Source: a virus. Taken from it: a DNA stretch of 64,000 nucleotides. Positions 1 through 64,000 of this stretch are shown here, in pieces (the stretch's first letter is position 1; every line of letters starts with the position of its first letter). A program made the translations under genes and the position numbers. The stretch lies in the IMG/VR virus record IMGVR_UViG_3300037245_003639. One strand, written 5' to 3'. The notes beneath the pieces are model-generated. The model had not been told where the DNA came from. It saw only the letters and a list, made by a program, of their open reading frames with translations, and searched no databases.

Positions 1-161
1 GCTGTGCGGCCCTTTAGAACGCTATAAGGAATGCCGCCAGGGCCTTCACCATAGTAATCAATCAGGGCCTGCACATCTTCTTGTTTGAGACGGGTAAGTC
101 CAACGTTTATCAACCGTTCGTAAATACCAACGAGTTTGGCTGCGAGTTGTTCTTTGTCCAT
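1..161 (-). CDS. hypothetical protein, N-terminal fragment (gene runs off the left edge)
   Basis: ATG at 161 reading leftward (MDKEQLAAKLVGIYERL...). A GGGGAG-type RBS lies just upstream, and the gene follows directly after the stop of gene 180..623. Confidence 0.4.
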   Translation of the reverse strand, partial: MDKEQLAAKLVGIYERLINVGLTRLKQEDVQALIDYYGEGPGGIPYSVLKGRT

Positions 162-179
162 GTTGGTTCTCCCCAAGTA

Positions 180-623
180 TCATGGAGTATCGATAATGGT
201 TGTTCCTGGGGGGAACTTTGGTGGCTCGCCGTCAGGATCAATAACCGAACCCGAGACATCGGTTATATAGGCTTCAAGAATTAGAGCGCCGTGAGTATCA
301 GTAACCTGATTGATAGCTTTGAGTTGTTCATCATAGTCGCTCCGAATACAATGCCAACAATGGTCATGCTGTCCCATGAATCGACGTTGCAACATTTCAA
401 AGCTGGTCAGCCCCAGTTCCAGAGCAAGGTCTTTATGTTTCTGAGTGGGTTCACTTTGAATTTGCAATTTGGATGGGTCGTCCACCAACTTTGCGAGACC
501 TATAGAAAGAGCGTTCAATTCGTCCGCCGAAAGCTCCAGAACAAACGTGTCATTTCCTGGATCGTCTTTACGAGCAACGAAGACACTGTGCTGTCTGTGG
601 GCGAGTTCGATAAACTTTCTCAT
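180..623 (-). CDS. hypothetical protein (147 aa, trimmed to the MRKF start)
   Basis: Six-frame ORF 180..716. The internal ATG at 623 forms an ATGA overlap with the stop of the upstream membrane ORF. No recognisable motif. Confidence 0.45.
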   Translation of the reverse strand: MRKFIELAHRQHSVFVARKDDPGNDTFVLELSADELNALSIGLAKLVDDPSKLQIQSEPTQKHKDLALELGLTSFEMLQRRFMGQHDHCWHCIRSDYDEQLKAINQVTDTHGALILEAYITDVSGSVIDPDGEPPKFPPGTTIIDTP

Positions 624-832
624 TGGCCATTCCTCTTCCTGCGTTCCCACACTGCATCCCAATAGAATAGAGAGTAGGCAATCACTCCCAGGACAAAGCA
701 AATCCATGCTTCCCATGGGATATGTTTGGCAATGAAGAGATCATAAGGTTTGCCCCAACACGCAATGAACCCGAGGACCACATAGATTCCTATCAATAAC
801 ACTCCAGTAATACCGAGACCATTACGAATCAT
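620..832 (-). CDS. small two-TM membrane protein
   Basis: 70-aa ORF with two hydrophobic stretches (GITGVLLIGIYVVLGFIA, ICFVLGVIAYSLFYW). Confidence 0.45.
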   Translation of the reverse strand: MIRNGLGITGVLLIGIYVVLGFIACWGKPYDLFIAKHIPWEAWICFVLGVIAYSLFYWDAVWERRKRNGQ

Positions 833-841
833 CTTTGGCTC

Positions 842-1330
842 CTATGACGTTGAGAGAGTTCCTTCAAAGTGATGGTGAAGCAGCACAACTTTGTCCTCAA
901 GACCGTCACAAGCCGCCTTGAAAGGACCGAACAGAGGCTTATGCATCAGAATGACGCAATCAGGCAAATCATCACCAATCAGCTTTTGCAGCGTCGTAAT
1001 CCTGTGCTCGTCGTCATCGAAGCCAGCGATAAAGCTGGGTTTTTCATTGCCTGGTTGGAACAAGTTGATATTCCAACGGCCCACGCCATTATCGCCGACA
1101 GTTTGGCCATGTTCCTCACCTCGTTGCATTTTGGCCCATTCCCATACATCGAGATGGTCAGAACTCTTGGAGTCGAGCGACATATAGCCCCATTTTGGAA
1201 AGGGCAGAGTATGATCATGAGGGGCGCCCGAGTCGAACATGAATTTGAATGAAACGCGACCAGTGAAGTCAATCTCATTGGCCGTAATGACTGAGATACG
1301 CTTGGGTTTCGTTTCTTCTGCGTCAACCAT
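842..1330 (-). CDS. hypothetical protein, possible metallophosphoesterase-like
   Basis: 162-aa ORF directly downstream of a consensus promoter and an AGGGAG RBS. The VVLLHHH and GDNGVGRW segments are weakly reminiscent of calcineurin-like phosphoesterases. Confidence 0.4.
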   Translation of the reverse strand: MVDAEETKPKRISVITANEIDFTGRVSFKFMFDSGAPHDHTLPFPKWGYMSLDSKSSDHLDVWEWAKMQRGEEHGQTVGDNGVGRWNINLFQPGNEKPSFIAGFDDDEHRITTLQKLIGDDLPDCVILMHKPLFGPFKAACDGLEDKVVLLHHHFEGTLSTS

Positions 1331-1353
1331 GAGTTATCTCCCTTATTCACCGT

Positions 1354-1382
1354 AGTATACAGGATGGCAGGAAGATTGTCAA
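1354..1382 (-). promoter_or_regulatory. sigma70-type promoter (TTGACA-17-TATACT) for gene 842..1330
   Basis: The minus strand reads ccTTGACAatcttcctgccatcctgTATACT, followed by aagggag and ATG at 1330. Confidence 0.7.
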
Positions 1383-1399
1383 GGCCCTTTAGAAGTGCT

Positions 1400-1600
1400 T
1401 TAACCCGCGGCTGTGGCCACGCCCCCTGAGATAAGTGTCAGGGCGAACCACCCGACAAGGACGCCGACGATGACTGACCATGCCATCAGGCCATTGGATA
1501 CGTCTTTGTCCTTATGCTGGAACTTGACGATGGTGATGTAACCAGCGAAGGGCAAAGCTATGGCTACGAACAGCAGGGTGATACCTGCGACCAATGGCAT
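1400..1600 (-). CDS. small membrane protein (2 TM)
   Basis: 66 aa, two hydrophobic helices. Confidence 0.45.
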   Translation of the reverse strand: MPLVAGITLLFVAIALPFAGYITIVKFQHKDKDVSNGLMAWSVIVGVLVGWFALTLISGGVATAAG

Positions 1601-1604
1601 TGCA

Positions 1605-1970
1605 TCACTCTGCTAACGACTGAGACACGATGACCAGCCGGATCTCTTCTTTGGTAACATCCGTTCCGTCGAAAATGGGGAACAGGGTATCTACCAACTT
1701 ATCCACGACTTGCTCAGCGGCATCCTGAAAATGCTCCTCAATCATTTGCTGGAGATTGGGATTGCTGGCCACAGCAGCAAATACTTCTTCTCCAACAGCC
1801 TCCTTGTAACCAACGAGACGTTCCGCCGCCGTGACCGGGAAACTCTCCGCAGTTTCCGCTTCGGCTTTCTGAGCCCCATCCAAGAACTTCTGAGCCCGTT
1901 CTTCATCGGCTTCGAGAACGCCTTCAACCTTCGCTAGGGCTGCGTGCATTTTTTCAGCAGATACTTTCAC
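1605..1970 (-). CDS. acidic hypothetical protein (GTG start)
   Basis: 121-aa ORF. TTAGGAG RBS lies 9 nt upstream of the GTG at 1970. Promoter at 2003..2031. Confidence 0.5.
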   Translation of the reverse strand: MKVSAEKMHAALAKVEGVLEADEERAQKFLDGAQKAEAETAESFPVTAAERLVGYKEAVGEEVFAAVASNPNLQQMIEEHFQDAAEQVVDKLVDTLFPIFDGTDVTKEEIRLVIVSQSLAE

Positions 1971-2002
1971 TTTTTGACTCCTAAAGCGATATCGCTCATG
2001 GT

Positions 2003-2031
2003 GTTATATCGGTTTCCTCACACATTGTCAA
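2003..2031 (-). promoter_or_regulatory. sigma70-type promoter (TTGACA-17-TATAAC)
   Basis: ccTTGACAatgtgtgaggaaaccgaTATAAC on the minus strand. Confidence 0.55.
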
Positions 2032-2034
2032 GGG

Positions 2035-2355
2035 TTATTCTCTGCTACCGTGAAACTTCTTACCCCGCCGTGCATTTCCTTTGTTGAGTGCTTCTAGCTG
2101 ACGTTGCTTGCGCATGTAGAGCATAATTTCCCACATGACAGCACAAGTGTAGCCCGCGTCGTCGAACCTGTGACGCATCGCCGCAGCGATGGCTTCCATC
2201 CCATTGGTATACGACAACCGGTCAAGCGGCGTATCCAACAGAATGTAGAGCGAATTGATAAAGTCTCGGCCTTTGTCACTAAGGGCCTTGAGGCGCAGAG
2301 TTTCCATATCAGACGATTGCATCACCAGACTCCTGTAGCCCTTTGAGCAAATCAC
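2035..2355 (-). CDS. hypothetical protein
   Basis: 106-aa ORF, no motif recognised. Confidence 0.4.
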   Translation of the reverse strand: MICSKGYRSLVMQSSDMETLRLKALSDKGRDFINSLYILLDTPLDRLSYTNGMEAIAAAMRHRFDDAGYTCAVMWEIMLYMRKQRQLEALNKGNARRGKKFHGSRE

Positions 2356-2361
2356 GCCAAA

Positions 2362-2895
2362 TCATTTCTGCCCCTTTTCGTAGCCGGGCCAACCCACCAA
2401 ATCGCAAGGCCGTAAACCATTTGGACGCTTCACGTTCGGGGCCTTATTGCCCGTATAAACCTTTGTTTTGGAATCAGCACCTTTGGAAAAGAGACTGAGG
2501 TGAAAGAGCACTTTACCATCAGGAACAATGCTTGCAGTAATGCGATAGCCGGTCCACTTCGTCTTTTTGAAGACTGGCCTTGTTGCGAACGTGCCGAGAC
2601 CCCACTCATCCAGTTCGAATAGATCTTTGAGCAACCGCATTACCGATGAGTGAGCATGGGTTTTTGACCAAGCTTTTAGTCCCAAGATTCCTCTTCTCAT
2701 CCGCCATTGACAAATCGAAATCATCGCAGTGTAATGCCGTTGCAAAAGGCGGTCGTGGTCTACGTCGAGCAGAACGTCACCGACATCTGTATCATAGACA
2801 TCAGGGAATTGATACTGACGAACCAGTTTATTACGAGCTTCGCCGAGTGAACTCAAGTCACCAGTCAAAACTGCTGGTCCTACTTGATACTTCAT
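2362..2895 (-). CDS. hypothetical protein
   Basis: 177-aa ORF whose stop overlaps the next gene (ATGA-type coupling). Confidence 0.45.
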   Translation of the reverse strand: MKYQVGPAVLTGDLSSLGEARNKLVRQYQFPDVYDTDVGDVLLDVDHDRLLQRHYTAMISICQWRMRRGILGLKAWSKTHAHSSVMRLLKDLFELDEWGLGTFATRPVFKKTKWTGYRITASIVPDGKVLFHLSLFSKGADSKTKVYTGNKAPNVKRPNGLRPCDLVGWPGYEKGQK

Positions 2896-3233
2896 TGCTT
2901 ACCTCCCAGTTTGATATAAGCCGCCTTGGCCCTAATGAACATCTTAGTGGCCTTCGCCTTGGCATCATCCCCTTGATGTTTGTCGGGATGCCATTTCAAC
3001 GCAGCAATCCGATAGGCTCGCTTGATTTCATCCATCGAGGCGCCATGTCCAATACCAAGAATAGCCCATGGCGAATCTTCGCCAACAATCTCTTCGACTT
3101 GTTCCTCGGAAAGAGCATCTCGAAAAGCGGCTCGCCACTGGTCAGCGGTCCAGCGAGGGCCAGAATATGTGCCGTAAGGACAAAATCCCTTCGCGAAGAT
3201 GCTAGGACGCTTTGGGCCTTTCTTACGTGGCAA
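2892..3233 (-). CDS. J-domain (DnaJ-like) protein
   Basis: C-terminal WAILGIGHGASMDEIKRAYRIAALKWHPDKHQGDD, with the diagnostic HPD tripeptide of J domains. Confidence 0.7.
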   Translation of the reverse strand: MPRKKGPKRPSIFAKGFCPYGTYSGPRWTADQWRAAFRDALSEEQVEEIVGEDSPWAILGIGHGASMDEIKRAYRIAALKWHPDKHQGDDAKAKATKMFIRAKAAYIKLGGKQ

Positions 3234-3513
3234 GTTTCTGCCTCCATTGCTTGCAAGCCAGACTACGCCGCTGTTTGCGTCCTGGGAGCCCCATTGCTGT
3301 TAAATGCTTACAGTTGCCGTGACGGATATTTCCTGGGCAGGAACAGGTCCAGTAACCCGCTCCAGGCGCAGCATCAAACGAGACCCGATAAACGCGTTCA
3401 GATGTACTAGAGCCAACGTCGAAACGGCATTTGAAACGCTGTGTATCGGGATGAGTTGCTAGAGCATATCGCTTGGCTCCCGGGACCACCGCTAAAGCAT
3501 TAGCCATTCTCAA
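3223..3513 (-). CDS. SWIM zinc-finger protein
   Basis: YWTCSCPGNIRHGNCKHLTAM matches the SWIM CxC...CxH signature. TTG or ATG start sits behind an AGGGAG RBS. Confidence 0.55.
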   Translation of the reverse strand: MRMANALAVVPGAKRYALATHPDTQRFKCRFDVGSSTSERVYRVSFDAAPGAGYWTCSCPGNIRHGNCKHLTAMGLPGRKQRRSLACKQWRQKLAT

Positions 3514-3534
3514 TCTCCCTTTCTTGCTACGCAG

Positions 3535-3563
3535 AGTATAACCGAAGCCAGGAAGATTGTCAA
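3535..3563 (-). promoter_or_regulatory. sigma70-type promoter (TTGACA-17-TATACT) with conserved leader
   Basis: TTGACAatcttcctggcttcggtTATACT, followed by the leader CTGCGTAGCAAGAAAGGGAGATTG that is shared with the promoters at 16654 and 23688. Confidence 0.7.
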
Positions 3564-3600
3564 GGATATTTTTAGGTTCAGACCTGGAGAGATGAGGGGT

Positions 3601-4098
3601 TTATCTCCACGGATGTAGTTTCATTTTATGGCAAATAGCACAGGTACCTGTGTGAGGGGTCTCACGACCCGTGCATTTACAATAGTAGTCATTACTTTGG
3701 AGAGCCTCGGGCTGTCCGTCAAGTTCCCGTTTCATATCCACGATATCAGAATATTCAAAGAGTTGCCCGCATAAAAGACAGCGGTCTTCTGGCAGGAGTT
3801 CGAAAGTATCCTGGTTTCGATTCACCAACAATATTCCAAATTTACACTGAGGGCAGTCGCTTCTGAACGGCGAATTTTCGCTAGCACGAGTCAAACTGGC
3901 GTGCTTGACCACCTGCTTGGGTTCATCGATATTCAAAACCCCCAGCAGTTCTTGAATGCGATGATTACCCTCGGGCGTTTTCTCATCTATGCGGTTGATT
4001 TCCTGCATGATGACTTTTCGTTGTTCAGGTGTCATTGATTTTTCTCGATGCTTGGAATTAACGAGGCAATAGCCCAAATGCATTTGTTCAGGCGTCAT
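3601..4098 (-). CDS. Cys-rich zinc-ribbon protein
   Basis: CPQC...CLLCGQ...CKCTG...CAICHK motifs. Confidence 0.45.
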   Translation of the reverse strand: MTPEQMHLGYCLVNSKHREKSMTPEQRKVIMQEINRIDEKTPEGNHRIQELLGVLNIDEPKQVVKHASLTRASENSPFRSDCPQCKFGILLVNRNQDTFELLPEDRCLLCGQLFEYSDIVDMKRELDGQPEALQSNDYYCKCTGRETPHTGTCAICHKMKLHPWR

Positions 4099-4405
4099 TT
4101 CTCTTCTCGATGCTTTGGATCAACGAGACAATGGCCCAAATGCAAGTCACACCCGCGTCAAGGGCTTCCGCTGCGAAGTCTTCAACGACATTCGTTTGGT
4201 GGGCATCAATGAGTTCTTTCCACTCCTCCAAGAGAATGCCCATTGACTCCGCAGGGCTGGCATGTTTGCCCATGCCGAACTTATCGATGCGGCGTTGGAG
4301 GTTGTGACGTAACAGATCGAAGGCCATCTCGATTTCTTCGGACGTGGCTTCCGTTCGCACTACAACTGGTTTCTTGTAAGTCGCTTTCAAGGTTGGTTCC
4401 TCCAC
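4088..4405 (-). CDS. hypothetical protein
   Basis: 105-aa ORF behind the promoter at 4424..4451. Confidence 0.45.
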   Translation of the reverse strand: MEEPTLKATYKKPVVVRTEATSEEIEMAFDLLRHNLQRRIDKFGMGKHASPAESMGILLEEWKELIDAHQTNVVEDFAAEALDAGVTCIWAIVSLIQSIEKRNDA

Positions 4406-4423
4406 AGGATGACCTTGATTTCA

Positions 4424-4451
4424 GTGTATACGATTCAGTAAGAAATGTCAA
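4424..4451 (-). promoter_or_regulatory. sigma70-type promoter (TTGACA with a TACACT/TATACA -10)
   Basis: cccTTGACAtttcttactgaatcgTATACAct, with a spacer of 15-17 nt depending on which -10 is used. Confidence 0.45.
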
Positions 4452-4535
4452 GGGAAATAGGAAGCCCCGTCCGTGATGTTATCCAAGCCGTTTCTCCCAG
4501 AGCGGGATTGAAGTGACGGACGGGGCTCATGGGAT

Positions 4536-4564
4536 ATGCTACAGGATTATCGGAGGATTGTCAA
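4536..4564 (-). promoter_or_regulatory. sigma70-type promoter (TTGACA-17-TAGCAT) upstream of the hairpin and tiny ORF
   Basis: TTGACAatcctccgataatcctgTAGCAT. The predicted transcription start coincides with a 12-bp perfect stem (4463-4474 with 4516-4527). Confidence 0.55.
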
Positions 4565-4600
4565 GGGTTTTTTCCTGAAACCAGTATTGTATGATCAGGC

Positions 4601-5437
4601 ATGAAACATGCAATTGGCTTAGTCATTCGCGACCGATGGGACTTGACAAAACAGACTCTCAAAAGCTTGCGAGCCAGCGCTCAGAAAAAATACGATCTGT
4701 ACCTTGTGGATAACGGTTCATCTGATGAGAATGTCAAAAAACTCCAGACCTTCATTGCAAAATCCAAATTACCCGTCAAGCATCTGTTTTTATTAGATGA
4801 AGTTCCTATATCAATAGCTTTCAATCTGACGTTATATATGGCCAGGGGTTATCAATTCCGCGTAAAAATGGACAATGATATTCTGATAGCTCACAGTCAG
4901 AAGAACTTTTTAGATATCATGGTCAAAACAATGCGGAGCAAACCCAAACGTCGTAAGCAACCGGAAATTGGGTTAGTTAGTGTCTTGCCGATAGCCACCA
5001 ATTGGACTAAGAACAAAACTCTCATAAAAAGATTTCGAGAAGAAGCTGCCACCTATCGAGAATTTGGTAAGCCATACATGTTCGCAGCCTGTCTGATGAT
5101 TTCAAAGGCGTGTTTTCAACAAGTAGGGTATTTCGACGAACGTTTATGGCGACGTATCGACGTTGATTACTGTCATCGGGCTCACTCCGCGGGCATCGGA
5201 CTTGCTTACGCCCATGATTATTGGATTGTGCATACAGGCGCTGGGACTTCCACGGAAGGGAAAGAAGAAGTTCGGAATAGGTACCGTCAAGCCAAGAAGT
5301 TTGCGCGGAGAGGCAAACGATCACATGGCACTATTTGGAAGGGACTCCAGGTACCTAACCAGCAGATTATTGACTGGCGGGGATTGTTACCCGAGCAGAT
5401 TGTGTCAGCCAATTGTGAGCCGCCCGAATCAACATAA
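4601..5437 (+). CDS. family-2 glycosyltransferase
   Basis: The N-terminal LYLVDNGSSDEN matches the GT2 D-N-G-S-x-D nucleotide-sugar binding motif. This is a lone plus-strand gene inside the minus-strand block. Confidence 0.6.
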   Translation: MKHAIGLVIRDRWDLTKQTLKSLRASAQKKYDLYLVDNGSSDENVKKLQTFIAKSKLPVKHLFLLDEVPISIAFNLTLYMARGYQFRVKMDNDILIAHSQKNFLDIMVKTMRSKPKRRKQPEIGLVSVLPIATNWTKNKTLIKRFREEAATYREFGKPYMFAACLMISKACFQQVGYFDERLWRRIDVDYCHRAHSAGIGLAYAHDYWIVHTGAGTSTEGKEEVRNRYRQAKKFARRGKRSHGTIWKGLQVPNQQIIDWRGLLPEQIVSANCEPPEST

Positions 5438-5933
5438 GAGCATCATCGTCTTTAGTCACCTGCCGCACTGTCGGACTGGCACATTCTGCCACAGCTTTGC
5501 GAGCCCACTGGCGAGACCTATGAGCATCCTTCATCGGATTTTCAAGTTTCATGCCCTGTTCGCCTAGAGCCTGACGTAGCATTAGCATTCGAGGATCATC
5601 AAGATCAAAAAACTTGAAATTAGCGCGTAAATCTTCGATGAGAACAATAATGAAGCGAGTAGGTTGCTGAATCATTTTGACGATTTCAAGTAATGACAGC
5701 GGCCCTGCCGTTTCTCCCGTAACCTTGAACATGAGGATAGGATTTTGTTCGAGATTGTGAAGCTCATGTTCGATATCAGCCTCGCACCAGCTTCTACCGT
5801 GGGTCTCAGGCATAACTTGGGGGTCAAAATAAGGCAGACCAATATGTTCTAGTTGAAGACGATAATAGTCTCGCCATTTTGACCCGCCGCAGGTTCCAAA
5901 AAGACCTACACAGTTTTTGGGATCGCTATCCAT
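5367..5933 (-). CDS. hypothetical protein, possible nucleoside 2-deoxyribosyltransferase-like Rossmann protein
   Basis: N-terminal VGLFGTCGGSKW resembles the glycine-rich start of the NDT/LOG-like fold. Weak call. Confidence 0.3.
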   Translation of the reverse strand: MDSDPKNCVGLFGTCGGSKWRDYYRLQLEHIGLPYFDPQVMPETHGRSWCEADIEHELHNLEQNPILMFKVTGETAGPLSLLEIVKMIQQPTRFIIVLIEDLRANFKFFDLDDPRMLMLRQALGEQGMKLENPMKDAHRSRQWARKAVAECASPTVRQVTKDDDALMLIRAAHNWLTQSARVTIPASQ

Positions 5934-6222
5934 GTTTCACAGAACCTCCAGCACCAACGTCGCCGCCCACGTCGCCACACTTTACGGAGCCCGAAGCGAC
6001 AACAGAGCCTTCCACGCTGCCGCATGTTACAGATCCACCCGCCTCCACGCATTCCCCGACGTTGTGACATGTTACCGAACCACCAGCATAAACAGGGCCT
6101 TGGACATTGTGACAAATCACGCTCGTGTTGGTCGTAAATGAATGAACATCATTTTCGACCTCAACGGTGATATCGTCACTGTCGATTTCGAGCGTTTGGC
6201 CGTTGATAGTCACTTTGGTCAT
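5926..6222 (-). CDS. small beta-helix-repeat protein (bactofilin- or hexapeptide-like)
   Basis: Degenerate six-residue GSV-rich repeats (GGSVTCHNVGECVEAGGSVTCGSVEGSVVASGSVKCGDVGGDVGAGGSV). Trimmed to the MTKV start. Confidence 0.35.
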   Translation of the reverse strand: MTKVTINGQTLEIDSDDITVEVENDVHSFTTNTSVICHNVQGPVYAGGSVTCHNVGECVEAGGSVTCGSVEGSVVASGSVKCGDVGGDVGAGGSVKHG

Positions 6223-6461
6223 AATAGTTCTTTTCCTACGTGATAGATGCCCACGCAGAAACAGATCAGACAAACGAGACCTATCAAAGCCACAGTAGTA
6301 CCTGCTACACCGTGGAAAACGCCGGATTCTTCTCTGTCTGAACTGATAGAACGACGGTCAGCCATATAAAACAGAATTGCCGCTACAAGTCCGCAGACCA
6401 GAGTTCCAATCAGATTCGTTACTGTGAACAACATCGGTCCTGACATTGTAAATCCCATCAC
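6219..6461 (-). CDS. small membrane protein
   Basis: 80 aa, two TM helices. Confidence 0.45.
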   Translation of the reverse strand: MMGFTMSGPMLFTVTNLIGTLVCGLVAAILFYMADRRSISSDREESGVFHGVAGTTVALIGLVCLICFCVGIYHVGKELL

Positions 6462-6471
6462 TTAACCTCCT

Positions 6472-6786
6472 TTATTCCTTGGTTAGAAATTCCAAAACTA
6501 CCCAGCCCCCGTTTTTGTAAACTTCCACTGCCTGTTCTACTGTAGTGACTTTGGGAGGCGTACAAAATTTACCCCTTGGTTCTGGAATTGAAGAATCTGC
6601 GTCCGCAATCTTCAAAGCGTTGGCGAGCAATGCTTCTTCACTTTCAGTGCTACCCATAACAACCATATTACGATAGCGAGAATCACCGTGGGCAGGACAA
6701 CCTCGAAAAACGCCGTGAGAAAGCCCTTCGACTTCCCCAACCTGCGCCTCTCCCGGTCGTGCTTCGATCACAAGAAACTGTCTCAT
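6472..6786 (-). CDS. hypothetical protein
   Basis: ORF 6472..6873 trimmed to the MRQF start. No motif. Confidence 0.35.
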   Translation of the reverse strand: MRQFLVIEARPGEAQVGEVEGLSHGVFRGCPAHGDSRYRNMVVMGSTESEEALLANALKIADADSSIPEPRGKFCTPPKVTTVEQAVEVYKNGGWVVLEFLTKE

Positions 6787-6802
6787 GCTAATTCTCCACT
6801 GT

Positions 6803-7138
6803 TCAACTGCAAGCGCAATTGTCAGATTGGTCGGCGTCTCGTGCAATGGATGATTGTTTGATAAAGCCCGCATCTAAGGCAGCCGCCTTATTCATCACGA
6901 ATGTCCGCCAATGCCCTGGATACAGCGACTTCTTAGCATCCCGACGATCCATCGCCCAGCGGATCTGTTCGTGGACCGCCTCGCCACTCTTTGCCCCAAC
7001 AACCTCCGCAAACTGGTCGCAGAATTGCGCGAACCCTTTCGGGCGAAGAGTCGTCCATGTCTCGTGCGGACCAAATTTCTTGACAAGCCTACGATACAAA
7101 AATGTCAAGTTCAACAACGTCCAAATCGTGCCATCCAT
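6803..7138 (-). CDS. hypothetical protein
   Basis: 111-aa ORF. Confidence 0.4.
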   Translation of the reverse strand: MDGTIWTLLNLTFLYRRLVKKFGPHETWTTLRPKGFAQFCDQFAEVVGAKSGEAVHEQIRWAMDRRDAKKSLYPGHWRTFVMNKAAALDAGFIKQSSIARDADQSDNCACS

Positions 7139-7163
7139 TGCTTTCTCCGTATTTCACCCACTA

Positions 7164-7475
7164 TCATCCAGCCATATCGAATGAAATAGCGTCATAGCCT
7201 TGAAAACCATCGAGCCCCGGCAGGATGTTTGTGGCGTGATAGCCAATCATCTCGGCCACGTCGCACATAATCCACGTTGGATCAGTTACACCCGGTATTG
7301 TGACTCTGATGGGCTCTGAAAGATCGGCTTTGGGGCATTTGAACACGTAGCCATGACGGCAGGTATGCTCAAACCCATCATCGGGAGCCGACTCTACTTG
7401 ACGGGGAGCCGAGCGGGGTTCTTCATGAAGAGGGGGACGAACCCACTTTCCTTCTGCGTTTTGGCCGTAAGGCAT
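7164..7475 (-). CDS. hypothetical protein
   Basis: 103-aa ORF. Confidence 0.4.
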   Translation of the reverse strand: MPYGQNAEGKWVRPPLHEEPRSAPRQVESAPDDGFEHTCRHGYVFKCPKADLSEPIRVTIPGVTDPTWIMCDVAEMIGYHATNILPGLDGFQGYDAISFDMAG

Positions 7476-7478
7476 AAC

Positions 7479-7814
7479 TCACTCCATGTTGTTCGCGACG
7501 ATTTCGATCCAACTGTCACGGATTTCCTCTTGGATTTCCTCATCGCAGTCTTCCCACGCGTCTTCGAGACCACTGCGCGAGCAGAGTTCCTCCATGATGG
7601 CATCAACGATTCGCTTTGCCGTCTTTTCGTTCTCTGACTCAGCAGGGAGCATGCCGCCAAAGGCTTTTAAGTTGTTCTCGACGACCTCCAGCCAAGACTG
7701 CCGGATTTCCTCTTGGATTTCCTCATCGCAGTTTTCCCACTCATCTCCAAGACCGCTACGGTCGCAGAGTTCGGTAATGATGGCATCGACGATTCGCTTG
7801 GCTACGTCGGTCAT
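7479..7814 (-). CDS. acidic protein made of two tandem ~50-aa repeats
   Basis: AKRIVDAI(I/M)(T/E)ELC(D/S)RSGL(G/E)D(E/A)WE(N/D)CDEEIQEEIR(Q/D)SW(L/I)E(V/I)V(E/A)NN occurs twice. The DNA duplication spans about 7486-7640 and 7650-7805. Confidence 0.5.
   Translation of the reverse strand: MTDVAKRIVDAIITELCDRSGLGDEWENCDEEIQEEIRQSWLEVVENNLKAFGGMLPAESENEKTAKRIVDAIMEELCSRSGLEDAWEDCDEEIQEEIRDSWIEIVANNME
7486..7805. repeat. about 160-bp direct tandem duplication inside gene 7479..7814
   Basis: The two halves of the ORF are about 80% identical at the protein level. Confidence 0.55.
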
Positions 7815-8194
7815 TTCTTCCCTTTCTTGATAACCCGCTTAATCTCGAATTCTGAGATGAAACAAATCTCAGGCCCAATAGAACCACGATCAGGCAGAGC
7901 AGGGTCTCCTCTTCGGGCCTTGCAACCCGCAGCCCCCTCAGCGATGGCGTCTGTCAAATGGGCAGGCGTCAGTTCGGCCCAAAACCGCCAACCGCATTCT
8001 TCGTCATACCAGCCCTTGACGATGGTTACGTGCCATTCTCGATGCTCGTCAAAAACAATGGTGCCACCAGCTTTATTGTAGCCACAGATCATTCCTTGGG
8101 CTGCGACTAAATCACCCAGTTTGAAGCGGCAATGATCCAAATCTGTGCAAGTTCCCATTTTATCCCCAAATCCATTTGAGGGCCGACAATACAA
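7811..8194 (-). CDS. hypothetical protein
   Basis: 127-aa ORF. Confidence 0.4.
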   Translation of the reverse strand: MYCRPSNGFGDKMGTCTDLDHCRFKLGDLVAAQGMICGYNKAGGTIVFDEHREWHVTIVKGWYDEECGWRFWAELTPAHLTDAIAEGAAGCKARRGDPALPDRGSIGPEICFISEFEIKRVIKKGKK

Positions 8195-8438
8195 ACGTCG
8201 TACCCGCCAGCCCCGATATTACGCAAAGAAATACTATGCTGGCCACCACTTTCGGGGAATCAGGTGCATATATGATTTCATAAGAGGCATGCGGCGAGTG
8301 CAGAACCGCTTCGCCTGCACACCTGAGAGCAATTTGAGCATCTGGCGTCAGATGACGGAATTTCACTGAATGGACGCTGTGGGTTTCCTTGTATCGCTTC
8401 CGAATATCACCGGGCACATACAGCTTCAAGTCCATCAC
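8160..8438 (-). CDS. small membrane protein
   Basis: C-terminal hydrophobic segment VVASIVFLCVISGLAGTTFVL. Confidence 0.35.
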   Translation of the reverse strand: MMDLKLYVPGDIRKRYKETHSVHSVKFRHLTPDAQIALRCAGEAVLHSPHASYEIIYAPDSPKVVASIVFLCVISGLAGTTFVLSALKWIWG

Positions 8439-8791
8439 TTTGACTCCAGTTGTTTTTCAGCCTTGTCTATCTTCTTGAGTTCTACTGCGATTTTCTGACG
8501 AGCCCATTCGCCATTGGCTCCATCAACAAACTCGCGGCAGAGTTGCATTACTTTATCCCTCCCGCGTTCCACTTTCGTATGCAAGTTCCAACGCAGGTCT
8601 TGATCTTTACTCTCTGCCTCCCATTTGGCGCTCCGCGCAGCCCTTCGTTTCTCGACTAGACTCGGAGCATGTTGCCAACAATAGAACTCTCCACCCTCTT
8701 TGATTGTGCCTGTCCGAATACACTGGTGATCCCACGGACCACTCAACAGGGTTGGGCTACTACATTGCGGCTTGTCTCTTTCGCGGGCCAT
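8435..8791 (-). CDS. hypothetical protein (leaderless mRNA)
   Basis: The ATG at 8791 lies 6 nt downstream of the -10 of promoter 8798..8826. Confidence 0.5.
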   Translation of the reverse strand: MARERDKPQCSSPTLLSGPWDHQCIRTGTIKEGGEFYCWQHAPSLVEKRRAARSAKWEAESKDQDLRWNLHTKVERGRDKVMQLCREFVDGANGEWARQKIAVELKKIDKAEKQLESK

Positions 8792-8797
8792 AACGGC

Positions 8798-8826
8798 AAT
8801 ATAGCCGTTTACCGAAAGATTGTCAA
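8798..8826 (-). promoter_or_regulatory. sigma70-type promoter (TTGACA-17-TATATT)
   Basis: ccTTGACAatctttcggtaaacggcTATATT. Confidence 0.6.
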
Positions 8827-8865
8827 GGATTTTAGAGGGAGTGTTTCAGGCAGCGAGAACGGCAT

Positions 8866-9147
8866 TCAGATGCGTACATGCGGGGCTATCTCGGTCTTGA
8901 CTTCAACGATATTGACGATGTTGCCGCGTGAACGGCCTGTTGGACCAAAGGAATTAACCCAGCTCTCAATATGGGCTTCGGTGGTCGAGGGACTTTCCAG
9001 CAGTTTCTTTGCCCCTTCTTCATTCTCAAGGATTGTGTTGTTATTGTTCTCTTCCAGCAACACGCGGAGGAGAGCGAACAGGTTGGCAAGGCTATATTCA
9101 TACGCATTGACATGGCCGTTGCTGTCTTGGATGATGATTGCTTTCAT
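8866..9147 (-). CDS. hypothetical protein
   Basis: ORF 8866..9249 trimmed to the MKAII start. It lies directly downstream of the U-tract terminator of ncRNA candidate 1. Confidence 0.4.
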   Translation of the reverse strand: MKAIIIQDSNGHVNAYEYSLANLFALLRVLLEENNNNTILENEEGAKKLLESPSTTEAHIESWVNSFGPTGRSRGNIVNIVEVKTEIAPHVRI

Positions 9148-9160
9148 CGTTCGTCTCGGA

Positions 9161-9446
9161 GAAAAAAATCTGCCATGATGCCGACTTACTTTGACTGTCT
9201 GCGAGCTACCGCTCTTGCGTGCTTCCGTTACACCACACCACATAAACACAATATATGCGTCTCATGGATGGACGGATTCGAACCGCCATTTCCAAACCAT
9301 CAAGACGGCGACTACGGAATCGAATCGCAGGAAGTTGGCGCTGCTGTGTAGCCGACCGCATTGTCTGCCGACAATGGGCGGGGTGGCCCTTCCTGGCGAT
9401 ATCCGTCCAAGGCCCGCTCATGGCTTCGACGGGCAGCCGTGTCTCA
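9161..9446 (-). ncRNA. structured small RNA candidate 1 (tRNA-like T-arm module)
   Basis: Promoter 9453..9481 predicts a start near 9446. The transcript contains GGCGGTTCGAATCCGTCC, a T-arm-like hairpin. A 7-bp long-range helix TGGACGG/CCGTCCA (+ coordinates 9403-9409 and 9269-9275) encloses about 141 nt, and there is an internal hairpin CATTGTC-GGCA-GACAATG. It ends with GATTTTTTTC (+ coordinates 9161-9170). Confidence 0.4.
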
Positions 9447-9452
9447 CTCAAT

Positions 9453-9481
9453 TTTATATCGGATAGCAGCCAGATTGTCAA
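9453..9481 (-). promoter_or_regulatory. sigma70-type promoter (TTGACA-17-TATAAA) driving ncRNA candidate 1
   Basis: cccTTGACAatctggctgctatccgaTATAAA. No ORF lies downstream for about 290 nt. Confidence 0.6.
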
Positions 9482-9647
9482 GGGAAATCTCAGACGACGG
9501 GAGCGGAGGGGTGGTCTATCATTGACGAGGCATCCCACGTTCATCGGGCCTTGCGAGCCCTCCAGTGGGCGGTATACGTCCTCTTCCACCTATTACTTTG
9601 CACTCCGCTCTTTCAGCAGCGTCCTGCCTAGTCGCCCGACCATGGTT

Positions 9648-10736
9648 TCACTTAGTTCGATACCCTCTACGAGCCTTCGTATTCACAGGCAGATCCGGTC
9701 TCACCGTAGTCTGCCCGAAAAACATCAACTTCACCATAGCTTTTCCTGGCCCGTGCCTGACCCAATGCCAGTGGGCTCCCCGCTGATGTTGGAAACTCAA
9801 TACTGAGCCATCTCCTGGCTCTCCTGAGCCCGTCTGACAGCCCGGAATGACGATTTCCCGCCCCATAGTCCAACCATGCTTGTGATTTCGTATGGCTCGG
9901 CTAATGATGCGCTCCTGAATCTCGGTATCTTCTTTTTGCTTCGCATCCAAATAGCGAAGTAGGTCTCTGTTTAGAACGTCACATTCGACGATTTTGTCTC
10001 CACCCGTGGCGAGAAAAGTTACGGCGACAGCAATCCTGTAACAGGCATCGATAACCGTGAGCGGGATGGGGATTCCACCATTAGCGACGCAATTGTCTTT
10101 GATATACAAACCCTTCTCTATATTCTTGCCCAAGACTTCTTCAACTGTCTGGGTCTCATCAGAGAACAACAACTGCTGATACGTAAGAATCGGATACTGC
10201 TGTTCCCCCATCGGCTCAAGTTCATTCACGTCTATAAAGATGATGATTTGGCGGAATTCACCCTCTACCACGCCCCCTTGAGGATTGCCGAATACTAACC
10301 CTGGATGCTTGCCTTGTTGATCACCGCCAACCAGGATGGTTCGAACGTAATGATTATCATCAATTTTAAGAACATCGACATTGTGTTCTTTAGGCAAGCG
10401 AATGATAAAAGCAGGAAAGGGTAAACGGAAGTATTCCGATGGAACATCCAGTTTGGTAGAGACAAAATACGGAAGCAAATCAGGATAAATTTTGTAATAG
10501 GGTCTCCGGTTCAGTTCCCAACTTCTCTCGCAGGTGTATTGGATATTGCCGAGAGTTGGTGTAAGCGTCTGCTCTATTGTAGCCTGCCCTCGTTTCTGGG
10601 CGTCAGACGACCTTAGAGCATCAGCAACTGTTCGTTTCAGCTCCTGATCATACCAATCGAGGGCAGACAGGGAAGTTCCCTTAAGCCGACGTATCAGATC
10701 GTAGATAGAAAGATATTCGTGAAATTCCATATGCAC
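9648..10736 (-). CDS. hypothetical protein (362 aa)
   Basis: Long clean ORF, no confident motif. Confidence 0.5.
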   Translation of the reverse strand: MHMEFHEYLSIYDLIRRLKGTSLSALDWYDQELKRTVADALRSSDAQKRGQATIEQTLTPTLGNIQYTCERSWELNRRPYYKIYPDLLPYFVSTKLDVPSEYFRLPFPAFIIRLPKEHNVDVLKIDDNHYVRTILVGGDQQGKHPGLVFGNPQGGVVEGEFRQIIIFIDVNELEPMGEQQYPILTYQQLLFSDETQTVEEVLGKNIEKGLYIKDNCVANGGIPIPLTVIDACYRIAVAVTFLATGGDKIVECDVLNRDLLRYLDAKQKEDTEIQERIISRAIRNHKHGWTMGREIVIPGCQTGSGEPGDGSVLSFQHQRGAHWHWVRHGPGKAMVKLMFFGQTTVRPDLPVNTKARRGYRTK

Positions 10737-10761
10737 AATCTAACAGGGGACAAGCAGAATG

Positions 10762-11577
10762 TCAAGAGCGTCTTCGCAACTCTTTGATTCCTTTCCAGAT
10801 ACCGACAAGGAATCCTATCCATACCCCAAAAGAAAACGCCCATCCGGTGGGTGTAAGTTCTGCTTGAAACAGACTGGCAGAACCGACCTTCAAAGTAAAA
10901 GCAGATGCAGTCTTCATGTCAAGCGAGCCAAAACTAAGAGCGTAAAGAATTAGCAAAATAGCCACGCCAAGAACGGCTCCGGAGGCGGTGTAGAATAACC
11001 ATGCCCCCAAACCGTTGGATAGTCGTCGTCCGAGGGTCTCTTTTGGTTGCCCGATAATCAGGATCTTTTCTGTTTCATCCATTTTTCTCTCCGTTGAAGG
11101 TTCAGGAGTATAACTCGGAACCCGGTCGTTCAGAATCCATCGGATAACTTTTCGCTGCCTGTCTGCGATATGATACTGAGTCCGCAGAATCGCCTCCAAA
11201 TGTCCTGTATCTGCGTCTTTCAAACGAATCCAACGTAACGGCCCAAGACCATCCTCGCCCATCGTTCCCCATAAGGCACAGTAAGCCAGTTCCTCAATTG
11301 TAGGATTATGAGTGACTAACGTTGCATTGGCTTCATTGACTTCATTGACCCCGTGGGTCTTATCAAGGTATTCAGGGCAGAACGCAGGATGATACAAAAT
11401 GACCCATTTATCTTCGGGAACATATCCTAACTTGATGGCCTCAGGAGCATAAACGCGGAAAGTTTTGTCTGCGACTCTGCAAAGGATATCTCCGGTGCCG
11501 GCGTGAGCGGGATCATCTACTTTGCAAACTCTACCCGCAGCGATAGCTGGCTGTCCGTATTTGTGGTTCGTTCTCAT
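10762..11577 (-). CDS. membrane-anchored hypothetical protein
   Basis: Soluble N-terminal part of about 180 aa, followed by 2-3 C-terminal TM helices. Confidence 0.45.
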   Translation of the reverse strand: MRTNHKYGQPAIAAGRVCKVDDPAHAGTGDILCRVADKTFRVYAPEAIKLGYVPEDKWVILYHPAFCPEYLDKTHGVNEVNEANATLVTHNPTIEELAYCALWGTMGEDGLGPLRWIRLKDADTGHLEAILRTQYHIADRQRKVIRWILNDRVPSYTPEPSTERKMDETEKILIIGQPKETLGRRLSNGLGAWLFYTASGAVLGVAILLILYALSFGSLDMKTASAFTLKVGSASLFQAELTPTGWAFSFGVWIGFLVGIWKGIKELRRRS

Positions 11578-11852
11578 TGGGTTTTACTCCGCACAATATT
11601 CCCGCCTTGCTTCACCACTTCTCCCGTTCCAGCCGCAGTATCACTGATACGTTCGGGCGAAGGCACCGTGCTCACTGTTATCTGATCGGCTTTCTCGTCC
11701 AACGTTTTACGCATCAAGCCACTTTGGAGAACTTCCTCATACCAATAATCAGGGTAATCGCCAAGAGCGGCTTTCACCTTGTCGCAGTTTTCATTCCACT
11801 CTTCGAGGCTGCGACTACTGGTCATCAGTTGAAGAACTTCTTCTTTGGTCAC
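11574..11852 (-). CDS. hypothetical protein
   Basis: 92-aa ORF overlapping its neighbours by 4 nt at both ends (operon-like coupling). Confidence 0.45.
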   Translation of the reverse strand: MTKEEVLQLMTSSRSLEEWNENCDKVKAALGDYPDYWYEEVLQSGLMRKTLDEKADQITVSTVPSPERISDTAAGTGEVVKQGGNIVRSKTQ

Positions 11853-12136
11853 AGTCTTACTCCCCGAAGGAACTTGAGACTATCGATAAACCAAGTCTTC
11901 TGGATGAGACGTTCCTCCGTGTCAGTATCCTCACCGTGATTCTCATCCATCAAACGTGCCACTATCTTTTTGATGGTGTCGAGATCCCTGTCAGGCGCGA
12001 CGATAGCGAAGGTAGTATTGCCCGTGAAAGTGGGTATAGTCCTATTTCTCTCGTGCTTGCGTTGCGAGGGAAAGTCAGAAATCATAGACCACTTAACTTC
12101 CACTTCAAACAGAAACTGTTCGTTCCGCTCGGGCAT
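11849..12136 (-). CDS. hypothetical protein
   Basis: 95-aa ORF. Confidence 0.45.
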   Translation of the reverse strand: MPERNEQFLFEVEVKWSMISDFPSQRKHERNRTIPTFTGNTTFAIVAPDRDLDTIKKIVARLMDENHGEDTDTEERLIQKTWFIDSLKFLRGVRL

Positions 12137-12137
12137 T

Positions 12138-12671
12138 TCAGTCCTCCACTTCCATTGGTTTCAGGCTTCCCGTCAAAAGGCCCCATTTCGTCAAAGCAAC
12201 GATTGTTTTGGCATCGGTAATTGTTCCGTCCGAAATCTGTTCGACAACATGACCGACAGACAGAGTAATCGGCTCAAATTCACGCTCACCCGGACAGACT
12301 TCCAATCCCCAAGCCAAATACAAGTGGATGACTTCGGAACAGAATCCGGGGGAAGGCAGCATCGTTCCCAAAGATGCTATGTGAGACGGCTTGTGGCCGA
12401 TTTCTTCCACCATCTCACGGACCCCCGTCATACTCAGGGCTTCGCCTGCCACGTCACAAGTCCCCGCAGGGATTTCGATAACGTCACATTCTGGCCCCGC
12501 TCGATGCTGACTACAGAGCAATATCAAAGAATCCTCTGCGCATGGCGGGGCTTGCCCTGCCTTGAGATCCTGTGAGCCCCATTTGAGCACAGGAATCACA
12601 GCGACGGAGCCAGGGTGATCAACGACGCTATAGCCGTTGTCACGGATAACAACTTTGAAGGGAGCAGGCAT
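12138..12671 (-). CDS. NUDIX hydrolase, ADP-ribose pyrophosphatase-like
   Basis: Nudix box GTCDVAGEALSMTGVREMVEEIGH (GX5EX7REUXEEXGU). The N-terminal SVAVIPV resembles the ADPRase family. Confidence 0.7.
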   Translation of the reverse strand: MPAPFKVVIRDNGYSVVDHPGSVAVIPVLKWGSQDLKAGQAPPCAEDSLILLCSQHRAGPECDVIEIPAGTCDVAGEALSMTGVREMVEEIGHKPSHIASLGTMLPSPGFCSEVIHLYLAWGLEVCPGEREFEPITLSVGHVVEQISDGTITDAKTIVALTKWGLLTGSLKPMEVED

Positions 12672-12673
12672 AT

Positions 12674-13006
12674 TTACATCCTTGTAAAACGACGCATTTC
12701 TCGAAATCGATGGCCCTGGTTAGCCAAATGAACCATCACTTCAATGCGTGAGCATAGAGATTGGCAAGGGACGCCACCCAAAACCATATCAGCAGGCACC
12801 CGCGCATCATCGAGGGCCTTTTCAATATTCTGCGTTCGCCTATGAGCGAAAGCGAGTCTCTTGCCAAGTTCTGCGCAGAGATTATCCAACTCCTCGCGAG
12901 AAAGAAACTCATCGACAATAAGTTTATCAAGAGCCGCTTTCGCTGCGGGATCTATGACAGCCTCTTTGCAAATTTTCGCGGCAACTGGGAGCAACGCTTT
13001 CTCCAT
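12674..13006 (-). CDS. hypothetical protein
   Basis: 110-aa ORF with its ATG directly behind promoter 13018..13046. Confidence 0.45.
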   Translation of the reverse strand: MEKALLPVAAKICKEAVIDPAAKAALDKLIVDEFLSREELDNLCAELGKRLAFAHRRTQNIEKALDDARVPADMVLGGVPCQSLCSRIEVMVHLANQGHRFREMRRFTRM

Positions 13007-13017
13007 TCACTGGATAC

Positions 13018-13046
13018 AGCATACCAGCAGACAAAAAGATTGTCAA
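13018..13046 (-). promoter_or_regulatory. sigma70-type promoter (TTGACA-17-TATGCT)
   Basis: ccTTGACAatctttttgtctgctggTATGCT. Confidence 0.6.
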
Positions 13047-13062
13047 GGAGAAATTCGAGTGC

Positions 13063-13371
13063 TTAGGCGGGTTCTGTTTCGATAAGATGACCGCATTGAG
13101 CGCAGCGGAGTAGTATTTGATCACTCTTTTTGCATCGAATTACATCCGTGGGAATGCGACAATGAGGACAATCGCTGCCATGTGGTAGTTCAAAAACAGC
13201 GTCTACATCGTCAAGAGCGTAATGAGTTTGGTGATTAATTGCAAAATGATAACCGTTCCAGCCCGCCACCATCCAACCGTCAGTAACATTGTAAATCAGA
13301 TATGGGCCAACGGTTAGTTGCCGGGCGTCAGTTTTCACTCTCCAAATGTTCATCGGATTCTCGACTTTCAT
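13063..13371 (-). CDS. zinc-ribbon protein, paralog of 13898..14203
   Basis: The C-terminal CPHCRIP...LLRCAQCGHLIETE is shared with ...CSCGLP...LLYCSQCGNLVEME in the paralog. Confidence 0.5.
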   Translation of the reverse strand: MKVENPMNIWRVKTDARQLTVGPYLIYNVTDGWMVAGWNGYHFAINHQTHYALDDVDAVFELPHGSDCPHCRIPTDVIRCKKSDQILLRCAQCGHLIETEPA

Positions 13372-13383
13372 TTATCCTATCCA

Positions 13384-13412
13384 AGTGTAGCGGATTGGCA
13401 TCCTGCTGTCAA
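13384..13412 (-). promoter_or_regulatory. sigma70-type promoter (TTGACA-17-TACACT)
   Basis: ctcTTGACAgcaggatgccaatccgcTACACT. Confidence 0.5.
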
Positions 13413-13579
13413 GAGTTTTATCACCCGTATAAAACTAAACATGCTTCTTACCTTCACAACGAGTGCATTTGGGGTTAGGAGTGGGAGAGCCGCACCATCC
13501 ACAAAAGTTTCTGCTCAATTGTGGTTTCTTCCATATGCCACCTACCATTTTCCGGTGCGGCGGACGCGGAGGCACAGGA

Positions 13580-13873
13580 TTAATCGGTCTTACCATGTTT
13601 CCACCAATCTCCCCCAAGACCGAATAAGTCGTCATCTTCGTCATCTTCGTCATCATCCTCGTCGCCTTTGCCGCATGCCATACGCATGGCTTTATATAGT
13701 GTTTCCGCATCTATGTCATGAAGTTTTGCAACCTTGTCGATCATACTCTCAACCATATCAAGTATAGAATGACCCAATTTCTCGGCGGTTATTTTATCCT
13801 TCAGATAAGCATCAAAAACTTTACTTAGATCCTGCGCAATTTGCAGAGTTATCCTTCTTAGTTCCGACTGCAT
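13580..13873 (-). CDS. hypothetical protein with poly-acidic tail
   Basis: 97 aa; C-terminal DEDDDEDDEDDD. Confidence 0.45.
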   Translation of the reverse strand: MQSELRRITLQIAQDLSKVFDAYLKDKITAEKLGHSILDMVESMIDKVAKLHDIDAETLYKAMRMACGKGDEDDDEDDEDDDLFGLGGDWWKHGKTD

Positions 13874-13897
13874 GTTTTATGTTGCCTCCACACATCT

Positions 13898-14203
13898 TCA
13901 TGATTCCATCTCCACCAGATTCCCGCATTGAGAACAGTAGAGAAGTTTTTGGTGGCTCTTTCTACAATAAACTGCGCTAAAGGGAAGACCGCAAGAACAA
14001 TTTCTCTGAGGGGATTCAAAATCGGGAATCTGGTCAATCCGCAAAAGATATGCACCGAAACCGAGATTCGCCGAAGACATCTCATCACTATGGATTTTGA
14101 GACATCTTTTCCATCGTCGCGTTGCCCTGTAAGTCAAGAACAAATCAACAATAGCAGGGATGATAGAAGCGAGCAAAATCCACCCCAGCCAATTGAACTT
14201 CAT
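13898..14203 (-). CDS. membrane-anchored zinc-ribbon protein (paralog of 13063..13371)
   Basis: Trimmed to MKFNWLGW because a TTGACA element (14233-14238) lies inside the longer six-frame ORF. About 101 aa, matching its paralog. Confidence 0.4.
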   Translation of the reverse strand: MKFNWLGWILLASIIPAIVDLFLTYRATRRWKRCLKIHSDEMSSANLGFGAYLLRIDQIPDFESPQRNCSCGLPFSAVYCRKSHQKLLYCSQCGNLVEMES

Positions 14204-14393
14204 GGTTGTCCAATTGCAGTTCAATGACGCCATTGTCAAGGCAAAAACAATGTAGATGGATTGCAAGTAACCGAAAAGTTTGTTTCTGCGAGTCATCTCG
14301 CACCTCTTAGAAACACTCTCATTGCGGTCAGTATACTCGATTTTCAAACCAATAGCAAGCAGGAGCCCAAATAAGATTTTCCGCAATATAGTT

Positions 14394-14918
14394 ATGAACT
14401 GGCTCCAAACACATTTGGCTCAAACCTCACCAATCTTTCCTGATGAGGTTGTCGAGAAGTATGTCAAAAACTTCTCTCCCGGCAAAGATAAAGTAACAGC
14501 GCTGTGCGAAAATTTCGATGATTCTAATGTCGCTGATTTTGGAGAGTGGATGCTACAAAATAGACCTGACATTTTCCCTGGATATCTGGCAGAGTTAGTT
14601 CAACAAATGGAGACAGAAGAGGCAGAGTTTCAAGCCCAAATGTATCCCGGCAAAGCACAACAGAGTATGGGATTCATCTTGGAGGCCATCATGAATCGAA
14701 CTCTTTCTTTCGATGATATTCCTAGCCCCGATGTTCGCCAAAAGTTAATTAACCAAATCAGACTTGATTACATCCCATCGTCTGCTGTAAGGCAGTTTAT
14801 GCTTCAAGACCCAGATTTCCGAACAGAAATTGAGAGAATTATTATCAACCATTCTACTTGGGATGGTGGTTTATTGAAAGATTTGGGCTTAGCCGAGGAC
14901 TTTCTCAATCGGACGTGA
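14394..14918 (+). CDS. hypothetical protein (plus-strand gene inside the minus block)
   Basis: ORF 14280..14918 trimmed to MNWLQTHL. TATACT and TATAGT boxes lie upstream on the + strand. Confidence 0.4.
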   Translation: MNWLQTHLAQTSPIFPDEVVEKYVKNFSPGKDKVTALCENFDDSNVADFGEWMLQNRPDIFPGYLAELVQQMETEEAEFQAQMYPGKAQQSMGFILEAIMNRTLSFDDIPSPDVRQKLINQIRLDYIPSSAVRQFMLQDPDFRTEIERIIINHSTWDGGLLKDLGLAEDFLNRT

Positions 14919-14922
14919 TGTT

Positions 14923-15040
14923 ATTTTTTACCGAGATAATGAATGAGAAGAAGCACTCCCCTCACTACGAGCTTCCACAGTAGCGCAGCTATAAAGAATA
15001 CCGCGATGACCCCCATGGCACCAATGATGGCTTTTACCAT
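14923..15040 (-). CDS. 39-aa hydrophobic peptide
   Basis: MVKAIIGAMGVIAVFFIAALLWKLVV... abuts the stop of gene 15041..15409. Confidence 0.25.
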
Positions 15041-15409
15041 TTACTTGTCCCTATCAGGATGAGCATTCCAAGCAGTCTCCAAACCTGTACCCCCGCCTTT
15101 TTCGCTCGGTTTCTTGGAATCAGAATGGAAAGCAAAAGGAACAATCTTCCAGGGAAATATCCTGGCATCAACGTTCTCGCATGCCCATTCCTCGGCATCT
15201 GACGGCATGTTGAAGGCTCCCACGATTCTCTCACTGTCACCCACGCGGATTTGCAGACAGTAACTTTTCTTAGCCAGGAGTTGTAGAGCTTCATGTAACC
15301 CCGTCTGAAAAGCCGTGTCTACCAATTTCCCGAGTTCACCAGACACTCGGCCCTCAAAGCGTTTTCGGTATGCAGCAGTAATCTCTGCCAGTTCTGCTTC
15401 TGATAACAT
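15041..15409 (-). CDS. hypothetical protein
   Basis: 122-aa ORF. Confidence 0.45.
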   Translation of the reverse strand: MLSEAELAEITAAYRKRFEGRVSGELGKLVDTAFQTGLHEALQLLAKKSYCLQIRVGDSERIVGAFNMPSDAEEWACENVDARIFPWKIVPFAFHSDSKKPSEKGGGTGLETAWNAHPDRDK

Positions 15410-15417
15410 AACTCTTC

Positions 15418-15735
15418 CTACCCTGAGCCGGATTCAGTTGTCTGTAAGTCCGCTGGTACTTCACTGCGCTCAAGCCAGCGTTCGGCCAACAGCTTGACAG
15501 CCGCTTGGCCAATCGTCTGAGCCATATGATGTCCATTCCCATGCACTTGTCCCGCATCTTCCAGCCGCTCGAACAGTATGGCTGCGGCATAGACTTGAGA
15601 TTCCAAGCTCGCTCGGGCAGTTTCAAAGGTCACTTTTGGAACTGACACAACTTTCTCCTGATTCAGACAGGCAAGCGTCCGCCAGCCACAGCGAACAGCA
15701 CTAGGAAGAACAACAGAACAAGCGCCACAATCCAA
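15418..15735 (-). CDS. hypothetical protein
   Basis: 105-aa ORF. Confidence 0.4.
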   Translation of the reverse strand: MDCGACSVVLPSAVRCGWRTLACLNQEKVVSVPKVTFETARASLESQVYAAAILFERLEDAGQVHGNGHHMAQTIGQAAVKLLAERWLERSEVPADLQTTESGSG

Positions 15736-15821
15736 CCAGCTAGCGGCAAGGTTAATGAGTACGTTTTACGCCAACGCATCTGCCTAGATTGGCTCTTTTC
15801 GTCCATCGTCGTTCGTTACTC

Positions 15822-16019
15822 CTATTCACGGCGGGGTGCGTCGCGACGGATCTGGGCGTGACGATAGCTCAAGTCCTTTTGAGCTTTGCGGAAACCAGTC
15901 TTATCGCACTTATGCTCAGTCCCGTCAGGATTCAGAGGACCGCCCCCTGCACCCCAGAGAAAACGTTGGCCACAATAAATGCAACGTCTAAGTGGCGGAG
16001 GCGGGCCTTTGCCGCTCAT
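15822..16019 (-). CDS. small zinc-ribbon protein
   Basis: CIYCGQRF...HKCDK. Confidence 0.4.
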   Translation of the reverse strand: MSGKGPPPPLRRCIYCGQRFLWGAGGGPLNPDGTEHKCDKTGFRKAQKDLSYRHAQIRRDAPRRE

Positions 16020-16034
16020 TTCGTCAACTCCTGG

Positions 16035-16625
16035 TTACAACCTGGGTTTACGCGCTCGGAGCATTCGTGGCCGCTTTTTGGCCTTTGTCACCTTGGCTGC
16101 CGCTTTGGCTATTGCTGCCTGTTTCTCAGGGCAATCAGCCGTATGCGTATAACCCCGTCCACGCCTCGGGCCACCGCATTTGGAGCATGTCACGACTGTT
16201 TTCTTCTTCTGCGTTGAGCAATCCGGCTTGTGAGCGTAGCCCTTGCCGCTCGCCGGGCCTCCGCAAGCCTCACAGGTCTTCACAGGTTTGTTGGCAGGCA
16301 ACGTGGAGCATTCAGCCGCATGGGCATAACCACGACCTTTGCGAGACCCACCACAATCAGGACAGGTCTCAGGACGATCATCATCTTTCGCGACGATGAC
16401 CCGAGGATCATATACAGGAAGGGAAGGAACCCAGTCGGTCTTGCAATCTTTGCAAGCAATGGCATCAACTGGATACGTCTTGTCCGGCACGTAGGTGTAC
16501 TTAGTCGCACAAACATCACATGCGCCGGGAGCAGTATTCTCATCGTCTGCGGTTGCAACGGTGACAAACCCAATCTTGCCATGCGGCGTTCTCGGGTCAT
16601 TCAAATGAGCCTGAATTACTTCCAT
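16035..16625 (-). CDS. protein with three tandem CxxCGG-(R/K)G(R/K)GY(A/T)H..(D/E)C zinc-binding repeats
   Basis: CPDCGGSRKGRGYAHAAEC, CEACGGPASGKGYAHKPDC and CSKCGGPRRGRGYTHTADC. Start trimmed to MEVIQ behind the conserved leader and AGGGAG. Confidence 0.5.
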   Translation of the reverse strand: MEVIQAHLNDPRTPHGKIGFVTVATADDENTAPGACDVCATKYTYVPDKTYPVDAIACKDCKTDWVPSLPVYDPRVIVAKDDDRPETCPDCGGSRKGRGYAHAAECSTLPANKPVKTCEACGGPASGKGYAHKPDCSTQKKKTVVTCSKCGGPRRGRGYTHTADCPEKQAAIAKAAAKVTKAKKRPRMLRARKPRL

Positions 16626-16653
16626 CGTCAAATCTCCCTTTTCTGCTGCGCAG

Positions 16654-16682
16654 AGTATATCACACTGGCGAGAGATTGTCAA
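16654..16682 (-). promoter_or_regulatory. sigma70-type promoter (TTGACA-17-TATACT) with conserved leader
   Basis: ggTTGACAatctctcgccagtgtgaTATACT, then CTGCGCAGCAGAAAAGGGAGATTTG. Confidence 0.65.
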
Positions 16683-16865
16683 CCGTTATTTATATGTTCA
16701 ATCTTGCCTTCAATCTGAAATTTCCCATTGGCCCAAATCCGTAAATGTAAGGTTTCCGGGCAAAGAACAAAACCACTTACCTGAATTTGATCAGGCATTA
16801 TCAGAATAGTGGTTTTGTCAAAGCGGCAATCTTTAGTAGGTCTCTGTTCCTTCTTGTTGGCCATG

Positions 16866-17303
16866 CTATAATTCCGCAATGATTAATTCGCACCGTTCAC
16901 AAACCTCATCCCCATCCTTAAGTTTGCAATCATCACAGCCGCAAGGATGCTCATGGGCAAAATGGTTGAATTTCAACCGCACACTACCCTGGTCCATGCA
17001 GATTTGGTCATTATCCAAAACACCGCAATGAGGACAGTAGCCAGCCTTTTGGGTGATAGCAATCTCAGCAAACTCTTGACAACGACGACAAAAAGCCGTC
17101 GCCAAATGCCAGTCAAATTCGATGAACGGTTTCTCGTCTGATGTTGTGATCCGAGGAGACATGTGAAGCCGCTTCGTTTCCTCGTCTATGCAAATAATGA
17201 TATTGTGAGAATCGTGATGCAGCATCGCTCCCAAGACAGGTTCTTCTTCAAGTGTGAACATGCCCGATCGAGAAGGTTGTTTGTATACAGCCTCGTATTT
17301 CAT
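16866..17303 (-). CDS. Cys-rich zinc-binding protein
   Basis: CRRC...CPHCG...CGCDDC...CERC. Confidence 0.45.
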   Translation of the reverse strand: MKYEAVYKQPSRSGMFTLEEEPVLGAMLHHDSHNIIICIDEETKRLHMSPRITTSDEKPFIEFDWHLATAFCRRCQEFAEIAITQKAGYCPHCGVLDNDQICMDQGSVRLKFNHFAHEHPCGCDDCKLKDGDEVCERCELIIAEL

Positions 17304-17621
17304 AACTGCTACCTTTCAGGGGCTTGAAGAATCGAGGCACTTCATCCCTCCCATCACCGTCATATCTAACAAAATATCATAGCTCCAGCGACAACCCACG
17401 GCAGGAGACACCTGTTCGTCCCTCGATTGAGCAGAATGACGATTCCGGCAAGACCTGCCAGCACCGCCATTGCGACCCCTGCCATAAAACAGGGTTGGCT
17501 TCCATTTATTTCTCGTTCATACCATGACCTCCATGTCAAACTACCGCATCCATGCTTTCTTTAGGGACTAACTCCACGGTAGAGTTTAGCCTTGAGCAAT
17601 ATAACGCATCAGCGAGAAAAA

Positions 17622-18494
17622 TCAACTGGAAGGACCATCTCCCCAACGAAATTTCGTAACTAGGTTATGCCAACGGGGATAATGGGGATTCTGCATGATT
17701 AGAGCGCGTTTCCGAGCGCTCCGCACTTCAAGAATATCCTGTGCATCAAGGTTAAAAACGTCCTGCCCGTCAACGACAACATCTGTTCCTTCATTGACTC
17801 GGACTGCCTCGATACGGATTTGGCTGTCAGCATCCACCACGATCGGGCAACAGTCAAAGGAATGGGCGTTGAGGGGATTGAGGATGATTCCTGGCATTCC
17901 AGGCATCATTACGGGGCCATGAGCGGACAGATTGTACGCTGTAGAGCCTGTAGGTGTCGCCACAATAATGCCGTCCCCACCGACCGTAGCAAGCTCGATA
18001 CCGTCCACAATCAGCTTTAGATAGACCATACGATGCGGGGCGCCAGCGTTGATAACCACGTCATTCAGCGCCCACTGCCACGGTCTCCAATCGCCCAGCT
18101 TGCCTTGAATCCGCATTTGCAGCATAAGTCGCCGTATAATGTTCGCATCTGTGAGTTCTGGCAGTAACTCTTTCAATTCCGCGACTGAAAAAGCGGTCAG
18201 GAATCCGACCTTGCCGAAGTTGACACCAATCAGCGGAACCTGACGTTCTTCCAACTGGCGGGCCACTGACAACATGGTTCCATCACCACCCAGAACGACG
18301 ATGCGGTCTGCATTGTACTTTGGCAAATCGCCAATAGTGAACTTGGAACCCTCCCCAACGGAGTCTACACAGACGAGTTCTCCAACAGACTTTACCAAAG
18401 CCAGAATTTCTGGGAGAGCATCTTGAACTTCTTGCTTCATGAGATTAGAGACAATTGCATATTTCATAGAGTTGCACTCGTGGGATGTTGCCAA
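17622..18494 (-). CDS. nadK: NAD+ kinase
   Basis: GGDGTMLSVARQ, NDVVINAG and DGIIVATPTGSTAYNLSAHGP are the diagnostic NadK/PpnK motifs. Confidence 0.8.
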   Translation of the reverse strand: MATSHECNSMKYAIVSNLMKQEVQDALPEILALVKSVGELVCVDSVGEGSKFTIGDLPKYNADRIVVLGGDGTMLSVARQLEERQVPLIGVNFGKVGFLTAFSVAELKELLPELTDANIIRRLMLQMRIQGKLGDWRPWQWALNDVVINAGAPHRMVYLKLIVDGIELATVGGDGIIVATPTGSTAYNLSAHGPVMMPGMPGIILNPLNAHSFDCCPIVVDADSQIRIEAVRVNEGTDVVVDGQDVFNLDAQDILEVRSARKRALIMQNPHYPRWHNLVTKFRWGDGPSS

Positions 18495-19507
18495 TGATAC
18501 GTGATATCCCCAGTATGAGGATCGAGTATTTCTGTTCGGATGGTATCAGGACTGTCAGAAACAGTCAAACAGTCAGCCAAACAAAGATTCTGGCCGTCGA
18601 TATCATAGACATGGAACTCGTGGTCACCGGCAGTGAAAGTATAGATACGAACACCGTTTTTCTTAACCCATGCCTCGATTATCTGTTCGTCTTGCGGTTC
18701 TAAACCATGTTTGTCAACCCATTCATCAGCCTCGGTCAGTTGACCCTCGGGCTTATGCTCAGGGCGACGGATTGGACGGATGGTAAGTTCTTCTATTCCA
18801 TATTTACGACACCAATGAACCGTTTGATTCACCGCATCAGATGAATCGACAAAACCCTTCTGCATCATCACGCAGATACGAACTTTGAATCCGAAACCAT
18901 GAAGGAACTGCACTGTCCGTTCGAGAGGCGGATACTCTTCATGCTCGCGGTGATGTAAATAAACTCTTTGATTCCATCCCTGGTGAACTCCCACCGTAGA
19001 AATGGCGATTTTGTTCAAACCAAGTTCTCTCCATTCCATCAATGCCCGATACAGACGTAATTGAGGCAAAGAAGCGCCCGTTTTAACTCCACGGTTCTCT
19101 TTCATCGCCACCTGGAACCGAGCCACTCCGTACTCTTCAATCAACTTGGCCAACCGGCCAATACGGATCGCATTGGTTTGTAGTTCCAGGATCGGGAAGA
19201 CAGGTAAATGAACTTTTTGGATTGGCTGCACTGACCCCGCAGGAGTAAACTCTACATCTTGTCCCATAGCTCGTAAAGCCCTGAGATAAGTTGTAATCTC
19301 TAACGGATAAAGTGTCGGTTCTCCCTTACCTGTCAGTAAGAGAGTTGTAGTTCGAGATTGTCGCGCTAATGCGACAGCCCTGCCAAACTCAGGCCAGTCA
19401 ATCCCAGCGGTGTCTTTTCTGTAACCGGTGCATTTCGAGATACAGAAAGGACAGCCGCCATCACAGGACGATGTACCTACCACAATAGAGAAGGTTGATA
19501 TCTTCAT
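18464..19507 (-). CDS. radical SAM enzyme (subfamily unknown)
   Basis: N-terminal CDGGCPFC (the CxxxCxxC cluster) and a GKGEPTLYP glycine-rich SAM motif. Trimmed to the MKIST start. Confidence 0.65.
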   Translation of the reverse strand: MKISTFSIVVGTSSCDGGCPFCISKCTGYRKDTAGIDWPEFGRAVALARQSRTTTLLLTGKGEPTLYPLEITTYLRALRAMGQDVEFTPAGSVQPIQKVHLPVFPILELQTNAIRIGRLAKLIEEYGVARFQVAMKENRGVKTGASLPQLRLYRALMEWRELGLNKIAISTVGVHQGWNQRVYLHHREHEEYPPLERTVQFLHGFGFKVRICVMMQKGFVDSSDAVNQTVHWCRKYGIEELTIRPIRRPEHKPEGQLTEADEWVDKHGLEPQDEQIIEAWVKKNGVRIYTFTAGDHEFHVYDIDGQNLCLADCLTVSDSPDTIRTEILDPHTGDITYHWQHPTSATL

Positions 19508-20034
19508 GCTGCCGCCCTCGGTTGTGCTAAAGTAAGGTTGTGTTCCCAAAAATAACGAGTCGGACTGTCGTCATCGAACTCGATTTCGTATGCTTGACAG
19601 CCAGGAGCAGGGAGACCAAACTCATTGTTGCGAGCTATCACTGTCCCTAGTTGGTCGTTCTTTGGACCGTAGGGGTACATAATTCCACTTCGCCCATTCA
19701 CGAAGACCCTATCTCCCACGTCGAACTTTCTGGCTGCCTCAGCCCGTTGCTTGGCAAGATCGAAGCCCTCTCGAATCAGGGCTTTCGGCGGGCCATAATC
19801 AGGATGTTTATTAGTTAGCCTGCAATGGCTGAATGAGACACAATTGTAATGACCACATTTCTTACAGAAGTAGCCAGAACCACAGCCGAGCATGTTGATT
19901 GTGGTATGACATTTGCCACAGCATTCACCGCTCCAACCATTGAAGCCCGGCCAACAAAGAGCATCGGCCACTTTCTCAATCGTCCAGCCCATAAGTCGGG
20001 CGAATCGGATAGCTGCTACTGCTGCACTTGCCAT
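19504..20034 (-). CDS. Cys-rich hypothetical protein
   Basis: CWPGFNGWSGECCGKCH...CGSGYFCKKCGHYNC. Confidence 0.45.
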   Translation of the reverse strand: MASAAVAAIRFARLMGWTIEKVADALCWPGFNGWSGECCGKCHTTINMLGCGSGYFCKKCGHYNCVSFSHCRLTNKHPDYGPPKALIREGFDLAKQRAEAARKFDVGDRVFVNGRSGIMYPYGPKNDQLGTVIARNNEFGLPAPGCQAYEIEFDDDSPTRYFWEHNLTLAQPRAAA

Positions 20035-20036
20035 GG

Positions 20037-21821
20037 CTAAATCCTCAATCTGCGGCAGCGTCTTTGCCGCTTGGACGCGGGCCGTTTCGCTTTGGGCGTT
20101 CGCTTGACCCCTGTACTGGCTGCTACTTTTGTTTTGTTCATGCCAAGCTTCTTCTGGCGCAATTCAAGTGCTTTTACTTCTCTCTCTTGGGCTTTGTCAT
20201 ACTTCTCGTCAATACGGGCGGTCTTCATTTCGTCACGAAAATAATTGATTCCAATTAACGGAGAAGTCAATGAATCATCATCAACGTCTCTGGCCCGGCC
20301 TTGTGACAAATCGTGATAAAGACGATAGAACTCCTCGGTGTGGATATGCGTTCGCCCTGTATCCTCATCGTGAGCCATTTCATGCGTCAGGACTGAGAAC
20401 AGTTCAACCATGCCACGTTCGCTGCCTGTCGCAACTCGCTTGAGCCATGTTTTACTCATGGCGATATACGTTCCGCCGTCAGTCCAAGCGGCGTAAGTAT
20501 CACTGACACCAACTGTCAAATGACGACCACGCCATAAATTGAAATACCCACCAACTTTATTCAAAACCCTGATAATGCGCCGTTCGGCCTCATTCCATTT
20601 ATCCTGAACCAAGATATAGGTAGACCGCGTGTAGGAACTCGACAAACCGCCGTAACCATCGAAAGGTCGAAACCATTTGCTGGACGGTTTGAAGGCATCG
20701 CCACCCGTGAGCCAAACGAAGAAATCAGCGGGGTCGCCCGAATAGCTCAACTCCGACAAGATTTGAGCGTTGATGCAGATAGCCCTGTCAAGCTGCATGA
20801 GTTTATCTGCGACTTCATCGTCCTGAGGAGCGAATGTCCACGGCGAGCGGTTCTTTCGTATTAGATCCAACGTCAGAGCCCGACCAGAACTCGTTTCGAT
20901 TAGAGAGATAGTTTTCCAGTCTGCGAATCTTTCAACGCCATCTCGCAAGTCGAGCAGCGTGGCAATTCGCTCATGCGGTTGGAGATATCCACGAGATTCG
21001 GTTCTTGTCCGTCTAACTCGATTCTCGCGGATAACTGCCTGAATGCACTTCCATACCGGGCAATCATATTGGATATCGTTGCGAGCGAAGTTCACCTTCA
21101 ACTGACGCTTCGAGACGACTACGCCGGTCACGCCAGCCGTCGAGGCGTCGATATCCTTACAGTGGGCTCCCAAGTTGTAAACGCTTAGATTGACGCCCCG
21201 CGCCCACAGATAGTAGGCGTAATCGTCCTCGTCATCCCAATCAAGTTCTGCGGGGTCAGTCGAAATCAGAGTCCCGTTGAAATAAACAGGGACAGCCACG
21301 AACTCAACTAGCTTCTTGATAGCCTCTTGTAGGGCATCCACTGAGGAATAGCCGTTGCCAATCGGATTCCTGTAAAGTTCAATGGCAATTTTGCACCCTT
21401 TAACAAGAGACTGTTTCTCTATCCAGTCAAAATCAGCAGTGCAATTTTCCTCATCAACCTCAATATTCCACTGTTCAATATCCACTACGAGCTTATGGGT
21501 TCCAGTGAGCCAAGTATTGACCCCGAAACTAAACAACTGTCCACGGCCAATGCGGAATTGAGCCCAAATCTTATGTTCGTCTGCTGTATGGGGCTGACCA
21601 ACCGAGGCGAAATACCGCATGATATCACGCTTTGTGATAATGCCCCCACCAGTATCGTCAATAGTTAGGATGGTTCCATCCAAACCTACATGCACAGCTT
21701 CAGAGCCCGCCTCAATAGCATTCATAACGCCTTCTAAGACGGCTTTAGCTAACGAACCAGCCTGCCGCCGAAAAGCGTCATAGATGAATTTCGGATGGAC
21801 TCTGAAAGCATGTTTTGCCAT
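20037..21821 (-). CDS. GHKL-type ATPase fused to an HExxH metallopeptidase-like region and a basic tail
   Basis: Bergerat motifs LEGVMNAIEAG (ExxxNAxDA) and DDTGGGI (DxGxG), as in MutL, Hsp90 or MORC. A distal THEMAHDED segment and a Lys/Arg-rich C-terminus follow. AGGAG RBS, promoter 21854..21882. Confidence 0.55.
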   Translation of the reverse strand: MAKHAFRVHPKFIYDAFRRQAGSLAKAVLEGVMNAIEAGSEAVHVGLDGTILTIDDTGGGIITKRDIMRYFASVGQPHTADEHKIWAQFRIGRGQLFSFGVNTWLTGTHKLVVDIEQWNIEVDEENCTADFDWIEKQSLVKGCKIAIELYRNPIGNGYSSVDALQEAIKKLVEFVAVPVYFNGTLISTDPAELDWDDEDDYAYYLWARGVNLSVYNLGAHCKDIDASTAGVTGVVVSKRQLKVNFARNDIQYDCPVWKCIQAVIRENRVRRTRTESRGYLQPHERIATLLDLRDGVERFADWKTISLIETSSGRALTLDLIRKNRSPWTFAPQDDEVADKLMQLDRAICINAQILSELSYSGDPADFFVWLTGGDAFKPSSKWFRPFDGYGGLSSSYTRSTYILVQDKWNEAERRIIRVLNKVGGYFNLWRGRHLTVGVSDTYAAWTDGGTYIAMSKTWLKRVATGSERGMVELFSVLTHEMAHDEDTGRTHIHTEEFYRLYHDLSQGRARDVDDDSLTSPLIGINYFRDEMKTARIDEKYDKAQEREVKALELRQKKLGMNKTKVAASTGVKRTPKAKRPASKRQRRCRRLRI

Positions 21822-21853
21822 TTCGACACTCCTCTTGTCTGACCACTAAGAGT

Positions 21854-21882
21854 AGTATACCAGAGCCGCCCATAATTGTCAA
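21854..21882 (-). promoter_or_regulatory. sigma70-type promoter (TTGACA-17-TATACT) for the GHKL-radical SAM-nadK operon
   Basis: cccTTGACAattatgggcggctctggTATACT. Confidence 0.65.
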
Positions 21883-21892
21883 GGGCATTTGA

Positions 21893-22675
21893 TTAGTTCA
21901 GATTATTTGCTTGCTCTCGTATCACCCGCAAACTATGTGGATGCGAGGCCAGTCTATGCAAAATGGCCGCATCATGCAAGGTGCCCGCATGTTTATACGG
22001 AGCTAGCTTATTGAAATGTTCGGGAAGTTCCTCGAAGAATTCGGGATGCTGACAGATGAGCCCCTGGAGGATATGCTGGTCACTGTGTCGCCAACCATCG
22101 ACGCCATTGACGGATTCCGCAGCCCATTTCAACAGCAATGGACTGGCCTGTCTGACCGCAATCACCCCCGAGTTGTAGAATTGTTCACTTTCTGGAATTA
22201 GGTTGTTTTCCCGTAGCTGCCGTCCCAAACGGGTCATATGAAAAAAGGGGTCACGGGCCAGAGCGAGTTTGTTCGCGTAATCGAAAAGGTCATCGATATT
22301 AGCTGCGACTTCGCAATCTAAGTCAATCCAGGCAATGCGTTTAAAGGGAGCATACAAGGGAGCAAAAGCTTTCCAGCCATGCTCAATACCGAATACTTTG
22401 TCATGCTCATCACCTTGGAGTAAAGAGCCCGTGAAGTCCAGAACACAGCCATGGGCCAAGCACCATTCGTGGCCCTCTCGGCTCATGCCTGCATTGACAA
22501 AAGCGACAGGATAGTCGTTGTGCTGACTGTAATGATACCACCACCATTTGAGCATCCATTCAAAGGCAGCGTTGCAACCGACCACCACGCCCTTCTCGGC
22601 TATTGTGCGGTTTTGGTTGAAGGCTTCAACTAAGTCAATAGGGTTACGAGCAGCAAAATGGTAGGTCTCATTCAT
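21893..22675 (-). CDS. GT8-like glycosyltransferase
   Basis: IDLDCEV (DxD motif) and YNSGVIAV are typical of the GT8 nucleotide-diphospho-sugar transferase fold. Confidence 0.5.
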   Translation of the reverse strand: MNETYHFAARNPIDLVEAFNQNRTIAEKGVVVGCNAAFEWMLKWWWYHYSQHNDYPVAFVNAGMSREGHEWCLAHGCVLDFTGSLLQGDEHDKVFGIEHGWKAFAPLYAPFKRIAWIDLDCEVAANIDDLFDYANKLALARDPFFHMTRLGRQLRENNLIPESEQFYNSGVIAVRQASPLLLKWAAESVNGVDGWRHSDQHILQGLICQHPEFFEELPEHFNKLAPYKHAGTLHDAAILHRLASHPHSLRVIREQANNLN

Positions 22676-22883
22676 TTAGGTATGCTTTCGCGCAGTCTTG
22701 GCAACAGTGATCTAAGTGCAGAGCACTGATTTCAACTTCCAAATCCCATGCCACTTTTCTGCCGCAAAGTGCATCAGTATCTGCCCCGCCCCCGGGTTTC
22801 CTCCCTTGAGAACTCAACGGGCGGATATGCCAAGGGCTGGTTCCTGTAGCTGTCACGGTTTCACAAAATGAATAATCACTCAT
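22668..22883 (-). CDS. small hypothetical protein
   Basis: 71-aa ORF. Confidence 0.3.
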   Translation of the reverse strand: MSDYSFCETVTATGTSPWHIRPLSSQGRKPGGGADTDALCGRKVAWDLEVEISALHLDHCCQDCAKAYLNE

Positions 22884-22897
22884 ATTGGATCATACCA

Positions 22898-23650
22898 TTA
22901 TTCAGGTTCAAGAGACAAACTTTCTCCGCTGGGTCGCACAATAAATACCTTATGTTCATCGTCCCAGTTCCCCCATTTACCATTGACAATCCCTCGCATC
23001 TTATCCATCGCATCAATGAAGGATTCAAGACTAAGAACTTGTCCGGGCTCCCACCCTTCCCACGCTGGTGCTATGTCATCATTCCAGTGGTTTTCAACCA
23101 CTTCGAACATATTGATAAGACGTTCGCCAAAACGAGGCAGGAACTTGCATTTGAGTTGAGGGAATCCGTCAGCGTAGACCGTTACCAAACCGTCTTTGGG
23201 AGAAGGAATAACCTTGCAAATCCACCAGAGAGTTCGCCCGATCTGGTTAAGGGGTTGGTAATACCAGGGAAGATCGTGTTCCAAAGTGGAGTTTCTGGAA
23301 TCGAGTTCTACACGGACGCTGTGCCACATGTCACGCAGGGTTTCACGGAACTCGGTTTCGTCCGTCCGCGACGCCTGTCCAGAGCAAATTTGTTCCGAAG
23401 CAGGAGTAGCAGGACAAACATTCACCAACTTGGCAAGATCGTCCGTTGTCACCGTAAATTCATGTTCGTCCATATCATGGATAAGCTGGTTCCCCGAAAA
23501 GACCTCCAGCCAATTGCCTGTGAGATTGACGATTTCCGTGGCGAAATCAACGTCAGGATGGGCCACAGCGTAACGCCGCAGACATTGTATATCCTGCAAC
23601 TGGAAGCGAATGACTTGGCTAACGCCATAGTGAAATCGGACGGTTTCCAT
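22898..23650 (-). CDS. hypothetical protein
   Basis: Trimmed to METVRF, which sits behind the conserved leader and AGGGAG. Confidence 0.5.
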   Translation of the reverse strand: METVRFHYGVSQVIRFQLQDIQCLRRYAVAHPDVDFATEIVNLTGNWLEVFSGNQLIHDMDEHEFTVTTDDLAKLVNVCPATPASEQICSGQASRTDETEFRETLRDMWHSVRVELDSRNSTLEHDLPWYYQPLNQIGRTLWWICKVIPSPKDGLVTVYADGFPQLKCKFLPRFGERLINMFEVVENHWNDDIAPAWEGWEPGQVLSLESFIDAMDKMRGIVNGKWGNWDDEHKVFIVRPSGESLSLEPE

Positions 23651-23687
23651 GAATTCTCCCTTTGGTGAAACCACGCTTTGCTACGCA

Positions 23688-23717
23688 GAGTATACAACGA
23701 AAAAGAGAGATTGTCAA
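23688..23717 (-). promoter_or_regulatory. sigma70-type promoter (TTGACA-17-TATACT) with conserved leader
   Basis: cccTTGACAatctctctttttcgttgTATACT, then CTGCGTAGCAAAG...AAAGGGAGAAT. Confidence 0.65.
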
Positions 23718-23735
23718 GGGCATTTTAGAGTGCGA

Positions 23736-25145
23736 TTAATCTTCGGACGTATCATCGTCCGACATTTTCACCAGTCGGGGATGGAAACAAGCGATAATGT
23801 CCACAAGGTCAGTCTGAGCGTCCATGACCTTCAAAATGTCTTTATACGCTCCTGGGACTTCATCCAATCCCGCGGAAATTAGTTTGACATTCCGGTGTCG
23901 TAATTGTTCTCGGACATCAGACCAGCGATACTTTTCCTTAGTTTTTGTTCTGCTCATCGCCCGCCCCGCACCATGCGATGCCGACGATAATGATGCAGCG
24001 TTACCTTTTCCCCGAACAAGAAAACCAGGCGTTGCCATTGAGCCCGGAATGACCCCTAGAACATCCACCCCAGCGGGAGTCGCCCCTTTGCGATGGACAA
24101 TCACAGTCCTGCCATCGTGTTCCTCTCGCCACGCAAAATTATGATGGTTCTCTACCTGTAGCAGAGCATCCCACCCCAATTCACGCAATACATGATAGTG
24201 AATCAGATTATGGTTTGCTGATGCATACTCTCCAGCGAGTTCCATCGCCTTCCAGTAAGCTATGCCATCTTCATCATCCATCGACAACCACGCCAGCCTT
24301 TTATACTGAGGCGGCAGCAAGGGATGTTTCGCTCCTGCAACACGGGTGAAGTGATTGGCCACCTTCGACCCAAGCCCGCGAGAACCGCTATGCGTCAAAA
24401 TGGCTACATACTTACCAGGAGGAACATCTCCAAATTGCTCAGTGAACTCTATTTCACCAACATCGAGGAAGTGATTCCCACTGCCTGATGAACCAAGCTG
24501 ATTCCACGCTCTGTCTTTATCCACAATCCCATCAAGGATAGACCAGTCCCGATCCATTACTTCGTGCTGGCGACGACCTGAACGTTGGAATGCGGCTCCC
24601 AGACCAAAGCGGGTATGCTTCTCGATTGCTTTCGTGATTACAGTTTCTTGCTGCTTGATGGGGTCTCCAGCCGTATCGATGGGGACCACAGATAGCATCA
24701 TGCGACATGCAATGTCTACGCCCACACCATAAGGCATGACAGCATTGTCCATAGCGAGCACGCCACCGATTGGCAAACCATAACCAAGGTGAGCGTCCGC
24801 ACATAAAGCCCCTCTTATCGCAGGCGGAATACTCAGAGCGCGGTTCATCTGATCGATGGTATTTTCATCGATGAAGTCTTTGCCCCAAATGGCTAAGGGC
24901 TTATCTTCGCGGAATGTATACAGTTCTTCTGGGTGGAGAATATTGTACCATAAAGACGCCGCTTCGCCAAAGTGCGCATCGCTTCGTAAAGATGCTGGGT
25001 TGCTAAACAACTCGCGAGCAATCTTCTTGCGAGTTTCAGCACCAACTCCTGCTGTCTTCGCGGATTCCTCGGCTTTCAGCAAAACACCAATCACTGGCCC
25101 TTGCTTGAAGCCAATATTGAGCAATCCTCGTGCCTTGAGTCCCAT
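23736..25145 (-). CDS. rtcB: RtcB-family RNA ligase
   Basis: Diagnostic ENHHNFAW motif, the HNLIHYH stretch, and overall length and composition consistent with 3-phosphate/5-OH RNA ligase. Confidence 0.8.
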   Translation of the reverse strand: MGLKARGLLNIGFKQGPVIGVLLKAEESAKTAGVGAETRKKIARELFSNPASLRSDAHFGEAASLWYNILHPEELYTFREDKPLAIWGKDFIDENTIDQMNRALSIPPAIRGALCADAHLGYGLPIGGVLAMDNAVMPYGVGVDIACRMMLSVVPIDTAGDPIKQQETVITKAIEKHTRFGLGAAFQRSGRRQHEVMDRDWSILDGIVDKDRAWNQLGSSGSGNHFLDVGEIEFTEQFGDVPPGKYVAILTHSGSRGLGSKVANHFTRVAGAKHPLLPPQYKRLAWLSMDDEDGIAYWKAMELAGEYASANHNLIHYHVLRELGWDALLQVENHHNFAWREEHDGRTVIVHRKGATPAGVDVLGVIPGSMATPGFLVRGKGNAASLSSASHGAGRAMSRTKTKEKYRWSDVREQLRHRNVKLISAGLDEVPGAYKDILKVMDAQTDLVDIIACFHPRLVKMSDDDTSED

Positions 25146-25157
25146 AGCTCTTCCGCC

Positions 25158-25616
25158 TCATTCGGTAAATTTCGACAATAACTCTATGGCCTCGGTCTTG
25201 TGGTATTTGAGGAAGCTATCAATCAAGATCGAAACTTGCTCGGCGGTCAGTGGACCGAGCGTATCAGCCCTCTCAGTCACGAGCTTCTTGAGCGTCTTAA
25301 GTCGCTCGGAACTGCTCGGCACCTGATCGATCAAGTCGTGGATTGTTTTCCATGACGACGGCATCGCGGCATACTCGTTTGCGCGTTGCTCAGCCTTCTC
25401 ACTCTCTTGTTGGGCAATGAGAACCGCAAAGAATACGAAGATGACGACCAGGGCCGAGGTGGCGGCCACGGGCTGCCACGCAATTCGCTGATACCAGCGT
25501 GGTGTTGCTCGTGTTGGCTGATACGCGTCAATCTTCTTTCCACAGCGATTACAGAACTTCGCCCCGGGAGTGACCACTGCGCCACAGGATTCGCAGTAAA
25601 GCGTCTTTGACTCCAT
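25158..25616 (-). CDS. membrane-anchored zinc-ribbon protein
   Basis: MESKTLYCESCGAVV...CNRCGKK, then a TM helix. Trimmed behind promoter 25660..25689. Confidence 0.45.
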   Translation of the reverse strand: MESKTLYCESCGAVVTPGAKFCNRCGKKIDAYQPTRATPRWYQRIAWQPVAATSALVVIFVFFAVLIAQQESEKAEQRANEYAAMPSSWKTIHDLIDQVPSSSERLKTLKKLVTERADTLGPLTAEQVSILIDSFLKYHKTEAIELLSKFTE

Positions 25617-25659
25617 CGCTCGCGTCCCTTCTGGTTGCCGCAGTCTTTGTCCAGTGAGC

Positions 25660-25689
25660 ATATTACCAGAGAGAGACCAGATTGTCAAG
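25660..25689 (-). promoter_or_regulatory. sigma70-type promoter (TTGACA-17-TAATAT)
   Basis: ccTTGACAatctggtctctctctggTAATAT. Confidence 0.6.
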
Positions 25690-25857
25690 GATTTTTGCAG
25701 GGTGCTTTACTACTTTCTTGTGTTTTCCAGAACAGTCACACTTCCATAACCTCGGTCGTCTGGGTCTATACTCTCTGCCGCTTCCTGAAACTGTGACAGC
25801 AGCAATAGTGCAACTACCACTCCAAGAAGCAGCAGGAAGACAAACCCTTTCCATACG

Positions 25858-26589
25858 CTATTCATTGTTTGTGCCCACCATGTTTAGGAATACCGCCAGT
25901 TGATTAAGAAACACATGTAGTTCCTTATCACTGGTAAAGACCAGTGTACTGGTATCACCTACTCCCCGTAGTTCTAACGCTGGCTTTCCCTTTGCTTTCC
26001 TTATCTCTGTAGTAGGTAGAAACTTATTGATTGTAGTAAGACTGTCGTTGATTGTACCTGCCCACTTGTCTACCGTTGCATTGCATACCTTGCAACCTGC
26101 CTGTTTCTTCATTCCGCATTTGCAAGGCACTTTGCCTTTGGTACAATCAATGCACTTGCCTTTGACTGTCCTACTCCCTTCACCTAAGCAACGGGGACAG
26201 ACGACAGTGCCTTGGTTGTTGCAAGTGGTGCAAGGTAGTTGTCCACGAGTGCATTTATGACAATCTGTCGTATACTTCTCTATCCACCATTCTCTACGGT
26301 TATATCGGTTGTAGCGTTTACGCGAAGTTGTTATACTGCCACTGCCGTTGCAGACTCCGCATTTCTTGCACCCTTTACCAAAGCATTTATTGCACCTAGC
26401 TATCCCCGCTCCATTGCAACCTGTATTCTCTGTACGCTTGCACGTTACTTGTCTCTCTACTCTGACCCAGTCACCCTTGCAAGTATTACAGATACTCTCG
26501 CCTGTGTTGTTGCAGTCTGTACAGACTTGTCCATGCGCAGGAACAACAACAAACGCCAGCAGCACAACGATTGTCAGTAACGTCCTCAT
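25858..26589 (-). CDS. secreted Cys-rich protein with DnaJ-type CxxCxGxG zinc-finger repeats
   Basis: Signal peptide MRTLLTIVVLLAFVVVPAHG, then repeated CxxCxGxG units (CNGAGIARCNKCFGKG, CGVCNGSGS, CTTCNNQGTVVCPRCLGEGS). Confidence 0.55.
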   Translation of the reverse strand: MRTLLTIVVLLAFVVVPAHGQVCTDCNNTGESICNTCKGDWVRVERQVTCKRTENTGCNGAGIARCNKCFGKGCKKCGVCNGSGSITTSRKRYNRYNRREWWIEKYTTDCHKCTRGQLPCTTCNNQGTVVCPRCLGEGSRTVKGKCIDCTKGKVPCKCGMKKQAGCKVCNATVDKWAGTINDSLTTINKFLPTTEIRKAKGKPALELRGVGDTSTLVFTSDKELHVFLNQLAVFLNMVGTNNE

Positions 26590-26607
26590 ATCTTATCTCC
26601 AGTCGTT

Positions 26608-28128
26608 CTAACGTCTATACACTCCTAACAACGCAGCCAAGTCCGAAAGGTCTACGTCTCCATCAAAGTCAAAGTCTCCCTCGGCTGGCGTCGTATCCCC
26701 GGTCTCTCTGTAGTGGCTGAGGAGTGCGGCGAGGTCAGAGAGATCTACATCCCCATCTCCATCCATATCACCAGGACGATGCGAAGCGTATTCATCGGCA
26801 CCCATGTCCACCAGCCAGCCAGACCCGCCATCCCAAACGCGCAATTGACCGTCCATATCACGCTCATAGAGTGAGTACAGAACATCAGGATCGCCGGTAT
26901 CAATACAGGGAGAACCTGACAACAGATGCCCCTCGCTGCCCAGTAGAGGGTCGAGAGCGATAGAAGTATCGTGGTCCCAAAGAAGCACGCCGCCCGGGGT
27001 GATAAAAACCCCATACCAGCCATATTCGACATCAGAATATGAGACTGTGACGGTGCCGGAACTGCTAATGGCTATTTCCGCCCCCTCATTTGCTGTATCT
27101 CCCCATAAAATCGAATTCACTAGATAAACATCGCCGCGGTAGTCGCAGTGGACGCCGCCGCCACGATCGAAAGCCGTGTTCCCCGTGATCGTGCAGTTGG
27201 TGATGGTTATGTCGGAGTAGTAGTCGCAGTGCGCCCCACCGCCGCCGTCGTCAGCCGTATTCCCACTGATTGTGCAGTTGGTCAGCGTCGCGCTGCTGTT
27301 TTCACTGCAATGGACGCCGGCGCCGGACCCGCCCATGTTGTCGCTGATCGTGCAGTTGGTCAGCGTCGCGCTGGAGGAGTAATAACAGCTAATGCCGCCG
27401 CCGAAGGAGCTTGCCGTGTTCCCCGAGATCGTGCAGTTGGTAATCACCGAGCTGGAGTCGCGGCAGTAGATGCCCCCGCCGTAGCCGTCTGCCGTGTTGT
27501 CGTTGATCGTACAGTTTGTGAGCGTGGGGCTGCCGATCCGACAGTAGACGCCGCCGCCGTAGACTGCCGTGTTGTCGTTGATTGTGCAATTTGTAATGGT
27601 CGGACTGGAGGAGTCGTTGCAATAGACGCCGCCGCCGTTTGTGCTTGCCGTGTTCCCAATTATTATGCAGTTTATAATAACCGGGCTGGATGAGTTGATG
27701 CAGCGGATACCACCGCCATAATCGCTAACCTGCCCATTAGTAATAGAAAATCCATTCACCACGGAATCAGGCCCTTCACCAAACCTGAAATAGAACCCCC
27801 TGCCATCACCTTCGCAATCGATGACGCAATTAGCAGCTCCGTTCTCGGAGCGCACCGTGACCGCCTTACCGCCAAAGTCCAGGTTTTTGTTGAAAAGCCC
27901 CGTATAACGCCCATTGGCCACCAGAACAGTATCGCCATCTTGACAAAGGAAGATAGCTTCCTGAATAGCATCGAACGGATGCTCGACAGAACCATCCTCC
28001 AGTGGGTCACTAACCATCGGATCGCCGGGACCGGGGTCACTGGGTGCATTGTCATCAACATACCAAGTGGTTTGGCTCCAGGCAGGAGCAATAACGAATA
28101 ACAAAACCGAAAGAGTGAGATATCTCAT
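26608..28128 (-). CDS. secreted parallel beta-helix repeat protein with C-terminal dockerin
   Basis: Signal peptide, NCTI(S/N)(G/D)NTA beta-helix repeats, and C-terminal DMDGDGDVDLSDLAALL plus DFDFDGDVDLSDLAALL (type-I dockerin Ca-binding repeats). Confidence 0.7.
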   Translation of the reverse strand: MRYLTLSVLLFVIAPAWSQTTWYVDDNAPSDPGPGDPMVSDPLEDGSVEHPFDAIQEAIFLCQDGDTVLVANGRYTGLFNKNLDFGGKAVTVRSENGAANCVIDCEGDGRGFYFRFGEGPDSVVNGFSITNGQVSDYGGGIRCINSSSPVIINCIIIGNTASTNGGGVYCNDSSSPTITNCTINDNTAVYGGGVYCRIGSPTLTNCTINDNTADGYGGGIYCRDSSSVITNCTISGNTASSFGGGISCYYSSSATLTNCTISDNMGGSGAGVHCSENSSATLTNCTISGNTADDGGGGAHCDYYSDITITNCTITGNTAFDRGGGVHCDYRGDVYLVNSILWGDTANEGAEIAISSSGTVTVSYSDVEYGWYGVFITPGGVLLWDHDTSIALDPLLGSEGHLLSGSPCIDTGDPDVLYSLYERDMDGQLRVWDGGSGWLVDMGADEYASHRPGDMDGDGDVDLSDLAALLSHYRETGDTTPAEGDFDFDGDVDLSDLAALLGVYRR

Positions 28129-28376
28129 GTTTTTCTCCGACCGCCCCGTTTACCCAATTCCAGTGATTTGTCAGGACCGTAGAAAATATACTGCACTACT
28201 TCGACGCTGACCGTGTGGCCATGTGCTTTGGCATGTCTCGCTGCAACGCCCTGAGCATTCAGACTGGACCATTCCTTCTCACAGTCTTGGCATACTGCAA
28301 AAATGCATCGGCGACCCAGTTTGTAGCTCATGTCAATCCTACCAGCTAATTCCGTAGTCTCCAAGCAAGTCGGCAA
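28125..28376 (-). CDS. small zinc-binding protein
   Basis: CIFAVCQDCEKEW...HAKAHGH. The start is uncertain because the ORF overlaps its neighbour. Confidence 0.3.
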   Translation of the reverse strand: MPTCLETTELAGRIDMSYKLGRRCIFAVCQDCEKEWSSLNAQGVAARHAKAHGHTVSVEVVQYIFYGPDKSLELGKRGGRRKT

Positions 28377-29115
28377 GGTCGCTTAGATCGACGCACCCAT
28401 CACCGTCGAAATCAGCGTCAGGGTTGTAGTCATCATCGCCGGTGCATGAGAAGTAGGCCGCTAACAGCGCGGCGAGGTCGGAGAGATCCACGTCACCGTC
28501 ACCATCGATGTCGCAGATCACAACGACTTCCAGATCATCTATCCATACATCATCATGATGTTCCGGTATGTAATTCCCAAGACTGAGTTCAACAGAGTAG
28601 ATAGCATTACCTTCCGTAGATATACCAAATCGCCGACTATGTCCGTCACCTCCTCTGGATGGTTGTATTTGATGAAGTGGGTTACCTTCGGCATCAAACG
28701 CAGTTATAAGAGTACCCCATCCCTCTGCTGATGCTTCGAGATCAATGAAGCTTGCGCTTACAGATTGAACTCCCCGTGGACTGCCGCTGATTGGATCGAC
28801 AAACCGTAACCGAAAAATCCCCGAAACCCAAACCTCGCCAGGGATGACCCCAATGGAAGGGGCTGGAATCAGTACGTGGCCCAAATACTCTCTACCATCA
28901 CCATACACATTTTGCATAGTTTGTCCATTTTGCACGGACGGCAGTTGAGACTCGTCAGGATCTCCCAGGTGAGAAATGGGTTCGAAAACGATTCCCACAC
29001 TCATCAACTGGTTCGCCAGGATAGTTCCCACGGGGAATGTATCAAAATTCACAGTTGTCGTCGAGCCTCCATAGGCCACAGCCGCGAGCAAGAACGATAC
29101 CAAAGTCGCTTTCAT
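28339..29115 (-). CDS. secreted protein with C-terminal dockerin
   Basis: MKATLVSFLLAAVAYGG signal peptide behind a GGAGG RBS. C-terminal DIDGDGDVDLSDLAALLAAY and DFDGDGCVDLSDLADLL. Confidence 0.65.
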   Translation of the reverse strand: MKATLVSFLLAAVAYGGSTTTVNFDTFPVGTILANQLMSVGIVFEPISHLGDPDESQLPSVQNGQTMQNVYGDGREYLGHVLIPAPSIGVIPGEVWVSGIFRLRFVDPISGSPRGVQSVSASFIDLEASAEGWGTLITAFDAEGNPLHQIQPSRGGDGHSRRFGISTEGNAIYSVELSLGNYIPEHHDDVWIDDLEVVVICDIDGDGDVDLSDLAALLAAYFSCTGDDDYNPDADFDGDGCVDLSDLADLLGDYGISW

Positions 29116-29167
29116 AGTTTGCCTCCAGAGAATCACAGAATCATAACCAGGACTACTGCCGAGATGT

Positions 29168-29196
29168 ATGCTACCAGAGATAGAGAAGATTGTCAA
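29168..29196 (-). promoter_or_regulatory. sigma70-type promoter (TTGACA-17-TAGCAT)
   Basis: ccTTGACAatcttctctatctctggTAGCAT. It lies in a roughly 47-bp block that is duplicated at 29684-29730. Confidence 0.6.
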
Positions 29197-29221
29197 GGCT
29201 TTTTTCAGGGTGCCTCATCTC

Positions 29222-29674
29222 TCAAGCACATTGGATACCAGCAACAATCGAGACCAGCACAATTACAGCCGCGACCCCGACGACTACCGGCGCATGTCGG
29301 CCACTCAATTCTCGACATCGGCGACATGCTACTTGGCCCTGCGCCTTCATAGCCGCCATCGCCCTCTGTCTGTTCTCCTTCCACTCCGCTCTCAGTTCAT
29401 TTTCTCTCTGGAGTTGCTCTTGGCATTCCCTTTGTTGTCGCGCCGCTTGTTCGTTATCTTGTTCCTTACGCTTCTTTATCACAGCATCCGGGATGGCGGG
29501 CACTGCCGCAATCGCGATGAGCGCAAGTAGACTAAAAAAGAATCCCACCGCAAACCACCCGCCAGGATCTCGGTTTTTCTGGCCTGCGATGTAGGCGCAA
29601 AACCCACCCATCACAACACCCCCAGCAAGCATTAGGATCAACAAGAGTCCTACCGGCAACTCATCCATAGCCAT
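29222..29674 (-). CDS. membrane protein
   Basis: Three TM helices and a Gln/Arg-rich coiled segment. Confidence 0.45.
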   Translation of the reverse strand: MAMDELPVGLLLILMLAGGVVMGGFCAYIAGQKNRDPGGWFAVGFFFSLLALIAIAAVPAIPDAVIKKRKEQDNEQAARQQRECQEQLQRENELRAEWKENRQRAMAAMKAQGQVACRRCRELSGRHAPVVVGVAAVIVLVSIVAGIQCA

Positions 29675-29684
29675 CCTCCAGTAA

Positions 29685-30245
29685 TTATATGCTACCAGAG
29701 ACAGACGAAATTGTCAAGGCTCTTTTAGAGTGTCCAATTTTCTCCATTAGTTTCTCCATAAAATCGGCCACTTTTCTTAGTTCCTCCGCCGTCGCATCAC
29801 TTTTTATAGTGTTCGCCCGATGGCTGATAATCTGAACATTTCCCTTAACGTATCCTTCTGATGGGACAATTCGATCCACTGTAGGAGAGTTGTGTCCGGC
29901 ACCACCTGAGTTGATTTCGAGTGTGTAACCAAGAACAGGACATTTTTCCGGAACCTTAACATCATCATGAGTCAAATTAAACGGAAGCCCTCGTTTTTTT
30001 GCCCGAGTCTTTGTTTGGTACAGCAGATAGGATTCAGGATTCCGCCTGATTTCTGCCCGCTTATACGCCCGCATAGCATCGGGATCTTTCTTATACTTAC
30101 CATTGTAGCTCTTTAGGGCTCTGGCAATCTCCTGGCCTCGATTTTCAACGTAATAACGTTTTAGATAATCCTTACACTTGGAACATGTTTTCAAACCATT
30201 GAAATCGGACTCTGGGCGGTCTTGTCCACATCTGGAACAAATCAT
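29685..30245 (-). CDS. HNH endonuclease
   Basis: CSRCG...CSKC zinc ribbon plus GHNSPTVDRIVPSEGYVKGNVQIISHRAN (the H-N-H core). Its last 10 codons overlap the promoter copy at 29688..29716. Confidence 0.65.
   Translation of the reverse strand: MICSRCGQDRPESDFNGLKTCSKCKDYLKRYYVENRGQEIARALKSYNGKYKKDPDAMRAYKRAEIRRNPESYLLYQTKTRAKKRGLPFNLTHDDVKVPEKCPVLGYTLEINSGGAGHNSPTVDRIVPSEGYVKGNVQIISHRANTIKSDATAEELRKVADFMEKLMEKIGHSKRALTISSVSGSI
29688..29716 (-). promoter_or_regulatory. sigma70-type promoter (TTGACA-17-TAGCAT), the duplicated copy
   Basis: ccTTGACAatttcgtctgtctctggTAGCAT. Confidence 0.55.
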
Positions 30246-30312
30246 GGCAATCTCCTGTCAAAAGCCTATTGATACTTAGGCTTTCGACGAAAGAGATGTC
30301 TGTTCCTTTATT

Positions 30313-31257
30313 TTATCCAAAAAAGTCATCGGCGTGGATGAATTGGAATCCGCATCGAGAGGCGAAGGTGCGATCTGTCGTCTGATCCCCCACCATTATT
30401 GAGTCACTCGGGGACAGGTTATGTTTCATAATGAACTGGACGCCCAATCCGCTCATTGGTTTGCGACAGTAGCAGTTGATGGGAGCAGGGTTATGAGGAC
30501 AGTAGGCATACTCAATGTCTACCTGGAGCTTCCTATTCGTAATATCAAAGCAAGCTCTAGCTTGCTCATCAGTTGGGCTCCCCTTGGCCACTCCGCTCTG
30601 GTTGCTGACGCCGAGTAAGGCGTAGCCCTCTTTTTCATACTTACGCAGGACAGCCGCCCGCCCTGGAAGAACCACAACTTGCTTCGGGTCTGTAGGCCAC
30701 TTCAACTCTGCCCCATTAGTATCTTCGCTTACCCGGAGAGTGCCATCGTAGTCCAAGATGATAGCGGCGTTCGTCCACTTTGCGGGAAAGCCCCGCATAA
30801 ACGGTCGCCTGTCAACTCGATGGAAGCCCTCAGCTACAGTGGGCGCCTGGAACTGCTTGCGGTAATTGAACAACACAGCAGTGGGAAACATATTTGGGCT
30901 GGAATGCTTTTTGATTTCCTCAGGCATCAACAGTCTGCCTTCACGCTCGATCATCCGCACGCAAGCGTTGAATTGAGCGTCTTCGATGGTGGCTGTGAGC
31001 CAGTCACAAATGACTGTAACATCGAATTTTTTGGCAGCCTCAAGGAAGGGTTTGCGGCTCTCGACTGTAGGGAAGGTGTTGTCGAGAACAACGTCTTTGC
31101 CCGCTTTGAGAGCGGCCACCATCTTGGGAACCAAATCAGCTACTTTGCCCCCGGCCTTATCTCGATTGAGATAGACAAAACCCTGCTCTGTATAGGCCGA
31201 GGCGATTGAGGACTTACCCGCAGCGGGATAGCCCATTACCATAACGACTCGTGGCAT
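30313..31257 (-). CDS. pnkp: T4-type polynucleotide 5-kinase / 3-phosphatase
   Basis: N-terminal P-loop GYPAAGKSS (kinase) and C-terminal ILDYDGTL (the DxDGT HAD-phosphatase motif), in the same order as T4 Pnk. Confidence 0.7.
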   Translation of the reverse strand: MPRVVMVMGYPAAGKSSIASAYTEQGFVYLNRDKAGGKVADLVPKMVAALKAGKDVVLDNTFPTVESRKPFLEAAKKFDVTVICDWLTATIEDAQFNACVRMIEREGRLLMPEEIKKHSSPNMFPTAVLFNYRKQFQAPTVAEGFHRVDRRPFMRGFPAKWTNAAIILDYDGTLRVSEDTNGAELKWPTDPKQVVVLPGRAAVLRKYEKEGYALLGVSNQSGVAKGSPTDEQARACFDITNRKLQVDIEYAYCPHNPAPINCYCRKPMSGLGVQFIMKHNLSPSDSIMVGDQTTDRTFASRCGFQFIHADDFFG

Positions 31258-31264
31258 CAGATTC

Positions 31265-31489
31265 TCACGTTGCAAAGTAGATGACGACAGTAACGACAGT
31301 AATCAAAGCAGCTAGTCGAACGTAGATGCGGGCTTCCATGCCATTCACGCCATTCACGCCATTCACGACTTCCGCTCGCAGTTTCTCGTAACAATCCGGA
31401 CTAATGTCGCCGTTGGCAAGAGCTTCGGCAAAATGCACCGTGTGGCCCGGTGACTGTATCGTCTCCGCAATCAGCTTCTGGCTGTCCAT
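31265..31489 (-). CDS. hypothetical protein
   Basis: 74 aa with a C-terminal TM segment. Confidence 0.35.
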   Translation of the reverse strand: MDSQKLIAETIQSPGHTVHFAEALANGDISPDCYEKLRAEVVNGVNGVNGMEARIYVRLAALITVVTVVIYFAT

Positions 31490-31890
31490 CAGTCTTCCTT
31501 TGAGGCTTTCACGATACGAGGCATGGTTTGGTCTGGAACTTTGTAGAAAGCGACGTAATACTTCTTGTCTTCTACCATGCTGTTGTAGAGTTCCAGGTCT
31601 GTGGTTTCTTCTGAGCCTTCACAGAGCCAAGTCTTTTGTTTGTCATCTACGACGAAGAATTGTTCCTTGTGCTCTCTCTTCTCGGCGATGGTAATGAAAC
31701 AACGCTGTAGATTCTGCTGGGCTTCCTCAACTTGTTCGAGTTCTCTTGCTCGATTGATAGAAGGGATGAGGATTGAAGCACAGAGCGCGACAATAGCCAC
31801 CACCACGATGAGTTCGAGTAGCGTGAAGCCTTTAGTCGGGATAGAGCTTTTGGCGTGCCTCATTGAGTTTCTCCGATACGAACTCAGCAA
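31489..31890 (-). CDS. prepilin-type (type IV pilin or pseudopilin-like) protein
   Basis: KGFTLLELIVVVAIVALCASILIP is the classic prepilin N-terminal cleavage and methylation segment. Confidence 0.6.
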   Translation of the reverse strand: MLSSYRRNSMRHAKSSIPTKGFTLLELIVVVAIVALCASILIPSINRARELEQVEEAQQNLQRCFITIAEKREHKEQFFVVDDKQKTWLCEGSEETTDLELYNSMVEDKKYYVAFYKVPDQTMPRIVKASKED

Positions 31891-32059
31891 GCAGACTGCC
31901 TTCTACATCTCCGTCGTAGAATTTGGCCAACAGTGCGTCATCCCCTGGCTCGTCCTCAGTTTCTGGGACGCCATCTCGTTCTAAAAGCTCCCAGCATTCG
32001 TCCTCGTGATTACAGCGGAAATACAGTTTGCGAACATCGTAGGTTTCTTGAAGTTTCAT
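31832..32059 (-). CDS. small acidic hypothetical protein
   Basis: 75-aa ORF. Confidence 0.35.
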   Translation of the reverse strand: MKLQETYDVRKLYFRCNHEDECWELLERDGVPETEDEPGDDALLAKFYDGDVEGSLLAEFVSEKLNEARQKLYPD

Positions 32060-32098
32060 TCTCGCCCTCAGTGATGGATGAATTCCTCGGGCGGAATG

Positions 32099-32184
32099 AA
32101 AAAAATCAACGTGGGAGATATGTTCCCGGCTACACCACCGACCCTATGGATCGAGCAGGATTCGAACCCGCCATCTTCTCCCAC
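32099..32184 (-). ncRNA. tRNA-like small RNA candidate 2 (74-nt cloverleaf-like core plus U-tract)
   Basis: Promoter 32191..32219 puts the start exactly at GTGGGAG. The RNA forms a 7-bp terminal helix GTGGGAG/CTCCCAC enclosing three hairpins, the first being GCGGG-TTCGAAT-CCTGC (a T-arm consensus), and ends in GTTGATTTTTTTC. It shares the motifs ATGGCGG(G)TTCGAATCC, GGTGTA(A/G)C(C)GG and GATTTTTTTC with candidate 1. Confidence 0.5.
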
Positions 32185-32190
32185 ATTTCT

Positions 32191-32219
32191 ATCATACCAT
32201 ATGTACCTGAGACTGTCAA
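32191..32219 (-). promoter_or_regulatory. sigma70-type promoter (TTGACA-17-TATGAT) driving the tRNA-like RNA
   Basis: ccTTGACAgtctcaggtacatatggTATGAT. Confidence 0.65.
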
Positions 32220-32234
32220 GGGAAATCCTGAGTG

Positions 32235-32804
32235 TTACGGGACTTCCGGAGCAGTGATAGTCACGAATTTCTTGAGCATGTCCGTGAGCGGCACAGACTG
32301 TCCCATGGCGGAACTATCGGAAAAAGCCTGATTGACAATGCGAGTGAAACCTGTCAAGCCCAAAGACGGAAGATCCTCGGCATTCTCCAGGAAAACGCCA
32401 AGCGTCAGCAAGCGGGCTTCTTGGTTGACGTAACCCTCCATCTCGCCCATGCTATCGTAGAGAACTTTCCACGCTCCCGGCAGATCATCATTCAACGCCG
32501 CTTCGCCAGCTTCGATGACGTTGCCGATGCAGAAGATAGCTCCACCCAGAATCACTGAAACCATCGTCACGGTGAACACGAGTCTGCCAATCACGCCCGG
32601 ATGCTCTTTCATGTAGGCTCGGGCTTTCTTGACGCGGAAGCCTACCACGCGCATGAATCCAGCCAGCAAAACCAGCCCACCAGCAGCCATCCAGCCCCAC
32701 GACAGGAAACCCTGCCATAGAGCCCGCATCGCAACAGGGTCAAACGCGATTTGTACCCCGTTCTCTGTCCATTCAGCGTCCATTTCGGAACTCCAAGTAG
32801 TCAA
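32235..32804 (-). CDS. membrane protein
   Basis: Several TM helices (WGWMAAGGLVLLAGFM, LVFTVTMVSVILGGAIFCIG). Confidence 0.45.
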   Translation of the reverse strand: MTTWSSEMDAEWTENGVQIAFDPVAMRALWQGFLSWGWMAAGGLVLLAGFMRVVGFRVKKARAYMKEHPGVIGRLVFTVTMVSVILGGAIFCIGNVIEAGEAALNDDLPGAWKVLYDSMGEMEGYVNQEARLLTLGVFLENAEDLPSLGLTGFTRIVNQAFSDSSAMGQSVPLTDMLKKFVTITAPEVP

Positions 32805-33090
32805 TTACAGTCCCAGGCAAGAGATGTTTCGGATCCCATCTCCACGTAACCAGTGCGAACATGGGCCAGCAACAGGCCCATAATATCAATGCTTCGGGAT
32901 ACATCAGGAAACTACGGATGAAATGCACAGAGAGCTTCTTCAACTCAAACTTACCTGAGATAGCTTCGTCGAGTCGGAGCATCAGAGCATAGCAGCGTTG
33001 CAAATAAGCAGCGGCTGCCAGCTTGACACAAACCCAACCGATAATCAGGCTGGCCGTTGAAAACTCGATGACAATGCGGTCTTCATCCAT
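32773..33090 (-). CDS. membrane protein (leaderless)
   Basis: Trimmed to MDEDRIV, 7 nt downstream of the TATTAT of promoter 33098..33126. Confidence 0.4.
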   Translation of the reverse strand: MDEDRIVIEFSTASLIIGWVCVKLAAAAYLQRCYALMLRLDEAISGKFELKKLSVHFIRSFLMYPEALILWACCWPMFALVTWRWDPKHLLPGTVIDYLEFRNGR

Positions 33091-33097
33091 AAACACG

Positions 33098-33126
33098 ATA
33101 ATACCCGTCTTTGAGAAGATTGTCAA
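33098..33126 (-). promoter_or_regulatory. sigma70-type promoter (TTGACA-17-TATTAT)
   Basis: gacTTGACAatcttctcaaagacgggTATTAT. Confidence 0.6.
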
Positions 33127-33833
33127 GTCTTTGAGTCTGTCTTTTCTTCATCTTCTGGCTCCCCTTCATAAAGAGGGGCAAGCTCGAAGGATGGCTCGGG
33201 TTGGCTCGGAGTGTAATCGTCCAACCTTAGCTCTCCATGGGCCTTGAGCCCCACAGCCCAAGTTTGGTTCAATGTCAAAAGTCGAGGGTCTACAATAACA
33301 TCTCCAACATCACGTTTGCATTTACTGCATTCCAAGACATGGATAAAAGGTCTACGGGCCACAATATCATCTCTTGTCCATGACTTCAATTGTTCCACAC
33401 CGCATTCGAGACATTGCCATTTGATATAGGCGGTAGGAATGGCTGGTTTATTGTAGTGAGGTTTATGATCCTCTACATATGTCGCGAGAATACGGGGCAA
33501 CTTGGATGGAGGGGTTTTATCAAAGGGATGGCCACAGACTGGACAGAACTTTACGTTCTTTTGGACAATGATGACGTTACAATTAGGGCAGCGTGGCTTA
33601 TAGCTGTCGATTTGCGGTATCAGTTCCGCAGCAAGTTGTTGGACAGTGGGCGGCGTCCACTTGGGTGGTTCCCAATCCGCTTTTTCCTCTAGCGCATTGA
33701 TTTTGTCGCGTAGCTCCCAATAATTCCTGGACTCCCTAGCAATCCGAGCAGTTTGTTTGGCGAGCACTACTGATACCGCGATGATAAACCCTACAAAGGC
33801 GGCAATAGAGAATCCTATCCACACGGCAATCAT
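33123..33833 (-). CDS. membrane-anchored protein with zinc ribbons
   Basis: N-terminal TM segment, then CPNC...CPVCGH and CLECG...CSKC. Confidence 0.45.
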   Translation of the reverse strand: MIAVWIGFSIAAFVGFIIAVSVVLAKQTARIARESRNYWELRDKINALEEKADWEPPKWTPPTVQQLAAELIPQIDSYKPRCPNCNVIIVQKNVKFCPVCGHPFDKTPPSKLPRILATYVEDHKPHYNKPAIPTAYIKWQCLECGVEQLKSWTRDDIVARRPFIHVLECSKCKRDVGDVIVDPRLLTLNQTWAVGLKAHGELRLDDYTPSQPEPSFELAPLYEGEPEDEEKTDSKT

Positions 33834-34011
33834 GGCTCTGCTCGTTTGAAATTCCGTAATACCGCACGTACTCGCAGTTGTAATCGAGACCACCGTGATC
33901 TTTGCCGCCTGGGTGGCTTATTTGCTCGGCATACAGCAAGCATCGTCAGCATCGGCAGGGCAAACGGTAAACGTTTGATCCGAGCCTCAAGTTCTTGATC
34001 ATTCATTCCAC

Positions 34012-34494
34012 TCATGGTTGCTCGTCATCAGACTTAGTTTTCCTGCCGGGCAGATGTGCTTTTAACGCATTCAAGGCTCCACGAGCGCCGCCTCGAATCC
34101 CGGCTCCCACGCCAGCAAGATTTGCGGCTCGCCGTTCGACAGTAAGATCGTCGCTTGTATATTCTTCTCCATCAGGCCCCCAAGACCGAACTTCAACGGT
34201 CTCCATTCCTCCACCACGAGAATACAAGGCCACAAGACTGTTACCCCACGGGTCTATCTCAGGCAGAATATGCTTTGGCTCATCATTGTCTGGTCGCTTG
34301 TAAACGCCAGCATCTGTTGTCTGGCTATCCAGATTGGCTGCCCATTTCGTGCAGAGATTCTTGGCGGTCTCAATTTGCGCAGCGTTCTTCGCGGCGTTCT
34401 CGTTCATCTTCCAAATTGCAGCGCAGCCAAAGACAAGAATCACAAGGACTGTGACCCCTAGAGCAGCGTAATGTTTGTTCCCGTCTTTGTTCAT
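34012..34494 (-). CDS. membrane-anchored GspG-like (pseudopilin-domain) protein
   Basis: A signal-anchor, then PEIDPWGNSL and SWGPDGEEY, which resemble the DPWGN and SxGxDG motifs of type II secretion pseudopilin GspG. Confidence 0.4.
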   Translation of the reverse strand: MNKDGNKHYAALGVTVLVILVFGCAAIWKMNENAAKNAAQIETAKNLCTKWAANLDSQTTDAGVYKRPDNDEPKHILPEIDPWGNSLVALYSRGGGMETVEVRSWGPDGEEYTSDDLTVERRAANLAGVGAGIRGGARGALNALKAHLPGRKTKSDDEQP

Positions 34495-34591
34495 CCTTAA
34501 TCCTCTAAAGCTTTGGACCAACTTGCCCTAAACGTATTCCCTTCGGGCAACATCTGATCTCGGGTATGGTGATACAGTTCTTTCCTTCTGG

Positions 34592-34771
34592 TCAGCTCGG
34601 AGTTTTCGTATCTTCATTGAGTTCTCTTGTGATCGCTTTGCGAACTAAATCCGACATCGTGACATCCGCATCTTGCTCAATGCTTTTCTTCCGCGCCAAT
34701 CGCTTGAGCCGATCACGGTCGTTCGGATCAACCAAAACCGATATCATCACTTTTCTGCTGTTTCTGCTCAT
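34592..34771 (-). CDS. ribbon-helix-helix (CopG/Arc-type) DNA-binding protein
   Basis: MSRNSRKVMISVLVDPNDRDRLKRLARKKSIE is the RHH beta-strand plus helix signature. Confidence 0.5.
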   Translation of the reverse strand: MSRNSRKVMISVLVDPNDRDRLKRLARKKSIEQDADVTMSDLVRKAITRELNEDTKTPS

Positions 34772-34841
34772 ATGAGGGAGTATACCATATGATGCTATGA
34801 AAGTCAATAATTGACGGCGATGATTTCAGATTGGTTTTCGG

Positions 34842-35477
34842 CTAATATCTTTCCGAAGTGATATCGCGATATTTAAGCTTGAATTGGCAACGCGACTTCT
34901 TCGAGCTATTTAGGTCAAGTTGCAACTTACCGCGTTTCTTCTTTAGCACAATGCCTTCGGTGAGATGCATTCCCATGCCACCTGCGATCCAGTCGTCCTT
35001 GAGTTCATTGAAGTGGCCAAAGAAATCATTCTCGCGGGTCTCGGCCAAACAGACATCCTGCCCGTTGGCAAGGTCTTGACAACGAGCCCAACGCTCGACG
35101 TATGGTTCATTGGGCAACCATGCGTCATCCCACGCCAAACAGTCGAAGATGTAAACCCGAGGTTCATGGCCTCCCCGTGGACCCACGAACTCAGCATCAA
35201 TGACTGTCTCATCAGGAATGGGCAGCCGCAGCAACTGTTGGATGATGACTTCGGGCATCTTCGATCTGGCACTGATAAAGCGCCCCACCCGAGACAGTAG
35301 CGACATACCGGCTGGAGTTTGACCATCAGGCAACAGGATCATACCTGCCGATTTGTAGATTTCCAAACGCCAGCCATCATATTTGTGCTGACTGAGCCAT
35401 TCATGGGGGCGCAGGGTAGGCAATAACTCTGGTGTGCATTCCTTGGGCTTATCTGGATGACGAAAGCGCTTGAGCAT
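34842..35477 (-). CDS. minimal ATP-dependent polynucleotide ligase (DNA-ligase-like nucleotidyltransferase)
   Basis: Motif I KYDGWR (KxDGxR), motif III VIDAEFV, motif IV EGIVLKKK and motif V FKLKYR. Confidence 0.6.
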   Translation of the reverse strand: MLKRFRHPDKPKECTPELLPTLRPHEWLSQHKYDGWRLEIYKSAGMILLPDGQTPAGMSLLSRVGRFISARSKMPEVIIQQLLRLPIPDETVIDAEFVGPRGGHEPRVYIFDCLAWDDAWLPNEPYVERWARCQDLANGQDVCLAETRENDFFGHFNELKDDWIAGGMGMHLTEGIVLKKKRGKLQLDLNSSKKSRCQFKLKYRDITSERY

Positions 35478-35810
35478 TTAGCATTTCCAAATAGGGGCCG
35501 TTAGAAGTTGATTGACAGTCGCCCCATCATAACCATCAGGCACTGGTTTGGTATGCTTTTGGTCAACGGCTAGGAACTTGACGCCAAGATTGGCTTCTAA
35601 TGCTGTCAGTAATTCTCGGTCATGTTCCGGCAGCACCGCAATGTCACAGATAGGATGCAAATGCCCTTCCGTAAAGCCGTGCCCCTCAGGAACAGCACAA
35701 TTCCCAAAGAGACAGGCGATCTTGCGTCCTGAACTATCGGGAGCATCCCCATATTGCCGGAATATCAACTGTCCCGTGATAACATGGTCTGTCTTGACTG
35801 TCTTGGCCAT
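35478..35810 (-). CDS. hypothetical protein
   Basis: 110-aa ORF with its ATG behind promoter 35817..35845. Confidence 0.45.
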   Translation of the reverse strand: MAKTVKTDHVITGQLIFRQYGDAPDSSGRKIACLFGNCAVPEGHGFTEGHLHPICDIAVLPEHDRELLTALEANLGVKFLAVDQKHTKPVPDGYDGATVNQLLTAPIWKC

Positions 35811-35816
35811 GCTGAC

Positions 35817-35845
35817 ACTGTAATAAATATCGGGGAGATTGTCAA
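35817..35845 (-). promoter_or_regulatory. sigma70-type promoter (TTGACA-17-TACAGT)
   Basis: ctaTTGACAatctccccgatatttatTACAGT. Confidence 0.55.
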
Positions 35846-35870
35846 TAGAAAAGGCCCGCCGAAGCGGGCC
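35846..35870 (-). terminator. intrinsic terminator (GGCCCGC-ttcg-GCGGGCC followed by TTTTCT) abutting the next promoter
   Basis: Perfect 7-bp GC stem with a tetraloop, followed on the minus strand by TTTTCTATTGACA. Confidence 0.6.
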
Positions 35871-35945
35871 TTGTTGGGTTCAAAAAGAACCGATGGGCAA
35901 AAGTTTGGACAGCGAGGATGCTGGCCGAGGCCAGCGGTTCACCAT

Positions 35946-36197
35946 TCAACTGGTTTGTACGCTGCTCCTGCTAGGCTGCTCATCGATTCTGTCCGAAGTA
36001 TAACCCATGTTTCCGTGGTTGTCAAGCCCTAATTCCGAAGAAATTACCGCATCCATTGCTGCATCCATTTTTGCCTTTGTCAAGTAAGTTCCGTTCTCAA
36101 TCTCGCTTCGAACTCTTGCTATCTTTTGAGCATCCATTAGCTGGTCTCCCTTACTAATAGATATCGGTAGTTTGCCTATCCGACTTGAAGTAAGCAA
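35946..36197 (-). CDS. possible FlgM-like anti-sigma protein (uncertain, contains an internal consensus promoter)
   Basis: KIARVRSEIENGTYLTKAKMDAAMDAV resembles the FlgM GTY helix. A perfect TTGACA-17-TATACT at 35997..36025 lies inside this ORF, so the region may instead encode a roughly 145-nt RNA that ends at terminator 35846..35870. Confidence 0.3.
   Translation of the reverse strand: MLTSSRIGKLPISISKGDQLMDAQKIARVRSEIENGTYLTKAKMDAAMDAVISSELGLDNHGNMGYTSDRIDEQPSRSSVQTS
35997..36025 (-). promoter_or_regulatory. sigma70-type promoter (TTGACA-17-TATACT)
   Basis: ggcTTGACAaccacggaaacatgggtTATACT. Confidence 0.55.
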
Positions 36198-36583
36198 TTT
36201 TCTTTGCGGATTTTTTGAAGGGCGATAAAGTGGATGCTCAGAGCGAGTTTATTGGGAAGCCCGACGACATGATCCCCGCCATTGGTAAGCCAAAGATGCC
36301 TCCCCACATCCTGTTCTATCTTCTCAATCGCCTCTATGGTTCGCTCGGCCTGGATGATGAACGTGCCTAAAATTTTGCCTCTTCCATCTTCTTGGGTGGC
36401 GACAAACCAGGAGGGATGAGGGATTTCACCCTGTAGTCTAATCCTATTCTGTAAAGCTGTGGATTCGATGATAGCATTGTCATTCCCCAATACCAAACCG
36501 CCGGGCAAGGCCCTTCTCCTGGCTGGCAGAGGAGGGTCTATGCACGGCGGTATGGGATGTCGTTTTGTCGTATTCGCTACCAT
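36176..36583 (-). CDS. hypothetical protein
   Basis: Trimmed to MVANTT behind promoter 36594..36622 (TTGACA-17-TACCAT). Confidence 0.4.
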   Translation of the reverse strand: MVANTTKRHPIPPCIDPPLPARRRALPGGLVLGNDNAIIESTALQNRIRLQGEIPHPSWFVATQEDGRGKILGTFIIQAERTIEAIEKIEQDVGRHLWLTNGGDHVVGLPNKLALSIHFIALQKIRKENCLLQVG

Positions 36584-36593
36584 TGTCTTGCCT

Positions 36594-36622
36594 ATGGTAG
36601 CAGAAAACATCCAGGTTGTCAA
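36594..36622 (-). promoter_or_regulatory. sigma70-type promoter (TTGACA-17-TACCAT)
   Basis: agcTTGACAacctggatgttttctgcTACCAT. Confidence 0.5.
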
Positions 36623-36631
36623 GCTATTTCT

Positions 36632-37453
36632 TTAGCGTCCATGCTGAAAAAAAGCATTTTTACTGAGTGACCCAGACGACACTCGGGCTTGGCTGGTCGA
36701 GATTACCGACTGCGAAACTGTACCGAAGACTCGACGAATACCCGTGCCATCCAAGCTTGAAGTTAGACGATGATGACGAGGGAACCCAATTTCATTAGCC
36801 GCTCCATCACCATCGTTCTCCTCGCCAAAGAACACGTAGGCCAGTACAAACTCCTGGGCCTTTAAAACATCCGCCGTCAGATTGCGGACTTTTGTCTGGC
36901 CCACCAGCGAGGCGTTCTCCCAGCCATCAGACAAAACGACCACAATCGATTTCGTGCGGGTTCCGTTGTCTCGCAAAGTCTGACCGTAGCTTACCAACCC
37001 GGTAATTCCCTTGAAAACCGCGTCAAACAGTGGGGTCATACCGTTCGGTTGATAATCAGCGTCGGTCAGTTCAGGACATTGAGGGACCGGCGTAAAACCA
37101 TGAATCAGCCGCACATTATCCTTGGGCTCACCGATACGAGAGAAAGCCCATACAGAGACCAAAATCGACTCAGCATTCTTGGCCCCCTTGAGCGGCTCAA
37201 GAAACTGTTCTTTGTACTGCTTGAGAACTTCGGCCTGATAAGGATTCATCGAATCGCTGGCGTCAAGCAGAACCACGACCAAGGTCACTTCTTCCGAATC
37301 GATCTCATCCACGTCCACGCCCGCGCATCCAGCCAGAGCGATATCGTCCAACTCTGTCTCGATGGCTGCTTGTGAAGCAGAACTGATGATACCCGCCGAG
37401 GCCGCATTCGCAAGCGTTGCGGCCACCTGGGGATTGCTTACAGATGAAACCAT
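36632..37453 (-). CDS. von Willebrand factor A (vWA) domain protein
   Basis: The MIDAS motif DASDS in VVVLLDASDSM, plus the downstream LSDGWEN. Confidence 0.65.
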   Translation of the reverse strand: MVSSVSNPQVAATLANAASAGIISSASQAAIETELDDIALAGCAGVDVDEIDSEEVTLVVVLLDASDSMNPYQAEVLKQYKEQFLEPLKGAKNAESILVSVWAFSRIGEPKDNVRLIHGFTPVPQCPELTDADYQPNGMTPLFDAVFKGITGLVSYGQTLRDNGTRTKSIVVVLSDGWENASLVGQTKVRNLTADVLKAQEFVLAYVFFGEENDGDGAANEIGFPRHHRLTSSLDGTGIRRVFGTVSQSVISTSQARVSSGSLSKNAFFQHGR

Positions 37454-37456
37454 GTG

Positions 37457-37801
37457 TCAAACTCCCTTCCAGTAACATTGGCCCTCTGCGGGCATGTAAC
37501 CCCGACGTTCCAAGAACGCTCTAAGTCGTTCGTTGTGAACACATTCAACAAAAACTACCAAACCCAACTCGGTAGCATAACTTTCCACCAACGCAATAAA
37601 GCGAGTAAACAAACCCTTACCTCGATATCGCTCTGGAATTTCAAAAGAGGCCAAGTCCAACGTCTCCACCCGACTTTCACCAAGATATCTTTTTGCTCTT
37701 CTTGTGTAAAGTCGGAGTTTGAAGGCTGGAAGCTCGATCCACGCATTGATAGGATACTGTTCGTATCCTTGAGCAAAATCAATAAGGGGTTGAATTTCCA
37801 T
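37457..37801 (-). CDS. GNAT-family acetyltransferase-like protein
   Basis: RGKGLFTRFIALVE...ELGLVVFVECV...FLERRGY matches the acetyl-CoA binding motif A (R/QxxGxG/A). Confidence 0.5.
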   Translation of the reverse strand: MEIQPLIDFAQGYEQYPINAWIELPAFKLRLYTRRAKRYLGESRVETLDLASFEIPERYRGKGLFTRFIALVESYATELGLVVFVECVHNERLRAFLERRGYMPAEGQCYWKGV

Positions 37802-38818
37802 TTACACGCCGATGGGGTCTGTGGAATTGACCAATTTCACGCCCAATTGTTCCAGTTCGGCAAGCCGAGCGTTGGCCATCTTATCAAACTCAATCTTGCT
37901 GCCATCAGGCAGGTCGATATCGGCCACACTGCTCATACAGTCTTGCAGAACGTGTAGCTTCTCCAGCAGGTGATTCTTTCCTTGATGCTGAAAAAGAGCA
38001 ACGACTTGGTTCAGCGTCTCGATGACGCAGTGCGATTTGGCCTGACCTGCAAAATAGACGCGATCGGCCTCTTCCCACTTGGCCAGAACTCTTGTATTGA
38101 GCCGAGTTTGCGGGTCTTCGGGAAACTCTACTTCGGCTTGCAGGACGCCGTAGTTCTCCGATAATGCCGACATTCCCTTTGTGGTCGCATCATATTGATT
38201 CGACCGAGCCGAGGAGTGAAACATAAGAGCCTCGGCGAAAGCCGGATCGAAGGCATGGCCGGGCGTGCCAAGTATGCAATGGATAGGCCAGATACAAAGG
38301 TTCTTTTTCGACTGTTGTTCGAGCTTATCGAGATACTGTTGCATCTTGACCGGATGACGCACTGGACGCCATACATCGTCCCGAACATCCTTGGCCGTAA
38401 TGATGGTAAAGGGGTCGGGATGCTCGTTCTGCTGATACACTACTCCGTTCGGCCGCGTCGTCGGCTTCGTCCCAGCAATCCAATTGAAGCGATGAAAAGG
38501 CTGGTACAGGAAATGTGAATCCAGCGAGCCAAGAACGTGAGAAATTCTGCCCACGTTCTCATACATGAAACGGCAGAGACGGTCGGTGTCTGCTACCGCC
38601 CCAGGGACCGGCAGGGCTCCCTCGGGATGAACAAAATCGACTTGGCAGTCGATCACTGACAGAATGATACCACCATCTTCATCATTCTGCCACTTTTGGC
38701 ATTTCTTGACGCCATGCTGCGCAGCAAAAGCGGCACCATCTGTAGCTGCCCGATCCAATTCGGGAAGTCGAAGAGTACCGCATCGGGATGCGTCATGCCA
38801 GGATGGAACGTTACTCAT
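37802..38818 (-). CDS. isochorismatase/nicotinamidase-family cysteine hydrolase (long form)
   Basis: ILSVIDCQVDF (compare LLVIDMQNDF) and AGQAKSHCV (the catalytic Cys motif GxxxxxCV). Confidence 0.55.
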   Translation of the reverse strand: MSNVPSWHDASRCGTLRLPELDRAATDGAAFAAQHGVKKCQKWQNDEDGGIILSVIDCQVDFVHPEGALPVPGAVADTDRLCRFMYENVGRISHVLGSLDSHFLYQPFHRFNWIAGTKPTTRPNGVVYQQNEHPDPFTIITAKDVRDDVWRPVRHPVKMQQYLDKLEQQSKKNLCIWPIHCILGTPGHAFDPAFAEALMFHSSARSNQYDATTKGMSALSENYGVLQAEVEFPEDPQTRLNTRVLAKWEEADRVYFAGQAKSHCVIETLNQVVALFQHQGKNHLLEKLHVLQDCMSSVADIDLPDGSKIEFDKMANARLAELEQLGVKLVNSTDPIGV

Positions 38819-38848
38819 AGGTCAGACCTCCATGTAGAGTCCATCAGT

Positions 38849-38889
38849 AGCTTACTCGATTGTCAAGGGTCTGTCAAGGCCCTGTCAAG
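38849..38889 (-). promoter_or_regulatory. promoter with a triple TTGACA array (tgtcaa at 38861, 38872 and 38884)
   Basis: gcTTGACAgggccTTGACAgacccTTGACAatcgag TAAGCT. The middle copy has a 17-nt spacer to TAAGCT. Confidence 0.5.
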
Positions 38890-38895
38890 CCAAAA

Positions 38896-39096
38896 TCACT
38901 CGTTTATGCAATCCCACACGACCAGTGACACGGTGATGAAAAGAAACGCCGCGCCAATGCCTAATCCCAGCCAGCCGCCGGTCGGCGGACGACGGGGCAA
39001 CCCCAACCCGTGCATCTCACGGGCATACGCATAGCCGTCCCATTCCTCCGGGGGCATACCTGGAGGGGGCGGACACGGGCCTATGGGTATCACCAT
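38896..39096 (-). CDS. small Pro-rich membrane protein
   Basis: PCPPPPGMPPEEW, then the TM segment GIGAAFLFITVSLVVW. Confidence 0.35.
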   Translation of the reverse strand: MVIPIGPCPPPPGMPPEEWDGYAYAREMHGLGLPRRPPTGGWLGLGIGAAFLFITVSLVVWDCINE

Positions 39097-39113
39097 ATCG
39101 TTTTACTCCAAAA

Positions 39114-41018
39114 TCACATAATCGTAAGATAGTTAATTGTCTTATCTCCAGTCACCAATAGGCCATCTCTATACTGGTCAATGGTATCGCTATCGGAGAC
39201 AAACTGTTCAGTTTCACTAATCAGTCCGAACTGGCTTTTCCCTGATAAGTCAATAATTTCCTGCACCACTCCGTCATCAGTTGGATGCAGAATAATGCCA
39301 TTTACGCCCTGTGGAACAGCAAAAGCCTTACCATGAATGTTCCTATGAGTATCCGAGGAGACCGCATCCACTCGGTAATGGCACTTGATTACGTCCTCAC
39401 GGATGATGAATACATGCGTGAATGTCTTTCCTTGGATTTCGGTTTTTAGCAACAATAGAATCGATGATCCCGCAAAACGGACAGATACATCGATAATAGA
39501 TTCATTGTCTTTGAGTTTTGTTTCAGCCGGTGGGTACCAGAGTTCACCTTGAGGCTGCTTGTCAAAACGATATACGAAGAACTTCAAGACATCAAAGAAA
39601 CGTTGCATTCCGAATAGCATGTCTCTGTGTGATGAGGCCGTAATCCAGGTTTGCTTACGGGCTACCGCGTTTATATTCCGCTCTTCCGTAGTAATGAGAT
39701 TCACTCGATAGAGGAACCCCTGAGAAACCCTGAATAAGTAACTCTTGCTGCTACTAAAAACGCGGGAGCCATGGAAGGAATCCACGGGCAGTCTGTTTGG
39801 TATTGGAGGATTATCGATAGCAATGAAAGAGAGATCGTCTCGCATACCGTCATTGATAACCAAATACCCTTGGCAGAGAGCAAAACGAGGTTTCCCCCTC
39901 CGTACCATCACTGGCATTCTGTGGGGAACCTTGTTGGGCTCAGAGTGATACAAGACGTACTGTGAGCCCTCCAGAGCAACAGCGTAGATGCTACGACCCG
40001 ACAGATGCCGCCAGACAAAGCTTCCAGGGGTCTCTAGCATCTTCTCGCAGTTCACCGTTCGCTTTCCTGGAACGACCTTGACCTTAACCTGCCGTTGGAT
40101 CTGTTGGGTATTGACTTTGGCACATTGCGGACAAGATGAATGCTCCGAAGGGTACATGGCCGCACATGAATGGCAAGTAACCAGCGAATCTCTGTATTCT
40201 TCTAAGACTTCCACAGGGGGAATGAAACGCTCACCCTTTTTGAACATTCTGTCAAATAACCCCTTCAAAGCATCACCCAACAAATCAGGATGGAAACCTG
40301 CTTTGGGATATTTTACATCAGGATCAAAAAAAGTAATGCGGGCCTCAGCTCTGTCTGGGACTGTCTTGAACTTCTTATGAACGCCACCGTATGGGTGGAC
40401 CATCAACAACGACCTAATATACATGACCAACCATGCATACCAGTCATGTTCCGGCTTGAAATACGGCTTAGTTGCAAGTTTCAGATTGTACAACTCTGGG
40501 GCCAGGAAATTCTCTGTTCCAACCATACAGGGATGCTGACCAAACTGAAAGCTATCAGCATCAATGAAAACCATACGGGTTTTCCAAAAAAGAGCGTTCA
40601 AATCGTTGTAGTCGCCGACAGTGATGCCCAAAGGGTGAAGGAGGCTAGTTGTTCTATGGGCATCCAAAAACAGGTCCGTCACCACCGCAGAAGTAAGGGC
40701 GGGATTACTCTGACGGAACTTTTTGCTGGCGAGCATCTGGATAACTTCAAACTGTGGAGAAACCATTTGCATCGCATAGCCAATGACCTTCTTACCCGAT
40801 GGGTCAAAAACCAAAGATGATGGCGCACAAATCGTTTTGGGGAGCCCAGTGATTTTGAGGAAATCTTCTAATTTCTCAGCGCGGGCTGAACTGGGTTTAT
40901 GGAATAGTTTGACCGCAGTTGATCCAACTTGCACAACAGTCGCTTCCCCACCTACGCCGAGAACGTCGCTCTGGCGGAGTTTTATCCGCTTCCCGTTAAG
41001 GAGTATGGTCTTCTGCAT
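39114..41018 (-). CDS. eukaryotic-like Ser/Thr protein kinase with C-terminal zinc-ribbon and extension
   Basis: GVGGEATVVQVG with TAVKLF (Gly loop and the VAIK lysine), DADSFQFG (DFG motif), GTENFLAPE (APE motif), then CHSCAAM...CPQC. Confidence 0.65.
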   Translation of the reverse strand: MQKTILLNGKRIKLRQSDVLGVGGEATVVQVGSTAVKLFHKPSSARAEKLEDFLKITGLPKTICAPSSLVFDPSGKKVIGYAMQMVSPQFEVIQMLASKKFRQSNPALTSAVVTDLFLDAHRTTSLLHPLGITVGDYNDLNALFWKTRMVFIDADSFQFGQHPCMVGTENFLAPELYNLKLATKPYFKPEHDWYAWLVMYIRSLLMVHPYGGVHKKFKTVPDRAEARITFFDPDVKYPKAGFHPDLLGDALKGLFDRMFKKGERFIPPVEVLEEYRDSLVTCHSCAAMYPSEHSSCPQCAKVNTQQIQRQVKVKVVPGKRTVNCEKMLETPGSFVWRHLSGRSIYAVALEGSQYVLYHSEPNKVPHRMPVMVRRGKPRFALCQGYLVINDGMRDDLSFIAIDNPPIPNRLPVDSFHGSRVFSSSKSYLFRVSQGFLYRVNLITTEERNINAVARKQTWITASSHRDMLFGMQRFFDVLKFFVYRFDKQPQGELWYPPAETKLKDNESIIDVSVRFAGSSILLLLKTEIQGKTFTHVFIIREDVIKCHYRVDAVSSDTHRNIHGKAFAVPQGVNGIILHPTDDGVVQEIIDLSGKSQFGLISETEQFVSDSDTIDQYRDGLLVTGDKTINYLTIM

Positions 41019-41805
41019 TTAATCTCTCCGCAGTTATGATGGAACAATCGTCCTCGAAATATCCCCTATCGGAACGACTGTTCATCCACTTCTTAAGCCC
41101 GAATTGACCCGTCTTTCCCCATTGTTGATTGAAAAGGACAGGCGTTAATTCGGAATGCTTCTGCATGGAGAGGCTAAGTTTATGTTCATTGTGATGGCTG
41201 AAACCATCAGAAGCCACCATGACCCGTTTGGTATTGGCATCGAATGATAGCGTTTCAAAAGCCATGGGAATTACATCAGGACCGACTCCCACACTGCCGG
41301 GGTCTCGCAAACAATGATAGGCCAGATAATGTGGAACATTCTGCTGGTCAAGCTCGTGGTGGTAATCGTCACAAGCGTAGATGCCGTCACCGCAATGGAA
41401 TATGATTCCGCTTCCTTCACGGGGGATAATGAACCCCATCATAGTAGCCAGCCAATGATGCTTGACGTAATAGGCGATTTGCTGAGGGGTCTCTATAGGA
41501 CATGCCAAATGCACCTGCATATCAACGAAACGGGTCAAACTCCCGAACAATGTGGTCACAATTTCATCAGAAGTAAACCCCATACGATGCAAGCGAGAGA
41601 CTTCGGACAAAGCAAAATTGCACAACATACGAGCGCCAACTTCGGAATAATCACCTGAACCGCAGCCATCACAACCTATGCCGCAGATAATTTCATCGGA
41701 AGCGAAAAAGTCAGCCGCATCTTGGCAGTTGGCTCCCTTGTAAAGGTGATGATGACCTACCTTGACAGCGGCACTCACTGTCCATCGGTCTGTATCAACT
41801 CTCAT
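40996..41805 (-). CDS. PP2C-family Ser/Thr phosphatase
   Basis: NCQDAADF, IGCDGCGSGD and VASDG are the PP2C metal-binding Asp motifs. Confidence 0.65.
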   Translation of the reverse strand: MRVDTDRWTVSAAVKVGHHHLYKGANCQDAADFFASDEIICGIGCDGCGSGDYSEVGARMLCNFALSEVSRLHRMGFTSDEIVTTLFGSLTRFVDMQVHLACPIETPQQIAYYVKHHWLATMMGFIIPREGSGIIFHCGDGIYACDDYHHELDQQNVPHYLAYHCLRDPGSVGVGPDVIPMAFETLSFDANTKRVMVASDGFSHHNEHKLSLSMQKHSELTPVLFNQQWGKTGQFGLKKWMNSRSDRGYFEDDCSIITAERLNAEDHTP

Positions 41806-41812
41806 CTAACAC

Positions 41813-42043
41813 CTATGTGCGAATGGCACGTTTAATGCTGCGGGTTCGGCGTTGTTTTGGAGTCACAGTTCTGGAACGGCTTCGCTTAACAGGGCGTCCA
41901 TCATTTAGGGCATCTTGATAAATCTGATGAGCCCTGGCACGAGAGACTCCTAGTTCGTCCGCGATTTCTCGGAAAGTCATTTTCTTCTGTGAACGCAGAG
42001 TCAGAACTTTTCGATACCTACGATTACGTTCGTACGGCTTCAT
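41813..42043 (-). CDS. small sigma-70 region-4-like HTH protein
   Basis: MTFREIADELGVSRARAHQIYQDAL resembles region 4.2. No region 2 is present. Confidence 0.5.
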   Translation of the reverse strand: MKPYERNRRYRKVLTLRSQKKMTFREIADELGVSRARAHQIYQDALNDGRPVKRSRSRTVTPKQRRTRSIKRAIRT

Positions 42044-42066
42044 GGAGCATCTCCATTTCCACTCCC

Positions 42067-42095
42067 AGTATACACGACCACAGGTAAACTGTCAA
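42067..42095 (-). promoter_or_regulatory. sigma70-type promoter (TTGACA-17-TATACT)
   Basis: ctaTTGACAgtttacctgtggtcgtgTATACT, then gggagtgg and the ATG at 42043. Confidence 0.65.
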
Positions 42096-42103
42096 TAGAA
42101 AAT

Positions 42104-42131
42104 GCCGCCTCAGGAACGTCCCGAGGCGGCA
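42104..42131. terminator. strong hairpin (GCCGCCTC...GAGGCGGC) with T-rich flanks on both strands
   Basis: 8-10 bp GC-rich stem. On the minus strand it is followed by ATTTTCTATTGACA. Confidence 0.55.
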
Positions 42132-42149
42132 TTTCCTTGCTCGTTATGT

Positions 42150-42857
42150 TTACTTCGCAAATGAAGGTTTCTGGAGCTTGCAGAGCCCATTCTCTTGCAG
42201 CGTTTTCCAACGCTTTGTCATCTTCGGATTGGTCATGGCCTCCGTCAAGAACGCCTCAGTCGGCTTCACCGAAGTTACAATCGTGAGAATGTCGGCATCC
42301 TCCCCAAGAGCATTGAGCAAGCGGTTGGCCAGCCCTTTACGCTCGTTGATCGCGGACACGTCGATCTCGAACTTCTGATCGGTGGCAAACAGCCGCTTGT
42401 ATTCCACGGGATCAGTGAACTCGGCCTCAAGTGCGGTCTTGGCGGCGTCAGTCATCTTGAGAAACTTGGCTGCTTGAGTACAGCGGACGCTGCCCTGGAA
42501 ATGCTTCTGAACAGGCTTGCCATTCTGGAGGACGGGACTTCCATCGGAGTCCACCTGAACGTATTCGCATTCGCCAGCAAGACGAACCGACTTGACCACT
42601 GAACCACTTTTGAGCGATCTCTCAGCCAAATCTTCCAATCCGATGTCGATGAGGGTTTCCTCGGCAGAGGCCATGAGGGATTCACCGGTCTTCTTCAACC
42701 GATGACCATTATGCCAATTCATGACCGCTTCGGCGTCGCCTGCATCGAGGGTGGTTGACTGAATCGTGCTCTTTTTGGCGGCTGTAGTGGGCTTTTTGCC
42801 CGCAGCGGCGGTAAGAGCAGCGAGAGCGTCAGTACCGGTACTCTTACGCTTTGCCAT
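42150..42857 (-). CDS. hypothetical Lys/Ala-rich protein
   Basis: 235-aa ORF with a GGAG RBS, behind the tandem -35 promoter. Confidence 0.45.
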   Translation of the reverse strand: MAKRKSTGTDALAALTAAAGKKPTTAAKKSTIQSTTLDAGDAEAVMNWHNGHRLKKTGESLMASAEETLIDIGLEDLAERSLKSGSVVKSVRLAGECEYVQVDSDGSPVLQNGKPVQKHFQGSVRCTQAAKFLKMTDAAKTALEAEFTDPVEYKRLFATDQKFEIDVSAINERKGLANRLLNALGEDADILTIVTSVKPTEAFLTEAMTNPKMTKRWKTLQENGLCKLQKPSFAK

Positions 42858-42917
42858 TGCTGCATCTCCTCTGTGATTTAAGACTTTGCGGCATACACAG
42901 CCGCTTTCATTACTCGT

Positions 42918-42958
42918 ATACTACTCGGTGTTGCTCCCTTTGTCAACCCTTTTGTCAA
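42918..42958 (-). promoter_or_regulatory. promoter with tandem TTGACA (tgtcaa at 42941 and 42953)
   Basis: acgTTGACAaaagggTTGACAaagggagcaacaccgag TAGTAT. Confidence 0.45.
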
Positions 42959-42989
42959 CGTTTTTCTGAGTTCTCTTTTTCTTTTCAGC

Positions 42990-43475
42990 TCATTTCCAAT
43001 TTGGAGGGATAAAAGAAAACAGTCTATTTCGACGCATTGGATGCTGCAAACTCCTAATGGCCTTGGCCTCAATTATCCGAACGGTCTCTTTAGACAGCCT
43101 GAACATCTCGCCTATTTCTCGTAAATTATGCGAGGAGCCACCGATGCCATATCGCAGCCTGATCACTTTTTGCTGCCTATATGTCAAGGTGCTGACCAGC
43201 TTGTCTATTATTTCTTTTAGTTCAGACGCGCAAATAGGGTCAACGGTATGATCATCAACAGCGAGGTGTTCAGCCGTTAATGCTCGCTGCATCAAACATT
43301 TGCTAGGGTCCAAGTCTTCGGGCCTACAGTCGCATAAGGCAGATATTTTGTTCAGAGTTTCTATCCCTACCGATAGCCGACCAGTTTCGATGCCATTCCA
43401 AGTCCCTAAAGCCGTTCCAGAAAGCAAAGCAGCGCAAGCTTGACTTAAGTTATAGTCCAAACGGAACGAAACCAT
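42990..43475 (-). CDS. XRE-type HTH fused to a sigma-70 region 4 domain
   Basis: N-terminal LSQACAALLSGTALGTWNGIETG...IETLNKISALC...PEDL (Cro/C1-type HTH). C-terminal LTYRQQKVIRLRYGIG...HNLREIGEMFRLSKETVRIIEAKAIRSLQHP (classic region 4.2). Confidence 0.6.
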   Translation of the reverse strand: MVSFRLDYNLSQACAALLSGTALGTWNGIETGRLSVGIETLNKISALCDCRPEDLDPSKCLMQRALTAEHLAVDDHTVDPICASELKEIIDKLVSTLTYRQQKVIRLRYGIGGSSHNLREIGEMFRLSKETVRIIEAKAIRSLQHPMRRNRLFSFIPPNWK

Positions 43476-43492
43476 GATTTTGTTCCGCGAAC

Positions 43493-44509
43493 TCATAAGA
43501 GCATCAAGGGCATCTCGCCCACCATGACTTCGAACTCGAAGCCTTCTTCCACAAAATTAGGATCACCTACCCACACCGGATGGATATAGCGCCGTGGAAC
43601 TTTGTTCATGTGGACCAAACGAATACGATCTGTGGGTCGCTCGGGCAAGAACATCCTATTGACGGGCGGAATGCCTTTTAGCCACAGATGCCGAATATGA
43701 CCATGCCGGAAATGAGAAGCATGAGGCTGCCCCTCATCGGACTTGCCATTGAGAACATGATACAACCGCTCATGCGGAATCACGCTGAAAATTGCTTTAT
43801 CGCGAGTAAGTCTCTTGATTTCCCCCGTGGGACCAAACCCTTTCTTGGGCTTACTGCGAAGCATGTAATGGCAAGGAATGGCAAGGTTTGCCAAGTAAGC
43901 CAGAAAATCCGCCGCCAATCCAGGTTTAGGCTGTTTGGACTCCTGTTCGAAAGCCACCCACGCAGAACAGCCTTTCTGAACCAAAACCCTACTGAGATAG
44001 TCTCGGTATCGCTCGGGAGTGGTTTCCGCTCCAATGCTTTTGCAGACTTCTTCCAGAATTGCGATGGTTTTGTTTTTCGATACATTAGGGTTTTTATCAT
44101 CGAAACGGTCAGGGTCGAGATGTTCTAACCAGTGGAGCGCAGGTTTAGTATGAACCAACCTGCCGTCAATCAGCATTACGGCTCCCACATAAACCAACTC
44201 CGAACTGTCAGGTCGAGCAAGCAAAACTTTCAGGTTCTTACTGTAGACCATCCAGACGAGGCTGCGAACTGTCTCATCTTTGCATATTAATGAGGCAGCT
44301 ACGTCTTCGGCCAAAATCACGCAAGCATCATCTGGCCAAGGAATCTGCTCGATTGCTTGAAGAGATTGCACTCCGAGCCCCACTCGTTCCACGTCGCCAT
44401 CGAAGGCAAAGTAATAGACTGGCAGTGGCTTTGCAAATTGGGTGCGGGGATTCCGATAGATCGTAATCAAGGCCTCTCGAATCAGCCGTTGCCAAATCTT
44501 ACCGATCAT
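43493..44509 (-). CDS. hypothetical protein (338 aa)
   Basis: Long ORF, no confident motif. Confidence 0.45.
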   Translation of the reverse strand: MIGKIWQRLIREALITIYRNPRTQFAKPLPVYYFAFDGDVERVGLGVQSLQAIEQIPWPDDACVILAEDVAASLICKDETVRSLVWMVYSKNLKVLLARPDSSELVYVGAVMLIDGRLVHTKPALHWLEHLDPDRFDDKNPNVSKNKTIAILEEVCKSIGAETTPERYRDYLSRVLVQKGCSAWVAFEQESKQPKPGLAADFLAYLANLAIPCHYMLRSKPKKGFGPTGEIKRLTRDKAIFSVIPHERLYHVLNGKSDEGQPHASHFRHGHIRHLWLKGIPPVNRMFLPERPTDRIRLVHMNKVPRRYIHPVWVGDPNFVEEGFEFEVMVGEMPLMLL

Positions 44510-44994
44510 CCTTCGACCTTCGTTTTTTTAGCCCGTTGGCGTTGCTCTTTACGTTTACGAGACTTAGACTTCTTAGACTCCGGCATTGGTGCCGGTAGCT
44601 CAGGTTCGCGCCCAAGGGCTTTCAGGGCCTTGATTTCCATACTCTTCTGAGAGCAGAGCTGAACTACTACATCGCACTCGATGACAGTCAGATACTCGAT
44701 ATGCATCTCGGGCGACGTTAGATTGAGTCGGTCGGCTAACCATTTGTATGCCTGCCCTCGCTTGAGCCATCGTTCTTGCCAGAGCGGATCAAATGCTGCA
44801 TGAGCCCGCTTACGAGCGTCCCGGGTGGACTGGTCCGAGATACGGAACTTCTTGTCATGCTGCGAAGTATCTCCAATGATATCACAGTCTGGCCATGCAG
44901 GACAACCGTAAAACGAGCCGTACCTCCCGCTGCGTAATTCCAAAGCGATGCTGTGATTCGGACATATACGTGAACTCGTTGTCGGTACCGGCAT
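44506..44994 (-). CDS. topoisomerase-type C4 zinc-finger DNA-binding protein
   Basis: CPNHSIALELRSGRYGSFYGCPAWPDC matches the Topo I C-terminal zinc-ribbon consensus. Basic tail. Confidence 0.55.
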   Translation of the reverse strand: MPVPTTSSRICPNHSIALELRSGRYGSFYGCPAWPDCDIIGDTSQHDKKFRISDQSTRDARKRAHAAFDPLWQERWLKRGQAYKWLADRLNLTSPEMHIEYLTVIECDVVVQLCSQKSMEIKALKALGREPELPAPMPESKKSKSRKRKEQRQRAKKTKVEG

Positions 44995-45672
44995 CTACAA
45001 CTTCGCTATATCATCCGCCTCAGCCGTCAACTCCTCGGGCTCTGGCGTGGTTATCGGTGCTGGAATTACATCGCCCTCATCAGGGGCAGCGGCCCCCAAG
45101 TCGGCTGTATCAGAAGGGGCAGAGACATAAGATTCCGCCGTCGTGTCATCAAACTCCCAGAGCGTGATATTCAGCTCCAGCGGCGTATCAGTATGTTCCT
45201 TGACCCACTTGGCAAACTTACTGCTGGTCTCGGTTCTCTTCTTCATTGCCTCGATGATTCCGAGAATCTTGGCTTTATCGCCACCTGCCAAACCACTGCC
45301 CATACCCGCCGGGATATGGACCTGATAGCCCAATCGCAAAGCTCTTAGAAACGTTACTTTCAAACAACGCTCCAAAGCTCTGTAATCAACCAGACAACCA
45401 GTACCGAGGGTTTGAGCGCACATGTTGGCGACAAACTTGCCCGTCTCGACTTCGACAAACTGTGTCTCCCCCATCGGAATGTCGCCCTGTGATTGTTCGT
45501 GCCACGCTTTGTAGGCCGCGACAGGAATGGGTGACATTTTACTCAGTGCCAAAACGAAGCCCCCACCCCAGGCACCCTTGCAGTTGACGATATGGGCAAT
45601 GATGACCCCATTTTTAGGAGTTCGAGAAACCGCCGTGGCATCTCCAGTTTTTATCTCAATCGGCATGGACAT
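44995..45672 (-). CDS. macro domain protein (ADP-ribose binding or hydrolase)
   Basis: VIIAHIVNCKGAWGGGFVLAL parallels the macro-domain (I/V)VNAAN...GGGGV motif. Confidence 0.6.
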   Translation of the reverse strand: MSMPIEIKTGDATAVSRTPKNGVIIAHIVNCKGAWGGGFVLALSKMSPIPVAAYKAWHEQSQGDIPMGETQFVEVETGKFVANMCAQTLGTGCLVDYRALERCLKVTFLRALRLGYQVHIPAGMGSGLAGGDKAKILGIIEAMKKRTETSSKFAKWVKEHTDTPLELNITLWEFDDTTAESYVSAPSDTADLGAAAPDEGDVIPAPITTPEPEELTAEADDIAKL

Positions 45673-45913
45673 ACCTTTCCAGTTCTTTTTTGTGACGACG
45701 ATAACAGGCCGAGCCAATCGGCCAAGCCCCAGCGTCATCTGACTGTTCAGCTTCGGCAGGCGTCAAGAAACGACAGTTGCCATCGCCAACGTAAACCCAT
45801 ACAGCCGCTTTGCCCTCATCTATTCCTTTACCACAAACGGCGCATGAAGTCTGGCTGTCTCCACAACGCCGTTCATTCTCGTGGTATCTCGGATGGCTAA
45901 AGGGCCTCAACAT
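45656..45913 (-). CDS. small Cys-containing protein (leaderless)
   Basis: ATG lies 6 nt after the TAATAT of promoter 45920..45948. Confidence 0.4.
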   Translation of the reverse strand: MLRPFSHPRYHENERRCGDSQTSCAVCGKGIDEGKAAVWVYVGDGNCRFLTPAEAEQSDDAGAWPIGSACYRRHKKELERYVHAD

Positions 45914-45919
45914 AGCTGC

Positions 45920-45948
45920 ATATTACATTCACACAGCCAGATTGTCAA
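45920..45948 (-). promoter_or_regulatory. sigma70-type promoter (TTGACA-17-TAATAT)
   Basis: ccTTGACAatctggctgtgtgaatgTAATAT. Confidence 0.6.
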
Positions 45949-45953
45949 GGATT

Positions 45954-46256
45954 TCACGCGACGATTCGCAGCTTCGGATGCTTGCCACTAGTCGAAACTC
46001 GACAAGCCCCATTCAGCACTTTCTGAGAGGAATCGTTTTCGCCTTTACGCCAATCACTCAGTTTGACGCCCTCTTCCTTGGCAACGCGATAGACTCGTCT
46101 GATCTCTGTATCGCTCGCCGTGTAGTTAGGATTCCCTCCACCAAAGATGCGGGCAGCAATGACCCGTCCATAGAAGCCATACTCTGCGAGCAAAGCAATC
46201 CGCCAGCGCTCCGAATCAGTCACTACTCGGCGTACGATTCGTTTGTTTCGACCCAT
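45954..46256 (-). CDS. hypothetical protein
   Basis: 100-aa basic ORF. Confidence 0.4.
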   Translation of the reverse strand: MGRNKRIVRRVVTDSERWRIALLAEYGFYGRVIAARIFGGGNPNYTASDTEIRRVYRVAKEEGVKLSDWRKGENDSSQKVLNGACRVSTSGKHPKLRIVA

Positions 46257-46283
46257 CGTGGTCTCCTGTTTATTAGGGTCTCT

Positions 46284-46889
46284 TTAGTCTGTTGCCAACG
46301 CTACAAGGATGCGAGTGAGACCCATAATAGCCTCAGCTTTCTTTTCATTCAACCGACGCAGAGAAAGAATCTCGGACGCTGCGGCAGACGGATCAAAGAC
46401 TTCTTCGGTCGGGTTTGGGAAGAGTCGGTTGGCATCCTTCTTGAGACCGTAAACTCCATACCCAATTCTTTGGATGTCGCCGCCGCCTTCGCGTGCTGCG
46501 GTCGATATGCGAGTGCGCACGGAATCGTCATTCCGGCTGTCGGTAACACCATTCTGACGAAGATCGTCCATGATTTCGGCGGTTGTGAGTTGGAGAGTAG
46601 GAGACCTGCGAAGAGCATCGATCATACCTTCCATGAAACGCCGCGAACTGACAGAAGATCTAACCCTTTTCCTTTTCACCACCTCCCTTTTTGGCTCCCT
46701 TAGCTCATCCCTTGGCTCCTGCGTCCCAGGAAAAGTTGGGAGTTTCTCACGATCATTCAAAAGGGCCTGCCAGTCTGTATCCCACTTCCCCAAGTCCTTA
46801 TGAACACGACTAAAATGGACTTGTGCGCCATGTGCCTTTTCAAACTTACGATTACAGCCAGGGGCAACGCATGGATACGGTTCCGCCAT
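46284..46889 (-). CDS. C2H2 zinc-finger plus HARE-HTH (winged-helix) protein
   Basis: CVAPGCNRKFEKAHGAQVHFSRVH (C-x4-C-x12-H-x4-H). C-terminal TAEIMDDLRQNGV...SVRTRISTAAR...IQRIGYGVYGL resembles the HARE-HTH / RNA polymerase delta subunit N-terminal fold. Confidence 0.5.
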   Translation of the reverse strand: MAEPYPCVAPGCNRKFEKAHGAQVHFSRVHKDLGKWDTDWQALLNDREKLPTFPGTQEPRDELREPKREVVKRKRVRSSVSSRRFMEGMIDALRRSPTLQLTTAEIMDDLRQNGVTDSRNDDSVRTRISTAAREGGGDIQRIGYGVYGLKKDANRLFPNPTEEVFDPSAAASEILSLRRLNEKKAEAIMGLTRILVALATD

Positions 46890-46933
46890 CGGTTTTCTCC
46901 TGTTGGCTACTCATGAATAGTAAATCACCATCG

Positions 46934-46995
46934 CATCCTAACTTATCGGGGCTTGATTGTCAAGTCCCTGTCAAGGAGATAATTTCGTGCTGTCA
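46934..46995 (-). promoter_or_regulatory. promoter (TTGACA-17-TAGGAT) with two extra upstream TTGACA copies
   Basis: tgtcaa at 46957, 46968 and 46990. The proximal copy gives TTGACAatcaagccccgataagtTAGGAT. Confidence 0.5.
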
Positions 46996-47164
46996 AACTG
47001 GCAGAAACAGCAGACACTACAAGGACGATAACCCCTGACACCCACAGACATTACGAAGTTTTAGTCCCCTGGCACGCCGTTTGCATGGATATTCAGTGCT
47101 ACTCGTTAGGAGTGGATTTAGAACATTTTGGAGGTATCTGAGGGCGTACCGTCCCTCTGTCTTT

Positions 47165-49861
47165 TTAGATCAACGGTTCTTCAGGCCCAGGCCCAGACAC
47201 TGGCATACCTGGATGAAGCGTCGGCCCAGGCCCTTGCTCTGCTATCGGAATGCCAACATTACGTGGATTACGAACAACCTGGCGCAATTGCTCCCAGAGT
47301 TCCTCGTCATCTTCATCCCAATCACCATCATCCTCTTCCATTTGATTGAAACCAAGCTTTATTCTGTCTTGGAACTCATTGCGATGACGATCAAAGAGTC
47401 TAAAAGTGCGTCCGGTATCAAGTTTTTTGTGACTAATGATGTCCAAAGCAAACAATTTGCGAATTTCTTCCATTTCCGCGAAAGTATAATCTTTTGTGCG
47501 TTCGGTCAGATCGCTTATATCCAAAACGCTCAACATGTCCTGTTGGAACCTCTCTGTAATAAACTGCGTCCGTAGTTTCTCTCCCGGGGCAGAGAATGGC
47601 AGCCACAGGTCAATACGCCCTGGACGCACAAACGCTTCATCCAATTCAACCATTTCGTTGGCAGTAAAAACGAAGACGATTCCTTCGGTCGGATAGATAC
47701 CATCCATGTTCGTCAGGAAGGGCAGAATCTCATAGTTGCCTGTCTTCCGATCTTTGATCATTACATCCAAATCATCAAAGAAGACAATAGCCGAACGATT
47801 GCGGGGCGGCGTGAATAACTGCCGAACTGAACCATGCCGTCTGACATCTTCATATTCTTCAAGCGTTATTACTCGATGGTAGAATCCATGTTCAATGGCC
47901 AGATTTCGCAGCCATTTGCAAGTCATCGTGTTATGATTTATAAAGCCACCCGCAGCGAAGGAGTGAGATTCTGGCACATAGAAGTCTGCGACAAAGTTCT
48001 GCGCAGAAACGTTGCTTTTGACCTGATCCCAGAAAATATCACCGCGAGCAATATTCCGCATTCTCGCAAGAACTTCTTTCCCAATTTTAGTTTCATCTAC
48101 AAGTTGAAGAAGGCGTTCAGACTTTCCATGAGACATTCTCTGAGTTCCGTCCTTGTATCTCTGGAACTCAGCGTGCATTCGACGATTGAAATTGCCACTT
48201 AATTTACATACATCTCTGAGCAAATCTGGATCATAGGGCACAATATCATAATTAGTGTTATACTTTTTCTCCTGGAATCTGATTTGTTTCCGTGCCACGC
48301 GGAATCCGATTTCGTCGAAGAAGCATTTAGCCTCCTTGCCATTTATATCTATAGCCCAAGCACCGTTATAATCATTGGGCTTATGACGCAATGATGAGAT
48401 AATACCAAAGTTGGTGAGCATCAGATGGACTGTTCGAGCTAACTCCTCAGAGTAGGAGTCAAAACCAACTCGACCCGTTGTATCTGCCCACCCGTCAGTA
48501 TCAAACAACCCCTGCAAAAACGCTCTTACACAGTCTTGCGGAGCCTCCAAAATACAACGTGGAACAGATTTTTGACATGCTCCCGCAGAACCAAGACCCA
48601 GGAGTTTGAGGAATCCTTTGATCTGAACGCTTTCAATGGTCACCGAAGTCAACCCATCGCGTCGTTTATCATCCTGCACATGAGGAGTTACCGAGAAGAG
48701 TCTGGAGAATAAAGCCACATATTCTCTCTCTAAGTCCGCCGTGGAGAATGCGATTCTGTTCTTGGTAGTTAAATTACCATCACCAGTAAGTAACCCCAGA
48801 AGATATGCGAGATCATCATCGAGAACAGATGGCAAGGAAACAGGGAGCCTACCAGAAGCCGTATGAGCATACGAGATATCTGTTTTGTACCCGAACAACA
48901 TCATCTTACGAGGAACAGCTACAAAATCGCCCTCTTCAATCTCGTCTAGCCTTTTCCATGTAATATCCTGTCCATCTGTTACAATGACGCGATGATTCCA
49001 CGTTCCTTCAAGTTGATAGCCAAAACGAGTGCTTATCTTTTTAGTGTCTCGCCATCCGCCATTGTAAATTTGGGCAGTTTCTTCTCGATGGCCATCTTTA
49101 TTCCATATAGTTACTGACTTGTCTGTGGCGTCATCAACTGCAAGATCTTCTATAAACTCGCCAATAGGCAGCAACCCGCTATTTGTAAATACAGGAGTAT
49201 CAAGAGAACAGCACTTTCCACATCCGGGTTTTCCGCACAACAAGGCTCCCCGTTTGTAAGGAATGTTGTACTTATCGTATTGGGCCTTCTTCTCTTTACC
49301 ATCCACTAGAAAACCAATAGTGTTTTTGTAAATATCAGTCAACATTCCACGAGGCAGGACAGGTGGTTCCAAGTTAGTAGCAGAGTGCTTCTCAATCTTC
49401 CTGGCGAATTTACGTAGACTAAAAAGGTTCCGTTTCTCCACAAATATGGAGAAACTAAGGGGATGATCGTCGAATTCACCGTTCCAATGCCAAAAACGAA
49501 CGGAATCACGTTCTCTTTGTGGACGGTTACGCTGATCAGGATTGAAGATAACGTATTCCCGCAACCCTACATCATAGCGGTCATACCATGAGCCATCATG
49601 TAATGCTGCCTGGGTTTGAACTATAAGTTTACCTTTTCCCTGGTCCTTTTTAGGCAACATTCCCATGGGCATGTCAATAGCGACAGGAATTCGCCTGATA
49701 TGTTTGACATCACGGGTTTCTTTAGAATTAGTAAGCTTGAGGCTTGCAGAAAATCTGCACATACAAAGGTCATCTTGTGAGAAGTCATATTCATCACAAA
49801 GGGCCTTAACAGCATATGCAAAAACAGCTTCGGGGTACTCAGGTTCAAAAACCATATTCAA
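47165..49861 (-). CDS. AAA+ ATPase (classic-clade type) interrupted by an intein
   Basis: The Walker A motif GKPGCGK|C...HN|T is split. The second region of homology is FTANEMVELDEAFVRPGRIDL. Acidic C-terminus. Confidence 0.7.
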   Translation of the reverse strand: MNMVFEPEYPEAVFAYAVKALCDEYDFSQDDLCMCRFSASLKLTNSKETRDVKHIRRIPVAIDMPMGMLPKKDQGKGKLIVQTQAALHDGSWYDRYDVGLREYVIFNPDQRNRPQRERDSVRFWHWNGEFDDHPLSFSIFVEKRNLFSLRKFARKIEKHSATNLEPPVLPRGMLTDIYKNTIGFLVDGKEKKAQYDKYNIPYKRGALLCGKPGCGKCCSLDTPVFTNSGLLPIGEFIEDLAVDDATDKSVTIWNKDGHREETAQIYNGGWRDTKKISTRFGYQLEGTWNHRVIVTDGQDITWKRLDEIEEGDFVAVPRKMMLFGYKTDISYAHTASGRLPVSLPSVLDDDLAYLLGLLTGDGNLTTKNRIAFSTADLEREYVALFSRLFSVTPHVQDDKRRDGLTSVTIESVQIKGFLKLLGLGSAGACQKSVPRCILEAPQDCVRAFLQGLFDTDGWADTTGRVGFDSYSEELARTVHLMLTNFGIISSLRHKPNDYNGAWAIDINGKEAKCFFDEIGFRVARKQIRFQEKKYNTNYDIVPYDPDLLRDVCKLSGNFNRRMHAEFQRYKDGTQRMSHGKSERLLQLVDETKIGKEVLARMRNIARGDIFWDQVKSNVSAQNFVADFYVPESHSFAAGGFINHNTMTCKWLRNLAIEHGFYHRVITLEEYEDVRRHGSVRQLFTPPRNRSAIVFFDDLDVMIKDRKTGNYEILPFLTNMDGIYPTEGIVFVFTANEMVELDEAFVRPGRIDLWLPFSAPGEKLRTQFITERFQQDMLSVLDISDLTERTKDYTFAEMEEIRKLFALDIISHKKLDTGRTFRLFDRHRNEFQDRIKLGFNQMEEDDGDWDEDDEELWEQLRQVVRNPRNVGIPIAEQGPGPTLHPGMPVSGPGPEEPLI
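47930..49213 (-). mobile_element. intein (about 428 aa) with a LAGLIDADG homing-endonuclease domain, inserted in the P-loop of the AAA+ ATPase
   Basis: It starts at Cys217 (CSLDTPV) and ends FINHN followed by Thr. It carries two LAGLIDADG motifs (LLGLLTGDGNL and LQGLFDTDGWA). Excising it restores GKPGCGKT. Confidence 0.65.
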
Positions 49862-49895
49862 TCCCAGTTAGCGGTCAAATTTCAGTCACAATTCA

Positions 49896-50909
49896 TTATA
49901 CAATTTTGACGAAAACCGATGCAGAAGCCGCGGAAGGAGCTATTGATGGAGGGCGCTTGCTTTTGCGGGCTTTAGCGGGAGCATAAGCGGCATCGAATTC
50001 CCGTATAGCAGTGGCTTCATCCACTCCTTGTTGCGCTCTTTGTTGCACCCACTCGGGTTTCCCTTTTCCTATGTTCCTTAACATTTGTCTGGTGGGAGTC
50101 GGAGCTTGTGGGGCCATTGGAGAAGCAGCAGCAGCCGGGGCTGTTTGGGGTGTAACTTGCTCTACAGGAGCAGCGGGGCCAAGATCCGCAGGCAGAGGCT
50201 GCTCGAAACCAGGCTGCGGAGCGGGTCGTGTAGCTGGCATTCCTGCCCCTCCAGCAGGTGCCGCTGCCCCTTCAGCAGGTGCCGCTGCCTGGGGTTCAGG
50301 AGTTACCCCGTAGGGCTCAATAGATGATTTTGGAGTGGGTGTTCCTACATCAGGCGCTGTTTGTGGAGCTACTTGTGGAGTTTCTTGTGGAGTTTCTTGT
50401 GGTGCCATACCTTGTAAAGCAGCATTTTCTTCAGGAGTTGCTTGCCCAATCGGCTTGCCTGTGGTTGGGTCCATCTGGCCTACTTCTCCCTGCATGCCCA
50501 AGGCCCCTGCGAGTTCAGTAACAGTCTGGTTGATATTCGACAAGACTTGGACATCCTGGTTTTCACCTTGTACAGCCTGATTCAGTGTATCAATCAACCC
50601 TTGTATTTTCTGAGCATGTTCACCAAGCAAGTTATTGTCAGGATCAACAGCCTTCATGGTTCTGATGATCATTTCAACGTGTTTGTAAGCTGCTTTGAGA
50701 GGTTGAATTTGCTGATTGTATAGATTGGCAAAGGTTCTCCAAGCAGTTCCCAGTTGCTGCGCCATTTCCTGCACATTTTGGAATTGCGGTGCCTGTGGGG
50801 TAGTGGGTTGAGTTTGTCCGCCAGGCATGAGACCACGCATTGTATCCATAAATCCTGCGGCTTCTTTGTAGCCAACTGTTTCTCGGGCTGTAACGAGACG
50901 CAATTCCAT
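49896..50909 (-). CDS. Pro/Gln/Ala-rich low-complexity protein
   Basis: Trimmed to MELRLV. Long PQ(A/T)P-rich region. Confidence 0.45.
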   Translation of the reverse strand: MELRLVTARETVGYKEAAGFMDTMRGLMPGGQTQPTTPQAPQFQNVQEMAQQLGTAWRTFANLYNQQIQPLKAAYKHVEMIIRTMKAVDPDNNLLGEHAQKIQGLIDTLNQAVQGENQDVQVLSNINQTVTELAGALGMQGEVGQMDPTTGKPIGQATPEENAALQGMAPQETPQETPQVAPQTAPDVGTPTPKSSIEPYGVTPEPQAAAPAEGAAAPAGGAGMPATRPAPQPGFEQPLPADLGPAAPVEQVTPQTAPAAAASPMAPQAPTPTRQMLRNIGKGKPEWVQQRAQQGVDEATAIREFDAAYAPAKARKSKRPPSIAPSAASASVFVKIV

Positions 50910-50965
50910 AATAAACCTCCTAGGCAGATAACTTATCTTCTTGATCCCAGGAGTTCGTTCCTTCC

Positions 50966-51244
50966 TCAATATATCAATTGTTCTGGCTCATGGTGACAGC
51001 GGCAAGCAGCCGCCAACATCCAGCCCGCATCCATGTCCAAAGGTTTCTCTATACTTTGTAACTCTTTCCAGGTCGCCTCTATATCTGGCAAAATCAGGTC
51101 AACCAGACCTTCTTTGTATTTCGTCACAAGTTCTGTGTGCGAAATACTTTGTATCACTTGTCCTGCTTCAGCAGGTTCAATCCCCAACTCCAATAGCTTT
51201 ATATACAGGGCCAACAAAATGTGGCTAGCGCGTCGAACACTCAT
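50966..51244 (-). CDS. hypothetical protein
   Basis: 92-aa ORF. Confidence 0.4.
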   Translation of the reverse strand: MSVRRASHILLALYIKLLELGIEPAEAGQVIQSISHTELVTKYKEGLVDLILPDIEATWKELQSIEKPLDMDAGWMLAAACRCHHEPEQLIY

Positions 51245-51743
51245 TGTGACTCCCTAACACTTTGCGGGGGTTAATGGTTGGCTGTTCAATTTTGCGATAG
51301 CCAAGGCTAATAAATAGCTCAAAAATCTCAGTCAATGAAGGAAAGGGCTTATTATTGAAATGCTTAAAGCCCTCGCAAGCCAGCACAAACTCGAAAGAAT
51401 CGCCTTCATATTGTCCAGTTTCAGCCGCCAGACGTTCATCACTGCGTCTGATGCCTGCTCCTCGCTTGCGAATAATTGTCTCAGGTAAATCTTCATCTGA
51501 CCGGTCATTGAATTTACCTTCTCCGAAGAAGAACCATGGGATACTCACTTCAATGGCATTGACTATCATCCACAATTGATTGAGGGACCGATACTGTTTA
51601 CCACCCTCAATATTAACGATGGCGCTTGTCTTAACCTGAGCCTGCTTGGCAATCTCTTCCACTGACAAACCGTGTATCAAACGGTAGGCTTTTATTCGCT
51701 CACCCACTTTGGTGAAATTCACTTTGTCTAGTTCTACTTTCAT
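51225..51743 (-). CDS. XRE-family HTH regulator (repressor-like)
   Basis: VGERIKAYRLIHGLSVEEIAKQAQVKTSAIVNIEGGKQYRSLNQLWMIVNAI matches the Cro/C1-type HTH. Confidence 0.55.
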   Translation of the reverse strand: MKVELDKVNFTKVGERIKAYRLIHGLSVEEIAKQAQVKTSAIVNIEGGKQYRSLNQLWMIVNAIEVSIPWFFFGEGKFNDRSDEDLPETIIRKRGAGIRRSDERLAAETGQYEGDSFEFVLACEGFKHFNNKPFPSLTEIFELFISLGYRKIEQPTINPRKVLGSHNECSTR

Positions 51744-51744
51744 T

Positions 51745-52053
51745 TTACATCTCGTCGATGAGCTGGTGCAAAATACTCTGACCATCAAGTTGGGCAGGGC
51801 GTCTGAAATCTACCAGTTCTCGGAGGCCATGGGGGAAACGGATGTACAAAGGATAGAATTCACCATCTTTAACCGCCCATAAGATAGCCTCTCTATCCGA
51901 TGTTATGACGATGGCCATCGTCAGTGTGTAATCGGGATGAACTGCAAAAACAGCTTCTCGATAGCATCCTGCTTTGTCGAGATATTCAATCTCGAAATTG
52001 AACCCATTGATTGCTCCCCCGAATAATTCGATGCCAGAATCTGTGATAATCAT
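51745..52053 (-). CDS. hypothetical protein (last minus-strand gene before the strand switch)
   Basis: GGAGAGG RBS. A TTGCAA-16-TAATAT promoter lies at about 52090-52117. Confidence 0.45.
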   Translation of the reverse strand: MIITDSGIELFGGAINGFNFEIEYLDKAGCYREAVFAVHPDYTLTMAIVITSDREAILWAVKDGEFYPLYIRFPHGLRELVDFRRPAQLDGQSILHQLIDEM

Positions 52054-52234
52054 CGTTCCTCTCCGTCACCTTTTCCGAGACGCTATGCTATATTAGCAGT
52101 ATGAAATGGGATTGCAAGCGGATTCAGGATAAAGTTCACCGTCCAGTAAATCATCGTCCTTTAACAAAAGCTCTGATAACGTTTCTCGACAAACCTTGCA
52201 GGAATTACATCACTTTCTGAGTTACACACATATC

Positions 52235-55200
52235 ATGGAGTCCCAAATGTCCTTCCGATATCAATTCAATAAAAAAGCCATGTTTGTCCATGGCGAAGGC
52301 GACCAAATTGTTGCTTACCGCGATAAAATATGGCTGCTGAGTCGTAACGACGACGAAGCCAATGTCCCTATTATGGAAGACATCGAGAAAACGCTCGCAT
52401 TTGAGCCATTAGGAGATGTCCATGATTTGCTGGGAGCTATTAGGGACAATCGCCCTGATGTTCTGACAGGTTTTATCGAAGGTGACCAGTTGAATATCAA
52501 CGTCGGTAGCGACTGGCGTTTTGGTCGAGGGTCTCACCTTCTTCAGAAAGTCATGGAGGAACTTGGACTAAGAGAAGTCATCTATACCAACCTTGAAGGA
52601 GAGGAATACGAAACCACTCACGGTTCAGAAATCACTGGCCAAATGCCCAAGTATCTCTATCATGGAACTACATCAGAGAACGCTTTCGGCATACTGCGTT
52701 TCGGACTCGCTCCTGACAGAGCCGATACAAATTACCCCAGTAAAGGCGGTAATCCACCCATTGAACATTATGACAAAGTATTCCTCACGGAAGATATCCA
52801 GAATGCTGAGTATCACGCTTTCAATGCGGTAACTCGCGATATCCAACCTGGAATGCCTGGGCAATATGACGTTAACAACCAAGGCCGAGGATTCCCGGTT
52901 ATCTTCCAGTTTCAAATTCCTGATCCAAATCTCTTAATCGCAGATTTAGATGTTGAACATATGTCGGATACTCCTACCGGGCACTATGATTATGTGCCTG
53001 AAAGGAGAGAGCACGATCCCCAAATTAAAGAATCCCCCGAGCAATTCTCTAAGCAAGTTGGGCTTCTGGGATATAAAGGTCGTATCCCTGCGAACTTCAT
53101 TACTGACATCATGGTCTGGATCGGCGACACAGAAAAAACCTATGGCTTTGATGAGGACAACTGGCAAAGAGTAGAGGCCGAGCAACTTGAACGAGCATTG
53201 GAGTGGGGCGACATTCAAGGCATCTATTACGATCCTGAAGAGGATGAAGACTACTGTGCTGAATGCGGTAGTATGCGTGATGATGAAGGCCGCTGTGAAT
53301 GCGAGGAACCTGAAGTTGAGTCCATAGCAAGACAAGCTATGGTCAAAACCGCTCGCACGAAAAAGATAGTTAATGCACTTGCGGAAACTAAAACCGAAAG
53401 TTATTTGATTCACGATATTGACCGCTACATCTCAGATGATATTGCCATCAATATTACTTTCCAAGAAACAAAGCATCGTTATTCCGTGGGCGTATACAGC
53501 ACTAACTATAAGGTTGGAGTTTCCGGCTATCAAGAATACTGGCATTATGATCGTAGCGACCGAGCGCAGGCCCTAAAGACTTACAACTCTATCGTCGCTG
53601 TGATAGCCGAAATGGTAGAAGAAATCGAGTTCAATGCTATCCCGCACACTTTGGCTAAGCCTTTTTTGGTAAAACGTCTCGATAAAATCGACGTGGAGCA
53701 CAAAGAACGAAGTGGCGTGTATCATTACAATTGGTTCGCCGCAGAGGCTGAAAAAGAAGAAGACTGGCGCTCAACCATTTATGGCAAACGGTATCCTGTT
53801 GCTCCTTACTTAGAGCGGTTAGACCACAACTGGAATGAGCCCGGGCAAAGCAGTGCTATTGAAACTAAAGGCCAAAGCAGGCACAAAACATATCAATTCC
53901 GTTATGCGTCAAGCAAGACAAGTCTGACTAAAGACGGAGGCAAGGGTCTAGGATTCTTACTCGGTTTGTCACCTGGATTATTGGGTGCCTTTCTAATGTG
54001 GGCTGCTCATATTAAGGGGCTACCACAAGAAGAAGTTATTCAGCAGGCCAATGAGAATCCTCAAATGCTCGCTCCTATTGTTCATGAGTTTAAGGAGTAC
54101 GCTGAAGTTCCCCTGTACGAGGAACCACTAGAAGCCATCACAGCCCCTACCGAGACCACTTCTTTTGACGATGCTTTAGCCGTCACATTGCAACATGAAG
54201 GTGGCTACGTCAAAAATGAGGTTGAGGAATCTTACCGAGGTGTTCGACGAATAACCTACGAGAGATATCTGGAGCAGCGGGGTTTACCGACTGACAATAT
54301 AGACATGCATAACATTCCAGAAGAGCATCTTCAGGATATTTATCGCACAATGTATTGGGATGCTTCAGGGGCAAACGAATTATCTCCACTTTTGGCTCAG
54401 CAAGTATTTGATTTTGCAGTCAATTCTGGCTCAGGCCGAGCAACACGTTATCTTCAAGGGATTATTGGAGTTGGTCAGGACGGGATTTTCGGCCCAAAAA
54501 CAAAAGCAGCCACAGAAGCCTATATCACCAAACATGGCGAGGAAGCCTTGGCCCAAGAGTACATTCATCGCCGTCGTGCTTTTATAACAGAGTCTGAGAA
54601 GATTCCTGACAAACTCAAGCCAGGGTTATTGAACCGTATTGATGCTATGGAACAATTGATTTCTCCCGCGAAAGAGATGCCCATCAAACCAAACTCTCCC
54701 GAACGTCGTTCCAGGGATGTTCCTGAACGTTTGATTCGTCCATTCTGGAGCAACCAGATTCATATACTGAATGATGGCAAAGAGGCTCAAGCCAAACCTA
54801 TGGCCTTAGAGCCAGGGGCTTACAAAGACGAGCCCATTCCGCACAGGTGGGTCAGCCATTTAGATGCCGCTCCGACGCCATATGGCATAATCCCTCAAAA
54901 ACAAGATCCGAAAGAAATTGAAGAGATGTATGCAGGCGTTCACGCTACTCCCAATATCAACATCGCCGCAATTTATGCGAACAACAGGGGGACAAAAAAA
55001 GATCCACCCGTTGTGATTGAGTTTGCCACTAAGCAATCTTGGGAACCTGACGTGGATATCGATACTCCAAGCGCTCGCGCTCAAATGGAGAGTATTCACG
55101 AACAAATTCAGGAAATCGATGGCCTTGGAGAACATATTGAGAGGTTCGAAGAGACCAACGAAATCGACTGGGAATATATCGAGGAGGTGTTCGATAAAAT

Positions 55201-55909
55201 CGAATCTAACGACGAATATCCCGATGTCTATGAGACCGATTATTCCAATTTTGATGTAAGTGACTACTTGCAAGAGAATGCTCAACGCGCTACACTCTCG
55301 GACTTGGCTGAGTTTTTCAGGACATTCTACGCGGAAGAAGATGACAGACAAGGCGTCTTTGATTTCCAACCTCCCCGGCACCTATTGGGTTTCTACGAAT
55401 GGTATCTAGCACCACTTTTCACAGGTCATGGAACCCTCGATGCGCGAATCGACGCTTGGTTTCTGAACCAGATGCGGTTTATGGACCCAATAAATGAGGA
55501 CGAAATCCTTGCTATTTACGAAGTTACCCGCTATAATCCAGAGGTATATGACTCCTGGAATCCCGAGACCGGCGAGGATGACGCTCGGGAGGAAGACGAT
55601 GAGGGTCGTCAGCTTGTCTCTCTGGAAGAAACGAATTATTGGGAACCGTCATTATCAAAGATTTGGGAATCGCCAACTGCCGATGCCAACCGCCAAAAAC
55701 AAACCTCTTACTACCATGGAACATCACTCAACCGAGCCCAAAAGGCCCTCAGTGGCATTCTTGATGTCCGCTCTGCCGCTTCAGAACTTGTGGTCAAACA
55801 TGGCCGGCATTGGGGAAAGATTGCCACGGAATTACGGCGGCGCGGCTTGCCCAAAACAGTGATAGCGAGCGTAAATGAGCAGTTTTTGAGAAATTTACGC
55901 ACCGCCTAA
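52235..55909 (+). CDS. giant multidomain protein with a GH108-type lysozyme and a peptidoglycan-binding domain, flanked by PARP-like (ART) segments
   Basis: The central LAVTLQHEGGYVKN...YRGV is the GH108 EGGY signature. It is followed by a PG_binding_3-like region (FDFAVNSG...GQDGIFGPKTKAA). YLYHGTTSENAFGILRFGL at the N-terminus and YYHGTSLNRAQKALSGIL near the C-terminus resemble the H-G-S/T...GIL catalytic start of the PARP at 59513. The start could be 52235 or 52247. Confidence 0.55.
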   Translation: MESQMSFRYQFNKKAMFVHGEGDQIVAYRDKIWLLSRNDDEANVPIMEDIEKTLAFEPLGDVHDLLGAIRDNRPDVLTGFIEGDQLNINVGSDWRFGRGSHLLQKVMEELGLREVIYTNLEGEEYETTHGSEITGQMPKYLYHGTTSENAFGILRFGLAPDRADTNYPSKGGNPPIEHYDKVFLTEDIQNAEYHAFNAVTRDIQPGMPGQYDVNNQGRGFPVIFQFQIPDPNLLIADLDVEHMSDTPTGHYDYVPERREHDPQIKESPEQFSKQVGLLGYKGRIPANFITDIMVWIGDTEKTYGFDEDNWQRVEAEQLERALEWGDIQGIYYDPEEDEDYCAECGSMRDDEGRCECEEPEVESIARQAMVKTARTKKIVNALAETKTESYLIHDIDRYISDDIAINITFQETKHRYSVGVYSTNYKVGVSGYQEYWHYDRSDRAQALKTYNSIVAVIAEMVEEIEFNAIPHTLAKPFLVKRLDKIDVEHKERSGVYHYNWFAAEAEKEEDWRSTIYGKRYPVAPYLERLDHNWNEPGQSSAIETKGQSRHKTYQFRYASSKTSLTKDGGKGLGFLLGLSPGLLGAFLMWAAHIKGLPQEEVIQQANENPQMLAPIVHEFKEYAEVPLYEEPLEAITAPTETTSFDDALAVTLQHEGGYVKNEVEESYRGVRRITYERYLEQRGLPTDNIDMHNIPEEHLQDIYRTMYWDASGANELSPLLAQQVFDFAVNSGSGRATRYLQGIIGVGQDGIFGPKTKAATEAYITKHGEEALAQEYIHRRRAFITESEKIPDKLKPGLLNRIDAMEQLISPAKEMPIKPNSPERRSRDVPERLIRPFWSNQIHILNDGKEAQAKPMALEPGAYKDEPIPHRWVSHLDAAPTPYGIIPQKQDPKEIEEMYAGVHATPNINIAAIYANNRGTKKDPPVVIEFATKQSWEPDVDIDTPSARAQMESIHEQIQEIDGLGEHIERFEETNEIDWEYIEEVFDKIESNDEYPDVYETDYSNFDVSDYLQENAQRATLSDLAEFFRTFYAEEDDRQGVFDFQPPRHLLGFYEWYLAPLFTGHGTLDARIDAWFLNQMRFMDPINEDEILAIYEVTRYNPEVYDSWNPETGEDDAREEDDEGRQLVSLEETNYWEPSLSKIWESPTADANRQKQTSYYHGTSLNRAQKALSGILDVRSAASELVVKHGRHWGKIATELRRRGLPKTVIASVNEQFLRNLRTA

Positions 55910-56032
55910 AACTTGAAGATAAGGGTGATAAAACAAGCCATAGGTAGTCTCAAACCCGTATACCACTAGTTATAGTGACCTTGTAGAAACTCAATGAATA
56001 CTACATTAAAGCTGGAAAGTGCAATAAAAAGC

Positions 56033-56061
56033 TTGACACGACTTGTCAAGCCCTGTAATGT
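56033..56061 (+). promoter_or_regulatory. sigma70-type promoter (TTGACA-17-TAATGT) embedded in the palindrome CTTGACAcgacTTGTCAAG
   Basis: gcTTGACAcgacttgtcaagccctgTAATGT. Confidence 0.55.
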
Positions 56062-56135
56062 CTATCGACGGGGTCAACGGGGGATTGGTAATAAGACCAA
56101 AAATGTAAGTTCATTAGGACGAACGGAGAAAGACG

Positions 56136-57113
56136 ATGGCGACGGCAATAAGGAAAAGAAAACAGCCCCCGGCTAAGCCCCAAATTCCTTTGCAAGGAAG
56201 AAGGGCCAACCGAATAGCTCTGGACTTTACAAGAGGTCAGGGACCAAATCGCCGCACATTTTACAAGTGCGGCGTACTCGAAGCCGCAAGACGGCATCAG
56301 CTTCCGCTAAGAGTGGTTGATAAGAATGGCGTTGTACACCTCATTCCGCCTGACCGCATGGTTCACCGACCCCAACTCGATGACAAATTCGGTGATGCCC
56401 ATGAATTGTCAGGACAGGGCAAATACATCGACAACGATGCCCTCAGCGGGCGAGGCCAAAACACAACCGTAACCGGCGCTCAATATGTCAACCCGTATCT
56501 GGCCGAAGACCGTTCCTACCATACCATCATTCAGTGCTTCCATCATCTTGCAAAACAGACCATCACCAGATTGTCGGCTCGCTTTGCGCGTGATCGCGTC
56601 AACGGTCAACATCTGCTGTGGCAAGGTAAATCCGCTGTGGACGGAGCAGTAGCTGTCTCACCCTGGATCACCGAGGACGAATTGTGGGAGCTGGCCAACA
56701 ACCTCAATCCGGGTTTGAAGGCTCTACTCCGCAAATCCAAAGCCGCCATCAAGAAGGGCGTCAAGAAGCATCAGACGCCGAGAGGCAAATTCGGCGACAA
56801 CCTAAATGTTCTTCGTCGTGCGCGACGGACATTCCGGACAGCGACAGGTGAAACCGAGTATCGCGGCGGTGAGACACCTTACGGAGTCCCGTTGGAGCAA
56901 TGTGGTTTTGCCATCGACATGTTCTTCCTCACGACAGGCTACGACGAGGGTCTAGAAGTAGGCGAATACCACTTCCGTCTCGCCTATGGTCGAAATACGC
57001 CGTGGATACTGTATTATCGTGACTGGCAAGGCATGGGAACCCAAGACCGCATCGCGTTCCTCAACAACAAAATCCGCACAGACGTAATCCAGCGATACGA
57101 TCAGCAGACTTAG
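56136..57113 (+). CDS. hypothetical protein (325 aa)
   Basis: GGAG RBS, no confident motif. Confidence 0.45.
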   Translation: MATAIRKRKQPPAKPQIPLQGRRANRIALDFTRGQGPNRRTFYKCGVLEAARRHQLPLRVVDKNGVVHLIPPDRMVHRPQLDDKFGDAHELSGQGKYIDNDALSGRGQNTTVTGAQYVNPYLAEDRSYHTIIQCFHHLAKQTITRLSARFARDRVNGQHLLWQGKSAVDGAVAVSPWITEDELWELANNLNPGLKALLRKSKAAIKKGVKKHQTPRGKFGDNLNVLRRARRTFRTATGETEYRGGETPYGVPLEQCGFAIDMFFLTTGYDEGLEVGEYHFRLAYGRNTPWILYYRDWQGMGTQDRIAFLNNKIRTDVIQRYDQQT

Positions 57114-57529
57114 TTGGGCTCGCCCGGTGATACGGCGTGTTCGCCGCCGGGCATGACTGCTACTGTTAGATGTAGTGGGACTAAAGGTTGTGCAGGCAAC
57201 CCAAGAGCCTGACGAATCTGCAATAAACCTTCACATTCTACCGGCAACCAGAGATGCTTGTCATTCGTGACAAGTTGGTGGGCATATCCAAACTGCATCT
57301 CTCTGTTCTGGTACGGTAGAATCTTTCCTTCCTCTACCAGTTCTTGTCTCATAACTGTAATATGCGGCCCCCATGCTGGAGGCATCATGGCCGCATAGCG
57401 ACAAGTGAACTTGCGACATAGGTAACGATGATACCGAGCAAGCTCAGTGCAACATTCCACGAGCATCCACCAGTAACCGGGTCTAGCCCGAGATGGAATC
57501 ACTTTAATGTTTCCGCTTGACAATCTCAT
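57110..57529 (-). CDS. 2H phosphoesterase superfamily protein (LigT/CPDase or Acb1-like fold)
   Basis: Two H-x-T-x motifs (GPHITVM and PLHLTVAV). This is a minus-strand gene inside the plus block and is leaderless behind promoter 57536..57564. Confidence 0.5.
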   Translation of the reverse strand: MRLSSGNIKVIPSRARPGYWWMLVECCTELARYHRYLCRKFTCRYAAMMPPAWGPHITVMRQELVEEGKILPYQNREMQFGYAHQLVTNDKHLWLPVECEGLLQIRQALGLPAQPLVPLHLTVAVMPGGEHAVSPGEPN

Positions 57530-57545
57530 GGCTACAGCGTATTCT
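57517..57545 (+). promoter_or_regulatory. sigma70-type promoter (TTGACA-17-TATTCT)
   Basis: cgcTTGACAatctcatggctacagcgTATTCT. Its -10 overlaps the -10 of the opposing minus promoter. Confidence 0.55.
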
Positions 57546-57564
57546 ACACGAGTAAGATTGTCAA
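57536..57564 (-). promoter_or_regulatory. sigma70-type promoter (TTGACA-17-TACGCT) for the 2H phosphoesterase gene
   Basis: ccaTTGACAatcttactcgtgtagaaTACGCT. Confidence 0.5.
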
Positions 57565-57577
57565 TGGAGACCTTAGC

Positions 57578-58054
57578 ATGGCTGTTGAATTTACACATGG
57601 CGGAAAGACCTACTCGGTGGTCTTTGACACAAAGCAACATCGAACCAGGAATCTCCAGAAAAGAGGGATTCTACAACCCCGCAAAACCCAAGCCAAGCGG
57701 ACTGCGGACCCGCTAACCCGCCGATGTACTCATTGCACCGTTAAGGATGGCGAAAAGCCGATTGCCAACGGGATGGCAGTCTGTAGTCCCACGGACAAGT
57801 TCGATAACAGGACTGGCCAGAAGATGGCATTACGGCGAGCGATTAGTCGGGCTCGACAAGACAGAACCCGTCAACTAATAGTTGACAGGACGCTGCCGAC
57901 TGCCGAAAACATTGTCTCTCTTGACAAGGGACTAACGCCAGTTTTAGATCGAGATTGGGCCGCAGAAGCGTGGCAAGCTCTATTTGATTCGCAAACCATC
58001 AACGCCAGAGCCGCGCGACAACGTGCAAAGAAACAGACCGAGAAACACGCTTGA
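57578..58054 (+). CDS. hypothetical basic protein
   Basis: GGAG RBS, 158 aa. Confidence 0.45.
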   Translation: MAVEFTHGGKTYSVVFDTKQHRTRNLQKRGILQPRKTQAKRTADPLTRRCTHCTVKDGEKPIANGMAVCSPTDKFDNRTGQKMALRRAISRARQDRTRQLIVDRTLPTAENIVSLDKGLTPVLDRDWAAEAWQALFDSQTINARAARQRAKKQTEKHA

Positions 58055-58079
58055 CTTTCTACAAGACTCCTGATAGTCT
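58051..58079 (+). promoter_or_regulatory. sigma70-type promoter (TTGACT-17-TAGTCT)
   Basis: cgcTTGACTttctacaagactcctgaTAGTCT. Confidence 0.45.
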
Positions 58080-58102
58080 ATATAGAGAGAAAGGATACAA
58101 GC

Positions 58103-58339
58103 GTGCCTAAGAACCAACAACCAACGCCCAAAAAACAGGCTCTTTGCATAGTCACCCAAGAGACCCAAAGGGGAGACAGGCTTGTTGCCACTACTGCTCT
58201 CTTCAATCCAAGATTGCGCGACGTTGACAACACCACTATCCTTGTGATGGCCAATTTCTTTGTCAAAACTCTTGCTAGAAGAGTGGGACCAGAACGAGCC
58301 CAAGAGCTTATCGCTGCAAGTTTGATGGGTAATTTATAA
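58103..58339 (+). CDS. hypothetical protein (GTG start)
   Basis: 78-aa ORF with an AGAAAGGA RBS. Confidence 0.4.
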   Translation: MPKNQQPTPKKQALCIVTQETQRGDRLVATTALFNPRLRDVDNTTILVMANFFVKTLARRVGPERAQELIAASLMGNL

Positions 58340-58343
58340 AATT

Positions 58344-58790
58344 ATGACAGACAGCAACGTGGATGACAGACAGCCTACGACCGTATTGGCTCGGCAGGCT
58401 ATCAAAAAAGCGCTCAAGGAAGTAGAATGGTGGAAACTTGTTCACGATGAAGTGAAAAAAGCCTTACATCTCATCATTGAACATATAGATACGCTTGGAA
58501 CACCTTTTCGAGATTCGTTTCGGGCAGCCTGTCAACTCGAAGCCATCCGTCGAGTAATACTCCAACAAAGCGGGGATGATAGCCCTAGTATCGTGTTCGG
58601 CTCAAAACTCCCAGAAGAAAAATACCAAAGCTCAAAGGCACCCGTAAAGTTATTGCTGGGATTAAATGACTGGTTTGATCCTAATGAAGCTGATGTTCAA
58701 TCTTGTTATTTAATCTGTGACCATGTGAACATTCTGGAACGACTAGATGTCATCGAAGGTCAAGATAAAAGCGGACCAAATGAAGAATAG
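58344..58790 (+). CDS. hypothetical protein
   Basis: 148-aa ORF. Confidence 0.45.
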   Translation: MTDSNVDDRQPTTVLARQAIKKALKEVEWWKLVHDEVKKALHLIIEHIDTLGTPFRDSFRAACQLEAIRRVILQQSGDDSPSIVFGSKLPEEKYQSSKAPVKLLLGLNDWFDPNEADVQSCYLICDHVNILERLDVIEGQDKSGPNEE

Positions 58791-58801
58791 GGAGCTTCCG
58801 C

Positions 58802-59443
58802 ATGATCAGCGAGGCCCAACTGCTCAAACAATGGGGAAACGACAGATTGGGTCTGGCAGCATTCCTGGGTTCAGCACTCAGTCACATTCCATCGTTAACC
58901 GATCCTTTTTGTAGCAGCTTCGGAGAAACTCTGTTTGCGAAACTAAGGATGTGCGAACGCATCGACCACTTGTACAACAAAATCGAACATCGACACAGAG
59001 AAAAAAAGGAGTTCCAAAAAACTGTAATATTCGGCTACCGAGATAAAATCGCATTCATCGAAGACAAAATCGGGGATTATGGTCATCTCTGCCTGATGAT
59101 GCTTCGCGATTTAGACCCTCCGAATCAAGTCTACGCTATTCGAATTTATACCGATGGCTCAGATTGTCCTCCTTTCTTATTGTCCACTTGGACTGACAAA
59201 TTTCCGACTTTCGAGAATGTCGCTGGTTATTGTAAACATGTGGTTCATAATAGCAGCAGTGAAAACGAAAGTGATTATGAACATGTTTGCGACCACGATG
59301 AAACCTTCTGGAATTTCGTATGCAATGACGAAGGTCTAAAAGTCTGGGAGCACTCCGAAGGGTTCATGGACTTACGTATGACCCGACGCATCGCCAAGCT
59401 TACCGAATGGACGAGCAATATGCTCGGATTCCAGGAAAGTTGA
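58802..59443 (+). CDS. hypothetical protein
   Basis: 213-aa ORF. Confidence 0.45.
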   Translation: MISEAQLLKQWGNDRLGLAAFLGSALSHIPSLTDPFCSSFGETLFAKLRMCERIDHLYNKIEHRHREKKEFQKTVIFGYRDKIAFIEDKIGDYGHLCLMMLRDLDPPNQVYAIRIYTDGSDCPPFLLSTWTDKFPTFENVAGYCKHVVHNSSSENESDYEHVCDHDETFWNFVCNDEGLKVWEHSEGFMDLRMTRRIAKLTEWTSNMLGFQES

Positions 59444-59457
59444 TTTTCTATAAAGGC

Positions 59458-59486
59458 TTGACAATCTTCCGAAAACTTGGTAATCT
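59458..59486 (+). promoter_or_regulatory. sigma70-type promoter (TTGACA-17-TAATCT)
   Basis: ggcTTGACAatcttccgaaaacttggTAATCT, then ggagatcctgcATG. Confidence 0.6.
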
Positions 59487-59512
59487 TCCGTAGTGTCAAT
59501 CGGAGATCCTGC

Positions 59513-61114
59513 ATGGCTACCAAACTTGGCAGAAAAGCGTATCCATCTGGCGTCAGCCCAGGCGATTTTGAGTGCTTTGGCCCAGTTGCTACAAAAGATG
59601 GTGAATTCGACGACGCCCGGCTCGCTGACCTGGGATGTTTCAACCAGGAAGGCGTAGATTCCAACAAATATTACCATGGGTCCATATGTAAAGCGAATGG
59701 CAAGTGGTATGTATACTTCCAGTGGGGACGGACGGGAGGCACGGGTGATTTCCAGTTCTTCGAGTGCTATGATGAGCATGATGCTCAGGAACAGTTCACC
59801 AAACAACTACGCTCGAAGAATGATAAACGGGGTGAATGGGTGATGAAAGGGGGACTCGGCAAAGTCCTCCGGGCCAAGCCCAATAAAGACTGCTATTTGG
59901 TTCGCCCGCTGGCTACCCGAGACGATACCAGCCCTGGATTGCCAGGAGCAATTGCTGTTACCACAGGTGACGTGAAGGTTAAGAAGACCGTCAAGAAAAC
60001 ATCGAAGAAGAAAACGAAAACTCCGTCTCGCACTTTCGATGCTGAAACGATCAGTCTCATGCGAGCAATGAATGTTGCTGCCGTCCAGTTTACAAAGAAA
60101 AGCATCCAAGGCGGCACCATTCCCACGCAAGCGTCTATCGAGGAAGCCCGAACGGTTCTTATCGAAGCCCAAAAACGGCTGGTCGTTGTAGGCGACAACG
60201 TAAAATCCCAAATCGCTGATACAGAGCTTCGCCAGTTGACCTATCACCTGTACGGCAGGGTTCCCAAAATCAAGCGGGTAGGAGCCCCCGAGAGCGAGTG
60301 GATTCTAAGCCAGGATAACATCTTTACTTGGACCGCTGACTTGGATGCGTTCGAAAACGCTCTGGCCGTTGCTACAGTCGAAATCGAGGAAACCCAAACT
60401 GACAAAGACCCGCTCGGTGGGATGAAGATCGACATGCGGCACCTGCCTCTCGGTGACAAGCAAGGTGATTTCATCCGTAAATGGATGCCTGACGCTTCGC
60501 TTGACCGCCATTCGTGGGTTGGGGACATGAAGATCAAACATGTTTGGGAAGTCACTCGCCACGATGACCCCAAACGATTTGCTGGAGCTATTGACCGAAT
60601 CACTAAGGGGCGAGTGGACACAAGGCATAAGCCAATCAAACAGCCCCGAAAGCGAATCGACTTGGACACTCAGGAAGCCAAGCGTTACGAGGCTGCCAAT
60701 GTCGGAATGCTTTTCCACGGCACTCGTAGCGTCAACGTCCCGGGCATCCTGCGCACAGGATTGCGTTTACCCAACCAACTTGTTGGCGTCGTCATTACAG
60801 GAGCCATGTTTGGCCCTGGTATTTATTGGGCTGACGACTGGAAGAAGAGTGCGGGATACACGAGCCTCAGTGGTTCATACTGGAGTTCTGGCAGCGGCGG
60901 GGTGCGCGGTCGCAAAGCATTTATGTTCGTGGCCGACGTTGCACTTGGGACTGCCCACGTAGCAAACGGATACCGTGGTTATACGGCGGCGCCAAGGGGC
61001 TGTCACTGTGTTTTCGGGAAAGCGGGTAGTAGCGGAGTTGCAAATAACGAGTGGATCGTCTATACTAACGAGCAAAATCGTCTTCGCTATCTCGTGGAGT
61101 TTGATGCCAAATAG
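59513..61114 (+). CDS. WGR-domain poly(ADP-ribose) polymerase-like protein
   Basis: WGR motif WYVYFQWGRTGGTG. The catalytic core LFHGTRSVNVPGILRTGLRLP...AMFGPGIYWADDWKKSAGY...NEWIVY parallels the PARP1 H-G-S / GKGIYFAD / YNEYIVY triad. Confidence 0.75.
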   Translation: MATKLGRKAYPSGVSPGDFECFGPVATKDGEFDDARLADLGCFNQEGVDSNKYYHGSICKANGKWYVYFQWGRTGGTGDFQFFECYDEHDAQEQFTKQLRSKNDKRGEWVMKGGLGKVLRAKPNKDCYLVRPLATRDDTSPGLPGAIAVTTGDVKVKKTVKKTSKKKTKTPSRTFDAETISLMRAMNVAAVQFTKKSIQGGTIPTQASIEEARTVLIEAQKRLVVVGDNVKSQIADTELRQLTYHLYGRVPKIKRVGAPESEWILSQDNIFTWTADLDAFENALAVATVEIEETQTDKDPLGGMKIDMRHLPLGDKQGDFIRKWMPDASLDRHSWVGDMKIKHVWEVTRHDDPKRFAGAIDRITKGRVDTRHKPIKQPRKRIDLDTQEAKRYEAANVGMLFHGTRSVNVPGILRTGLRLPNQLVGVVITGAMFGPGIYWADDWKKSAGYTSLSGSYWSSGSGGVRGRKAFMFVADVALGTAHVANGYRGYTAAPRGCHCVFGKAGSSGVANNEWIVYTNEQNRLRYLVEFDAK

Positions 61115-61180
61115 CGGTAGCGAGTGCGTCAGCGTAGACGGGCTCGTAGCGTTTTGTTTCACACAGCTTGGAGGTTAGTC

Positions 61181-62566
61181 ATGCCTTACGGAAATTCAGG
61201 ACCAGCAATCTCAAAACGCACCATTTTCGGAGGTGCAGCGGCAGTCTTCTGCATTATTATTTTAGTTGTCGTCCTCATAGGCGGCTTCGGGATGAACAAT
61301 CTCAGCGACTGGCAGGTCAAACAGAGCATCAATGGCCACATTACGGTCATTGACAACCCCGGCTGGTACATGAAGATGTTCGCCAGCGTTTGGACGTATC
61401 CCCGTGCCTATCAGACCGAATACGGCACTGGTGATGATGACAGCGGCAACCAGACAGTGCGGGTCACCTTCAACGACGGCGGTACGGCTCAAGTTAGTTC
61501 GATGATCCGTTTCGGCACGCCCAAGAGGGAAGAGACCCGCTTGCTCTCTCACCGAGAATTTGGCAGCATCGGAAACATTGCCTCCTCTGTGCGAGCCCAT
61601 CTGGTAAACTGCATGAAGGCGTCCGCGCCGTTGATGTCGTCATCGGAACACCAATCGGCGCGTAAAGCCGAGTTCACGCAGATTGTGGACGATATGCTCC
61701 GCAAGGGCATCTACCAGATGCGACAGGTCGAGACGCAACTGAAAGATCAGACAGACGAAACCGGTGCTCCAATCACAGTCATGGCTACCGAAGTCATACG
61801 TGATGAAAACGGCCTGCCAGAGATCGCCCAAACATCGCCGTTACTCACCTACGATATCGAAGTCTTGCAGTTTTCGATCACTTCGACCAACTATGACGAG
61901 ATCACCTTGCAGAAGTTCGCAGCCAAGAAAGAATCGTACCTGCGGGCTGAGCAGTCCAAGGCCGAACGTGAGGAAGAAGTTCAGCAGCGATTGATGGTTA
62001 TCGAGAAGGGCAAACGCGAACTCGCCGAAGTTGAAGCTGCGGCAAATAAAGAGATGATGACTGCCACAGTTAACGCCGAGCGAGACGCCAGCGTTGCCAG
62101 AATCGATGCCCAGAAGAAAGTCACAGTGGCAGAGCAAACTAAGCTTGAAGCTGAGACTGCTGCCAGTCAAAAGGTTGCAGTGGCCGAACTTCAACTCGCA
62201 GAGGCTAAGCTGATTGCCCAATCTGCTGATGAACAAGCCAAGGCCATCCGCGTCCTGGCGGCTGCTGAGGAAGAGAAGATTCAAAAGGGTGGAGCCATCA
62301 CCGAACACGAGCGTGTCCTCGCCCAAATCGAATGGGACGGACGAGCCAAGGTAATGGAAGCCTTCGCTCAGATGAGCCCAAACACGCTTGTTCCCAGCGT
62401 TATGATCGACGGCGGGGGCGGCGCGGGATCTGGTACCAGCATGAAAGATGATCTGATTGTTCTTAAGCTTCTGCAAGAACTTGGCATGCTCAATATGTCC
62501 CAGGCACGCCCTGGTGCTGGAAAGATGATTCCCAGCAGCGCGGCAGCTCCTGAGATCAGCGAGTAG
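61181..62566 (+). CDS. SPFH/flotillin-like membrane protein
   Basis: N-terminal TM helix, a band-7-like region, then a long Ala/Glu-rich coiled coil (EAE repeats) as in flotillin or YqiK. Confidence 0.55.
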   Translation: MPYGNSGPAISKRTIFGGAAAVFCIIILVVVLIGGFGMNNLSDWQVKQSINGHITVIDNPGWYMKMFASVWTYPRAYQTEYGTGDDDSGNQTVRVTFNDGGTAQVSSMIRFGTPKREETRLLSHREFGSIGNIASSVRAHLVNCMKASAPLMSSSEHQSARKAEFTQIVDDMLRKGIYQMRQVETQLKDQTDETGAPITVMATEVIRDENGLPEIAQTSPLLTYDIEVLQFSITSTNYDEITLQKFAAKKESYLRAEQSKAEREEEVQQRLMVIEKGKRELAEVEAAANKEMMTATVNAERDASVARIDAQKKVTVAEQTKLEAETAASQKVAVAELQLAEAKLIAQSADEQAKAIRVLAAAEEEKIQKGGAITEHERVLAQIEWDGRAKVMEAFAQMSPNTLVPSVMIDGGGGAGSGTSMKDDLIVLKLLQELGMLNMSQARPGAGKMIPSSAAAPEISE

Positions 62567-62587
62567 TAAAACACCTGGGAGGTTGCC

Positions 62588-62947
62588 ATGCGAATGTTCG
62601 CTTACCTTATACTGCTGGGAATCGCTGCTTTGATTTCCTTCCTGGCCTGGATTATTATCTTGGCCAAGAGAGAATATCAGTACAAGCGGCAATTCAGACA
62701 AGCCCTGGACCGTGAACAGTCGAAGCGTGATACCATCTGGAAAGAGGCGAGAGCCATTACGGATATGGTGAACCTGTACATGGGCGTGGTCTGCAAACAC
62801 GGCCCAAATTCGCCAACGGCAAAGGCTTTCCGCTTCGGAACAGATAGTAAGCTGATGAAGAAGCTCCACGGTGACGATGAGGCTATGGAGGCGTTCAATC
62901 AGCAATGTGACATCATTGACGCTACTTACCGACAAGCTGTGAGATGA
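62588..62947 (+). CDS. membrane-anchored hypothetical protein
   Basis: N-terminal TM, 119 aa, GGAGG RBS. Confidence 0.45.
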   Translation: MRMFAYLILLGIAALISFLAWIIILAKREYQYKRQFRQALDREQSKRDTIWKEARAITDMVNLYMGVVCKHGPNSPTAKAFRFGTDSKLMKKLHGDDEAMEAFNQQCDIIDATYRQAVR

Positions 62948-63333
62948 TGACAACGAACCCAAAAATCAAGTTCGTTTGTCCCACCTGTAGGGAAGATCGA
63001 ATTGTTGAACTTCGCTCTCAGGTGGACCTTAAAACCGAAGTGGCGGGGGTCTTTGTAACAAGAGACCCCGCCACCAATGGGACTAAGTGCAGTCTCGAAC
63101 AGGGTAATGAAGGCGGACGTACTGACGGAAAAGTAACTGGCTTCTGTTGTGACGCCTGCGGGTTTATCATCAAAACCCAACGACGACTTCTCGGGACGTG
63201 GCAGCGCAAACATTACAATAAGCCCGAGTTTTCAACCCCGAAACCAATTACCACCCCCAGAGGCTTGTATCTTTGGCTGAAACGCAACAATATGATCGAG
63301 GAGCCAGAAAATGCAATTGCAACTACCGCCTAG
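62944..63333 (+). CDS. zinc-ribbon protein
   Basis: CPTCRED...CCDACG. Confidence 0.45.
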   Translation: MMTTNPKIKFVCPTCREDRIVELRSQVDLKTEVAGVFVTRDPATNGTKCSLEQGNEGGRTDGKVTGFCCDACGFIIKTQRRLLGTWQRKHYNKPEFSTPKPITTPRGLYLWLKRNNMIEEPENAIATTA

Positions 63334-63559
63334 CGCCATCTTCGGGATTATTCTTTTCGCTCTATCATTCGTCCATTTAATTGCAGCCATAATAATGGGT
63401 CAGATAGCTGCCAAAAAGCAAGGGGAGCACGTAGGCGACTATGGCTGGACAATCGGCTGCGTTGTATCCGCTATCGGAGCACTAGTCTACGGGATTTTGT
63501 TTGCCCGGTTCCTGTACAACCTAGGCGAGAGTTTCTTTGGTCATTCATGTACAATCTAG
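63311..63559 (+). CDS. small membrane protein
   Basis: Two TM helices. Confidence 0.4.
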   Translation: MQLQLPPSAIFGIILFALSFVHLIAAIIMGQIAAKKQGEHVGDYGWTIGCVVSAIGALVYGILFARFLYNLGESFFGHSCTI

Positions 63560-63584
63560 GTCTGCGATTTCGGGCAGAAAATCC

Positions 63585-63613
63585 TTGACAATCTCTGGTT
63601 AATGTCTTAGTGT
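63585..63613 (+). promoter_or_regulatory. sigma70-type promoter (TTGACA-17-TAGTGT)
   Basis: atccTTGACAatctctggttaatgtctTAGTGT. Confidence 0.5.
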
Positions 63614-63651
63614 ATGCTCTGACGAAACATTACTCTAACCGGAGCGATACA

Positions 63652-64000
63652 ATGGACAGCGCGGTTCTCAAGCAGCGGGTTCGTGATGCGGTTTTTGAGA
63701 AGATCGAGGGCCGCGTGGCCTTCACGAACGTAGACATCAGCCATCCCATCATTTCCGACGATTCCAGCGTTCGTCACAGGGAAGTGCGGGCCGAAATCGA
63801 CGCTTTATGGGATGCCGGGGAAATCCAAAACGAAGAGTATACGGCATCCACCATCACAGTCTACCCGAAGCCCAGCAAGCCGGTTGGAGCGCGACTGTTC
63901 CACCCTGACGAGCCCGACTACGACCCCGACGAATATACCGCCACTAACCAGGAACTCCATCGATCTGGCTCTGGAACTTCCCCTACTCTCTCAGCCCCCG
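63652..64000 (+). CDS. hypothetical protein, N-terminal fragment (runs off the right edge)
   Basis: ATG at 63652 behind a GGAG RBS. No stop before the window end. Confidence 0.45.
   Translation, partial: MDSAVLKQRVRDAVFEKIEGRVAFTNVDISHPIISDDSSVRHREVRAEIDALWDAGEIQNEEYTASTITVYPKPSKPVGARLFHPDEPDYDPDEYTATNQELHRSGSGTSPTLSAP

Follow-up and report, generated by a model that had tools for sequence, protein, structure and literature searches.

In Planctomycetota, exported proteins with a dockerin tag are very numerous, but what they dock to and what they are for has yet to be established, and to our knowledge very few phages of Planctomycetota have been characterised. Classical dockerins tether glycan-degrading enzymes, and in the dockerins of C. 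thermocellum a Ser-Thr pair at loop positions 10-11 contacts cohesin. The closest viral case is a putative ANME-2 virus contig, in which a NosD-like beta-helix protein with a signal peptide adjoins dockerin domains; its best matches were to the presumed host lineage, and adhesion to the host cell surface during infection is one of the proposed roles (ISME J 2026, PMC13452462). The closest planctomycete case is the hypothetical "planctosome" of freshwater Nemodlikiaceae, a non-cellulolytic assembly of secreted dockerin proteins on an outer-membrane-tethered cohesin scaffold, which is a bioinformatic hypothesis only (Andrei et al. 2019, PMC6461901).

We analyzed a window of 64 kb (the whole stretch of DNA studied), which encodes two exported dockerin-type proteins, P1 and P2. 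P1 and the ANME-2 virus protein are both virus-encoded NosD/CASH-type beta-helices with a signal peptide, a dockerin and best matches in the presumed host lineage, and both cases are known from sequence alone. The ANME-2 contig represents an archaeal virus with S-layer genes, whereas the present host is bacterial (Planctomycetota) and the virus probably a huge phage; here, two dockerin-tagged proteins share one operon, with an early-promoter context and evidence of anchor swapping. Phage-borne dockerin-tagged exported proteins are not unprecedented, given this analogous viral case of 2026 (PMC13452462). With the "planctosome" the locus shares planctomycete-type secreted dockerin proteins, but the "planctosome" uses peptidases and involves no phage, whereas P1 and P2 are beta-helix and jelly-roll proteins. 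We propose, with a probability of about 0.55, that the cassette is a host-derived accessory ("moron"-type) early operon that displays dockerin-anchored binding proteins on the envelope of the infected planctomycete cell. The features of the locus are as follows.

25158..34521, minus strand: putative early-gene cluster rich in exported and membrane proteins, among them the prepilin-type protein (31489..31890)
29168..29196, minus strand: cassette promoter of sigma-70 type, ccTTGACA-N17-TAGCAT with an extended -10 TG
28339..29115, minus strand: P2 coding sequence, 258 aa plus stop, ATG at 29115
29062..29115, minus strand: predicted P2 leader, residues 1-16/18
P2 residues ~19-198, minus strand: predicted beta-sandwich N-domain
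28342..28518, minus strand: P2 dockerin-type pair, residues 200-258
28477..28512 and 28378..28413, minus strand: Ca2+ loops of P2, residues 202-213 and 235-246
28125..28331, minus strand: small leaderless ORF of 68 aa, showing a CxxC...HxxxH pattern
26608..28128, minus strand: P1 coding sequence, 506 aa plus stop (Pfam, NCBIfam, AF2)
28075..28128, minus strand: predicted P1 leader, residues 1-18
26974..27981, minus strand: P1 right-handed beta-helix, residues ~50-385, ~13 rungs
26779..26967, minus strand: P1 choice-of-anchor-Q-like linker, residues 388-450
26611..26775, minus strand: P1 dockerin-type pair, residues 452-506
P1 residues 454-465 and 485-496, minus strand: Ca2+ loops of P1
25858..26589, minus strand: g48, last operon gene, 243 aa, with a strong leader and CxxCxGxG-like Cys repeats

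Both ORFs were confirmed on the minus strand, in an operon with the order P2, 68-aa ORF, P1 and g48 (a Cys-rich exported ORFan). Strand, operon structure, early-promoter context and the interchangeable C-terminal anchor slot were all missing from the initial annotation. GGAGG lies 7 nt upstream of the P2 ATG, the stop codon of the 68-aa ORF overlaps the P1 start (ATGA), and the GGAGA ribosome-binding site of g48 is located 18 nt past the P1 stop. The 68-aa ORF was called as a gene by JGI on one contig; it had no match in Pfam, NCBIfam or PADLOC, and no homologue of g48 was found in a database of 5.8 billion proteins. The locus recurred in a second assembly and sample with 99.92% identity, intact ORFs and identical ORF structure.

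The cassette promoter belongs to a class of near-consensus sigma-70 promoters that is dense in the window. TTGACA-N17-TAnnnT sites numbered 29, against 0.38 expected; they were oriented as the genes are and had a common extended consensus, ccTTGACAATCT. Within the surrounding cluster, promoters of this class were located at 33126, 32219, 29717, 29196 and 25688. Cassette expression would be early, a timing inferred from the promoter class. A leader or transmembrane segment was present in 11 of 16 cluster genes, compared to 13 of 62 elsewhere (Fisher p 5e-4). Regarding the neighbours named in the initial annotation, the prepilin was solid (N_methyl 28.6 vs 21.2 bits; TIGR02532), but the "GspG-like" assignment was weak (T2SSG 16.4 vs 21). 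A PADLOC defence-system screen of ten cluster proteins revealed nothing meaningful, leaving "superinfection exclusion" without homology support.

About three quarters of the 96 window ORFs had no Pfam match, and most are small and without homologues. The gene content includes RtcB, PNK, ligase, endonuclease VII, HNH, sigma factors, PARP, an intein and GH108. The SPFH protein matched crAss-like phages, Vibrio phages and a 462-kb uncultured phage, and RtcB and PNK shared ~50% identity with genes of IMG/VR contigs as large as 527 kb. The viral identity of the window rests on this content, because a search of the 64 kb revealed no gene for a capsid or portal protein and no clear terminase gene. 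An intein-bearing 898-aa ATPase with weak "terminase" PHROG matches was not counted as a terminase, since its phage matches were mostly to the intein. No tRNA was found in the window. An improbable alternative is that the window comes from a genomic island, a plasmid or a degraded prophage of a planctomycete, with P1 and P2 as ordinary host surface proteins. Such an origin would agree with the missing structural genes, with the failure to find an exact 50-mer match to IMG/VR, and with P1 itself, which is typical of a cellular family and has its closest relatives on cellular contigs, one of them beside an integrase and transposases. However, no housekeeping gene was found among the 96 ORFs, and the RNA-repair genes (RtcB/PNK/ligase), endonuclease VII, HNH, intein, shared SPFH protein and GH108 are of phage type. 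The array of uniform, co-oriented promoters and the relatives of RtcB and PNK on large viral contigs also argue against it, as does a GC content of ~49%; a higher value would be expected for Phycisphaerae. The window is probably part of a huge phage represented by a 403-kb contig.

Signal peptides were judged by a heuristic (positively charged n-region, h-region of 8-15 residues, small residues at -3/-1) together with family conservation. The N-termini of P1 (MRY-LTLSVLLFVIAPA-WS/QT, the slash marking the predicted cleavage site) and P2 (MK-ATLVSFLLAAVA-YG/GS) fit the n/h/c rule, and P1, P2 and g48 all satisfied the Sec/SPase I heuristic. The leader of g48 (MRT-LLTIVVLLAFVVVPA-HG/Q) had the top score in the window. 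In the P1 family, conservation begins exactly at the predicted cleavage site (...AQA/QTTWYVDD), past a variable hydrophobic leader. The P1 and P2 leaders, predicted by rule and family conservation, are thus well supported.

P1 had more than 7000 homologues, which are cellular, collinear from end to end and dominated by Planctomycetota; the closest were 52-58% identical over aligned columns. A genome scan with a tight 8-sequence alignment as the query placed 75 of the best 80 loci in Planctomycetota lineages and one in Verrucomicrobiota. The initial annotation had suggested a Planctomycetes- or Verrucomicrobia-type host, and the scan supports the first of these; the host is most likely a member of Planctomycetota. 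P1-type genes occur as many paralogues per genome. Like the planctomycete beta-helix surface proteins known as "choice-of-anchor Q", with which it is collinear from leader to C-terminus, P1 has the mature N-terminus QTTWYVDD, rungs with Cys/Asn ladders, the VDMGA-E motif and the terminal GDxDGDGDVDLxDLAxLL pair. P1 appears to be a full-length member of a much-expanded planctomycete PMP-repeat / "choice-of-anchor Q" surface family. The choice-of-anchor Q model (NF041518) scored 21.9 bits at residues 401-447, under its 25-bit cutoff; it is nevertheless the NCBI name for the P1 homologues, and the GSPCID...VDMGA-E motif is conserved. Unlike the planctomycete proteins, P1 comes from an early region of phage-like character, in which a promoter of the phage class precedes its operon, and it lacks the terminal "YGTTC" Cys present in most relatives. 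Among the top 120 homologues, 49 ended in a dockerin pair and 18 more had a single loop; others had T9SS-type or TM-plus-basic tails. One cellular contig encodes three adjoining exported proteins with near-identical dockerin pairs. On the contig of the closest cellular homologue of P1, the flanking ORFs were compared with the 68-aa ORF and g48 and were not homologous to them.

The P1 GC3 value was 0.61, against a window mean of 0.51 (sd 0.066), hinting at a foreign origin. The cassette was not found at 31 related viral loci examined and is therefore not a conserved phage function. Both observations would suit neutral passengers, that is, host DNA of recent capture that does nothing for the phage, but we give this explanation very little credence. 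All four ORFs are intact. They have a phage-class promoter of their own, SD sites and translational coupling, and their structure is the same in the second sample. The dockerin modules of P1 and P2 were 79% identical in DNA with many synonymous differences, yet the protein motif is kept. The capture was not recent, since the nearest cellular relatives are just 52-58% identical. A recent duplication of the module between P1 and P2 was rejected on the same 79% identity and synonymous differences.

Pfam scores for P1 were 94.5 bits for Beta_helix (PF13229; cutoff 25.9), 54.9 for NosD (cutoff 23.6) and 44.6 for Chlam_PMP, and TIGR03804 scored 59.9 bits (cutoff 19.45), placing P1 among the right-handed parallel beta-helix proteins (Pfam Beta_helix / NosD / CASH). 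The AF2 model had a pLDDT of 85 overall and >94 across the beta-helix. Every fold match was a beta-helix protein, the top PDB entries being fucoidan lyase FdlA, PL9 rhamnogalacturonan lyase, RbmB, AlgE4 and Pel9A; these matches were weak (E 1e-5 to 1e-3, TM <= 0.44, <= 17% identity).

The initial annotation had called P1 "tailspike-like", and this description holds for the generic fold but not beyond it. The right-handed parallel beta-helix is the classic tailspike fold, common to P1 and the tailspike depolymerases (P22 gp9, CBA120 TSPs, Det7), and CBA120 TSP3, P22 and Det7 were among the fold matches, although at E >= 1e-5 and <= 15% identity. In addition, some IMG/VR contigs encode leaderless dockerin pairs. 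A particle-borne tailspike or depolymerase, docked by its dockerin pair on the particle or on a host receptor, is nonetheless very improbable for P1. A cleavable Sec leader would take the protein out of the cytoplasm, where tailed phages assemble, as the earlier description had itself recognised in not expecting signal peptides on virion tailspikes. The beta-helix begins ~30 residues past the cleavage site, with no N-terminal particle-binding domain, and we found no evidence for a trimer as in tailspikes. P1 had no PHROG match, no tblastn match in 50,697 deposited phage genomes and no close IMG/VR relative, while being collinear with cellular proteins. Its promoter is of early type, its neighbours are non-structural, and it has no conserved catalytic groove residues. 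P1 lacks the homology, N-domain and structural-module context of a phage tailspike or tail fibre. P1 and P2 are thus most likely not virion tailspikes.

We further considered whether P1 and P2 might be a secreted glycan-degrading pair, with P1 as a lyase or hydrolase and P2 as a carbohydrate-binding helper, both tethered by dockerins and used by the phage either to feed the infected host (auxiliary metabolism) or to loosen the capsule or matrix and let progeny out. The best PDB folds of P1 are polysaccharide lyases, many of its homologues match Pfam Pel9A-like_beta_helix, and dockerins classically tether such enzymes. However, P1 itself had no match to the Pel9A-like model at E <= 0.1, and its fold matches were weak. 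Among 36 family members, no charged residue was conserved at >= 70% in rungs 120-350, the central rungs in which lyase and hydrolase grooves lie; the conserved positions there were Gly/Cys/Asn/Ile ladders only. P1 thus does not qualify as a polysaccharide lyase (PL9 / Pel9A-like), having neither conserved groove charges nor a model match, and highly regular rungs of the PMP type, such as it has, are typical for adhesins. For P2, AF2 predicted a beta-sandwich N-domain, and Foldseek matched it to CBM4, CBM29 and CBM51 and to the gingipain K2 adhesin at TM ~0.5, in keeping with a carbohydrate-binding helper; the P2 model was, however, of moderate confidence only (pLDDT 65). We regard the degrading pair as unlikely. 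The likeliest role of the P1 beta-helix is a non-catalytic one, in binding or as a coat protein, and not that of a depolymerase, and the P2 N-domain is proposed to be a jelly-roll of CBM/lectin-like type.

The P2 N-domain is a near-orphan: a search of 1.84 billion representatives revealed one relative at 52% identity and five weak matches, and tblastn of P2 against deposited phage genomes gave no match. Four P2 relatives (P0241, P0242, P0245 and P0246) share the N-domain and, like PEP-CTERM/exosortase proteins, end in a PEP-CTERM signal exactly where P2 carries its dockerin pair, which implies that the C-terminal module has an equivalent role in surface sorting. P1 and P2 themselves have no PEP-CTERM motif, and the dockerin pair is free of transmembrane segments. 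The pair occupies a slot that holds interchangeable C-terminal anchors (PEP-CTERM, T9SS-type) among the relatives of P1 and P2.

The gathering cutoff of Dockerin_1 (PF00404, 22.9 bits), set beforehand as a test, was passed by P1 by 0.4 bits (23.3 at residues 452-500) and missed by P2 (16.3), for which EF-hand_1 and EF-hand_6 were also below their cutoffs. A search of all six frames of the 64 kb for D-x-D-x-D-G-x-V-D-x-x-D-L-x-x-L-L revealed exactly four loops, two per protein: DMDGDGDVDLSD, DFDFDGDVDLSD, DIDGDGDVDLSD and DFDGDGCVDLSD. Each is followed by LAxLL, and Asp occupies positions 1, 3, 5, 9 and 12 in all four. In the AF2 model of the P1 module, helices 463-471 and 494-502 (pLDDT 75-90) each follow a loop and none precedes one, which is the F-hand arrangement (a duplicated loop-then-helix of ~22 residues without an entering helix). 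A profile of 27 modules, P1 and P2 included, was searched against the PDB and matched dockerins best across both segments (2y3n_B, E 1.6e-11; 8ajy, 8e-9; 5lxv; 4fl4; 1ohz, 4e-8; 1daq, 1.3e-7). Calmodulin appeared at ~1.6e-7, about four orders behind the best dockerin but by a small margin relative to some dockerins. The profile was closer to solved dockerins than to other EF-hand proteins, and a canonical, calmodulin-like EF-hand was ranked below a dockerin because solved dockerins score higher over both segments, each of the four loops has Asp12 and an entering helix is not predicted. The initial annotation had assigned a signal peptide and a dockerin pair to both proteins; the Sec-type leaders, the four Ca2+ loops and the sequence similarity to solved dockerins bear this out.

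The best PDB sequence matches were cellulosomal type I dockerins (C. thermocellum Xyn10B, 1ohz, and CelS, 1daq; B. cellulosolvens Cel48, 2y3n). Common to these and to P1 and P2 are two segments of ~22 residues, each with a 12-residue Ca2+ loop bearing Asp/Asn at 1, 3, 5, 9 and 12 and then a helix; the loops of P1 and P2 are spaced by 31-33 residues, and a secreted protein bears the module at its C-terminus, as in cellulosomal dockerins. Unlike those, P1 and P2 have no cellulosome context, and their loop positions 10-11 are Leu-Ser where C. thermocellum dockerins have Ser-Thr. No cohesin domain was found among the 96 window ORFs at E <= 1e-5.

In the proposed host-derived accessory operon, host sigma-70 RNA polymerase would transcribe P2, the 68-aa ORF, P1 and g48 soon after infection, as their promoter class suggests. 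The host Sec pathway would then export P2, P1 and g48 with cleavage of their leaders, as indicated by their N-termini and by family conservation. The C-termini of P1 and P2 probably represent the form that dockerins take in planctomycetes, with an F-hand pair for binding Ca2+. Since the anchor in this slot is interchangeable with PEP-CTERM and T9SS-type signals, the pair most likely tethers both proteins to whichever envelope component normally carries the dockerin-tagged proteins of the host itself. In this way, the surface of the infected cell would gain binding or adhesin-type proteins encoded by the phage. Altered adhesion or aggregation, receptor masking against superinfection and glycan capture are candidate purposes. 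A more specific and tentative idea, for which we see appreciably less than even odds, is that the phage taps into a dockerin-based system for surface display in its planctomycete host: it would export host-mimicking dockerin-tagged proteins early, occupy envelope docking sites with them and re-programme the cell surface (for example, superinfection exclusion or changed attachment to particles).

The value of the cassette is limited in that the evidence is computational, related phages do not conserve it and the concept has a close precedent. The cassette provides a clue to the host lineage of an uncultivated 403-kb phage, and it contributes a bacterial case to a recent proposal of virus-encoded host-surface adhesion functions. 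The presence of two dockerin proteins behind an early promoter in a phage suggests a dockerin module that works as a portable signal for surface anchoring and is worth hijacking, and the cassette is a compact two-protein test case for what planctomycete dockerins bind. If the phage proteins do occupy docking sites, their dockerins would be matched to a specific host scaffold and usable as a marker for host prediction, and they would offer a way to find the partner that planctomycete dockerins bind.

The initial annotation had described two exported proteins with C-terminal dockerin repeats. Both ORFs were present, on the minus strand, at 26608..28128 and 28339..29115. The observation was confirmed, and the interpretation drawn from it, that the element may decorate the infected cell surface, was supported in part. 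The two proteins, P1 (506 aa, beta-helix) and P2 (258 aa, beta-sandwich), belong to a tightly packed cassette, in gene order:

28339..29115, minus strand, P2
28125..28331, minus strand, 68-aa CxxC/HxxxH ORF
26608..28128, minus strand, P1
25858..26589, minus strand, g48, a Cys-rich exported ORFan with a strong predicted signal peptide and, after it, Cys repeats of the DnaJ-like CxxCxGxG type

P2 starts at an ATG with GGAGG 7 nt upstream; a longer version of this ORF, beginning at a TTG, was rejected as an artefact of reading into promoter sequence. The start of P1 overlaps the stop of the 68-aa ORF in an ATGA, and the ribosome-binding site of g48 (GGAGA) lies 18 nt past the P1 stop. A search of 5.8 billion proteins gave no homologue of g48, and the gene called by JGI covers just the final 84 codons.

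A six-frame scan of the 64 kb for the loop D-x-D-x-D-G-x-V-D-x-x-D-L-x-x-L-L revealed exactly four occurrences, two in P1 and two in P2, with none elsewhere. All four loops carry Asp at positions 1, 3, 5, 9, and 12 and are followed by LAxLL. Against the Pfam Dockerin_1 gathering cutoff of 22.9 bits, P1 scored just above the threshold (23.3 bits) and P2 below it (16.3 bits). A profile of 27 C-terminal modules, from P1, P2, and their homologues, was run against all PDB sequences. The top matches were genuine cellulosomal dockerins with both segments aligned, led by B. cellulosolvens Cel48 (2y3n_B, E 1.6e-11) and followed by ScaH 8ajy, 5lxv, 4fl4, Xyn10B (1ohz/2ccl), and CelS (1daq), while calmodulin EF-hand pairs ranked behind them (about 1.6e-7). 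In P1, AlphaFold2 modelled a helix behind each loop (residues 463-471 and 494-502, pLDDT 75-90) and no helix ahead of the first one, which in this predicted structure corresponds to the F-hand arrangement of dockerins. The PDB matches and the helix placement therefore justify the label "dockerin-type pair" as far as sequence and predicted structure go, with cohesin binding as a putative function. At E <= 1e-5, the 96 ORFs of the window contained no cohesin domain. The P1 and P2 modules are 79% identical in DNA with many synonymous differences, and a recent duplication was therefore rejected.

A simple n/h/c rule predicted leaders in P1 (MRY-LTLSVLLFVIAPA-WS, cleaved before QT), P2 (MK-ATLVSFLLAAVA-YG, cleaved before GS), and g48 (MRT-LLTIVVLLAFVVVPA-HG, cleaved before Q). 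Only 10 of the 103 window ORFs passed this rule, several of the others being small membrane proteins. In the P1 family alignment, the first ~20 residues were variable and hydrophobic, and strict conservation began at the predicted cleavage site (...AQA before QTTWYVDDDAP), as would be expected of a cleaved leader. These results agree with the signal peptides that had been proposed for P1 and P2. Genes with leaders or transmembrane segments were concentrated around the cassette, with 11 of 16 in 25158..34521 (25.1-34.6 kb) versus 13 of the 62 genes outside this stretch (Fisher p 5e-4). Within this cluster, the ORF at 31489..31890 is a bona fide, canonical prepilin-type protein with a GFTLLE motif, as annotated, whereas the "GspG-like" ORF at 34012..34494 gave a weak match (16.4 bits vs 21).

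The region upstream of P2 contains ccTTGACA-N17-TAGCAT with an extended -10. Across the window, 29 TTGACA-N17-TAnnnT sites were observed versus 0.38 expected, approximately one per 2 kb. Nearly all are co-oriented with genes, and they share the near-consensus sigma-70 form ccTTGACAATCT, extended as ccTTGACAATCT-N-TGnTAnnnT. Examples are:

1382, 3563, 4564, 13046, 21882, 23717, 25688, 29196, 29717, and 33126, minus strand, promoter sites
56033, 59458, and 63585, plus strand, promoter sites

Judged by these motifs, the set is probably a strong host-sigma-70 promoter array as in the early region of a lytic phage. It resembles a phage early-promoter regulon, and the sites could delimit the element's early transcription units.

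In Pfam, P1 matched Beta_helix at 94.5 bits, NosD at 54.9, and Chlam_PMP at 44.6, and in NCBIfam it matched parallel beta-helix and POMP repeats; the NCBIfam choice-of-anchor Q domain scored 21.9 bits, slightly under its 25-bit cutoff. More than 7000 database relatives were found, named "right-handed parallel beta-helix repeat", "predicted outer membrane repeat protein", or "choice-of-anchor Q", and the nearest were collinear from leader to C-terminus with 52-58% identity over aligned columns. Of the 80 best P1 loci in species-representative genomes, 75 were from Planctomycetota (Phycisphaerae, Sedimentisphaerales, Planctomycetales, Pirellulales), which supports the first of the two host types, Planctomycetes or Verrucomicrobia, suggested earlier. 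Single metagenome-assembled genomes held 13 to 17 or more P1-type paralogues, and the homologue neighbourhoods inspected were cellular. The C-termini of the top 120 homologues included a dockerin pair in 49 and one loop in 18 more; the remaining types were T9SS-type C-terminal domains and TM+basic tails. By sequence, this variety forms a "choice of anchor" pattern. On a cellular JGI contig (Ga0568914_0003004, 3435..10592), three adjoining exported proteins of 1426, 498, and 304 aa end in near-identical dockerin pairs, which suggests that the module has been homogenised within the genome and that dockerin-tagged genes cluster together in the host lineage.

The P1 model (pLDDT 85) is a regular beta-helix of ~13 rungs. 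Foldseek matches to solved structures were generic and weak, comprising fucoidan lyase FdlA, PL9 lyases, RbmB, AlgE4, and tailspikes, all at E >= 3e-5, TM <= 0.44, and identity <= 17%. The lyases among them would suit an enzymatic pair that degrades glycans. Across 36 family members, no charged residue was conserved in rungs 120-350, where only Gly/Cys/Asn/Ile ladders were conserved; this speaks against a catalytic groove that is conserved, and the alignment favours a binding or structural role for P1. Conserved charged residues of the beta-helix occurred only in its first two rungs (D66, D84, R93, D104, E106, R110, and E118), at the N-terminal end, where they could make up a small site for ligand binding. 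The same fold matches bear on a virion tailspike, and P1 had been called "tailspike-like". Among predicted viral structures, the best matches were two beta-helix proteins, one from a giant virus and one, which carries an S-layer-homology anchor, from a siphovirus; tailspikes ranked lower. P1 had no PHROG match, no match in 50,697 phage genomes, and no close relative in IMG/VR, and the description therefore holds for the fold only.

In the first search with P2, every match was due to the dockerin pair. An exhaustive HMMER search with its N-domain (residues 1-198) against 1.84 billion representatives gave one real relative, P0241 (52% identity, E 4e-37), and five marginal ones (E ~1e-5). In four of these database proteins (P0241, P0242, P0245, and P0246), the P2 domain is followed by a PEP-CTERM sorting signal exactly at the position of the P2 dockerin pair. 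P0241 lies on a cellular contig beside a sulfatase and a peptidase. The anchors are interchangeable, and in both families the dockerin pair appears, from these alignments, to occupy a C-terminal slot for surface sorting or anchoring. We consider this anchor swap the most informative result. The P2 model is a beta-sandwich of moderate quality (pLDDT 65), with best PDB matches at TM ~0.5 to carbohydrate-binding modules (CBM4-2, CBM29, CBM51) and a gingipain K2 adhesin domain.

The cellular ancestry of P1 raises the possibility that the DNA is not from a phage. Exact P1 and P2 proteins occur on a 403,172-bp JGI contig, and the same locus was found in another assembly at 99.92% identity. Only 25 Pfam families were matched among the 96 window ORFs, none of them housekeeping. 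Phage-typical families included RtcB, PNK, ATP-dependent ligase, endonuclease VII, HNH, sigma-70 region 4 proteins, PARP, intein, GH108, NAD kinase, and PP2C. An SPFH protein had matches in crAss-like phages, in Vibrio phages, and in an uncultured phage of 462 kb, and ~50% identical relatives of RtcB and PNK lie on IMG/VR contigs as long as 527 kb. Because no capsid, portal, or clear terminase gene was found within the 64 kb, we place the probability of viral identity, from gene content, at roughly 85-90%. Other window genes are:

23736..25145, minus strand, RtcB ligase (264 bits), flanking the cassette
30313..31275, minus strand, polynucleotide kinase/phosphatase (AAA_33 + PNK3P), flanking the cassette
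34842..35477, minus strand, ATP-dependent ligase domain, flanking the cassette
17622..18494, minus strand, NAD kinase
36632..37453, minus strand, VWA-domain protein
40996..41805, minus strand, PP2C phosphatase
41813..42043, minus strand, 76-aa sigma-70 region-4 protein
47165..49861, minus strand, 898-aa AAA-type ATPase split by an intein that carries a LAGLIDADG homing endonuclease
52196..55909, plus strand, 1237-aa protein with internal GH108 lysozyme and PG_binding_3 domain (residues ~650-800)
59477..61114, plus strand, 545-aa protein with PARP catalytic and WGR domains

The RNA-repair set (the first three) is probably a counter-measure against host anticodon nucleases, and the PARP and NAD kinase suggest manipulation of NAD or ADP-ribosylation. 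The PP2C, sigma-70 region-4, and VWA genes have a possible host-takeover or regulatory role. The GH108 protein, the sole structural-looking gene of the window, may be an ejected or virion-associated lysin. The ATPase was rejected as a terminase; its weak PHROG matches are probably meaningless, and its phage matches are mostly to the intein.

No dockerin loop or beta-helix repeat protein was found in 31 related viral loci (597 kb), and the cassette is not conserved among them. This would be compatible with a neutral passenger; the cassette itself is an operon behind a near-consensus promoter. A PADLOC screen of ten cluster proteins lent no support to a known role in defence. When IMG/VR was scanned directly with the profile of the module, dockerin-like pairs in other architectures turned up on at least eight viral contigs, so viral dockerins are rare yet not unique. 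A protein on a 124-kb viral contig (L120, IMGVR_UViG_3300019487_000022, 5019..6008) has an N-terminal planctomycete-type pair and no leader, and the pairs at loci L116 and L121 are C-terminal; such modules thus recur sporadically, in varied architectures, in uncultivated viruses.

A hypothetical cohesin-dockerin "planctosome" has been put forward for freshwater planctomycetes (Andrei et al. 2019, PMC6461901). In a putative ANME-2 virus, a NosD-like beta-helix protein with a signal peptide adjoins dockerin domains, and host-surface adhesion during infection was one of three hypotheses (ISME J 2026, PMC13452462). By sequence homology, P1 belongs to a known cellular family, and its module is a dockerin-type pair of putative function. 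Given this family and the viral precedent, the present case is a bacterial (probably planctomycete, huge-phage) addition to a recently recognised type. The novelty is modest; the operon structure, the promoter class, and the anchor-swap evidence are added beyond the precedent.

We propose that the cassette would be transcribed early by host RNA polymerase, and that P1, P2, and g48 would be exported by Sec with cleavage of their leaders. Through their dockerin pairs, P1 and P2 would then be tethered Ca2+-dependently to the envelope component to which the host attaches dockerin-tagged proteins of its own. As a consequence, non-catalytic binding proteins would remodel the surface of the infected cell. 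Candidate purposes are an effect on adhesion or aggregation, the masking of receptors or exclusion of superinfecting phages, and the capture of glycans.

What the first reader, a model, noticed from the sequence alone, without database searches (positions are those of the whole stretch)
32099..32219. Promoter-driven 74-nt tRNA-like RNA with a T-arm consensus in the first arm
A consensus promoter (TTGACA-17-TATGAT) places the start exactly at GTGGGAG. The RNA closes with a 7-bp acceptor-like helix (GTGGGAG/CTCCCAC) around three hairpins. The first hairpin is GCGGG-TTCGAAT-CCTGC, a textbook T-stem-loop sitting in the D-arm position. The RNA ends in a U7 tract and contains no ORF. It does not fold as a canonical tRNA: there is no D-stem and no 7-nt anticodon loop. 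It could be a tRNA mimic or decoy, a permuted or non-canonical tRNA, or a processed regulatory RNA. This is interesting given the RtcB, Pnkp and ligase RNA-repair genes nearby.
Basis: seen in the sequence. Interest (0 to 1): 0.8.

Follow-up and report, generated by a model that had tools for sequence, protein, structure and literature searches.

The report
Permuted tRNA mimic heading phage RNA-repair genes
This is a real, conserved small RNA element shaped like a tRNA whose parts are in rotated order, with no anticodon loop and a sealed acceptor end; it sits at the front of a large phage's tRNA-repair genes (Pnkp, RtcB), and it resembles bacterial YrlA "Y RNA-like" RNAs but lacks their Ro-protein partner and binding site.

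Summary
The RNA core (32111-32184) is a circular permutation of a complete tRNA cloverleaf. An 8-bp closing helix corresponds to the anticodon stem. It is followed by a 5-nt variable region, a T-arm, a 7-bp acceptor-like stem capped by a 3-nt loop, U8-G9, and a canonical D-arm.

Seven distinct homologues from metagenomes keep all four helices: 98% of cells are paired and six pairs show compensatory changes. The 15:48 tertiary pair covaries (G:G in two members, A:U in five). The sigma-70 promoter is kept in six of the seven.

YrlA is the best Rfam match in the six members where a match was found, but it scores only 24-31 bits against a threshold of 69. The Ro/Rsr-binding motif is absent, and no TROVE (Ro/Rsr) or Band-7 gene was found in the window ORFs scanned or recorded for the genes called on the relatives' contigs.

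In all six loci with downstream sequence, the RNA and a 72-78-aa acidic orphan protein precede Pnkp and/or RtcB. The U7 tract is not a conserved terminator; it pairs with the ribosome-binding site of the next gene, so the RNA is probably the 5' module of the operon transcript.

Verdict: a Ro-independent, YrlA-type tRNA mimic, which is a new variant of a known kind. Its function is inferred to be a tRNA-shaped decoy or partner in tRNA damage and repair.

The parts
32214..32219 (-). -35 hexamer TTGACA
   Evidence: It is identical in L006, L007, L028 and L035 although the spacer sequences differ.
32191..32199 (-). Extended -10 (TGG TATGAT). The predicted transcription start is 6-7 nt downstream, at the first G of the closing helix.
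   Evidence: TATGAT or TATAAT is kept in all 7 homologues at the same distance, except in L031, which has a 12-13-nt leader. The start site is inferred, not measured.
32177..32184 (-). Closing helix, 5' strand GUGGGAGA. It corresponds to the 3' strand of a tRNA anticodon stem, extended to 8 bp.
   Evidence: It pairs with 32111-32118. Three of the 8 pairs show compensatory double changes across 7 sequences.
32172..32176 (-). Variable-region equivalent AGAUG (positions 44-48)
   Evidence: It is 4-5 nt long in all members. Its last base covaries with D-loop position 15: G:G in the window and L004, A:U in the other five.
32155..32171 (-). T-arm GCGGG-UUCGAAU-CCUGC
   Evidence: The 5-bp stem is 100% paired, with 2 pairs showing compensatory changes. 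The T-loop UUCGA(A/G)U is invariant.
32138..32154 (-). Acceptor-stem equivalent: a 7-bp hairpin UCGAUCC-AUA-GGGUCGG capped by a 3-nt loop, so there is no free CCA end. It contains a G3:U70 wobble.
   Evidence: The 5:68 pair covaries (C-G in five members, U-A in two). The loop varies in sequence and in length (3-4 nt in the model alignment). G3:U70 is present in 6 of 7 members and G2:U71 in L028.
32119..32137 (-). U8-G9, the D-arm GUGU-AGCCGGGA-ACAU, and A26
   Evidence: The D-stem is 100% paired, but with one-sided changes only. A14, R15, G18G19 and A21 are present in all members. ARAGORN accepts it as a D-arm after re-permutation.
32111..32118 (-). Closing helix, 3' strand UCUCCCAC
32057..32110 (-). 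Spacer. The U7 tract plus CAUUCCGCCC (about 32089-32102) is predicted to pair with the SD and AUG, GGGCGAGAAUGAAA (32054-32067), of the next ORF. An alternative local hairpin AUUCC-GCCCGA-GGAAU can also form.
   Evidence: RNAalifold consensus over 5 homologues. Single-sequence folds give z = -3.0 to -3.8 in the window, L006, L007 and L031, and the AUG is also paired in L035. No promoter-like site lies between the RNA and the ORF.
31832..32059 (-). 75-aa acidic orphan protein (motifs ECWELLER and DALLAKFYDG). It is the immediate downstream neighbour of the RNA in 6 of the 7 family members; L004 has no such gene.
   Evidence: It has no Pfam, NCBIfam, PHROG or PDB match. The AlphaFold model has low confidence.
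30313..31275 (-). Polynucleotide kinase-phosphatase (Pnkp-like: P-loop kinase plus HAD 3'-phosphatase)
   Evidence: Pfam AAA_33 and PNK3P; NCBIfam PNK-3'Pase and HAD-IIIA.
23736..25145 (-). RtcB RNA ligase
   Evidence: Pfam RtcB, E = 3.9e-78. In L006 it lies directly after Pnkp, in L028 it lies between the small ORF and Pnkp, and in L035 it follows the small ORF directly.

Best explanation
The element is a functional structured RNA that folds as a circularly permuted tRNA, the same architecture as the tRNA-like domain of bacterial YrlA (Y RNA-like) RNAs. The order is closing helix (anticodon-stem equivalent, open ends, no anticodon loop), variable region, T-arm, capped 7-bp acceptor-like hairpin (no CCA end), U8, D-arm.

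It is transcribed from its own strong sigma-70-type promoter, with the 5' end falling in the closing helix. It forms the first module of a transcript that continues into a small acidic ORF and the Pnkp/RtcB RNA-repair genes. Whether an RNA of about 80-90 nt is then released, by partial termination at the U-rich tract or by processing, is unresolved.

Unlike YrlA, it has no Ro/Rsr-binding module and no Ro gene nearby.

Inferred mechanism: it acts as a stable tRNA-shaped ligand. It cannot be cut in an anticodon loop, cannot be aminoacylated, and is protected at both ends. In that form it would work alongside Pnkp and RtcB in the phage's answer to host tRNA-cleaving nucleases. Most likely it is a competitive decoy for tRNA-body-recognising nucleases. 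Alternatively it is a platform or partner for the repair enzymes.

Shown: the structure, its conservation, the conserved promoter-like hexamers and the gene linkage. Inferred: the function, the transcription start and the exact 3' end.
For: Structure:
- The covariance-model alignment of 7 distinct homologues has 98.2% of cells paired and 6 pairs with changes on both sides. For four of the five measures at most 1 of 500 shuffles reach the observed value (23 of 500 for further pair types), and slid controls give 42-58% pairing.
- RNAalifold returns the same four helices.
- tRNA tertiary nucleotides are kept: U8, A14, G18G19 and the T-loop UUCGAAU. The 15:48 Levitt pair covaries.
- Re-permuted sequences are called as tRNAs by ARAGORN in 7 of 7 cases.

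Class:
- YrlA is the best Rfam match in the six members where a match was found, with the T, acceptor-like and D arms aligned in register.
- The published YrlA layout matches: T-arm, acceptor-like hairpin, D-arm, a closed acceptor loop and no anticodon loop (PMC4201824; bioRxiv 10.1101/312249).

Selection:
- The RNA core averages 80% pairwise identity, against 66% for the adjacent gene's DNA.
- Single-base indels at several sites exclude coding on either strand.

Promoter:
- TTGACA-17-TATGAT or TATAAT is kept in 5 of 7 homologues, with a close variant (TTGATG-17-TATAAT) in L031 and only the -10 in L004, while the spacers diverge.

Linkage:
- The RNA and small ORF precede Pnkp and/or RtcB in the window, L006, L007, L028, L031 and L035, although gene order is shuffled among these loci.

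Co-transcription:
- The U-tract pairs with the SD/AUG of the next ORF.
- There is no intervening promoter-like site and no simple terminator.

Precedent for the function:
- tRNA-like RNAs have been proposed as RtcB partners (Burroughs & Aravind 2016, as cited in 10.1101/312249).
- The YrlA tRNA-like domain is not cut by the anticodon nuclease and was proposed to act as its competitive inhibitor (PMC7790460).
Against: - There is no expression, end-mapping or binding data.
- The family has only 7 distinct sequences from one narrow clade, and the counted alignment was fitted to the model.
- The D-stem has one-sided changes only.
- The Rfam YrlA score is far below the gathering score (24-31 against 69 bits). 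Homology to YrlA versus independent origin from a tandem tRNA duplication cannot be decided.
- Anticodon nucleases such as PrrC read the anticodon loop, which this RNA lacks, so a decoy could only work on enzymes that recognise the tRNA body.
- RtcB is not known to need an RNA cofactor.
- Only 64 kb of a contig of about 403 kb is visible, so a Ro gene elsewhere in the genome cannot be excluded.
- Three more distant huge phages with Pnkp at about 55-57% identity have no such RNA within 10 kb of Pnkp, so the RNA is not a general requirement for these enzymes.
Confidence: 0.55

Rival explanations
1. It is a cis-acting leader. The tRNA-like fold is an operator at the 5' end of the repair-operon mRNA. 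It would be bound or cleaved by a tRNA-recognising protein (RtcB, Pnkp, RNase P or a host factor), and this would control the adjacent helix that hides the SD/AUG of the first ORF. The thrS operator, which mimics tRNA-Thr, works in a comparable way. Alternatively the fold simply stabilises the mRNA 5' end.
For: - The predicted transcription start falls at the first base of the closing helix in most members.
- There is no conserved terminator.
- The U-tract plus CAUUCCGCCC pairs with the SD/AUG in the window, L006, L007 and L031 (z = -3 to -3.8), and the AUG is also paired in L035.
- No promoter-like site lies between the RNA and the ORF.
Against: - A simple hairpin would be enough to stabilise the 5' end. 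Conservation of the tRNA tertiary core and the Levitt-pair covariation point to recognition as a tRNA shape.
- In L004 the RNA is followed by a different gene, and in L028 the sequestering helix is not evident.
- Acting in cis and acting in trans after processing are not mutually exclusive.
Confidence: 0.2
2. It is a genuine Y RNA (YrlA) that binds a Ro60/Rsr protein encoded elsewhere in the genome of about 403 kb, or by the host. It would tether Rsr to an effector, as in bacterial rsr-yrlA-rtcBA operons.
For: - YrlA is the only Rfam family matched.
- YrlA is linked to RtcB in many bacteria, and some jumbo phages encode TROVE proteins (PMC4201824; PMC7824862).
- A Ro-encoding phage, Gordonia phage Boopy, carries a YrlA-like element whose tRNA-like core the family model scores at 32 bits, a level also reached by tandem-tRNA junctions.
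Against: - The Rsr-binding motif GNCGAAN0-1G is absent 5' of the RNA and within it in all 7 members.
- The stretch that Rfam aligns to the outer Rsr-binding stem is unpaired and overlaps the -10 hexamer.
- No TROVE domain was found in the window ORFs scanned, and none is recorded for the genes called on the relatives' contigs.
- Published YrlAs lie next to rsr.
- The D-stem sequence that is conserved in YrlA (GCUC/GAGC) is not present here.
Confidence: 0.1
After trimming and CCA addition this would yield a two-piece, anticodon-less tRNA-like molecule. With G3:U70 that molecule could be recognised, or even charged, by alanyl-tRNA synthetase.
For: - A 7-bp acceptor-like stem stacked on a 5-bp T-stem is the geometry RNase P recognises. 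Chen et al. link cleavage of M. smegmatis YrlA to exactly this feature (PMC4201824).
- G3:U70 is present in 6 of 7 members and G2:U71 in the seventh.
Against: - The 1:72 pair is mismatched in L006 and L007.
- The cap loop is only 3-6 nt long. It is not conserved, and a CC is present only in L006.
- There is no tag ORF and no tmRNA signal.
- There is no experimental evidence at all.
Confidence: 0.05
4. It is a non-functional remnant: a decayed junction of two tandem tRNA genes or an attP-type tRNA fragment.
For: The order T-arm, acceptor 3' strand, acceptor 5' strand, D-arm is what a junction between tandem tRNA genes looks like. Such junctions do hit the model weakly.
Against: - Real tandem-tRNA junctions score 37.5 bits or less, against 70-97 bits for family members.
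- Compensatory changes maintain four helices.
- The element has a dedicated, conserved promoter.
- The closing helix is 8 bp with no anticodon-loop remnant.
- The window contains no tRNA genes.
- The position at the head of the repair cassette is conserved.
Confidence: 0.03

Closest known systems
YrlA (Y RNA-like A; Rfam RF02553), the tRNA-mimicking Y RNAs of bacteria and some phages (Chen et al. 2014, PMC4201824; Wang et al. 2018, bioRxiv 10.1101/312249; PDB 6CU1)
   Same: - The tRNA-like domain has the same rotated layout: 5'/3' closing stem (anticodon-stem equivalent), variable region, T-arm, closed acceptor-like hairpin, U8-N9, D-arm.
- tRNA tertiary nucleotides and the Levitt pair are kept.
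- There is no anticodon loop and no free CCA end.
- The T-stem GCGGG/CCCGC equals the YrlA consensus in L004 and L006; the other members differ by wobble or compensatory changes.
- The RNA is embedded in an operon with RtcB.
- The acceptor-like stem is 7 bp, as in M. smegmatis YrlA.
   Different: - There is no Ro/Rsr-binding module: the GNCGAAN0-1G motif is absent and there is no outer stem.
- No TROVE gene was found in the 64-kb window or on the relatives' contigs.
- The Rfam score is 24-31 bits against a gathering score of 69. A Ro-linked phage example scores 52 bits.
- The D-stem is GUGU/ACAY instead of the conserved GCUC/GAGC.
- Positions 8-9 are UG rather than UA.
- It has its own sigma-70 promoter starting at the closing helix.
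- It is about 74 nt long, against about 110-150 nt.
- It is partnered with a 72-78-aa acidic orphan protein and Pnkp.
b7a-tRNA (Band-7-associated tRNA-like RNA next to RtcB; Burroughs & Aravind 2016, known here only through its description in 10.1101/312249)
   Same: It is a predicted tRNA-like ncRNA linked to RtcB without needing Ro, proposed to contribute to RNA ligation or repair.
   Different: b7a-tRNA is described as strongly resembling an authentic tRNA and as lying next to a Band-7 protein. Here the cloverleaf is permuted, the acceptor is capped, and no Band_7 domain was found in the window. No b7a-tRNA sequences were available for a direct comparison.
Circularly permuted tRNA genes (Cyanidioschyzon merolae type) and two-piece (permuted) tmRNA genes
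   Same: The 3' half (T-arm and acceptor 3' strand) lies upstream of the 5' half (acceptor 5' strand and D-arm) in the gene.
   Different: - Those precursors are processed at the acceptor linker, and their ends are joined to restore an anticodon loop (tRNA), or they carry a tag ORF (tmRNA).
- Here the linker is a 3-6-nt non-conserved loop.
- The termini form a continuous 8-bp helix with no loop.
- ARAGORN and the Rfam tmRNA models find nothing.
Phage tRNA-repair cassettes (T4 Pnkp plus Rnl1 against the PrrC anticodon nuclease) and phage-encoded tRNAs that offset tRNA-targeting defences
   Same: Pnkp, RtcB and an ATP-dependent ligase-like gene are clustered, and the RNA component is tRNA-shaped.
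   Different: The known systems use proteins only, or real decodable tRNAs. A non-decoding, capped tRNA mimic at the head of such a cassette was not found in the literature searched.

Membership tests
YrlA / Y RNA-like (RF02553) | tRNA-like domain with the arms in the order T-arm, closed acceptor-like hairpin, D-arm, enclosed by a stem formed from the 5' and 3' parts | tested here: met
   The Rfam alignments place all three arms in register.
YrlA / Y RNA-like (RF02553) | Conserved tRNA tertiary-interaction nucleotides: D and T loops, the U8-N9 linker, a pyrimidine at the end of the variable loop, and the Levitt pair | tested here: met
   U8, A14, G18G19 and the T-loop are invariant. The 15:48 pair is A:U in 5 members and G:G in 2 (covarying). 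The linker is UG in 6 of 7, whereas YrlA has UA.
YrlA / Y RNA-like (RF02553) | Ro/Rsr-binding module: the GNCGAAN0-1G motif on the 5' strand of a terminal stem | tested here: not met
   The motif is absent within 150 nt upstream of the RNA, and within the RNA, in all 7 members. The region Rfam aligns to the outer stem is unpaired and overlaps the -10 hexamer.
YrlA / Y RNA-like (RF02553) | Encoded adjacent to a TROVE-domain (Ro60/Rsr) gene | tested here: not met
   No TROVE hit in 50 window ORFs scanned with Pfam. None is recorded in the precomputed Pfam annotation of the genes called on the relatives' contigs. The rest of the contig of about 403 kb is not visible.
YrlA / Y RNA-like (RF02553) | Reaches the Rfam gathering score (69 bits) | tested here: not met
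   26.2 bits in the window and 24-30.8 bits in relatives. As a positive control, a Ro-adjacent element in Gordonia phage Boopy scores 52.1 bits.
YrlA / Y RNA-like (RF02553) | Bound by Rsr and modified by TruB/DusA in vivo | not testable with these tools
   This needs immunoprecipitation and modification mapping.
Canonical tRNA | Cloverleaf in the standard order, with a 7-nt anticodon loop and a free acceptor end | tested here: not met
   ARAGORN finds no genes. There is no RF00005 hit even at E <= 10. The element is recognised only after artificial re-permutation and insertion of an anticodon loop.
Permuted tRNA gene / two-piece tmRNA | A processable acceptor linker, plus termini that restore an anticodon loop (tRNA) or a tag reading frame and pseudoknots (tmRNA) | tested here: not met
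   The cap loop is 3-6 nt, is not conserved, and carries a CC only in L006. The termini form a continuous 8-bp helix. There are no ARAGORN or Rfam tmRNA hits.
b7a-tRNA (Band-7/RtcB-associated tRNA-like RNA) | Adjacent Band-7 (SPFH) protein and an authentic-tRNA-like, non-permuted fold | tested here: not met
   No Band_7 domain was found among the scanned ORFs, and the fold is permuted. A direct sequence comparison was not possible because no sequences were held.
Independent sRNA gene with an intrinsic terminator | A G+C-rich hairpin directly followed by a conserved U-tract | tested here: inconclusive
   The terminator scan finds no site here. A U-rich run follows the closing helix in all 7 members, but with variable length and offset, and it is predicted to pair with the downstream SD/AUG.

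The most novel reading that the evidence does not exclude
The tRNA-shaped module works on its own, without Ro60, as the RNA component of a phage counter-defence unit made of the RNA, a 75-aa acidic protein, Pnkp and RtcB. It would act either as an uncleavable competitive inhibitor of host tRNA-targeting nucleases or as a broken-tRNA-shaped platform that recruits or regulates Pnkp and RtcB. [quoted passage not shown] A more extreme version is that RNase P opens the 7-bp acceptor hairpin and the G3:U70 stem is recognised by AlaRS.
Probability: 0.25. Interest if true: 0.8.

Novelty: new variant of a known kind. Interest (0 to 1): 0.6.

Why it matters
What the tRNA-like domain of bacterial YrlA RNAs binds, and why tRNA-like RNAs travel with RtcB, has been an open question since 2014-2016. 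Here the same rotated tRNA fold appears without the Ro-binding half and without a Ro gene. It still keeps its link to RtcB and Pnkp through several gene rearrangements.

That argues the tRNA-shaped module has a function of its own in tRNA damage and repair. It also offers a minimal four-part system that can be tested directly in E. coli: a 74-nt RNA, a 75-aa protein, Pnkp and RtcB.

If the RNA proves to be a decoy for tRNA-cleaving defence nucleases, it would be an RNA-based phage anti-defence factor of a kind not described in the literature searched.

On a practical level, elements like this are missed by tRNA finders and fall below Rfam thresholds. The related element in Gordonia phage Boopy is annotated as a tRNA-Leu.

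Tried and rejected
Searches that found nothing or only false positives:
- ARAGORN and Rfam at gathering thresholds on the whole window gave no result.
- A megablast of the 5-kb neighbourhood, a tblastn of the 75-aa protein and a blastn of the RNA against GenBank phages found no relatives, only T-arm-level matches to tRNAs.
- IMG/VR scans with flanking proteins and with RNA patterns gave no relatives. The loose RNA pattern returned only tandem tRNA genes.
- The metagenome pattern scan re-found one known member plus a tRNA array.
- The scan of representative bacterial and archaeal genomes gave no hits.
- Huge phages with more distant Pnkp (L037, L040, L042) have no copy of the RNA within 10 kb.

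Ideas tested and dropped:
- A split or divergent Ro60 formed by the 338-aa ORF plus the VWA protein at 36.6-38.8 kb. There is no TROVE signal and no match to Ro structures in the PDB.
- Band-7 neighbours: none found.
- The 75-aa protein: the AlphaFold model has pLDDT 54, too poor for fold search, and there are no family or PDB hits.
- A short ORF inside the RNA (AUG at 32172-32174, minus strand): the start codon is not conserved.
- A conserved anticodon-like loop made from the 3' tail: the tail is not conserved.
- Inferring the isotype from the D-arm sequence: the same D-arm occurs in phage tRNA-Ala, tRNA-Gln and tRNA-Trp. The "tRNA-Ala" label comes from the anticodon I inserted and is not evidence.
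- A second weak model hit at 9215-9295(-): its fold is unconvincing.
- The AdoCbl riboswitch hit (24 bits, gathering score 50) is spurious. It reflects the multi-helix shape of the region.
Full report
**1. What is in the sequence**

The finding lies on the minus strand. Reading 5' to 3':
- TTGACA (32219-32214), a 17-nt spacer ending in TGG, then TATGAT (32196-32191), then AGAAAU.
- GUGGGAGA (32184-32177), AGAUG, then the T-arm GCGGG-UUCGAAU-CCUGC (32171-32155).
- UCGAUCC-AUA-GGGUCGG (32154-32138), UG, then GUGU-AGCCGGGA-ACAU (32135-32120), A, and UCUCCCAC (32118-32111).
- GUUGA and U7 (32110-32099).

The promoter-like site scores 11/12 with an extended -10. It is one of two such sites in the 5 kb scanned. 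ARAGORN finds no tRNA or tmRNA in the 64 kb. No Rfam family reaches its gathering score.

**2. The fold is a rotated tRNA**

In tRNA numbering the parts read as follows:
- GUGGGAGA/UCUCCCAC is an 8-bp extension of the anticodon stem, with open ends and no loop.
- AGAUG is a 5-nt variable region (44-48).
- Then comes a textbook T-arm (49-65).
- UCGAUCC/GGGUCGG is a 7-bp acceptor stem (66-72 with 1-7) closed by the triloop AUA instead of ending in NCCA.
- UG are positions 8-9.
- GUGU-AGCCGGGA-ACAU is a 4-bp D-stem with an 8-nt D-loop carrying A14, G15, G18G19 and A21.
- A is position 26.

The middle hairpin is the acceptor equivalent, and a D-arm is present.

As a test, I cut each family member at the cap, rejoined it through an artificial 7-nt anticodon loop and added ACCA. 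ARAGORN then called a canonical tRNA in 7 of 7 cases. The isotype label in that output comes from the anticodon I inserted and means nothing.

**3. Relatives and covariation**

The exact 75-aa downstream protein led to three contigs with an identical RNA. Homologues of the upstream 182-aa protein and of the 75-aa protein led to diverged loci. In total there are seven distinct RNA sequences: the window, L004, L006, L007, L028, L031 and L035.

A covariance model built from three of them scores all members at 70-97 bits. Tandem-tRNA junctions, the expected false positive, score 37.5 bits or less.

On the model-based alignment of the seven sequences:
- 98.2% of cells form standard pairs, against 93.8% in shuffles (0 of 500 shuffles reach it).
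- Six pairs have changes on both sides.
- Sliding the 3' partners drops pairing to 42-58%.

Compensatory changes occur in the closing helix (3 pairs), the T-stem (2 pairs) and the acceptor-like stem (1 pair). The D-stem shows only one-sided changes. RNAalifold predicts the same four helices.

The base at position 15 and the last base of the variable region covary: G:G in the window and L004, A:U in the other five. This is as expected for the Levitt tertiary pair.

Single-base indels in the variable region, the cap loop and the D-loop rule out coding on either strand. The RNA core is more conserved than the neighbouring gene's DNA (mean pairwise identity 80% against 66%).

Caveats: there are seven sequences from one clade, and the alignment was fitted to the structure.

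**4. Promoter and 3' end**

TTGACA-17-TATGAT or TATAAT is kept in the window, L006, L007, L028 and L035 while the spacers differ. L031 has TTGATG-17-TATAAT and a 12-13-nt leader. L004 keeps only TATAAT. The predicted start falls on the first bases of the closing helix.

The U7 tract is not conserved. Relatives have UAUUUC, CUAUUUUAUUU, GCUUUUUU and UUUUUAAUUUU.

RNAalifold and single-sequence folds pair the U-rich run plus CAUUCCGCCC with the Shine-Dalgarno sequence and start codon (GGGCGAGAAUGAAA) of the next ORF. This holds in the window, L006, L007 and L031 (z = -3.0 to -3.8), and the AUG is also paired in L035. No promoter-like site lies between the RNA and that ORF, and the terminator scan lists nothing there.

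[quoted passage not shown] Partial termination, or processing that releases a small RNA, remains possible.

**5. Genomic context**

Genes from about 15 to 52 kb run almost entirely on the minus strand. Downstream of the RNA lie:
- the 75-aa acidic orphan protein (31832-32059);
- a pilin-like N_methyl protein;
- a 74-aa ORF;
- Pnkp (30313-31275);
- RtcB (23736-25145), about 7 kb further on.

A ligase-like gene lies upstream at 34842-35477.

In relatives the gene order is:
- L006: RNA, 75 aa, 112 aa, 57 aa, Pnkp, RtcB.
- L007: RNA, 75 aa, pilin-like protein, Pnkp.
- L028: RNA, 78 aa, RtcB, Pnkp.
- L031: RNA, 72 aa, Pnkp.
- L035: RNA, 77 aa, RtcB.

The RNA and small ORF therefore stay at the head of Pnkp and/or RtcB even though the order of the other genes is shuffled.

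No TROVE (Ro/Rsr) or Band_7 domain was found in 50 window ORFs or in the relatives' annotated genes. A VWA protein with an unannotated 338-aa neighbour was checked as a possible split Ro60 and rejected.

The database records a 403,172-bp contig for the window's proteins, so only part of a very large phage-like genome is visible. Three huge-phage contigs with more distant Pnkp (55-57% identity) lack the RNA.

**6. Comparison with known RNAs**

With permissive thresholds, the best Rfam match in the window and in five relatives is YrlA (RF02553). It scores 24-31 bits against a gathering score of 69. The T, acceptor-like and D arms align in register. The inner 4-bp stem is deleted, and the outer stem is unpaired and overlaps the -10 hexamer.

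Chen et al. 2014 (PMC4201824) and Wang et al. 2018 (10.1101/312249) describe YrlA with exactly this layout. They also describe a Ro/Rsr-binding module with the motif GNCGAAN0-1G, and a position next to rsr. The motif is absent here.

As a positive control, Gordonia phage Boopy has a YrlA-like element 1.15 kb downstream of its Ro-like gene. That element scores 52 bits on the Rfam model and 32 bits on my family model, about the same as tandem-tRNA junctions score on the first family model.

The element therefore shares the YrlA tRNA-like architecture but fails three defining membership features: the Ro-binding module, Ro adjacency and the gathering score. I cannot tell whether it is a truncated descendant of YrlA or an independent product of a tandem tRNA duplication.

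**7. Mechanism**

Shown:
- a conserved L-shape-competent tRNA body with no anticodon loop and a sealed acceptor end;
- a 5' end predicted to be base-paired (the start site is inferred from the promoter, not measured);
- a strong, conserved promoter-like site;
- conserved linkage to tRNA-repair enzymes.

Inferred: the RNA is a stable tRNA-shaped ligand that cannot be cut in an anticodon loop or charged, and that acts with Pnkp and RtcB in the conflict over tRNA cleavage.

Two published ideas about YrlA apply directly. One is that it is a competitive inhibitor of an anticodon nuclease that does not cleave it (Hughes et al. 2020, PMC7790460). The other is that it is a tRNA-like partner for RtcB-mediated ligation (Burroughs & Aravind 2016, as cited in 10.1101/312249).

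I favour the decoy or partner role (0.55 for the whole statement, with the function itself much less certain than the structure). The rivals, in order, are:
- a cis-acting tRNA-mimic leader that controls the adjacent RBS-sequestering helix (0.2);
- a true Y RNA serving a Ro protein encoded elsewhere (0.1);
- an RNase P-processed, CCA-tailed, G3:U70-bearing two-piece molecule (0.05);
- a dead tRNA remnant (0.03).

**8. Novelty and score**

Phage YrlAs next to Ro genes are known (PMC4201824; PMC7824862). I did not find a Ro-less, promoter-driven, minimal YrlA-type tRNA mimic heading a cassette of small protein, Pnkp and RtcB in the literature searched. No relatives exist in GenBank phages, IMG/VR or the representative genomes.

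I rate it a new variant of a known kind, with interest 0.6. It is not categorically new, but it separates the tRNA-like module from Ro60 and gives a compact system for testing what that module does.

Noticed in passing
window 9215-9295 (-): A weak second hit of the family covariance model (20.4 bits, E about 0.005). It has a good T-arm (GGCGG-UUCGAAU-CCGUC), then 31 nt, then a D-arm-like GUGUAACGGAAGCAC, and further downstream GAUUUUUUUC, as after the main RNA. The overall fold is unconvincing (z = -1.2), and the surrounding 8.8-9.65 kb has no convincing ORF. It may be a decayed paralogue or a chance match.
   Followed up: partly
window 32054-32105 (-); L006 759-812; L007 2181-2236; L031 263-324: A conserved helix in which the U-rich tract plus CAUUCCGCCC pairs with the Shine-Dalgarno sequence and AUG of the 75-aa ORF. 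An alternative local hairpin, AUUCC-GCCCGA-GGAAU, can also form. It looks like a translational control element for the first gene of the cassette.
   Followed up: partly
window 31832-32059 (-); P0005-P0011: A 62-78-aa acidic orphan protein family (motifs ECWE[LI]LER and DALLAKFYDG) lies immediately downstream of the RNA in 6 of the 7 RNA family members (L004 lacks it). It has no Pfam, NCBIfam, PHROG or PDB match, and the AlphaFold model is of low confidence. One distant member (L036, a smaller phage with terminase and portal genes) has no RNA next to it.
   Followed up: partly
window 32138-32154 (-) and homologues: The acceptor-like stem carries a G3:U70 wobble, the alanyl-tRNA synthetase identity element, in 6 of 7 members and G2:U71 in the seventh. 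In the window, the cap base at the discriminator position is A. YrlA consensus sequences have C-G at 3:70.
   Followed up: partly
L043 5980-6079 (Gordonia phage Boopy MK894436, record 88691-88790): A YrlA-like element (Rfam 52 bits) lies 1.15 kb downstream of the Ro-like gene. The record annotates the stretch as a tRNA-Leu that overlaps a tRNA-Gln, which is probably a mis-annotation of a Y RNA-like RNA.
   Followed up: partly
window 47165-49861 (-): An AAA ATPase gene interrupted by an intein with a LAGLIDADG homing endonuclease domain.
   Followed up: no
window 59477-61114 (+), 17622-18494 (-), 37802-38818 (-): NAD-related genes: a protein with WGR and PARP catalytic domains, an NAD kinase, and a 338-aa protein with only faint similarity to nicotinamidases. 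Together with the RNA-repair genes, they suggest that this part of the genome is rich in counter-defence functions.
   Followed up: no
window 31489-31890 (-), 34012-34521 (-), 26608-28128 (-), 42990-43496 (-): Two pilin-like proteins (one with an N-terminal methylation motif; the other has only a weak, sub-threshold T2SS protein G match), a beta-helix protein with a dockerin domain, and a small protein with sigma-70 region 4. These are unusual cargo for a phage-like genome.
   Followed up: no
P0014 and P0005; L037, L040, L042: The window's proteins are recorded on a 403,172-bp contig. Pnkp homologues at about 50-60% identity sit on contigs of 280-584 kb. One of them is labelled as a Promethearchaeota MAG, which may be a mis-binned huge phage.
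   Followed up: no
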